Source of the DNA: a virus
Taxonomy: Duplodnaviria > Caudoviricetes
Length of the DNA stretch: 29,159 nt
Reading direction: 5' to 3' (one strand)
IMG/VR virus record: IMGVR_UViG_3300026453_000028
Span: 1 to 29,159 of that record
Each line of letters opens with the position of its first letter. Within the stretch, counting starts at the first letter, position 1. The translations under genes were made by a program, and so were the position numbers. Positions 1-29,159 of the stretch are shown here, piece by piece. The notes under the pieces were generated by a model that was not told the origin of the DNA, did no database searches, and worked only from the letters and a program-made list of their open reading frames with translations.

Positions 1-191
1 AGATGTCAGACACAAACATGGCAGACTATGATACAAACAAAGTAGAGTATGATAATGCGCACGAATATGAAATGACCGTTGCAGGAAGCACATGGTTTAA
101 GATTTCATCAATTGCGGATTATGGTTATACTAAATCATTCCCTGCAGGAACTTACACCGCCGTTGTGGAGGCAGAGTGTATACCACTATAA
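1..191 (+). CDS. C-terminal part of a beta-rich, possibly pilin-like protein (probably truncated by the window start)
   Basis: ORF open from the window edge. It ends in FPAGTYTAVVEAEC, resembling the GxYTAxV terminal strand of fimbrial subunits, and overlaps the next gene. Confidence 0.45.
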   Translation, partial: MSDTNMADYDTNKVEYDNAHEYEMTVAGSTWFKISSIADYGYTKSFPAGTYTAVVEAECIPL

Positions 192-550
192 TTCGTTTTC
201 TACTCCTGTTGTTTGTAAGTGGGTCAGCAATGGCCCACGAGCTTACACCAACATATCCGGAGTTACGTTCTTCATACATGAATGATGTATATGAAGTGAA
301 ATTGAAAATGTGGAACGCTCGCGTGGATGTAGAATATTATAAGATCGAAGTTACGGACGAAGACTGGAATAATGTCCCTTTCATAACTACAGAGAAAGTA
401 TTTAGATTAAAGCACTTCGGCAAGCGTGATATTAGTATATTTCTTCCGAGTGACACAACTGCCACTTACATATGTACCAGGTCGATGTTAGAAAAAGGAA
501 ATGCTTCAAAAAGCATCATATCATCAAAGGTTTGTTCAAAGATTAAGTGA
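176..550 (+). CDS. Secreted Ig-like protein, possibly fimbrial-chaperone-like
   Basis: Signal peptide (IIRFLLLLFVSGSAMA^HELTPT), beta-rich mature part, C-terminal Cys pair (YICT...KVCS). Confidence 0.55.
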   Translation: MYTTIIRFLLLLFVSGSAMAHELTPTYPELRSSYMNDVYEVKLKMWNARVDVEYYKIEVTDEDWNNVPFITTEKVFRLKHFGKRDISIFLPSDTTATYICTRSMLEKGNASKSIISSKVCSKIK

Positions 551-558
551 GGCCTCGT

Positions 559-957
559 ATGAGACTCTTTTACATTTTATTACTGATACCATCAGTTGCA
601 TTTGGTCAGTCTGTAAATTTACAGATGCCCGGATCGCCACAAAGCTATCAGTCTGATCGATTTCGCCACGGAGACATGGATTGCTCCAACGCGATTGGAT
701 CGTCTACGAACCTAGAGTTTGGAGTTCTTGGATTAGTTGATGATCCCGACCCCACGCTGCTACAACAGAATTACAACACGGGTGGCACATCTACTGGAGT
801 GTACGCTCGTATAATTATACCACTTGATAAACCAAAAGAGAGAATAAATTGTAACACATTATATCAACTTGCACTCGAAAGAGAAAGACTTGAAGTGCAA
901 CGGCTCAAACAGGAGGTAGCGAACTTACGTGCGCTGCAGTTTGAAAATGATAAATAA
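559..957 (+). CDS. Secreted protein with C-terminal coiled coil
   Basis: ATG 559 has GAGG at 549-552 and is preferred over GTG 547. Signal peptide MRLFYILLLIPSVAFG, two Cys, heptad-rich tail. Confidence 0.65.
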   Translation: MRLFYILLLIPSVAFGQSVNLQMPGSPQSYQSDRFRHGDMDCSNAIGSSTNLEFGVLGLVDDPDPTLLQQNYNTGGTSTGVYARIIIPLDKPKERINCNTLYQLALERERLEVQRLKQEVANLRALQFENDK

Positions 958-1437
958 ATGGCAGAATTTGAATTTGCAGGAATGACATTTAAGGGCGGAA
1001 AGGCTGCAGTAGTCTTTACTGCCCTTTCTACTTTAGGAGGGGCTCTCTGGGCCGGCTTTGAGTTTTACAAAGATTATATGGATATGCGAGAGATCGTAGC
1101 AAATATTGATGTAGGAGTAATCGAAGCACGAAATGCACAAATAGAAATTAAACTTGACGAAGCTATTGACTATACGCGCGATATCAAAAATGGACTCAAA
1201 GACGACATCACTCGGATTGAGCGTGTTAATGATAGTACAAGTGCACGAGTTAAAGATATCCAGAGCGAAATTGATGAAAGACTTCGAGAAGTTTCAAACC
1301 TTACTCGAGAAACAGAAAAAGATGTTCGAGATACGATGCGAGACGTGGAGAATCGCATCGAAGCCGATATGGAAAAACTCGAAACAGATCTTGAAGAGAA
1401 ATTACAAAAAGCCTTAGACAACCCGTTAGCGGACTAA
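958..1437 (+). CDS. Membrane-anchored coiled-coil protein
   Basis: N-terminal hydrophobic segment (AAVVFTALSTLGGALWAGF) followed by a long charged helical region. Abuts the previous stop codon. Confidence 0.7.
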   Translation: MAEFEFAGMTFKGGKAAVVFTALSTLGGALWAGFEFYKDYMDMREIVANIDVGVIEARNAQIEIKLDEAIDYTRDIKNGLKDDITRIERVNDSTSARVKDIQSEIDERLREVSNLTRETEKDVRDTMRDVENRIEADMEKLETDLEEKLQKALDNPLAD

Positions 1438-1439
1438 GG

Positions 1440-1483
1440 TACCAAAAAAATATCTTGACTTTGCAACTGGTATGGAGTAGAAT
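1440..1483 (+). promoter_or_regulatory. Sigma70-type promoter P1 for terS, probably leaderless
   Basis: TTGACT (1455-1460), 17-nt spacer, TAGAAT (1478-1483), upstream TACCAAAAAAA. The ATG at 1490 lies at the expected +1. Confidence 0.8.
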
Positions 1484-1489
1484 TGCAAA

Positions 1490-1954
1490 ATGGGTAAAGA
1501 AATCACGACAATATCGCCAGAGGGCTTAGAGGTTGCTAATTGTTATTTACAGTATGGTAATATTCGCGCTGTGTGTGATTTTATGGGCGTGCCTGAAAAT
1601 CAAGTAGTTGAGCTGCTCAACAAGCGCGAAGTCAAGAAGTATATTGACACCGTTTATCTCGATATGGGGTATCGTAACAAAAATAACATTGCATCAGTAT
1701 TAGATGAAATGATTGCAAGTAAACTTGACGAAGCACAAGAAACAGGAGTGTATTCTTCGAAGGATCTTGCAGACCTATTACAAATGGCGCACAAAATGCG
1801 TATGGATGAAATCAAAGCGCAAGCAGATTTACTAAAAGCCGAAAGTACTAATATTCGTAATCAAACAAATGTTCAGATCAACGATGCAGCACTTCCTTTT
1901 GGACAAGGCAACTACGGTAAACTCATGGAAAAGTTGTTAAATGGACCTGAATGA
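1490..1954 (+). CDS. terS: Terminase small subunit, T5-like
   Basis: SPEGLEVANCYL...LDEMIASKLDEAQETG...AHKMRMDE...QTNVQIN matches my recollection of the T5-family TerS. N-terminal HTH-like region; position upstream of terL. Confidence 0.8.
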   Translation: MGKEITTISPEGLEVANCYLQYGNIRAVCDFMGVPENQVVELLNKREVKKYIDTVYLDMGYRNKNNIASVLDEMIASKLDEAQETGVYSSKDLADLLQMAHKMRMDEIKAQADLLKAESTNIRNQTNVQINDAALPFGQGNYGKLMEKLLNGPE

Positions 1955-2195
1955 GCAAACAAAGCGAATGCTTGCAGCAGCAGAAAGAGTTGATAATCTG
2001 GATACGCGAGTACGTGAAATAGAAATAGAAATGGCTCAACACGATGCACAATGTGAAGAGCGTTGGAAAACTACTTTTAATCGTTTAGTGGATATTGAAG
2101 ATACCATGAAACAGATGGAAAGTCGTTTACTTGTAGGAGCAGGAAGTATGATTCTTTTTCTTGCAGGCGTCATTGTGACTTTACTTATGAGATAA
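1941..2195 (+). CDS. Coiled-coil protein with C-terminal transmembrane helix (holin/XhlA-like architecture)
   Basis: Heptad N-terminus (HDAQCEERWK) and terminal hydrophobic helix LLVGAGSMILFLAGVIVTLL. Confidence 0.6.
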   Translation: MDLNEQTKRMLAAAERVDNLDTRVREIEIEMAQHDAQCEERWKTTFNRLVDIEDTMKQMESRLLVGAGSMILFLAGVIVTLLMR

Positions 2196-2410
2196 TGATA
2201 TCAAAAAGAGGACCTACATGGGTTGTTACTTTAGAAGAGGGTCGTGAGATAATTTGTATTTCCGAACAAGTAGCTAAAGATCAACTAGAACAGCATACTA
2301 CAGGTTGGAAGCTTTGGACTCCTCCACAGCTTGAAGATGTACAAGACCTACCACTCCCCGAAGTTCGGGAATACGATAGCATCGAAGAAGCTATCGCAGA
2401 GGAAGACTAA
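2195..2410 (+). CDS. Hypothetical acidic protein
   Basis: TAATG stop/start coupling at both ends. Confidence 0.65.
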   Translation: MISKRGPTWVVTLEEGREIICISEQVAKDQLEQHTTGWKLWTPPQLEDVQDLPLPEVREYDSIEEAIAEED

Positions 2411-2577
2411 TGCCAGCAGGTAAAGGTACTTACGGTAAAAAACGCGGACGTCCCGCGAAGAAAGGGGGTAAAAAGAAGAAGTCAATGGGCGGCTTGACAG
2501 CAGCTCAGAAAAAACTTCCTCCAGCATTGCAAAAAGCAATCATGAAGAAAAAACGTGGCGGTAAAAAGAAAAAGTAA
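2410..2577 (+). CDS. 55-aa highly basic protein with AT-hook-like motif (not in the ORF track)
   Basis: Hand translation MPAGKGTYGKKRGRPAKKGGKKKKSMGGLTAAQKKLPPALQKAIMKKKRGGKKKK. 22 of 55 residues are K/R and none are D/E. TAATG coupling with the upstream gene. Confidence 0.8.
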   Translation: MPAGKGTYGKKRGRPAKKGGKKKKSMGGLTAAQKKLPPALQKAIMKKKRGGKKKK

Positions 2578-2743
2578 GCGCAAAGTCGCTAAAAAACGCC
2601 CCGTGCCTACTAACAAAAAGTTGTATGCACGAGTAAAAGCTGAAGCAAAGCGCAAATTTAAAGTGTACCCTTCAGCGTACGCAAACGGATGGCTAGTAAA
2701 AACTTATAAAGCCAGAGGCGGTAATTACCGCATGGGAAAGTAA
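2555..2743 (+). CDS. Basic 62-aa protein
   Basis: 22 of 62 residues are K/R. GTG start overlaps the upstream gene. Motif YPSAYANGWLVKTYKARGG. Confidence 0.75.
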   Translation: MAVKRKSKRKVAKKRPVPTNKKLYARVKAEAKRKFKVYPSAYANGWLVKTYKARGGNYRMGK

Positions 2744-2744
2744 A

Positions 2745-2825
2745 ATGGATTTTATATTTGGTATGGTAGTAGGTGCATTGCTGCATTGGTCCTGGAAAAA
2801 GTGGGGCCATAAACTAACAGTCTAA
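2745..2825 (+). CDS. 26-aa membrane micro-peptide (not in the ORF track)
   Basis: MDFIFGMVVGALLHWSWKKWGHKLTV fills the gap between its neighbours exactly, with TAATG coupling to 2825. Confidence 0.65.
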   Translation: MDFIFGMVVGALLHWSWKKWGHKLTV

Positions 2826-3112
2826 TGGCTAAACCTCAAAGTGGACTTACTAAATGGTTCAAAGAAAAATGGGTAGATATCTCCCGTCCAAAAAAGGGCG
2901 GGGGTTATCACGCCTGCGGTCGAAAGACTTCTAAAAAAGGAAAATATCCAAAATGCGTTCCTGCAGCAAAAGCAGCTCGTATGACAAAAGCTCAGAAAAA
3001 ATCCGCTATTCGTCGTAAAAGAGCAGCAGGCAATCCAGGAGGCAAGCCGACTATGGTAAAAACATTTACCAAGCGGAAAGCGAGAATGAGACGTGGCGGT
3101 AAGAAAAGGTAA
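2825..3112 (+). CDS. Basic 95-aa protein with two Cys
   Basis: GLTKWFKEKWVDI...CGR...YPKCVP; very K/R rich. Confidence 0.75.
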   Translation: MAKPQSGLTKWFKEKWVDISRPKKGGGYHACGRKTSKKGKYPKCVPAAKAARMTKAQKKSAIRRKRAAGNPGGKPTMVKTFTKRKARMRRGGKKR

Positions 3113-3407
3113 GCGACGAACAAAGAAAAAAGACCCTCGTTTAGCCCGAGCAAAAGTAGCGGGGTTTAACAAACCAAAACGTACTCCGGGCCACCCGAAG
3201 AAGTCCCATATTGTCGTAGCAAAGGTAGGTGACAAAGTCAAAACGATTCGATTTGGGCAACAAGGCGCTAAAACAGCGGGTAAGCCAAAAGCAGGCGAGT
3301 CAGAAGCAATGAAGCGTAAGCGTGCATCTTTCAAAGCACGTCATCGTAAAAACATTGCAAAGGGCAAAATGAGTGCGGCTTATTGGGCCGATAAGGTAAA
3401 ATGGTGA
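3093..3407 (+). CDS. Basic 104-aa protein
   Basis: KVKTIRFGQQG...SFKARH...SAAYWADKVKW; very K/R rich; GTG start overlapping the upstream gene. Confidence 0.75.
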   Translation: MAVRKGKRRTKKKDPRLARAKVAGFNKPKRTPGHPKKSHIVVAKVGDKVKTIRFGQQGAKTAGKPKAGESEAMKRKRASFKARHRKNIAKGKMSAAYWADKVKW

Positions 3408-3805
3408 TGTTCGAGCGCGAAGTTGAAGAACTAAACTCTAGCTGGGCATACAAGTATGATATTGATCAGTATGCTCAACGTGAGTATTGGCAAATCATGA
3501 AAGAGCATCCATATGTAGGAGACTGTGAAGATTACGCACTCACACTCCTTTACTTAATTAGTGGTAAATCTATGTGGAAGTTTTGGTTTTACTTAATTAC
3601 TGGTAAGGCACAGATTCGCAGAGTTATCACAAAAAATGGAGGAGGGCACGCCGTTCTTCGTTTTGGAAAGCACTGGGCAGACAACTGGACTAAAAAGTTT
3701 GTCAAGTGGGAGGAAATGGAAAAGCTAGGACATAAAAAGTATTACTGGTTTTACCTTCCTCAAGACGTAGCATTGAAACTTGCTATGGCTAAGTGGAAAA
3801 AATAA
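3401..3805 (+). CDS. Transglutaminase-like cysteine protease (BTLCP/LapG, peptidase C93-like)
   Basis: GDCEDYA (Cys), GHAVL (His) and WADN (Asp) triad motifs in the order typical of the family. The true start may be 3407 (TGATG). Confidence 0.75.
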   Translation: MVMFEREVEELNSSWAYKYDIDQYAQREYWQIMKEHPYVGDCEDYALTLLYLISGKSMWKFWFYLITGKAQIRRVITKNGGGHAVLRFGKHWADNWTKKFVKWEEMEKLGHKKYYWFYLPQDVALKLAMAKWKK

Positions 3806-4131
3806 TGGACGAAGAGTTGAAAGAAGCTGGTTATCATCCTGCAGACTCAAACGGCGATGGTAAGGTAGATAATGAAGAGCACAGAATGTACCTTGAATTT
3901 AAGCGAAAAGAGCTCGAGGATCAAGACGCAATGCGAGATGCTCAACGAAAGATGACTTGGTTTGCTTTGGCAGGTATGCTACTGTATCCTGCCACAGTAA
4001 TGGCAACTGAGTTAATGGGGTTACACCAAGCTGCAACTATTCTAGGCGATATGGCGGCAGTATACTTTGTCTCTGTAGCCGGTATTGTTGCTGCATTTTT
4101 TGGTGCTCAAGCATGGTCTGGCAAAAAGTAA
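3805..4131 (+). CDS. Two-TM holin-like membrane protein with N-terminal EF-hand loop
   Basis: TAATG start at 3805. DSNGDGKVDNEE is a canonical 12-residue EF loop. Two hydrophobic helices and a basic C-terminus; located near spanins. Confidence 0.6.
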   Translation: MDEELKEAGYHPADSNGDGKVDNEEHRMYLEFKRKELEDQDAMRDAQRKMTWFALAGMLLYPATVMATELMGLHQAATILGDMAAVYFVSVAGIVAAFFGAQAWSGKK

Positions 4132-4406
4132 TACCTTTAGTACTGCTTAGTGGCTGTGTTGCAATGTCTCCTAACCTAGAATCAACAGAAGACCTTGTGA
4201 CCGGCCAGCTTTATTACACATTTGAACTAGGGGTGTCATATCCGAAAAAGAAGTTTATGACACCGGAAGAGTGGCAAGAATACCATTCGGTACCTGATAG
4301 CCAAAAGGAAGCACTATATGCTACTTACAGAGAGCGGGAAGAAATTGAAAAGCGCTGGGAGAATTTTATTGAGAATTGTCTTTTGGCCGGTACGCTGGAT
4401 TGTTAG
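4113..4406 (+). CDS. Putative lipoprotein
   Basis: Short signal with lipobox VLLSGC. Confidence 0.55.
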   Translation: MVWQKVIPLVLLSGCVAMSPNLESTEDLVTGQLYYTFELGVSYPKKKFMTPEEWQEYHSVPDSQKEALYATYREREEIEKRWENFIENCLLAGTLDC

Positions 4407-4587
4407 TTTTCTTTTTAACGAGTGGGAAATAACAATCTGGTATGACCCTAGTAAAAAGACTCAGTATAATTTTAAGTGGGTTGATAAATGTGAAGCAAAG
4501 CATTTAAAAGGAAAACTAACGTCTGGAGAGCCTTTTGAGTTAAAAACTCAAGAGCCTTTTAATTTTCAAATCAAGAAGGTAAAGTAA
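4318..4587 (+). CDS. Hypothetical protein with amphipathic N-terminus (start uncertain)
   Basis: Ends in TAATG coupled to 4587; overlaps the upstream ORF by up to 89 nt. Confidence 0.6.
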   Translation: MLLTESGKKLKSAGRILLRIVFWPVRWIVSFLFNEWEITIWYDPSKKTQYNFKWVDKCEAKHLKGKLTSGEPFELKTQEPFNFQIKKVK

Positions 4588-5009
4588 TGTTTGGAATGAT
4601 TAAAATGCTACCAATTGTGATTCTTCTTGCAGGAGCAGGATATGCATATCATACAACGGTAGTAAGCCAAAAAGATGCAACAATCGCGCGTCTCGAAGCA
4701 AACGCAGTAACTTTAAAAGAAAATGCTATGCGTCTTGAAACCGCATTTGAAAGAGAACAAGTAGCACGAGAGCGATCAGAACAGAACCTACAGTCTCAAC
4801 TAAAAGCAGTAGGAGACTTAACAGAAAAGAACACTGCTATGCAGCAAGAAATGGATGGATACTTATCTATCTTCAAGCGTCATGATATGACTCGTCTTGC
4901 AAGAGCAAAACCTGGGTTAATTGAACCTAGGATTAATAAAGGAACGCAAGCAGTATTTCGTTCCATTGAAGAGGCAAGCCTGGAGGTAGAAAATGCGGAT
5001 TCTCAGTAG
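4587..5009 (+). CDS. Inner-membrane spanin (Rz-like)
   Basis: N-terminal TM helix plus long coiled coil, overlapping a downstream lipoprotein gene. Confidence 0.75.
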   Translation: MFGMIKMLPIVILLAGAGYAYHTTVVSQKDATIARLEANAVTLKENAMRLETAFEREQVARERSEQNLQSQLKAVGDLTEKNTAMQQEMDGYLSIFKRHDMTRLARAKPGLIEPRINKGTQAVFRSIEEASLEVENADSQ

Positions 5010-5424
5010 TGTATTATTATTATCACTCGGAGGATGCTCGCTGCTACAACCGCAACCTCTTCCGGCTCCAGAGCCAATTATTAAAACAGTAACGGAGTAC
5101 AAAACTCTTGAAATATATCAACCTCCGTTACCAAAAGCGATTGACTTACAGGATGTAGAGTTTTTCGTAATTACAGAAAAGAATTTTGAAGAGCAAGTAA
5201 AAAAGCTTGAAAAAATGCAAAGCGGTACTTACGTACTCTTTGGTATTACACCACAAGATTACGAAAACATGGCATATAATTTACAAGAGCTGAAAAGATA
5301 CATTGGTCAGCAAAAAGAAATTATTATTTATTATCGTCAAGCTACACAAGGCGATGAAGACACAGACTCTGAAGATTGGATGGAACAAAATGAAAAAGTT
5401 CTTGAGGATCAAAAACAGGACTAA
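4993..5424 (+). CDS. Outer-membrane spanin (Rz1-like lipoprotein)
   Basis: GGAGG RBS, lipobox LSLGGC, Pro-rich linker, then a helical segment. Confidence 0.75.
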   Translation: MRILSSVLLLSLGGCSLLQPQPLPAPEPIIKTVTEYKTLEIYQPPLPKAIDLQDVEFFVITEKNFEEQVKKLEKMQSGTYVLFGITPQDYENMAYNLQELKRYIGQQKEIIIYYRQATQGDEDTDSEDWMEQNEKVLEDQKQD

Positions 5425-5427
5425 ATT

Positions 5428-6732
5428 ATGGCTGTTCAAATTAGTCGAGCAGATGTATCTTGCGGAGAGATACTAGATTTACAATCTGAGACACGCTTTC
5501 TAAAACTTCCCGCAGAAGATTACTTGGATCTGCTGGGAGTAACTCCTCTTCCATCGCAAAAAGCAATTATAAATGCGATCAATAACCCCAAGTATCGTTT
5601 TGTCTGTGCAGCAGTTTCTAGGCGTCAAGGCAAAACATACATCGCCAACATTATAGGGCAGTTGGTATCACTAGTGCCCGGTTCTAACATTTTGATAATG
5701 TCTCCTAACTACTCGCTGTCTCAGATTTCTTTCGACTTGCAAAGAAATTTAATCAAGCATTTTGACTTAGAGGTAGCAAAAGACAATGCAAAAGATAAAG
5801 TTATTGAGCTAACAAACGGCTCTACGGTTCGAATGGGCTCAGTAAACCAAGTTGATTCTTGTGTAGGTAGAAGCTACGATTTAATTATATTTGACGAGGC
5901 GGCGTTGGCAGACGGTAAAGATGCCTTTAACGTAGCACTTCGACCTACTTTGGATAAAGAAAACTCTAAAGCGATCTTTATTTCAACTCCACGGGGCAGG
6001 AACAACTGGTTTGCCGAGTTTTTCGACAGAGGATTTAATGATGAATTTCCTGAATGGTGCTCGATACGAGCTACTTATAAGGATAATCCGCGAATGTCTG
6101 AAATGGATATACAAGAAGCTAAAAAGTCTATGTCCGATTCAGAATTTAGGCAGGAATATGAAGCGGACTTTAACACTTATGAAGGCCAAATTTGGAACTT
6201 TAATCACGAAGAGTGTATCTCTAATAATGAAGAGCTTGATACTCGTCGCATGGATGTATTTGCTGGTCTCGACGTTGGTTATCGTGACCCAACTGCATTT
6301 GTTGTCATAGCTTATGATTGGGACGAGGAAAAGTATTACGTTTTAGATGAGTACCTCGATGCTGAGAAGACCACCGAGCAACATGCCGCTGTAATTCGAC
6401 AACTATCTAACAAATGGGACATTGATTACATTTATATAGATTCCGCAGCACAGCAAACTCGATTTGACTTCGCACAAAATTACGATATTAGTACTGTAAA
6501 TGCGAAGAAATCAGTATTAGATGGAATCGCACAAGTAGCAGGAATTGTAGACAACGATTCCATGCTTGTCGATCAACGATGCGGTGAAGTACTATCTTGC
6601 CTTGATCAATATCAATGGGATCCTAACCCTAATCTTGCAAGAGAAAAACCAAAACACAATCGAGCATCGCATATGGCAGATGCTTTACGGTATGCACTAT
6701 ATTCATTCGAAACAACTCAGAGTGGGTTTTAA
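5428..6732 (+). CDS. terL: Terminase large subunit
   Basis: Walker A VSRRQGKT, Walker B LIIFDEAA, motif III ISTP, nuclease motifs GLDVG and HMADALRY. Confidence 0.97.
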   Translation: MAVQISRADVSCGEILDLQSETRFLKLPAEDYLDLLGVTPLPSQKAIINAINNPKYRFVCAAVSRRQGKTYIANIIGQLVSLVPGSNILIMSPNYSLSQISFDLQRNLIKHFDLEVAKDNAKDKVIELTNGSTVRMGSVNQVDSCVGRSYDLIIFDEAALADGKDAFNVALRPTLDKENSKAIFISTPRGRNNWFAEFFDRGFNDEFPEWCSIRATYKDNPRMSEMDIQEAKKSMSDSEFRQEYEADFNTYEGQIWNFNHEECISNNEELDTRRMDVFAGLDVGYRDPTAFVVIAYDWDEEKYYVLDEYLDAEKTTEQHAAVIRQLSNKWDIDYIYIDSAAQQTRFDFAQNYDISTVNAKKSVLDGIAQVAGIVDNDSMLVDQRCGEVLSCLDQYQWDPNPNLAREKPKHNRASHMADALRYALYSFETTQSGF

Positions 6733-6739
6733 AGAGACC

Positions 6740-6783
6740 TACAAAAAATAGTGTTTGACAATTTATGTTACAAGGGCTATAAT
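6740..6783 (+). promoter_or_regulatory. Perfect sigma70 promoter P2 for the HNH-portal-head operon, probably leaderless
   Basis: TTGACA (6755-6760), 17-nt spacer, TATAAT (6778-6783). The ATG at 6789 lies at the expected +1. Confidence 0.9.
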
Positions 6784-6788
6784 TCAAA

Positions 6789-7172
6789 ATGAAAAAGCTG
6801 AAAAGAGATCCGGTAAAATATATAAGAGATCGAGCTAAATCAAAGTATAAAAAAGGTTCAGAATGTCACATTTGTGGCGCTGACACAGAACTCGACTTTC
6901 ACCACTTTTACACTCTAGCGCCTCTACTAAGAGAATGGCTAAAAGAAAAGCAGAAAGAGAGACCCGCGCATTATACGGATGAGTATATTGTAATCTGGCG
7001 AGACGAGTTTATAGAAGATAAATGGGCGGAGCTGTACGAGCACACAGTGACACTTTGCCATAAACATCATTTGGAACTGCATAGATTGTATGGCAGAAAT
7101 CCAGCCCTAGTGACTGCAAAGAAACAAATGCGCTGGGTAGAGATTCAAAGAGACAAACATGGCATGGTATAA
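6789..7172 (+). CDS. HNH endonuclease, T5 nicking-endonuclease-like
   Basis: CHICG, LDFHH and VTLCHKHHLELH motifs. Located between terL and portal, as in T5. Confidence 0.85.
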   Translation: MKKLKRDPVKYIRDRAKSKYKKGSECHICGADTELDFHHFYTLAPLLREWLKEKQKERPAHYTDEYIVIWRDEFIEDKWAELYEHTVTLCHKHHLELHRLYGRNPALVTAKKQMRWVEIQRDKHGMV

Positions 7173-8349
7173 TTTTTGGCAAAATAAAGATACAGAAGAG
7201 AAGCTGAATCCTGCCCAGCCATACTACGACCATAAAGTAGAGCCTTCACGTGAAAAAGTAGTTAACTACGAGAGAGCCTATGAAGACCTAGAAATTGTAA
7301 ACAGAGGCGTTAACATGATTGTTGATGATACTTCTGAAATACCAATTTCTGTAGGCGGTCAAGTACAAGGAATGTCTAGTGTAGTAAAAGGTATTAAGCG
7401 TTCGCGAGTAGATCTACTATTAAATAAAGAGCCGAACCCTTTTCAAGACATTAGCACTTTTCGTCGTAATTTAATTACTGACTACTTACTTGACGGAAAC
7501 ATTTTTATTTATTTTGATGGTGTACATATGTACCATTTGCCTGCAAACAAAATGACAATACATGCAGATGATACAAAGTATATTGAAAAGTTTACGTTTA
7601 ATGAAACAATTAGCTATAAGCCAAGTGAAATTATTCACATAAAAGACAATTCATTCTATTCTATCTATAGAGGAGTTTCAAGACTAAAACCTGCTTTACG
7701 AACCATGATACTCATGAGAAGTATGCGCGATTTTCAGGATAACTTCTTTAAAAACGGCGCCGTTCCCGGTCTTGTACTTAAATCTCCTAATACTCTATCA
7801 GAAAAAATTAAAGAAAGAATGATTCAATCTTGGTCCGCACGTTATAGACCAGATGCAGGAGGTCGCAGACCTCTTATTCTTGACGGCGGAATTGAAATAG
7901 ATAAAGTTTCAAATATAAACTTTAAAGAATTAGATTTTCAATCTGCAATTTCAGAAAATGAAAAAATTGTACTAAAGGCACTTGGCATCCCCCCAATTAT
8001 GTTAGACTCTGGTAATAATGCTAATTTAAGACCTAACATGAGAATGTACTACTTAGAGACTATTCTTCCTATTGTACGCAAAATGAACTTTGCACTAGAA
8101 AGATACTTTGGGTTTGCACTTTCAGAAGATATAACAGATATTCCGGCATTACAGCCAGAATTACGAGATCAATCTCAGTACTACTCTGCATTAGTAAATA
8201 CTGGAATTATCTCTCCAAACGAAGCTCGAGATGCTCTCGGATTTGCTTCAGTAGAGGGATATGATGATTTGCGAGTTCCAGCAAATATTGCTGGTAGTGC
8301 TGCAAATCCGGACGAAGGCGGAAGGCCTGTAGAAGAAGGAGAAGATTAA
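7159..8349 (+). CDS. Portal protein (HK97 family, T5 pb7-like)
   Basis: LLNKEPNPFQ, LLDGNIFI, EIIHIK, FFKNGAVPG and ISPNEAR motifs. Confidence 0.96.
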   Translation: MAWYNFWQNKDTEEKLNPAQPYYDHKVEPSREKVVNYERAYEDLEIVNRGVNMIVDDTSEIPISVGGQVQGMSSVVKGIKRSRVDLLLNKEPNPFQDISTFRRNLITDYLLDGNIFIYFDGVHMYHLPANKMTIHADDTKYIEKFTFNETISYKPSEIIHIKDNSFYSIYRGVSRLKPALRTMILMRSMRDFQDNFFKNGAVPGLVLKSPNTLSEKIKERMIQSWSARYRPDAGGRRPLILDGGIEIDKVSNINFKELDFQSAISENEKIVLKALGIPPIMLDSGNNANLRPNMRMYYLETILPIVRKMNFALERYFGFALSEDITDIPALQPELRDQSQYYSALVNTGIISPNEARDALGFASVEGYDDLRVPANIAGSAANPDEGGRPVEEGED

Positions 8350-8643
8350 ATGGCAGTACGTCAAAAACAAAAAGTTTTAGATATTGCTCACGAACATTTT
8401 GAGAAGCACAAGCTTCCTTTAGATGTAGACTATAAAACATATCTGGCTAAGGTAGGACCTACAGATGCGATTCATGCTATTTCTGTAAAGAGAAGTTTTA
8501 AAGCATGGAAATACCTACTTCACGCTTTAAAAGTTAAGCATCCAGAACTAATGGAAGCTCCAAAGCCAAAGCCAAAACCTGCTCCGAAGCCTAAAGCTTC
8601 TCCGAGCAAGCCTGCAAAAGCAGAAGCAAAGAGTGAAGACTAA
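8350..8643 (+). CDS. Hypothetical head-region protein with Pro/Lys/Ala tail
   Basis: Good RBS; coupled to both neighbours; APKPKPKPAPKPK low-complexity tail. Confidence 0.7.
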   Translation: MAVRQKQKVLDIAHEHFEKHKLPLDVDYKTYLAKVGPTDAIHAISVKRSFKAWKYLLHALKVKHPELMEAPKPKPKPAPKPKASPSKPAKAEAKSED

Positions 8644-10646
8644 TGGAAAAGATTTTTAACCTTACTTCTACGTTTAAAGCACTCAATGAAGACGACGATG
8701 GTAGCGTCCACATTTGCGGAATGGCTAGCACTGCTGACTTCGACCGAGCTGGAGATACCATTTCAGCCGAAGCATGGACCAAGGGTGGCCTTGGTAACTT
8801 CGAAAAGAATCCTATCATTCTTTTCAATCACGATTATAACAAGCCTATCGGACGCGCTACAGGACTTAAAGTCACTGAAAACGGTCTTGAACTTAAGGCT
8901 AAAATTTCTAAGTCTGCGCCCGATCATGTCGCGCAGCTTGTAAAAGAAGGCATTCTTGGAGCATTTTCTGTTGGTTTCCGAGTCAAGGATGCTGATTACT
9001 TATCGGAAACTGACGGATTAAAGATAAAGGATGCTGAGTTGTTTGAAGTATCAGTGGTATCGGTACCTTGTAACCAAGCAGCTACTTTCTCTCTCGCGAA
9101 ATCATTTGATTCTATCGAAGAGTATAATGAGTTCAAAAAAACTTTCACTAATAGTGTAGATCTAGCCGGTCAGTCTCTGGCTAAAGATGAAGATTCATTT
9201 GAAGCTAGTGATGCACCGGATGGAACTGAAAAGTCAGTTCAAAAGGAGATAACAATGTCGGAAGTAAAAACTCCCGAAATCGACCTGGAGGCTTTTGCTA
9301 AGAAGGTAGCGGATGAGACTGCTGCTAAAATCGCAATTCGTCAGGCCGAAGAAAAAGCCGCTGTTGAAGCAGAAGCTAAAGCAGCACAAGAAGCAGTAGA
9401 AGCTGAAGCCGCAAAGCAGGCTGAAGTTGAGACTGTAATCAAAACTGGTATTGAGTCAGGTGCTGAGCGCCTCTTGGCCGACGTCGAAGCGAAGCTCGCT
9501 GAGAAAGATGCTAAGATTGAGGAAGTACTTTCTCAATATAAGACTGACCTCGAAGAGAAGAATGCTGAAATCACTGCTATGCGTGATTCAAAGCGTGTAT
9601 TCGCTGATCGTACCGAGTCTGGCAACATTTCAAAGTGGGGCAAGGACTTTATGTATGGCCACCTTCTAGGTGTAATGACTGGAAAAGGTTGGGAAACTAA
9701 CTACTCTAAGAGCCTTATGGAAAAAGCAGGTATCAACTATGCAGCTAATGCTGGTGATATTGCTCAAGAAGTCTCTACTGCAATCGAGAAGGAAATCATG
9801 CTCGAGCTTAAGCTCGCTCAAGCTTTCCGTGAGATCACAATTAACTCACAGACTCAAGTATTGCCAATCCAGACAGATGCAGGTCCTGCAGCTTGGGGCT
9901 CAAACACTGATACCGCAGGTAACTTGGAGAACCGTCCTCAAGTCACTAACGTACAGTACAATGCTAAGCAAGTAATCCTGAAAGCAACTCGATTGATCTC
10001 GACTACTTTCATGGACAACAACATTGACGAAGAAGTTCTTGTTAACTTGATGCCAATGCTTGTTGAGTCAGTTGCACGTGCACACGCTCGCGCAGTAGAC
10101 GGAGCTCTTCTTACTGGTACTTCCGGTGGTTCAGAAGCCTTTGATGGCCTCGAAGCTCTTGCAGGCAACAATAAGTTTACAACTTCAGTGGCAGCAGCCG
10201 GTACTGGCGTTGTTGACGCAGCAGACTTCCTCGGAGCACGTAAGCTTATGGGTAAGTATGGCATGATGCCAGAAGATCTGATCTATGTTGTATCTCAGAA
10301 GCGTTACTACGATCTAATTGCTGATGCAGGCTTTGCCGACATCACAGACGTAGGCTCTGATATGGCTACTAAGATTACAGGTTCTGTAGGTTCAATCTTT
10401 GGAACTCCAGTAGTTGTATCTGATCAGCTCGAAGCAGAAGGCGCAAACGCCTCTGTAGGTTATGCTGTTAACGTTCGTAACCACGTAATCCCACGTCTCC
10501 GCGGTGTATCCGTAGAGCAAGATTACGAAGTACTCAATCAGCGTCGAGTAATCGTTGCTAGCCAGTCACTTGGCTTCAACCAGCTCGTTGCTAATAACGG
10601 TACTACTGACGTATCTGTTGTTAAGCTTGTCCAAGCGGCATCTTAA
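8643..10646 (+). CDS. Prohead protease (HK97/S78-type) fused in frame to the major capsid protein
   Basis: Protease motifs ILFNHD, AFSVGF and LFEVSVVSVPCNQAA in the first ~160 aa. No stop before the HK97-fold capsid region. Confidence 0.92.
   Translation: MEKIFNLTSTFKALNEDDDGSVHICGMASTADFDRAGDTISAEAWTKGGLGNFEKNPIILFNHDYNKPIGRATGLKVTENGLELKAKISKSAPDHVAQLVKEGILGAFSVGFRVKDADYLSETDGLKIKDAELFEVSVVSVPCNQAATFSLAKSFDSIEEYNEFKKTFTNSVDLAGQSLAKDEDSFEASDAPDGTEKSVQKEITMSEVKTPEIDLEAFAKKVADETAAKIAIRQAEEKAAVEAEAKAAQEAVEAEAAKQAEVETVIKTGIESGAERLLADVEAKLAEKDAKIEEVLSQYKTDLEEKNAEITAMRDSKRVFADRTESGNISKWGKDFMYGHLLGVMTGKGWETNYSKSLMEKAGINYAANAGDIAQEVSTAIEKEIMLELKLAQAFREITINSQTQVLPIQTDAGPAAWGSNTDTAGNLENRPQVTNVQYNAKQVILKATRLISTTFMDNNIDEEVLVNLMPMLVESVARAHARAVDGALLTGTSGGSEAFDGLEALAGNNKFTTSVAAAGTGVVDAADFLGARKLMGKYGMMPEDLIYVVSQKRYYDLIADAGFADITDVGSDMATKITGSVGSIFGTPVVVSDQLEAEGANASVGYAVNVRNHVIPRLRGVSVEQDYEVLNQRRVIVASQSLGFNQLVANNGTTDVSVVKLVQAAS
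9255..10646 (+). CDS. Major capsid protein precursor from an internal start (463 aa; delta domain plus HK97 fold)
   Basis: AAAAGGAGATAACAATG: strong RBS before in-frame Met205, followed by an Ala/Glu/Lys coiled-coil delta domain. Confidence 0.85.
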   Translation: MSEVKTPEIDLEAFAKKVADETAAKIAIRQAEEKAAVEAEAKAAQEAVEAEAAKQAEVETVIKTGIESGAERLLADVEAKLAEKDAKIEEVLSQYKTDLEEKNAEITAMRDSKRVFADRTESGNISKWGKDFMYGHLLGVMTGKGWETNYSKSLMEKAGINYAANAGDIAQEVSTAIEKEIMLELKLAQAFREITINSQTQVLPIQTDAGPAAWGSNTDTAGNLENRPQVTNVQYNAKQVILKATRLISTTFMDNNIDEEVLVNLMPMLVESVARAHARAVDGALLTGTSGGSEAFDGLEALAGNNKFTTSVAAAGTGVVDAADFLGARKLMGKYGMMPEDLIYVVSQKRYYDLIADAGFADITDVGSDMATKITGSVGSIFGTPVVVSDQLEAEGANASVGYAVNVRNHVIPRLRGVSVEQDYEVLNQRRVIVASQSLGFNQLVANNGTTDVSVVKLVQAAS

Positions 10647-10660
10647 TAGCTAGATAAATA

Positions 10661-10691
10661 AACTGGGGAGGGTTTCCTCCCCAAGTTTTTA
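10661..10691 (+). terminator. Rho-independent terminator after the capsid gene
   Basis: TGGGGAGG-GTTT-CCTCCCCA followed by AGTTTTTT. Confidence 0.85.
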
Positions 10692-10705
10692 CTAATTGAT
10701 TTATT

Positions 10706-11278
10706 ATGGCAGATTTAATTACATTAGCAGATTATAAAGAAGCGGAAGGCCTTACTAGCCCTAAGGACGATCTTCGCTTAACTTCAGTAATTGAGTCAGT
10801 GAGTCAATTAGTAAAAACTTACTGTGGTAATAGTATTGTTGATTACTATTCTACTAACAAAGTCGAAGAGTTTAATATTGATTGGAGCACTCATATTGTA
10901 CAGTTGACGGAAAGTCCTGTCAATAGTGTTGTTTCAGTAGAAAAAAGAGATTCCGTTACGGCCAGTTACACGACCGTGCCAACTACAGACTATTATCTAG
11001 ACACGACGACGGATAGCGTACTGTACGTAACGGGATCTACCTATAAGAACTGGCCGAGTGGAGCAGGTGCAGTAAAAGTTACTTACAAAGCAGGCTATTC
11101 TGAGTGTCCTTCGGATTTAAAGTTGGCTGTTATTGATTTGATTAAGTACTATATGAAAGATGAACATGTTATGCGACGCACTATTGCTGGCGCAACCATG
11201 GAAAATCAAGGAAGCGGCGATGGACGAGGCTTCCCAGACCATATCAAACGTATTCTTGATATGTATAAAAATCTCTAA
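10706..11278 (+). CDS. Head completion / head-tail connector (T5 p144-like)
   Basis: LITLADYK...VKTYCG...VKVTYKAGY...PSDLKLAV...FPDHIKRILDMYK; directly after the capsid gene. Confidence 0.88.
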   Translation: MADLITLADYKEAEGLTSPKDDLRLTSVIESVSQLVKTYCGNSIVDYYSTNKVEEFNIDWSTHIVQLTESPVNSVVSVEKRDSVTASYTTVPTTDYYLDTTTDSVLYVTGSTYKNWPSGAGAVKVTYKAGYSECPSDLKLAVIDLIKYYMKDEHVMRRTIAGATMENQGSGDGRGFPDHIKRILDMYKNL

Positions 11279-12651
11279 TGGCCCAGAAAGACTTATTAAG
11301 ATTTTTAAATGAATTAGATGATAATCTTAAGCAAAGTTCAGATAATTATCGTAAAAAAGTAACAAATAAAGTTGTACATTTTTTTGAACTAAATCCTCGT
11401 GTCATAACACGAACAGTAAAAACTGTTTTGAAGACAAATGGAATTTCAGAAAAATTTATTACTGCGGTCGGAGAAGACAGTATAAAAGACGTGTACGATG
11501 CTGCAATGACAAAAATGCTAAAAGACGTGCATGATGAAATAGTAAAGCTAAGAATTAAAAAGCCTGACGAAGTTGTTTATAGATTTAACAGTGTTCCTCC
11601 AGTTATTAAAGCAAGATTTTTAGTCACGGCACGAAATGCAAGTGTATACGACAGAGTAGTTAAAAGTTATCAAACTGCATTAAATGAGTTTTATGACACT
11701 TTTGTTACAGAAATTAAAAGTGCGGCCGGAAAAGAAAAGCTTGAAAGACAAAGCGGCTCTAGTAATAAAATGCGAGACCAGGAAAAAGCCGGGCAAGTAT
11801 TTAACTTAGAACACGCGGGTGGTACAAGTAATATTGAAATTTTCATAAATGATCAGATGGTAGATGCGTTAGAAAAGGTTATGAATGATTCAATGTATAG
11901 TAATAAAGATGCTATGCTCTCAGAGCTAGCCAAGCTAGACCCCGAGCTTAGAATAGAAAAAGATATAAAAACAGAAACTGTTAGAGTGTTTGTAGGAAAC
12001 GCTTTATTTAATACACAACAAGGCGGCGGTAAAGAAAAAAGCCTAAAGAAAGAAATTGAAGCTAAAGTTAAGAATGCTTTAACAAAATTACAAAGTATTC
12101 CTGCGGCAGAACTAACAGGATCAGATAGTCTAGTTACTGCTAGACGTAAAAAAACAATTAAAAAAGCGCTCAAACCTTTTGAAAAAGCAACAGGCGCTAC
12201 TGTTAAAATGGAAGATACAAAAGTTAAGGGCGAAAAAAGTAAAGCTGCTCTTAAAGTTGCCGGAACTGCAACAAGAGGGCGCGCAAAAAAGCAATCATTA
12301 CAAAAGCAAAACATTAGACAACAAAGAACAGCAAAAGCACAGTTTAGTCAAACAGCAATGTTAGCAGTAATAAATGCAAGGCTACCTCAAGCCATAATAG
12401 ATAATATGGGACCTCCTGCTCTTAGTAATAGAACGGGCAGGTTTGCAGCTTCAGTAAGAGTTATAAACATTATACAAACCCCTCAAGGGTTTCCAAGCAT
12501 AGGATATACTTATAGAAAGAGTCCTTATGCAACATTTGAGCAGGGAGGTAAGCAAGGAAGTATTGATCTTGACCCTAGAAAACTCATTGATAAAACGATT
12601 AGAGAAATAGCAGTAGAGCAAGTAGGCAGACTATACACTAGGAGACTATAA
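11278..12651 (+). CDS. Tail completion / neck protein (T5 p143-like, enlarged)
   Basis: C-terminal NRTGRFAASV...YTY...PY...DPRKLI motif and synteny. Confidence 0.7.
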   Translation: MAQKDLLRFLNELDDNLKQSSDNYRKKVTNKVVHFFELNPRVITRTVKTVLKTNGISEKFITAVGEDSIKDVYDAAMTKMLKDVHDEIVKLRIKKPDEVVYRFNSVPPVIKARFLVTARNASVYDRVVKSYQTALNEFYDTFVTEIKSAAGKEKLERQSGSSNKMRDQEKAGQVFNLEHAGGTSNIEIFINDQMVDALEKVMNDSMYSNKDAMLSELAKLDPELRIEKDIKTETVRVFVGNALFNTQQGGGKEKSLKKEIEAKVKNALTKLQSIPAAELTGSDSLVTARRKKTIKKALKPFEKATGATVKMEDTKVKGEKSKAALKVAGTATRGRAKKQSLQKQNIRQQRTAKAQFSQTAMLAVINARLPQAIIDNMGPPALSNRTGRFAASVRVINIIQTPQGFPSIGYTYRKSPYATFEQGGKQGSIDLDPRKLIDKTIREIAVEQVGRLYTRRL

Positions 12652-13103
12652 TGTCAGAAAGAAATTATACAACTCGTAGGCTTGCTATTGTTGAAGCTCT
12701 AACGCAAGAATTAAAAAATATTGACGGAACTGGAGAGTACGTCAGTAATTTATATGATAACGTACATCCTCGATTAAAATTTTGGGACGAAGTAACACAA
12801 TTTCCCGCAATTCATTTAAATCCAGGAGCGGAAACTCGGGAATATCAAGCAGGCGGTTACAAAGATCGTTTTCTAGGTGTAACAGTTCGATGTTACGTAC
12901 ACGAAGAAGATGCGGCAAGCGCTCTAGAAGCGTTACTAGAAGATGTAGAAACCGTAGTAGAAAAACATAGTAGATTACAGTATACTGATAGACTAAATAA
13001 CTATCAATATACACAACAAATTACCATCGCCAGTATTACTACTGATGAAGGTACATTAGAGCCTTACGGAGTTGGAGAGATTCAGCTAGAGGTTCGCTAC
13101 TAG
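12651..13103 (+). CDS. Tail terminator protein (T5 p142-like)
   Basis: LKFWDEVTQFPAI...ITTDEG motifs; directly before the tail tube gene. Confidence 0.82.
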   Translation: MSERNYTTRRLAIVEALTQELKNIDGTGEYVSNLYDNVHPRLKFWDEVTQFPAIHLNPGAETREYQAGGYKDRFLGVTVRCYVHEEDAASALEALLEDVETVVEKHSRLQYTDRLNNYQYTQQITIASITTDEGTLEPYGVGEIQLEVRY

Positions 13104-13107
13104 AAAC

Positions 13108-13164
13108 GACTGGCACGAACAAACGTTCACGCCCTAGTCCTTTCAATATCATAGGAGATAAACT
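13108..13164 (+). promoter_or_regulatory. Imperfect hairpin plus strong RBS before the tail tube gene
   Basis: Nested pairs GACT/AGTC, GGC/GCC and GAAC-AAAC-GTTC, then AGGAG at 13153-13157. Confidence 0.5.
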
Positions 13165-14865
13165 ATGGCAGATCAATTATATTTTAGCCGCGATAGTAAA
13201 TGCTTCATCGAAATGGATGGAGTATTTTGGACGGTTCCTGTATTGGATGGCTTTAGCTTCTCACAAGCTAACGAATCTCAGGAAATTGTCCTAGCGGAAA
13301 TGGAAGATGCAAACGGCACAAGCCGTCGTGGTAGACGTGCCTTTAACACTGCCCTTTCTGCGGGTGAGTGGTCTTTCTCAACTTACGTTCGTCCTTTCTC
13401 ATCAACTGGAAGCGGCACAGGTAAAGCAGACCCTTCTACTGACGTTCACGCTGTAGAAGAAGTATTATGGGCACTTTTTGCAGGCGCAGATAACTACGAT
13501 GGAAGTCGCGGCGACTTTATGCGTGGAAACACAGGAGGCGCTAATACTGCAAATACTCCTGCTGCTGCTCAAAATCAGTTTACCTTAACTCAGTCAAATA
13601 GGTCAACTCTTGGTACTTGTAACATCTTCTTTGTACTTGGAGATGCTAACCGTACAATTATGCAGTTGAAAGACGCGGTTGTAAATGAAGCGTCCGTAGA
13701 TTTTGACATTGACGGTATTGCAACAATTAACTGGTCAGGAAACTGTTCAGAAGTTAATGATGTAACTGGATCTTCTTTTGAAGGAAGCCGTGATACCATC
13801 GTTATTGATGCAACTGTAAATCAGTCTGATCACGCAAGCGGCGACACTACAATTACTCTTGACGCAGGTCATGGCGTAACTGTAGGTATGAAGGTATTTG
13901 GAGCATCAGGCGTTGCTTCAGGAACAAAAGTAACAGCAGTATCCACAAACGATATTACTGTAGGCACTGCATTTAACGGCGCAATTGCAGATAATACTAC
14001 TCTGCGCTTCATGAAGCAAACAAAAGATAGCACAGATCTTGCTGACGAAGACCTGTTACTAGATACAAATGACTCTAACCGTTTGAAGCGATTCAAGTCA
14101 TTACCAGTAACTACTTTCTTGAGCGGTGCAGTCTCTAGCGGAGATAGTACTGTTACTGTAGATAGTACAACTGGTGTATCTGTGGGTGATTTTATTGTTG
14201 GCGGAGGGTTCCCTGCCGGAACAACAGTTACTACTGTAGACAGCTCAACAGTTATTACTCCAAGCGCTTCAGCAACTGGGGCAGGTGCAGATAATTCACC
14301 TATTACTTTTATTGAAGAGCCCACTATGGTCTATGAGAAAGCTACTGCAACAGATAACTTCATTCGTAACCGTTTGAGCCAGTTGACTGTAACTGTATCT
14401 GATCAAGACCAAGACAATGATGGAACAAATGAGTTTGCATCAAGCTATACTCTTACGCTTACCGGCGGAAACATTACATTGTCAAACAACCTTACTTACA
14501 TTACTCCAGAGGAGTTGGGTAAAGTAAATATTCCTTTCGCACACGTTACTGGTAACCGTAACATTGGTGGATCATTTACTTGTTACTTGACACTTGATAC
14601 TGCAGCCCTTGATGGCACTGGATCTAAGTCACGTGACCTGTTTGATGACCTGCGAAGTGCAACAGGAGTTGTTACTAACTCTATGGATCTTACCTTTAAG
14701 ATTGGCGGAGCTTCAGGAAACCGTTTGGAATTTAATTTCCCAACTGCACACCTAGAAGTACCTTCGCACTCAATTGAAGATGTAATCTCACTCGAAACCA
14801 ACTTCATGGCATTGCCTTCAGCAATTGACCAAACTGACGAGTGTACCATCACTTATAAAGTATAA
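13165..14865 (+). CDS. Major tail tube protein (T5 pb6-like) with two inserted beta domains
   Basis: VLDGFSFSQ, EWSFSTYVRP, DIDGIATINWSG and NNLTYITPEELG motifs; strong RBS; terminator follows. Confidence 0.9.
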   Translation: MADQLYFSRDSKCFIEMDGVFWTVPVLDGFSFSQANESQEIVLAEMEDANGTSRRGRRAFNTALSAGEWSFSTYVRPFSSTGSGTGKADPSTDVHAVEEVLWALFAGADNYDGSRGDFMRGNTGGANTANTPAAAQNQFTLTQSNRSTLGTCNIFFVLGDANRTIMQLKDAVVNEASVDFDIDGIATINWSGNCSEVNDVTGSSFEGSRDTIVIDATVNQSDHASGDTTITLDAGHGVTVGMKVFGASGVASGTKVTAVSTNDITVGTAFNGAIADNTTLRFMKQTKDSTDLADEDLLLDTNDSNRLKRFKSLPVTTFLSGAVSSGDSTVTVDSTTGVSVGDFIVGGGFPAGTTVTTVDSSTVITPSASATGAGADNSPITFIEEPTMVYEKATATDNFIRNRLSQLTVTVSDQDQDNDGTNEFASSYTLTLTGGNITLSNNLTYITPEELGKVNIPFAHVTGNRNIGGSFTCYLTLDTAALDGTGSKSRDLFDDLRSATGVVTNSMDLTFKIGGASGNRLEFNFPTAHLEVPSHSIEDVISLETNFMALPSAIDQTDECTITYKV

Positions 14866-14881
14866 TAAGAACGTTGTTTTT

Positions 14882-14903
14882 AAGGGGCTTCGGCCCCTTT
14901 TTT
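14882..14903 (+). terminator. Rho-independent terminator
   Basis: AAGGGGC-TTCG-GCCCCTT followed by a T run. Confidence 0.92.
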
Positions 14904-14911
14904 ATTACTCC

Positions 14912-14955
14912 TACCAAAAATAACTCTTGACATTTTTCCTCTCCTACCATATAAT
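14912..14955 (+). promoter_or_regulatory. Perfect sigma70 promoter P3 for the tail-tip operon
   Basis: TTGACA (14927-14932), 17-nt spacer, TATAAT (14950-14955), upstream TACCAAAAA. Confidence 0.9.
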
Positions 14956-15002
14956 TACATAGTTAGTGATAGTAAAACAAGGCTTCTAGCAGAGAAGAAT
15001 CA

Positions 15003-15890
15003 ATGCCAACTTACAATTTTAAACAAGAGGCACAAGTCTTTATAGTTAGCGGAGGAAACAGACACAGAATAGATGTTACTGATGTATCAATCGGACAAAC
15101 GTTCTCTGAGTCTAGCTATCCCGTTAAAACTCTGCACGCACAGTCAAATGTATTTGAAGCCAGTGTAATTAACAAAGCAAATGCAGGCACATTTTCATTT
15201 TCTCTGCCTGTAGTTACTGAAAGTGATTACACAATTATTGAAACACTACTACTAGGTGCTACTTCTTTTGATTTGTTTGTAAAAACAGAAGCTGATACTT
15301 TTAAACTAGAAACCGCGGTTATGACAAATGGGAGTTTCGTTATCGAGCGATCTCGGCCCCTGAGTTTAGAAATTAGCGGAGAAGGTGGAAAGCTGACAAG
15401 AGGAGCAACGCTTACAGGAACATTACAAGATAGAAGTGCAACAAGTACTTTTTTACTTCCTATTGTAGATGTATCTGTAAATAGCACAACCCTCACCCAT
15501 GTTGCACGAGTGACAATGGAGTTACAAAATGAAATACAATGGACTCCATATACTACAGTTAATAGTGCGATATCGGCAACTTCAGCAACCAATTCGATGT
15601 ATCCATCAGGGTTTGCACTCAAAAAGAAAATACTCGCAGGGTCGATCTCTCAATATTTACTAGATGATAATACTAGTAATGTTCAAGATTGGGACCATGA
15701 TGCCACTATTAACATAAAAGCAGGAAACGGGCAATCTGGAAACAATTTTAGAGGGTTTAGTTTTGGAGATGCTACTTGTAGCTTCACAAACAGACTATCA
15801 ACTGGAGATGTATTTTTACAAAACTACGATTGGCGAATGACACAAAATCCAGCTGATCTAGGAACAATACTTAAATATAAAACTGACTGA
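15003..15890 (+). CDS. Baseplate tube / minor tail protein (T5 p140-like)
   Basis: Size, beta-rich tube-like sequence (GQTF...KTLH...NKANAGTFSF) and position between tail tube and chaperones. Confidence 0.78.
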   Translation: MPTYNFKQEAQVFIVSGGNRHRIDVTDVSIGQTFSESSYPVKTLHAQSNVFEASVINKANAGTFSFSLPVVTESDYTIIETLLLGATSFDLFVKTEADTFKLETAVMTNGSFVIERSRPLSLEISGEGGKLTRGATLTGTLQDRSATSTFLLPIVDVSVNSTTLTHVARVTMELQNEIQWTPYTTVNSAISATSATNSMYPSGFALKKKILAGSISQYLLDDNTSNVQDWDHDATINIKAGNGQSGNNFRGFSFGDATCSFTNRLSTGDVFLQNYDWRMTQNPADLGTILKYKTD

Positions 15891-15902
15891 GGAGGTCAAT
15901 AA

Positions 15903-16355
15903 ATGCAACTTAAACAACTTATGGTCGACAGCAAATCTGTCTGGATTGATTTTCCTGGGCTATCAGGATTTTCAATAGAAGTCGCGAATCTTTCGCGCAA
16001 AGAGCTTACTAATTTACGAAAGCGATGTACAACTCAAAAGTTTGATCGTAAAGCTCGTACTCTTGTAGAAGACTTAAATGAAGAAAAATTTGTAGTAGAA
16101 TTTGCAGAAGCAAGTATTAAAAACTGGAAAGGACTTACTCTTGAGCACTTAGAAACTTTAATTTTAATTGATGCTGGAGCACAAGATCCAAATACAGAAG
16201 TAGAATATTCAAAAGAAAACGCAGAAGTACTTGTGCAAAACTCTACAGAATTTGATACATGGCTAAACGAGGTGGTTTTTGACCTTGATAATTTTCGTTC
16301 AAGAGCAGAAAAGCCTAGCCCTAGAAAGACTGGAAAAGCTGTACCGAAACAGTGA
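15903..16355 (+). CDS. Tail assembly chaperone (gpG-like)
   Basis: GAGGAGG RBS; IKNWKGLT motif; upstream of the tape measure gene. Confidence 0.82.
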   Translation: MQLKQLMVDSKSVWIDFPGLSGFSIEVANLSRKELTNLRKRCTTQKFDRKARTLVEDLNEEKFVVEFAEASIKNWKGLTLEHLETLILIDAGAQDPNTEVEYSKENAEVLVQNSTEFDTWLNEVVFDLDNFRSRAEKPSPRKTGKAVPKQ

Positions 16356-16692
16356 AACCGGAATGACTCGAGATAGATATTTCGAGATGATGGAACAATT
16401 AGAGCAAGAGCCCAAAGAGGAGGAGATACCTCCAGACTTTGAAGACTTGCCAGAAATATTTGCATATGCCGTACAGACTTTTAATCTTTTAGGAGATAAA
16501 ATAGTAGGAGATATAGGGTACATAGGCAAAGATTACACAAACTTACCTCATATGATAGAAACGTGGGGTATAGAAGATAAAGAATATTTCTTAGAAATAC
16601 TGAGTTGGTTAGACTCAAGAGCTATGAAAAAATCCTCTGAACAAATGAAAAGGGAGAGGGAAAAGCTAAAGAGACAGTCGCGTGGCAAATGA
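16279..16692 (+). CDS. Tail assembly chaperone C-terminal ORF (gpT-like), in the +1 frame
   Basis: Overlaps the upstream chaperone by 77 nt, has only a TTG start at this position, and directly precedes the TMP. Confidence 0.78.
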   Translation: MTLIIFVQEQKSLALERLEKLYRNSETGMTRDRYFEMMEQLEQEPKEEEIPPDFEDLPEIFAYAVQTFNLLGDKIVGDIGYIGKDYTNLPHMIETWGIEDKEYFLEILSWLDSRAMKKSSEQMKREREKLKRQSRGK

Positions 16693-19600
16693 AATCGTAA
16701 TTAAGGTCAAACTGGATCAAGACGGTAGTTTTAAGCTTGTAGAACAACAAGCAAAGAAAGCTGCAAAAGCTACAGATGACCTTGGTAAATCACGAAATCG
16801 CTACAATAAAGGCGAAAAAGGTGTAGCGGGCGCTACAGCAAACGGCACAAAAGCATTTAGTAAAATGCGGGACTCAATGACCGGAAGTACTGGTCTTGTA
16901 AGTGCGTATGCTGTTTTAGCTTCTAACGTTTTCGCAGCTACTGCTGCATTTAATGCCTTTAGTAGGGCCGCTCAAGTATCTCAACTAGAAAAAGGATTGA
17001 TCGCAGTAGGCGCCGCCGCAGGACAAAATCTTCCGGATGTAGCTCAAGGACTTAGAAATATTACGGGCGAAGCTCTTTCTGCTGAACAAGCAATGAGAGC
17101 TACTGCTCTTGCTTCCGCATCGGGTTTCCGCTCCGATCAACTTAACAATCTTGCAAAAGTTGCAAAAGGCGCTTCTCTTGCTTTGGGCAGAGATATGTCT
17201 GATGCTCTTGATCGTCTTGTTCGAGGTACTGCAAAGGTCGAACCAGAAATCTTAGATGAATTAGGCATTTTTGTTAGGCTCGATGAAGCAGTAAGAATTT
17301 ATGCTGATCGTTTAGGAGTTGCTGAAACTTCTTTGACTCAATACGAGAGAAGTCAAGCATTCTTAAATGCAACAATTGAACAAGGTTTGAAAAAATATGA
17401 AGATTTAAGTCAACAAATTGATCCAAACCCTTATGATAAACTATCTGCTGCGCTACAAAATTTACAAAAAAATGTATTAGGATTTGTGAATGGTTTCTTA
17501 GGTTTAGGAGATATGGTAGGATTTGCATCTAGAAACCTACTTTCTTTAACGGCAGTAGCAACGACTCTTGGGGGTGCAGTTACTAGCAGTGTTGCTCCAG
17601 GCTTACTAAGAATGGCGGATGCTTCTCGAGAAAATGCAGAAGCGTCTTTTGATGCACACACGGCAACTGCAAAACAGCTAACGACCGCGGGTAAGTTACC
17701 GAAAAAATTCACAGCCTTAATTGATAAATTAGAAGACGGCACAGCAACAACAGCCGAATACAAAGAAGCAAATCTTAGTTTAGTAAGATCTTACGCTGGT
17801 GTAAGTGGTCAAATTAGTCGGCAAGAAAATGAAATTTCTAAAAGTGGAGTAGCGACTGAAGCACAAACAAAAAGTTTATCTAAGTTACGAGAGCAGCAGG
17901 AAGAATACGGAAATAGACTTACTCAGTTAAAAGATATTCAAGCTTCTCAAAGAATGGCTAGTATAGAATCTAGCAGAGCTTCTGCTGTTCAAAATGCAGC
18001 AAACCTTAATCTATTTGCTTCTTTTAAAGATTTAGGTCAAGCTCATACCGAAGATATTGAAAGAACTACAGAAGCAACTAAAGGTAAAAAAGGACTTGGA
18101 AAAACTATAAAAGGGTTAGGTCCTGCTGCACGAACTGCTGCAGGGGGCGTAAAAGTATTAGGAACAGCATTCTTTACAGCTCTTCCTTATATTGGACTAA
18201 TTATTTCTGGTATAAGTATTTTATACGGAATAATTAAAGAAAAGTTTTTTCCTGAAGACATAGTACAAAAACGAATAGATGATGCTGTAAAATCTTTTGA
18301 AAATTTTGCAGAAATAACAGCGGCTTTCGATAGAAATACCTCTGAAGGCGGACAACGTTTAGGCGAATCGTATATTGCAATTGCTGGTATACTAGATCAG
18401 ATACGCGGCAAAATTCAAGATGTAGTTACTGCAAATGTATCTGATCTTGGAAAAACTATGCGAGACGAAACTAAAGAAGTAGAAAAGCAGATTGCTCTCC
18501 AAGAAGAGAAAGCTCTACAATTAGAAGGCATGCAAAAATCGCAAAACAGGGTTCGAGGTCAAGCACTGTTAATAAGTCAAATAGAAAACCAGATAGCTCA
18601 ATCTAAACAAAAACAGGCATACCTTGAAGCTAATTTAGCAAATGCGCAGTCTAGGAGAGGAGAAGCTGAAAAGAAGGCTGCAAATGAAATATTGTCCGGA
18701 GCGTTATTAGAGTTTGAAGTTCAAATGAAGCTAAACAAAGCCACAAAAGCAAATGCCTTTAATACTAAGCTAACCTCAGAAACCTACGGTAAATTAGTTG
18801 CGCTTCAGAAACAGTTAGATGCTGGAGAATTAGACTTTACGGATTTCTTAGTTCAATTAGAACTTATTCAACGATTCCCAAATGAAATAAGAAATTCTTT
18901 TCAAAACTTAAATACTACTGTTGCTGAGTTTAATGGAATTATGTCAAAGCGTCAGCAAAAAGCAAAAGTACTATTTGACCAAGAGGAAGAAGGCGCTCAA
19001 GCAATTCTGGATAAATTTGAAGCAGTTTCAAAGAAAGCACAAGAAACAGAAAGAGTTCCTCCAAGCATACTAAATGGATTTAAAGCTTTTCAAAAAGCAA
19101 CCCCTGCGGCTGAAGAAGCACGGGCCGCCCTTGAAGAGCTAGAAAAACAGTTAGAAAACTTGAGAATTCCTGAGGAATTTAAGACAGGCCTTCCTGGATT
19201 ACAAGCTTTTGTAGACAAAATACAAGATTCACGAGATGCTATAAATACTTTAACAGTAAGTTTATCACAACAAAAAGAAGCACTCAAAGCATTAGAATCT
19301 AATATGAAAGGTGTGGGGGGCGCTCAAGTCATCTTAGGCGAAGAGCGAAACAAGATGCTTGAAACAGAAGCAAGTTTGATCGAAAGACAGATACAAGCAG
19401 AAAAAGACTTGTTCGTAGCTTCAGATCCTACACTCAGTGCTGAAGCAAAGCAAGCGGAATTTGAAGCGCAGGATCATATTGTAAAATTAAGAGCGCAAGA
19501 AGTTGCCAACGCAGAAAAAGTTGTAAATATAAAAGTTGCAGAAAAACAAGCAGCTTTAGATGTTTTAAAAGTTCAAGAGCAACAAAACAGGCTTTCAGCA

Positions 19601-21196
19601 GAAAGAGTAAAAAATGATCTTCGTATATTAAAAGTTCAGCAACAGTTAAGTGGCGGACAAGTTACTAAAGCAGAGGCTTTCCAGCAGGAAGTAGCAGCAG
19701 CAGAAGCAGCTTTAGCAGCAGCACAGGCTGAGTTAGTTGTAACTAGTATGAGGCTTGAGATAGAATATGAAATACTTCGTTTAAAATTCCTAGAAGACGA
19801 AGTAATAAGCGGAGCAGAGCAAAAAGTATTAGATTTACTTTTGCAGCAACAAGCAGTAGTTAAGGCCACTGCCGCAGAAAAAGTTAGAGGCGCACAAATA
19901 GGTGTAACTGAAGCAATTGCTGGAGGAGTAGCAAGTCAAACTACTCCTGTATTTAGTGGTGCTAGAGGCATGACTTCCGATGCTACCGCCACTAGAGATG
20001 CTGCAATGACCGGAGCGGATAATGTTGCCGCCGCCGCAGTGCAACAACAAGCTGCGCAAGACAATCTTGACAGCGGAATGTTTAACACTCTGGCAGAGGT
20101 ACAGGCAGCAGAAGCAGCAGTACTTCAAGCACAGAAAAATACAAAATCAGCAAGTATTGCAATGATAGCAGGGGTAGTGGATGCTCAAGCTCAGGCATTA
20201 GCTAAGTTGGGTCCTGAAGGAGAGCTTGCGGCTTCTTTTGCAACTTTTAGTGCAGATTTAATGGTCAACTTAGATAACTTTGCTAATGCGGCGGAAGGAA
20301 GCGCAGAAAGAACTGCTGCTGCTTTCCAAGCCGCCGCTGCAGCAATTGCAGGAATTGCTCAAATTATGGCTGCTAAAAGTAAGGCACAGATTGCAGAAGT
20401 AGATAACCAAATTGCCGCAGAAAAGAGAAGAGACGGAAAGTCTAAAGAATCTGTTGCTAAAATTTCAGCCATGGAAAAGAGAAAAGAACAGCTTCAGCGT
20501 AAAGCATTCGAACAAAATAAGAAAATGCAGATGGCTACCGTTGTTGCAAATACTGCAATGTCAATCGCAGCAAACATGGCAGCAGCCTCTATAGCAGCTA
20601 CTCAAGCAGGTTTAGCCGCTCCCGCAGTTTTTGCAGGCTACTTGGGATTAATGAATGGTATTACTCTTGCAATGGGCGCAGCCCAATTAGCAGTTATTGC
20701 AGGAACTTCTTACCAAGGTGGAGGCTCCATTGGGGGCGGTGGAGCTGCGCCTTCTTCTAGCGTTTCAATCGGAGAAAGAAGAAAGAACGTTGACTTAGCA
20801 AAATCTCAGTCTGCTAGAGGTGAATTAGCATACTTTAGGGGAGAGTCTGGGCAAGGAGGTCCAGAAAGTTTTCGTTCTGCATTTGGCGGATATCGAAACC
20901 GTGCAGAAGGTGGAAATACTGCATTCATGGTTGGAGAACAAGGTCCAGAGCTGTTTGTACCAGAAGTTCCAGGAACTATTGTTGCAAATGATGACGTACA
21001 AGCAGGTGCGCCTACGAATGTAAGTTTTAATATTAATACTGTAGATGCATCAGGCGTAGAAGACTTACTTGTTGCACAAAGAGGAAACATAATCGGAATG
21101 ATTCGACAAGCCGCAAATTCATATGGGCAGGACTTCGTAGAAGAAGTTGATACTTCAGTATTCAACGAAACAACAAGCGGAGTATCTAGATACTAA
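16682..21196 (+). CDS. Tape measure protein (T5 pb2-like)
   Basis: 1504 aa, Ala/Gln-rich helical sequence with hydrophobic segments; EPEILDELGI and VGEQGPELFVP motifs. Confidence 0.95.
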   Translation: MANEIVIKVKLDQDGSFKLVEQQAKKAAKATDDLGKSRNRYNKGEKGVAGATANGTKAFSKMRDSMTGSTGLVSAYAVLASNVFAATAAFNAFSRAAQVSQLEKGLIAVGAAAGQNLPDVAQGLRNITGEALSAEQAMRATALASASGFRSDQLNNLAKVAKGASLALGRDMSDALDRLVRGTAKVEPEILDELGIFVRLDEAVRIYADRLGVAETSLTQYERSQAFLNATIEQGLKKYEDLSQQIDPNPYDKLSAALQNLQKNVLGFVNGFLGLGDMVGFASRNLLSLTAVATTLGGAVTSSVAPGLLRMADASRENAEASFDAHTATAKQLTTAGKLPKKFTALIDKLEDGTATTAEYKEANLSLVRSYAGVSGQISRQENEISKSGVATEAQTKSLSKLREQQEEYGNRLTQLKDIQASQRMASIESSRASAVQNAANLNLFASFKDLGQAHTEDIERTTEATKGKKGLGKTIKGLGPAARTAAGGVKVLGTAFFTALPYIGLIISGISILYGIIKEKFFPEDIVQKRIDDAVKSFENFAEITAAFDRNTSEGGQRLGESYIAIAGILDQIRGKIQDVVTANVSDLGKTMRDETKEVEKQIALQEEKALQLEGMQKSQNRVRGQALLISQIENQIAQSKQKQAYLEANLANAQSRRGEAEKKAANEILSGALLEFEVQMKLNKATKANAFNTKLTSETYGKLVALQKQLDAGELDFTDFLVQLELIQRFPNEIRNSFQNLNTTVAEFNGIMSKRQQKAKVLFDQEEEGAQAILDKFEAVSKKAQETERVPPSILNGFKAFQKATPAAEEARAALEELEKQLENLRIPEEFKTGLPGLQAFVDKIQDSRDAINTLTVSLSQQKEALKALESNMKGVGGAQVILGEERNKMLETEASLIERQIQAEKDLFVASDPTLSAEAKQAEFEAQDHIVKLRAQEVANAEKVVNIKVAEKQAALDVLKVQEQQNRLSAERVKNDLRILKVQQQLSGGQVTKAEAFQQEVAAAEAALAAAQAELVVTSMRLEIEYEILRLKFLEDEVISGAEQKVLDLLLQQQAVVKATAAEKVRGAQIGVTEAIAGGVASQTTPVFSGARGMTSDATATRDAAMTGADNVAAAAVQQQAAQDNLDSGMFNTLAEVQAAEAAVLQAQKNTKSASIAMIAGVVDAQAQALAKLGPEGELAASFATFSADLMVNLDNFANAAEGSAERTAAAFQAAAAAIAGIAQIMAAKSKAQIAEVDNQIAAEKRRDGKSKESVAKISAMEKRKEQLQRKAFEQNKKMQMATVVANTAMSIAANMAAASIAATQAGLAAPAVFAGYLGLMNGITLAMGAAQLAVIAGTSYQGGGSIGGGGAAPSSSVSIGERRKNVDLAKSQSARGELAYFRGESGQGGPESFRSAFGGYRNRAEGGNTAFMVGEQGPELFVPEVPGTIVANDDVQAGAPTNVSFNINTVDASGVEDLLVAQRGNIIGMIRQAANSYGQDFVEEVDTSVFNETTSGVSRY

Positions 21197-21927
21197 TGGC
21201 ACAGTTTAGTGAATTTCAAAATGTTCTGCCAGATCCCAACAACAGTATTGGATCTGCAGGACAATCTGCAGGAACTGCGGGCCCTGGCTATAAATCTGTA
21301 AAGATGACGTCAGAGCAGCCTTATATGCGCTCTCGTACAAACTCGGGCAGACTCATTGCACGCGCAACTGCGTTTCATAAGTGGAAAATAAATATTACTT
21401 ATAATCCGATGACTCGTGCAGAGTTTGAGCCAATTTATACGTTTCTTTTACAGCAACGGGGTCCATTAAATCCATTTTATGTTTCTCTGCCGCAGTATCG
21501 GGTGCCTCAAGATAGTAACTTTGCTACTCATGTTGCAAGTAATGATCTTGCAGTAACTTCGGCACACGCGGCAGGTAAAACAATTATGACTCTTGATGGA
21601 GGTTCGGATGGAAACTATACAATTGCTGCCGATAACACTCCTACCCCAGGAGACCTATTTACTGTTGCAGGCACAGACTCCAATCATGAAAAAGCATACA
21701 TGGTTACTCGAGTAGAGACCCCTACAGACTATAAAGACACTGCTCCTTCTGCGAATACTGTTCGTATTCATTTTGTTCCTGGACTAGCTCGTGCAGTTGC
21801 AAATAATGATGAAGTAAAGTTCCACAATCCATTTATCAAAGTTGTTCGAGTGGGCAACATTGAAGAATATTCTTTAAATACAAATAATTTGTATCAGTTC
21901 TCTTTGAATCTTGAGGAAGTACAGTAA
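21196..21927 (+). CDS. Distal tail protein (T5 pb9-like)
   Basis: LPDP...PGYKSV...WKINITYNPMT; directly after the TMP. Confidence 0.82.
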   Translation: MAQFSEFQNVLPDPNNSIGSAGQSAGTAGPGYKSVKMTSEQPYMRSRTNSGRLIARATAFHKWKINITYNPMTRAEFEPIYTFLLQQRGPLNPFYVSLPQYRVPQDSNFATHVASNDLAVTSAHAAGKTIMTLDGGSDGNYTIAADNTPTPGDLFTVAGTDSNHEKAYMVTRVETPTDYKDTAPSANTVRIHFVPGLARAVANNDEVKFHNPFIKVVRVGNIEEYSLNTNNLYQFSLNLEEVQ

Positions 21928-24900
21928 TGCCAATTAGAAGTTTAAATGCAGATTTAAGAGACGCGCTCCTTCGAGAAGACTCATTCGTATACGCACATCT
22001 CGTAAAGTTTGAGCGCCCAAAAAATATTGACGGTGATGAGCCAGAACGTGCTCTTACTGATTACATCTATTTAACTGATGGATCCTTTGATATCAGCTAT
22101 GATGATACTGATGATAGTACAAGCAACCCTCAGACATATATTGCAAATAAAGTACTAAAAGTTGGAGCAGTTTCAGAAACTATTGAAGCTCGAGCTACAA
22201 ATTTTACTTTACAAATTGATGCAACTGCTCTAAACACCACTCTTGAAGATAGTCTAACAATTACAACAAGCACAATTACTTCTTCAGAAAATCTTGTTGC
22301 AGAAGGGTTTCGAGAAGGTGATATTGTTGAGCTTGTCGCAAGTAGTGGCTCAAACAAAGGAAAACTTGTACGAATAAACTCTTTTAGTACAAACAATACT
22401 GTTGCAAATGTAACCGCGCTTGAAAATGCTTTAACGGCAGAGACAGGAACTTATACTCTTACATTCAAGAATCCAGAAGTAGAAGGGATAATTACAGACC
22501 GTACTGGAAATGGATACGCTAGGTATATTAATAGAGATGTATTTGTTTATAAAGCATTTATCAATCCAGAGACAGGAGAGATAATCGGAGAGCCTTATAC
22601 TCTTTTTAAAGGGATTATCGCCGGAGGAAAGATAGCAGAAGATCCAATGAAAGGATCAACTGTAACTTGGAATATTACTAGCCATTGGGGAGATTTTACT
22701 CGAGTACAGGGCCGTCTTACTTCAGACTCTCATCACCGAGCACTTGATCAAAATAATATTCCAGATCCAGAAGCAGCGATTCGTCCTGCGTATACATCTG
22801 ACTTAGGATTTTTACATAGCGAACAAGCTATTAACTTGGTAGCAATCTATCAGGTAAAAGAAACCCGTACCAAGATGAAAATGAAGCGCAAGTGGTATGG
22901 TTCCAAAAAATATAAGTTAATTGAGTATCAAGTAGAAGTAGATAGAGAAGCAGATTTACGCTTTAACTTAGAAGCAAAGTATCTACCTGTTGTGTATGGC
23001 GTAAACAAAATTGATAGTATTCCTGTATTTGTAGATACTTTAAATAATGACGCAAAACAAGTTTTTGTGGCTTACGCTATCTGTGAAGGACAGATTGGCG
23101 GACTATATGATATCTACTTTGACGATACTTCTTCTATATGTATTGATGAAAATGATAAAGATACTCGATCTACTCAAACGGCAGAAAACACAATTGATGT
23201 ACTTTGCCAAGGTAGAGCAGACAGAGGAGATGTACTTACTTCCCAAAATATTAACTCCTCTAATCTGGATACTGCGCTATCCGGCCTATACTCTTGGCCC
23301 TTTGATGGTAGTTGGGCAGATAGAAGAGAATTTGCAGAAAGTTTCAGACGAGAGTATCCTTACTTTACGCCTTTAGCAGACTCTTCTATTAGTGGAGGTG
23401 CAACTTCTCAAGGGGCAGGTATTACTCATGAAAAAGGCACAAAGTTTACTACTCCCATTGACGCAGTACTTACTTTTCATGCAGGTAAATCAGATCAAAA
23501 AGCAAACAGCACTCTTCTATCAAACTCAAGTAATTTTAAAATTGCAACAGATTACTATACAGGTGACGATCCATACTGGGGAGCCCAACATCAGTTATTA
23601 GATACTGCTTATACTGTAGCAAAGTATACAATCGGAGAAGGAGAGACTACTATTCCTTCTCTGGATTTTGTAGTACGTGGAAAAGGCGTAAACTGCTATA
23701 ACTATGATTTTTCATATGCGGATGATCTTGCACACACGGATGATTCTACCGCTTTCAATATAGGCCAAAAAGTAAATCTCAAGGCAACAGATGACGATTC
23801 TTTACTTCAGAGTAATATTCAGATAGCAGATATTTATACAATTACAAATATAAATGGAAATTTAGAAGCCAGAATAAGATTCGCAACAAAACCAGCATTA
23901 GGCACAAAAACTGCGTTTTACTTGACAGACGGTACAAACAACTATCATTTACTTACTTATGACCACGAAGAAAATACTGGAATTGTTCCTGCAATTTTGC
24001 AAGAAGAAATAACAAGTCAAGCAAACACAACAGTTAGCAGTGGAACAGGCATAGACGTAACAGTAGGAAATGGAAGTCCTAGTAGTGCAATGGAATTTGC
24101 ATTAACTCAGTCAGACTTTGCTTCTATTGCTGCAGAGGTAACAGGCACTGCCCCCGGGTTCCGTTCAGATCAACTTCATCAGTTTTATCTGCCAGAAAAC
24201 TATACACCTAATTCAGGCATTATTCAGGACATAGGAACAACTCAAACAGATGCGGAAGACGTAGTAAGTGAATTTATTACAGTACTAGATGGGATACAGC
24301 TTGCGAGTACTGCAAGCAGTACAAACGATGCTTATAATCTACGCTTTATAGAAGTAACTCATAACTTTGAAGATGGTAGCTCCCGTATTGAAAACAGAGT
24401 AATTGCTGATTATGATGGCACTACTAAAGTGGCAATGGTTAATACTCCTTTTGATCAAGCTCCTGCTCAAGGTGATACTTATAAGATTTTCTCTACTCAA
24501 CCAGATATACGAGTAAGTACTAACCCAGCCATGCAGCTTCTCGACTACTTGGTAGATGACAGATTCGGTCGAGCACTAGACATTGATATTGATGTTGATA
24601 AAGAATCTTTTTTCTCTGCTGCACGAGAATGCGATACTCGTTCAAATATATTTATGGTTGCAGAGAGTCAGCCTACAAATGGAGATGAGTATTATTATGA
24701 AGCTTTTAGTGGCGGAAAAGTTCTTTGGCAGGGTACTGTTAAAAGTAGTTCTGCTGTAACAATTTATACAGGACTCACACACTATCTTGTAGAATTTGAA
24801 AATGTATTTGGAAAGATTGCTCATAGACATGAAAACTGGAAATCATGGTATCAGGGAGAACTTTATTACTACGGTGGTAAGCTACATAAAGTTCCTAATA

Positions 24901-27900
24901 CTCATACTAATGGGAATAGTATTACTTATTCATCAGGGGCAAACTTAGTAGCAAATAGCATACAAATAAAGAAAGTTGGCTCTTCTGATACCTTAAAAAT
25001 TGATATTGCTAGAAAAGATACTAACGATGATGGAGTTATAGATGGCCCAAGTAAGGTATTTACCTTTGACGGGAACCCTATAGTTAAAAAAGTAACTGCA
25101 AATCATGGGGATGCAGGGGCTACTTCTGGATATAGTTTATACGATGCTGACGATGTAAAATATTGGCGCTATGTGGGCTGGGAAGCTCAAAACCAGCGAC
25201 ATGCTACACGTCATCAAACAAACGCAATTATTGATACTGCCGCACCTATTTTTGACAATATTAATAGTATGTTGAAACATTTCAACGGAATATTACGATA
25301 TTCTGCAGGTAAATATAATCTTTCTGTAATGACAGAAGCAGGGCCTTCAACTTCTGTAACTGTAGATGGAACAACTTATAAAGTAGAAGAGATTGACGAA
25401 GGTGATATTATTGGCTCAATCTCTGTAGAAGATGCAGGACAAAAAGGAACATATAATTCTGTTGACGTAAGTATTAATGACCCTCAAAACCGTTTTGAAG
25501 GTCGTAGTGTTAATATGTTTAACTCAGAGTACTTAAAGCAAGATAGAATGGTTCCTCGAAAAGGAAACTTTCAGGCTCCCTATGTTACAAACTACTTTAA
25601 CGCTAGAATAAATGCAAAACAGTATCTTGATCAGTCACGCTCAGGGTTAAAGATTAACTTTACAATGGGACCTCGAGGAGCTTTGCTTCTTGCGGGTGAA
25701 GTAATACGAATTACTTACCCTCGTTTTGGATGGACGAATAAAACTTATAGAATTACTAATCTTACTGTAAAGCAGGACTGTTTAGTACAGATTACAGCGG
25801 AAGAGCACGAAGATAGCACGTATCTTATTGCAGCTTCTGACAGAGGTGCAATTACTCCAGCAGAAGGAGGACTCGCTCCAAATGCAAAGCCACCTTCTCC
25901 TTCAGCATTAACAGCTACTAATAATAATCGAGGAGGTATTGTACTTAATTGGACAAATTCTAGTTCGTTTAATGTTGATACTCATCAAACTCAAATATGG
26001 AGATCAACTTCAAACTCTGTAGTAAATGGAGAACTGATAGCGACAGTTGACGGCACAACCTTTACAGATCCAATCGTAGAGGGGGGAGCAAATACTCGAT
26101 ACTATTGGATTCGTCATGTTGTAACTACTCAAACTAGAGGAAACACAGGCACACAACAGAAGAAAGTATTTTCAAGCTATCATCCTAGTAATTTATTTAA
26201 TGGAGTTACTGGTGTTTCGGAAGACAACCGAGGAGAAAAGGGTGAAATAGGCTCCAAAGGAAGTGCTGGTACAAAAGGTGAAACTGGAGACGATGGAACT
26301 TCTGTATCAATTATTGGAAATATTGCAACAGTAGGAGCAACTCCTCAAACTGCTTTAAATAATGCTTTCTCGTCTGCACAAGCAGGGGAAGGTGTTATTG
26401 CAGATGACACAGGTAATCTGTGGGTATATAATGGTACAAGCTGGAACAATGTAGGACAAATAAAAGGGGACAAAGGAAATACAGGGTCCAAGGGCATTAT
26501 AGGCCCTAAAGGAGAGGATGGTACAAAAGGAGATACTGGTACAAAAGGAGATACTGGTACAAAAGGTACAAAAGGTACAACAGGTATAAAAGGTACAAAA
26601 GGAGTAGCAGGAGCTAAAGGTACTCCTGGGGGTATCGGCGAAAAAGGTAGTAAAGGTGGAGAAGGTGATAAAGGTGGAGTCGGCGATAAAGGAGATACTG
26701 GCGATAAAGGATTTAAAGGCGAGATAGGCCCTAAGGGAGACCAAGGTCTCAAAGGAGACACTGGAGATAAAGGCCTCAAAGGCGCTATAGGTGTTAAAGG
26801 CGATCAAGGTCTTAAAGGTACTACAGGTGAACAAGGCGCTAAAGGTGATGTAGGTGTTAAAGGTGATCAAGGCCTTAAAGGTATTGTTGGTGAACAAGGC
26901 GCTAAAGGTGCTGTAGGTGTTAAAGGTGACCAAGGGCTTAAAGGTACTACAGGCGAGCAAGGCGCTAAAGGTGATGTAGGCGTTAAGGGCGATCAGGGTC
27001 TAAAGGGTACTACTGGGGATAAAGGTGTCAAAGGTGCTATAGGCGTTAAAGGTGATCAAGGCCTTAAAGGTACTACAGGTGAGCAAGGCGCTAAAGGTGA
27101 TGTAGGTGTTAAAGGCGATCAAGGTCTTAAAGGTATTGTTGGTGAACAAGGCGCTAAAGGTGCTATAGGCGTTAAAGGTGATCAAGGCCTCAAAGGTATT
27201 GTTGGGGAACAAGGCGCTAAAGGTGATGTAGGTGTTAAAGGTGACCAAGGCCTCAAAGGTACTACAGGCGAGCAAGGCGCTAAAGGTGCTGTAGGTGTTA
27301 AAGGTGATCAAGGTCTTAAAGGTATTGTCGGAGAGCAAGGTGCCAAAGGTGCTATAGGCGTTAAGGGCGATCAGGGTCTCAAGGGTACTGCGGGCGACAA
27401 AGGCCTCAAGGGGGATTTAGGGCCGAAAGGAGACCAAGGGCCTAAAGGTGGTGTAGGAGATGCGGGTGCAAAAGGCGTACTAGGTGTTAAAGGTGACCAA
27501 GGTGATAAAGGTGGAGAAGGTGATAAAGGTCTTAAGGGTGATTTAGGACCGAAAGGAGACCAAGGGCCTAAAGGAGGCGTGGGGGATACCGGGGCTAAGG
27601 GCTCTACAGGTGCCAAAGGTACTACAGGTCCAAAGGGTCTAGGAGGAGACGCAGGCGATAAAGGCACTAAAGGAGAAACAGGTCCTAAAGGCGGAACAGG
27701 AATTAAAGGCGATCCTGGCGAAGATGTACTTATTATTTACTATGATGGCCTTAATGACGATCTCTTCAAGCCGCCAGTTCTTTCTGATTTAACACTGTCT
27801 GGAACCCAAGCAGCATCAGGCAGTATTGCAGATTCAGGATTATTTAGTGTTACAAATCGTGGCTTAGATGTCGTAATGTCTTGTGACGTTATTCTTCCAG

Positions 27901-29159
27901 CAACAATTTCTGGAACAAATAATCACGTTATCTTTGAGAAAGGCGGCTCAGGTATAGGCGCTATAATTGGTGTAATTTACGAAGATAATGTACACAAGTT
28001 TTATGCTAGAGCAGGCGACGGTGCAAGTTCAACAACTGCAACAAATAATGATACAGTTATTACGAAAAAGCCCATTTCTGAAATATCTTTCTTTGATGGA
28101 AATTCACACACAGTTACTTGGCAGTTTGAAATTAACCCCGGAAGACTATGGGTATGGATTGATGATTATCCAGTATTTTTCCAAGAAACGTTAAACTCGT
28201 CTTCTTTAGATAGCAGTCTATGGGCAGGCTCAGGAGGAGGAAATTATTTAACAGGAACAGCTTCTGATGTTGGGGGCTTAAGTTTTGTTACTTGGCCAAA
28301 TACTACAGGTGCTTCTAGTCTTAGCGTTTACAACAATCAACTTGGCGCACAAACGCTAAGCAGAAACACTAAACCTGCTCCTCCTCGTATGGACGGAGGA
28401 AGCACTGCTATTTCATCTGGTTTCCGTATTACAGACCAAGACGGTTTTAATACAGATTGGTACACAGAAGCGGCAGTATTGACAGACTGGTATTTTGTTG
28501 CAAGTGCGGTTGTTGCTGGATTTACTGAAGCGCCTTCTAATGAATGGACTGTTAGTGGCTACTTACAAGGAGAAAAAGGCGAAACAGGAGTAAAAGGAGA
28601 GCCAGGAGTCAAAGGTGCTAAAGGTGGTCCAGGTGCTACAGGGGCTAAAGGTGCTACAGGTGATACCGGTGATAAAGGCGCTAAAGGCGGCACGGGTGCT
28701 GAAGGTGTTAAAGGCGCTACTGGTGATCCGGGTTCTAAAGGTTCTAAAGGTGGAACGGGCGCTGGCGGTCCAAAAGGTACAGCAGGTGACCCAGGTGCTA
28801 AAGGTTCTAAAGGTGGAACGGGCGCTGGCGGTCCAAAAGGTACAGCAGGTGACCCAGGTGCTAAAGGTTCTAAAGGTGGAACGGGTGCTGGCGGTCCAAA
28901 AGGTACAGCAGGTGACCCAGGCGCTAAAGGTTCTAAAGGTGGAACGGGCGCTGGCGGTCCAAAAGGTACAGCAGGTGACCCAGGCGCTAAAGGTTCTAAA
29001 GGTGGAACGGGTGCTGGCGGTCCAAAAGGTACAGCAGGTGACCCAGGTGCTAAAGGTTCTAAAGGTGGAACGGGTGCTGGCGGTCCAAAAGGTACAGCAG
29101 GTGACCCAGGTGCTAAAGGTTCTAAAGGTGGAACGGGTGCTGGCGGTCCAAAAGGTACA
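21927..29159 (+). CDS. Giant baseplate hub (T5 pb3-like)-FNIII-collagen-LamG-like-collagen fusion, >2411 aa, running off the window (not in the ORF track)
   Basis: TAATG-coupled ATG 21927 (MPIRSLNADL). I found no stop in the segments translated, and the track lists no closed ORF in this frame. pb3-like motifs FNLEAKYLPVVYG, LLDTAY, QLLDYL and YWRYVGW; FNIII ~25890-26120; Gly-X-Y tracts in the same frame. Confidence 0.9.
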   Translation, partial: MPIRSLNADLRDALLREDSFVYAHLVKFERPKNIDGDEPERALTDYIYLTDGSFDISYDDTDDSTSNPQTYIANKVLKVGAVSETIEARATNFTLQIDATALNTTLEDSLTITTSTITSSENLVAEGFREGDIVELVASSGSNKGKLVRINSFSTNNTVANVTALENALTAETGTYTLTFKNPEVEGIITDRTGNGYARYINRDVFVYKAFINPETGEIIGEPYTLFKGIIAGGKIAEDPMKGSTVTWNITSHWGDFTRVQGRLTSDSHHRALDQNNIPDPEAAIRPAYTSDLGFLHSEQAINLVAIYQVKETRTKMKMKRKWYGSKKYKLIEYQVEVDREADLRFNLEAKYLPVVYGVNKIDSIPVFVDTLNNDAKQVFVAYAICEGQIGGLYDIYFDDTSSICIDENDKDTRSTQTAENTIDVLCQGRADRGDVLTSQNINSSNLDTALSGLYSWPFDGSWADRREFAESFRREYPYFTPLADSSISGGATSQGAGITHEKGTKFTTPIDAVLTFHAGKSDQKANSTLLSNSSNFKIATDYYTGDDPYWGAQHQLLDTAYTVAKYTIGEGETTIPSLDFVVRGKGVNCYNYDFSYADDLAHTDDSTAFNIGQKVNLKATDDDSLLQSNIQIADIYTITNINGNLEARIRFATKPALGTKTAFYLTDGTNNYHLLTYDHEENTGIVPAILQEEITSQANTTVSSGTGIDVTVGNGSPSSAMEFALTQSDFASIAAEVTGTAPGFRSDQLHQFYLPENYTPNSGIIQDIGTTQTDAEDVVSEFITVLDGIQLASTASSTNDAYNLRFIEVTHNFEDGSSRIENRVIADYDGTTKVAMVNTPFDQAPAQGDTYKIFSTQPDIRVSTNPAMQLLDYLVDDRFGRALDIDIDVDKESFFSAARECDTRSNIFMVAESQPTNGDEYYYEAFSGGKVLWQGTVKSSSAVTIYTGLTHYLVEFENVFGKIAHRHENWKSWYQGELYYYGGKLHKVPNTHTNGNSITYSSGANLVANSIQIKKVGSSDTLKIDIARKDTNDDGVIDGPSKVFTFDGNPIVKKVTANHGDAGATSGYSLYDADDVKYWRYVGWEAQNQRHATRHQTNAIIDTAAPIFDNINSMLKHFNGILRYSAGKYNLSVMTEAGPSTSVTVDGTTYKVEEIDEGDIIGSISVEDAGQKGTYNSVDVSINDPQNRFEGRSVNMFNSEYLKQDRMVPRKGNFQAPYVTNYFNARINAKQYLDQSRSGLKINFTMGPRGALLLAGEVIRITYPRFGWTNKTYRITNLTVKQDCLVQITAEEHEDSTYLIAASDRGAITPAEGGLAPNAKPPSPSALTATNNNRGGIVLNWTNSSSFNVDTHQTQIWRSTSNSVVNGELIATVDGTTFTDPIVEGGANTRYYWIRHVVTTQTRGNTGTQQKKVFSSYHPSNLFNGVTGVSEDNRGEKGEIGSKGSAGTKGETGDDGTSVSIIGNIATVGATPQTALNNAFSSAQAGEGVIADDTGNLWVYNGTSWNNVGQIKGDKGNTGSKGIIGPKGEDGTKGDTGTKGDTGTKGTKGTTGIKGTKGVAGAKGTPGGIGEKGSKGGEGDKGGVGDKGDTGDKGFKGEIGPKGDQGLKGDTGDKGLKGAIGVKGDQGLKGTTGEQGAKGDVGVKGDQGLKGIVGEQGAKGAVGVKGDQGLKGTTGEQGAKGDVGVKGDQGLKGTTGDKGVKGAIGVKGDQGLKGTTGEQGAKGDVGVKGDQGLKGIVGEQGAKGAIGVKGDQGLKGIVGEQGAKGDVGVKGDQGLKGTTGEQGAKGAVGVKGDQGLKGIVGEQGAKGAIGVKGDQGLKGTAGDKGLKGDLGPKGDQGPKGGVGDAGAKGVLGVKGDQGDKGGEGDKGLKGDLGPKGDQGPKGGVGDTGAKGSTGAKGTTGPKGLGGDAGDKGTKGETGPKGGTGIKGDPGEDVLIIYYDGLNDDLFKPPVLSDLTLSGTQAASGSIADSGLFSVTNRGLDVVMSCDVILPATISGTNNHVIFEKGGSGIGAIIGVIYEDNVHKFYARAGDGASSTTATNNDTVITKKPISEISFFDGNSHTVTWQFEINPGRLWVWIDDYPVFFQETLNSSSLDSSLWAGSGGGNYLTGTASDVGGLSFVTWPNTTGASSLSVYNNQLGAQTLSRNTKPAPPRMDGGSTAISSGFRITDQDGFNTDWYTEAAVLTDWYFVASAVVAGFTEAPSNEWTVSGYLQGEKGETGVKGEPGVKGAKGGPGATGAKGATGDTGDKGAKGGTGAEGVKGATGDPGSKGSKGGTGAGGPKGTAGDPGAKGSKGGTGAGGPKGTAGDPGAKGSKGGTGAGGPKGTAGDPGAKGSKGGTGAGGPKGTAGDPGAKGSKGGTGAGGPKGTAGDPGAKGSKGGTGAGGPKGTAGDPGAKGSKGGTGAGGPKGT
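26718..27599 (+). repeat. 63-nt (21-aa) tandem repeat, ~14 units, inside a 140-triplet collagen tract (26466-27725)
   Basis: Consensus G(A/D)(I/V)-GVK-GDQ-GLK-G(TT/IV)-GEQ-GAK. The best-conserved units start at 26781, 26844 ... 27348. Confidence 0.9.
28740..29159 (+). repeat. Near-perfect 63-nt tandem repeat, 6 units plus 42 nt, truncated by the window
   Basis: Unit GSK-GGT-GAG-GPK-GTA-GDP-GAK starting at 28740, 28803 ... 29118; units differ only by synonymous GGC/GGT changes. Confidence 0.95.

What the first reader, a model, noticed from the sequence alone, without database searches (positions are those of the whole stretch)
2410..3805. Cluster of four protamine/histone-like basic mini-proteins plus a cysteine protease in the packaging operon: candidate DNA-condensing core and maturation system
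Seen: four proteins of 55, 62, 95 and 104 aa, about one-third or more K/R with almost no acidic residues, downstream of the terS promoter and followed directly by a Cys-His-Asp protease. Three carry Gly-Gly motifs in basic context (KKGGKK, SMGGL, KRGGKK, ARGGNY, KKGGGY, NPGGKP, RRGGKK). Known: adenovirus and ASFV core proteins are matured by cysteine proteases cutting at Gly-Gly, C39 peptidases cut after double-Gly, and T5 has no such cluster. Inference: these are virion-internal or nucleoid/RNA-binding proteins, possibly processed by the adjacent protease. This is my best candidate for an undescribed system.
Basis: inference. Interest (0 to 1): 0.8.

Follow-up and report, generated by a model that had tools for sequence, protein, structure and literature searches.

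The report
Phage basic mini-protein cargo cassette
A marine T5-like phage carries four tiny, highly positively charged genes between its two DNA-packaging genes, three of them widespread in unrelated aquatic viruses; their products likely travel inside the capsid bound to the DNA, and the neighbouring predicted cysteine enzyme comes and goes independently in relatives, so it probably does not process them.

Summary
In detail: four ORFs with 34-40% K/R, seven Gly-Gly runs, then a Cys-His-Asp protein, between terS and terL of an uncultured marine T5-like phage. The maturation system does not hold. The enzyme is a BTLCP/LapG-type (C93) protein, not adenain, ASFV-type or C39. It is in only 27 of 64 relatives carrying the 62, 95 and 104 aa genes, and is absent from a 97%-complete relative with all four. 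Internal Gly-Gly motifs persist without it; most C-terminal ones are the next gene's overlapping GTG-GCG start.

The basic proteins are the real feature: two halves of DUF5872 and phrog_7595, drawn from a pool of about a dozen interchangeable basic families. The 104 aa module is 80-90% identical across unrelated aquatic phages. When fused, it often follows T4-type xxE protease motifs. A cyanomyophage polyprotein with distant homologues of the 62 and 95 aa modules lies between terS and terL and was detected in purified S-SM1 virions. Best reading: capsid-carried nucleic-acid-binding cargo (0.5); untested, and these stand-alone copies lack a loading tag. This scan found the cassette before on another genome (e1-6014057).

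The parts
1455..1483 (+). sigma70-like site upstream of terS (10 of 12 match); putative start of the late operon
   Evidence: consensus match only
1490..1954 (+). terminase small subunit; left border of the variable interval
   Evidence: phrog_3802 E 1.6e-38
2410..2577 (+). A55: low-complexity basic protein, net +22, RGRP (AT-hook-like core, motif recalled); seen only in the T5-like lineage
   Evidence: no Pfam/PHROG/NCBIfam hit; 53 of 99 relatives; no isolate match; 0 of 62 non-T5-like loci (117)
2555..2743 (+). B62: N-terminal half of DUF5872; GTG start overlaps the end of A55
   Evidence: PF19197 positions 1-39, 43.1 bits; phrog_27331 (6); G55-G56 invariant in 19 homologues (110)
2745..2825 (+).
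   Evidence: 19 of 99 relatives (40)
2825..3112 (+). C95: C-terminal half of DUF5872
   Evidence: PF19197 positions 53-103, 23.1 bits, below cut-off; phrog_23735 E 2e-27 (6); alignment (103)
3093..3407 (+). D104: phrog_7595 module, the most constant member; GTG start overlaps the end of C95
   Evidence: phrog_7595 E 1.4e-41; 95 of 99 relatives (40); about 10,000 IMG/VR stretches estimated (8); 941 longer proteins hold it (16)
3401..3805 (+). BTLCP / peptidase C93-like protein, C42-H83-D94, no signal peptide; accessory gene
   Evidence: PF06035 27.0 bits = cut-off; 4u65 chain E, E 5.5e-4 (26); NCBIfam LapG E 0.0026, far below cut-off (94); 36 of 99 relatives (40)
3793..5424 (+). downstream membrane and lysis genes: small membrane protein, lipoprotein-like ORF, unknown ORF, two Rz-like spanins
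   Evidence: phrog_739, phrog_812; translations (2)
5428..6732 (+). terminase large subunit; right border of the interval
   Evidence: 48-49% identical to T5-like isolates (10)

Best explanation
The four genes are a cassette of small basic proteins between terS and terL that are likely made late, likely bind nucleic acid and are probably carried inside the capsid with the genome, while the adjacent Cys-His-Asp protein is an independently gained and lost BTLCP-family gene that probably does not cut them. Shown: gene layout, family identities, interchangeability, uncoupling from the enzyme, and fusion contexts elsewhere. Inferred: late co-transcription, entry into the head (by sticking to DNA or to the acidic scaffold part of the capsid precursor, since these copies carry no tag), and a job of shielding DNA charge or of acting in the next host after ejection. 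In T4-like phages the same modules are strung into acidic polyproteins and would be freed by the prohead serine protease at xxE sites; here they are made as free units and would need no maturation.
For: (1) D104 is in 95 of 99 sampled terS-terL intervals; about a dozen other basic families swap in and out, typically 4-5 basic ORFs per interval. (2) Of the best 120 of 941 longer D104-bearing proteins, D was located in 119; it is C-terminal in 104, and 60 of 109 non-N-terminal cases follow an xxE motif against 22% background (rows are related, 49 distinct 10-mers). T4 gp21 cuts after L/I-X-E and frees basic internal proteins (PMC9026906, passages). (3) P0033, P0048 and P0111 carry C, B and D in one chain, each preceded by a hydrophobic-x-E site. 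(4) S-SM1 SSM1_115 (T4-GC119) lies between gp16 and gp17, was detected in purified virions with 13 counts (PMC3037559 Table S8), and holds B-like (36.8 bits) and C-like (22.7 bits) stretches that 0 of 200 local shuffles reach. (5) Uncoupling: enzyme in 27 of 64 intervals with B+C+D; at least 12 gains or losses on a quick tree, 6 forced by well-supported branches; absent from G003 (94.6 kb, 97% complete, all four genes; positive control rang in 74); 0 of 10 isolates with modules; 0 of 62 non-T5-like D loci; D in 0 of 5 enzyme-bearing records. BTLCP is reported as a frequent, horizontally moved viral accessory gene (PMC11283719, passages).
Against: No virion or binding data exist for these proteins. 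The stand-alone copies have no acidic residues, no xxE site and no recognisable loading tag; the only [EQ]K[ALS] site lies inside A55. The S-SM1 link is distant (hhalign probability 25% and 51%; the C match needed profile broadening, 2 of 200 shuffles reached it before). The peptides were not mapped to the modules, D has no homologue there, and GC119 was not detected in the third data set of Table S8 (Syn9 by my reading; column heads were lost in the text). 80-90% identity of D104 across unrelated phages is more than charge shielding should need. A55 and the C95 tail GG are enriched where the enzyme is present (p=0.002 and 0.004).
Confidence: 0.5

Rival explanations
1. The proteins stay in the infected cell and bind a conserved host structure (ribosome, tRNA or nucleoid) late in infection; they are not packaged.
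For: D104 is 80-90% identical across phages of many lineages and 53-81% in isolates on roseobacters, cyanobacteria and SAR116, which suits a conserved structured target. There is no loading tag. In isolates the gene often lies near lysozyme/amidase or unannotated genes rather than head genes.
Against: Fusion behind xxE and other recurring boundary motifs and the S-SM1 virion detection point to the head. The only PDB sequence matches to ribosomal uL24 are insignificant (E 0.49 or worse).
Confidence: 0.3
2. One reading: a DNA-condensing core matured at Gly-Gly by the adjacent cysteine protease, as in adenovirus or ASFV.
For: The enzyme directly follows D104 in 27 of 35 intervals that have both. 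The triad is intact. GG runs exceed shuffles (P=0.016). C95 tail GG is in 15 of 27 with the enzyme vs 8 of 40 without (p=0.004), and 15 of 21 vs 3 of 11 inside one clade (p=0.027). GG lies in the linker just before fused D in 36 of 109 proteins of other lineages.
Against: The family is C93, with no C5, C48 or C39 hit at E<=0.1; LapG cuts Ala108|Ala109 (PMC3032545). GG with vs without enzyme: B 27/28 vs 40/41; C KKGG 27/27 vs 38/38; C NPGG 27/27 vs 36/40; A KKGG 6/21 vs 3/16. 18 of 22 A-tail and 20 of 23 C-tail GGs are the overlapping GTG-GCN start of the next gene read in another frame, and become RGS, SGR or RAR when that gene's codons change. D104, the constant member, has no GG. The KKGG-linker phage G013 (95% complete) has no BTLCP.
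Confidence: 0.05
3. The proteins belong to the neighbouring lysis/envelope module and act as cationic membrane- or LPS-disrupting peptides.
For: They sit upstream of membrane proteins and spanins, a 26 aa hydrophobic ORF lies among them, and D homologues neighbour lysozyme or amidase genes in S-EIVl and ICBM2.
Against: Complete two-component spanins are already present; the modules are fused into large acidic polyproteins in T4-like phages; none has an export signal by inspection of the translations.
Confidence: 0.1

Closest known systems
Cyanomyophage T4-GC119 (phrog_727; S-SM1 SSM1_115, S-SM2 SSM2_109), called 'structural protein' in PMC3037559 Table S8
   Same: Lies between terS and terL; holds B62-like and C95-like modules (S-SM2 also a further cassette family, 51 bits); virion-detected in S-SM1.
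   Different: One acidic-linker polyprotein with xxE sites; no D104 homologue (its C-terminal DUF6321 did not match); function unknown.
Pfam DUF5872 (PF19197) and PHROG phrog_7595; cassette relatives include DUF5824 (PF19141)
   Same: B62 and C95 match the two halves of DUF5872; D104 is phrog_7595; a swap-in member is DUF5824. A DUF5872 gene is listed in the giant virus CpV-BQ1 (PMC12085832, passage).
   Different: All uncharacterised. Here DUF5872 is two genes with a small hydrophobic ORF between them.
Phage T4 internal proteins IPI, IPII, IPIII
   Same: Small, basic, several hundred copies in the head, ejected into the host (PMC9026906, passages).
   Different: No sequence match found; IPs have a 10-19 residue capsid-targeting propeptide removed by gp21, which these stand-alone proteins lack.
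BTLCP / peptidase C93 (LapG of Pseudomonas and Legionella; viral BTLCP accessory genes)
   Same: Cys-His-Asp triad, GDCEDYA motif, PF06035 at cut-off, weak match to 4u65.
   Different: 134 aa, no signal peptide, no LapD-like hit among the 30 window ORFs scanned; substrate unknown.
Adenovirus adenain / ASFV pS273R core maturation; C39 double-glycine peptidases (properties recalled, not read here)
   Same: Cysteine protease next to basic proteins with Gly-Gly.
   Different: No family hit; catalytic order Cys-His-Asp rather than His-Asp/Glu-Cys of clan CE; enzyme and putative substrates are not co-inherited.

Membership tests
DUF5872 (PF19197) | Score over Pfam cut-off 27.5 bits: B62 | tested here: met
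   43.1 bits, model positions 1-39
DUF5872 (PF19197) | Score over Pfam cut-off: C95 | tested here: inconclusive
   23.1 bits, E 1.2e-4, positions 53-103; 18 of 30 Atlas hits are clusters in which a share of members carry the family
phrog_7595 | Full-length profile match: D104 | tested here: met
   E 1.4e-41, positions 3-96 of 96
BTLCP / peptidase C93 | Conserved Cys-His-Asp triad | tested here: met
   C42, H83, D94 invariant in 33 sequences
BTLCP / peptidase C93 | Pfam PF06035 cut-off | tested here: met
   27.0 bits at cut-off 27; borderline; most of 70 homologues carry PF06035
LapG equivalog | NCBIfam NF045674 cut-off; periplasmic export signal | tested here: not met
   17 vs 320 bits; no hydrophobic N-terminus
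BTLCP / peptidase C93 | Proteolytic activity and specificity | not testable with these tools
   needs an enzyme assay
Adenain / ASFV pS273R Gly-Gly maturation system | Clan CE protease (C5, C48), His-Asp/Glu-Cys order (recalled) | tested here: not met
   no such Pfam hit at E<=0.1; order is Cys-His-Asp
Adenain / ASFV pS273R Gly-Gly maturation system | Protease co-inherited with its core substrates | tested here: not met
   27 of 64; absent from 97%-complete G003 (73) and 10 of 10 isolates (75)
Adenain / ASFV pS273R Gly-Gly maturation system | GG sites kept only where the protease is present | tested here: not met
   internal GG equal with and without; the C95 tail GG is enriched (p=0.004-0.027) but is an overlap product in 20 of 23
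C39 double-glycine peptidase | C39 domain; N-terminal GG leader peptides (recalled) | tested here: not met
   no C39 hit; GG positions are internal or C-terminal and variable in A55
T4-type internal proteins | Small and basic | tested here: met
T4-type internal proteins | N-terminal targeting propeptide ending in L/I-X-E | tested here: not met
   absent in the window's four proteins; present before fused homologues
T4-type internal proteins | Present in the mature virion | not testable with these tools
   only a distant polyprotein homologue is on record
Histones / protamines | Histone fold or protamine family match | tested here: not met
   no Pfam, PHROG or NCBIfam hit of that kind; D104 model too weak to judge the fold

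The most novel reading that the evidence does not exclude
Aquatic DNA viruses, from podo-, sipho- and myophages to giant viruses, share a toolkit of about a dozen small basic domains that are loaded into the capsid and ejected with the genome to grip a conserved host target such as the ribosome or to chaperone incoming DNA. Each lineage loads them with its own head tag (xxE, xxK|A, WxLLK or KGG linkers), and this T5-like lineage ships them as free, tag-less genes between terS and terL.
Probability: 0.25. Interest if true: 0.75.

Novelty: new variant of a known kind. Interest (0 to 1): 0.45.

Why it matters
D104 alone occurs in an estimated 10,000 IMG/VR stretches and in cultured roseophages, cyanophages and HMO-2011, with no assigned function. 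If these modules are capsid cargo, some of the commonest unknown genes of aquatic viruses gain a role, and whether tailed phages carry basic core proteins becomes directly testable in existing isolates. The negative result is also useful: adjacency of a BTLCP gene and Gly-Gly motifs here does not make an adenovirus-like maturation system.

Tried and rejected
Structure of D104: mean pLDDT 54, pTM 0.34; Foldseek against PDB gave no match at E<=0.001; not used as evidence. The viral fold library was not searched. B62 plus C95 complex prediction: no answer, score 0.00, no evidence either way. PDB sequence search with the D alignment: best E 0.45, chloroplast uL24 rows at E 0.49-5.1 are not significant. 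D104 vs DUF6321 of T4-GC119: no homology (46-161 of 200 shuffles reached the score). D104 to DUF5754: one Atlas cluster with 11% of members only, a lead. D104 to phrog_220 (minor head protein and DNA pilot): weak, E 1.3e-4. The first B62 GG pattern caught the YPSA motif by mistake; that row was dropped and the tail count used. A55 GG patterns failed to match 19 and 18 of 56 rows, which are outside those counts. GG-processing protease in the KKGG-linker phage G013: no BTLCP and no cysteine-protease Pfam hit among 24 of its proteins. In G003, 52 of 82 listed ORFs were scanned: peptidase hits were only S78, NlpC/P60 (tail) and M15. A constant neighbourhood for the enzyme: not found (lysozyme in L118/L119, tRNAs, RNA ligase, tail fibre genes). 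RNA runs: contigs of 4 of 4 seawater metatranscriptomes cover the cassette, but cannot show strand or level and may hold DNA; the 17 strong holders are all 2018 seawater and may be one campaign. The profile search over cluster representatives was not available, so the most distant relatives of D104 are unexplored. Literature searches that found no description of the cassette or of a function.

Full report
Setting. The window is the late module of an uncultured T5-like phage: terS, terL (48-49% identical to T5-like isolates), portal, a fused S78 protease-capsid gene and T5-type tail genes. It is a 29,159-base virus record, about 50% complete. Seventeen seawater metatranscriptomes hold at least half of the sampled words of 1400-5500, and contigs of the four laid cover the cassette; this shows a marine, current sequence, not an expression level.

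Observation. The four basic ORFs, their composition, the seven GG motifs and the Cys-His-Asp ORF are as described. K+R is 34-40% against at most 22% in the 20 other ORFs examined. GG runs exceed shuffles modestly (7 vs 3.3, P=0.016). Substitutions in relatives fall mainly at third codon positions. A 26 aa hydrophobic ORF at 2745-2825 splits the cluster and was missed.

What the proteins are. B62 and C95 match the first and second halves of Pfam DUF5872 (43.1 and 23.1 bits), D104 is phrog_7595, and A55 matches nothing. From 270 loci I took 161 complete terS-terL intervals, reduced to 106 clusters at 95% identity, of which 99 were reached by terS scans. Those scans keep the best 80 hits, so near relatives are over-represented. 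D104 is in 95 of 99, B62 in 66, C95 in 64, A55 in 53; B and C part company in only 2. The interval holds a changing set of basic ORFs, mostly 4-5 per interval, from about a dozen credible families (where some small clusters are wrong-frame ORFs), one of them DUF5824. Outside this lineage D104 occurs in an estimated 10,000 IMG/VR stretches and in 49 isolate records. In 62 non-T5-like D loci, 16 carry another cassette family on the same strand, and phage C72C1 has D, B and C close together.

The enzyme. It scores at the Pfam cut-off for BTLCP/C93, its profile finds 4u65 at E 5.5e-4 and 4fgo at 0.065 (that these are LapG structures is recalled, the NCBIfam LapG hit is), and no C5, C48 or C39 family appears. 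LapG cuts between Ala108 and Ala109 of LapA (PMC3032545, passages). BTLCP was the most frequent accessory gene in river viruses, with a tree discordant from terL (PMC11283719, passages). It has no signal peptide.

Co-occurrence test. The enzyme is in 36 of 99 intervals and in 27 of 64 with B, C and D. A quick terS+terL tree needs at least 12 changes, 6 forced by branches with at least 95% support; the trait is clustered (shuffled mean 28.4), so simple tables are confounded by kinship. It is not elsewhere in nine cassette-lineage records of 30-97% completeness, including G003 (94.6 kb, 97%), which has all four genes with their internal GGs; a positive control rang. It is absent from 10 of 10 isolates with modules and from 62 of 62 non-T5-like D loci within 4 kb. 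Conversely 0 of 5 enzyme-bearing records hold D and 0 of 4 hold DUF5872. Against this reading: where both occur the enzyme directly follows D in 27 of 35, and A55 is associated with it (p=0.002).

Gly-Gly test. With vs without enzyme: B62 27/28 vs 40/41; C95 KKGG 27/27 vs 38/38; C95 NPGG 27/27 vs 36/40; A55 KKGG 6/21 vs 3/16; SMGG 14/21 vs 6/17. The B62 pair is invariant in 19 homologues down to 40% identity, so it is part of the domain. The C95 KKGG loop is replaced in more distant homologues. The two C-terminal RGG motifs are the next gene's GTG-GCG-G start read in another frame: 18 of 22 and 20 of 23 tail GGs sit there, and relatives read RGS, SGR or RAR. Where these genes have their own ATG they begin MAA or MAV, which supports the GTG starts. 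I read it as kinship plus overlap but did not correct for phylogeny.

Evidence on location. 941 longer proteins contain D104. In the best 120, D was located in 119, is C-terminal in 104, and 60 of 109 non-N-terminal cases follow an xxE motif against 22% background (related rows). Of the others, 20 follow xxK|AKKK, 17 KKGG and 5 WxLLK; 36 of 109 have GG in the linker. T4 gp21 cuts after L/I-X-E and releases basic internal proteins (PMC9026906, passages). That xxK|A resembles HK97/T5 protease sites is recalled. Three proteins string C, B and D together behind hydrophobic-x-E sites. S-SM1 SSM1_115 (T4-GC119) lies between gp16 and gp17 and was detected in purified virions with 13 counts (PMC3037559: passages, section 26 and supplement file 1 part 3 plus search rows). 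It holds B-like and C-like stretches (36.8 and 22.7 bits after two rounds, 0 of 200 shuffles; hhalign E 7.8e-4 and 1.5e-4). The same table lists a cytidylyltransferase-domain protein in the virion (25 counts), and that domain heads P0033 and P0048; orthology was not tested. Limits: peptides are unmapped, GC119 was missed in the third data set, and supplement files 2, 3 and the slide file were not read.

How it most likely works. Inferred: the cassette is transcribed late from the terS promoter, with overlapping starts coupling translation. The products, net +104 per set, bind DNA and are enclosed in the head. Shielding a tenth of the phosphates of a 95-kb genome would take about 190 sets (arithmetic), comparable with T4 internal protein copy numbers. 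They need no cutting because each is already a free module. The high conservation of D104 suggests a specific target beyond bulk charge, either in the head or after ejection. The cytoplasmic alternative stays open (0.3) because these copies lack any tag. The BTLCP gene is a separate passenger of the same variable interval.

Comparison and novelty. It works like T4-type internal cargo but is not a member (no targeting propeptide, no sequence match). The parts are catalogued families without function. Searches for the family names returned only listings (PMC12085832 passage; PMC8715426 gave no passage in its main text), and searches found no description of the cassette; most subscription journals are outside the library. 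This scan reported the same cassette on another genome (e1-6014057) with a like reading, which is not independent support; my reading was stated before that look-up. Verdict: real, widespread and untested; new variant of a known kind; interest 0.45.

Noticed in passing
window 8643-10646: The S78 prohead protease and the major capsid protein are one 667 aa ORF (also 682 aa in G003, L289:10822-12870); in T5 they are separate genes (recalled).
   Followed up: partly
window 8350-8643: 97 aa basic ORF (K+R 0.22) with a PK-repeat tail between portal and capsid genes; no Pfam, PHROG or NCBIfam hit.
   Followed up: no
window 21927-29159: Tail protein of more than 2,400 aa with long collagen-like G-x-K repeats; runs off the window.
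   Followed up: no
window 6755-6783: Perfect sigma70 consensus TTGACA-17-TATAAT before the HNH and portal genes; contig depth in four RNA runs is higher beyond it, though contigs cannot rank genes.
   Followed up: partly
L278:9054-10642 and L286-L287 (G013): A podovirus-like phage fuses B-like, C-like and D modules with KGG/TGG linkers, and similar xx[EK]GG motifs occur in other late proteins, including an 1,857 aa tail-lysozyme protein. Possible lineage-specific head tag or cleavage motif; no protease found among 24 proteins scanned.
   Followed up: partly
P0025, P0027, P0092, P0094, P0098: D104 fused behind a WxLLK motif, in two cases joined to a C95-like domain.
   Followed up: no
L118:3992-4863 and L119:2851-3725: In phages of another lineage the BTLCP gene overlaps a lysozyme-like gene just after phoH; in the window it precedes membrane and spanin genes. 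A lysis-related role is possible but other contexts differ.
   Followed up: partly
   Followed up: no
L288:6029-6409 and L288:14032-14631 (G003): The near-complete relative encodes a NifU/IscU-like protein and a polyphosphate kinase 2.
   Followed up: no
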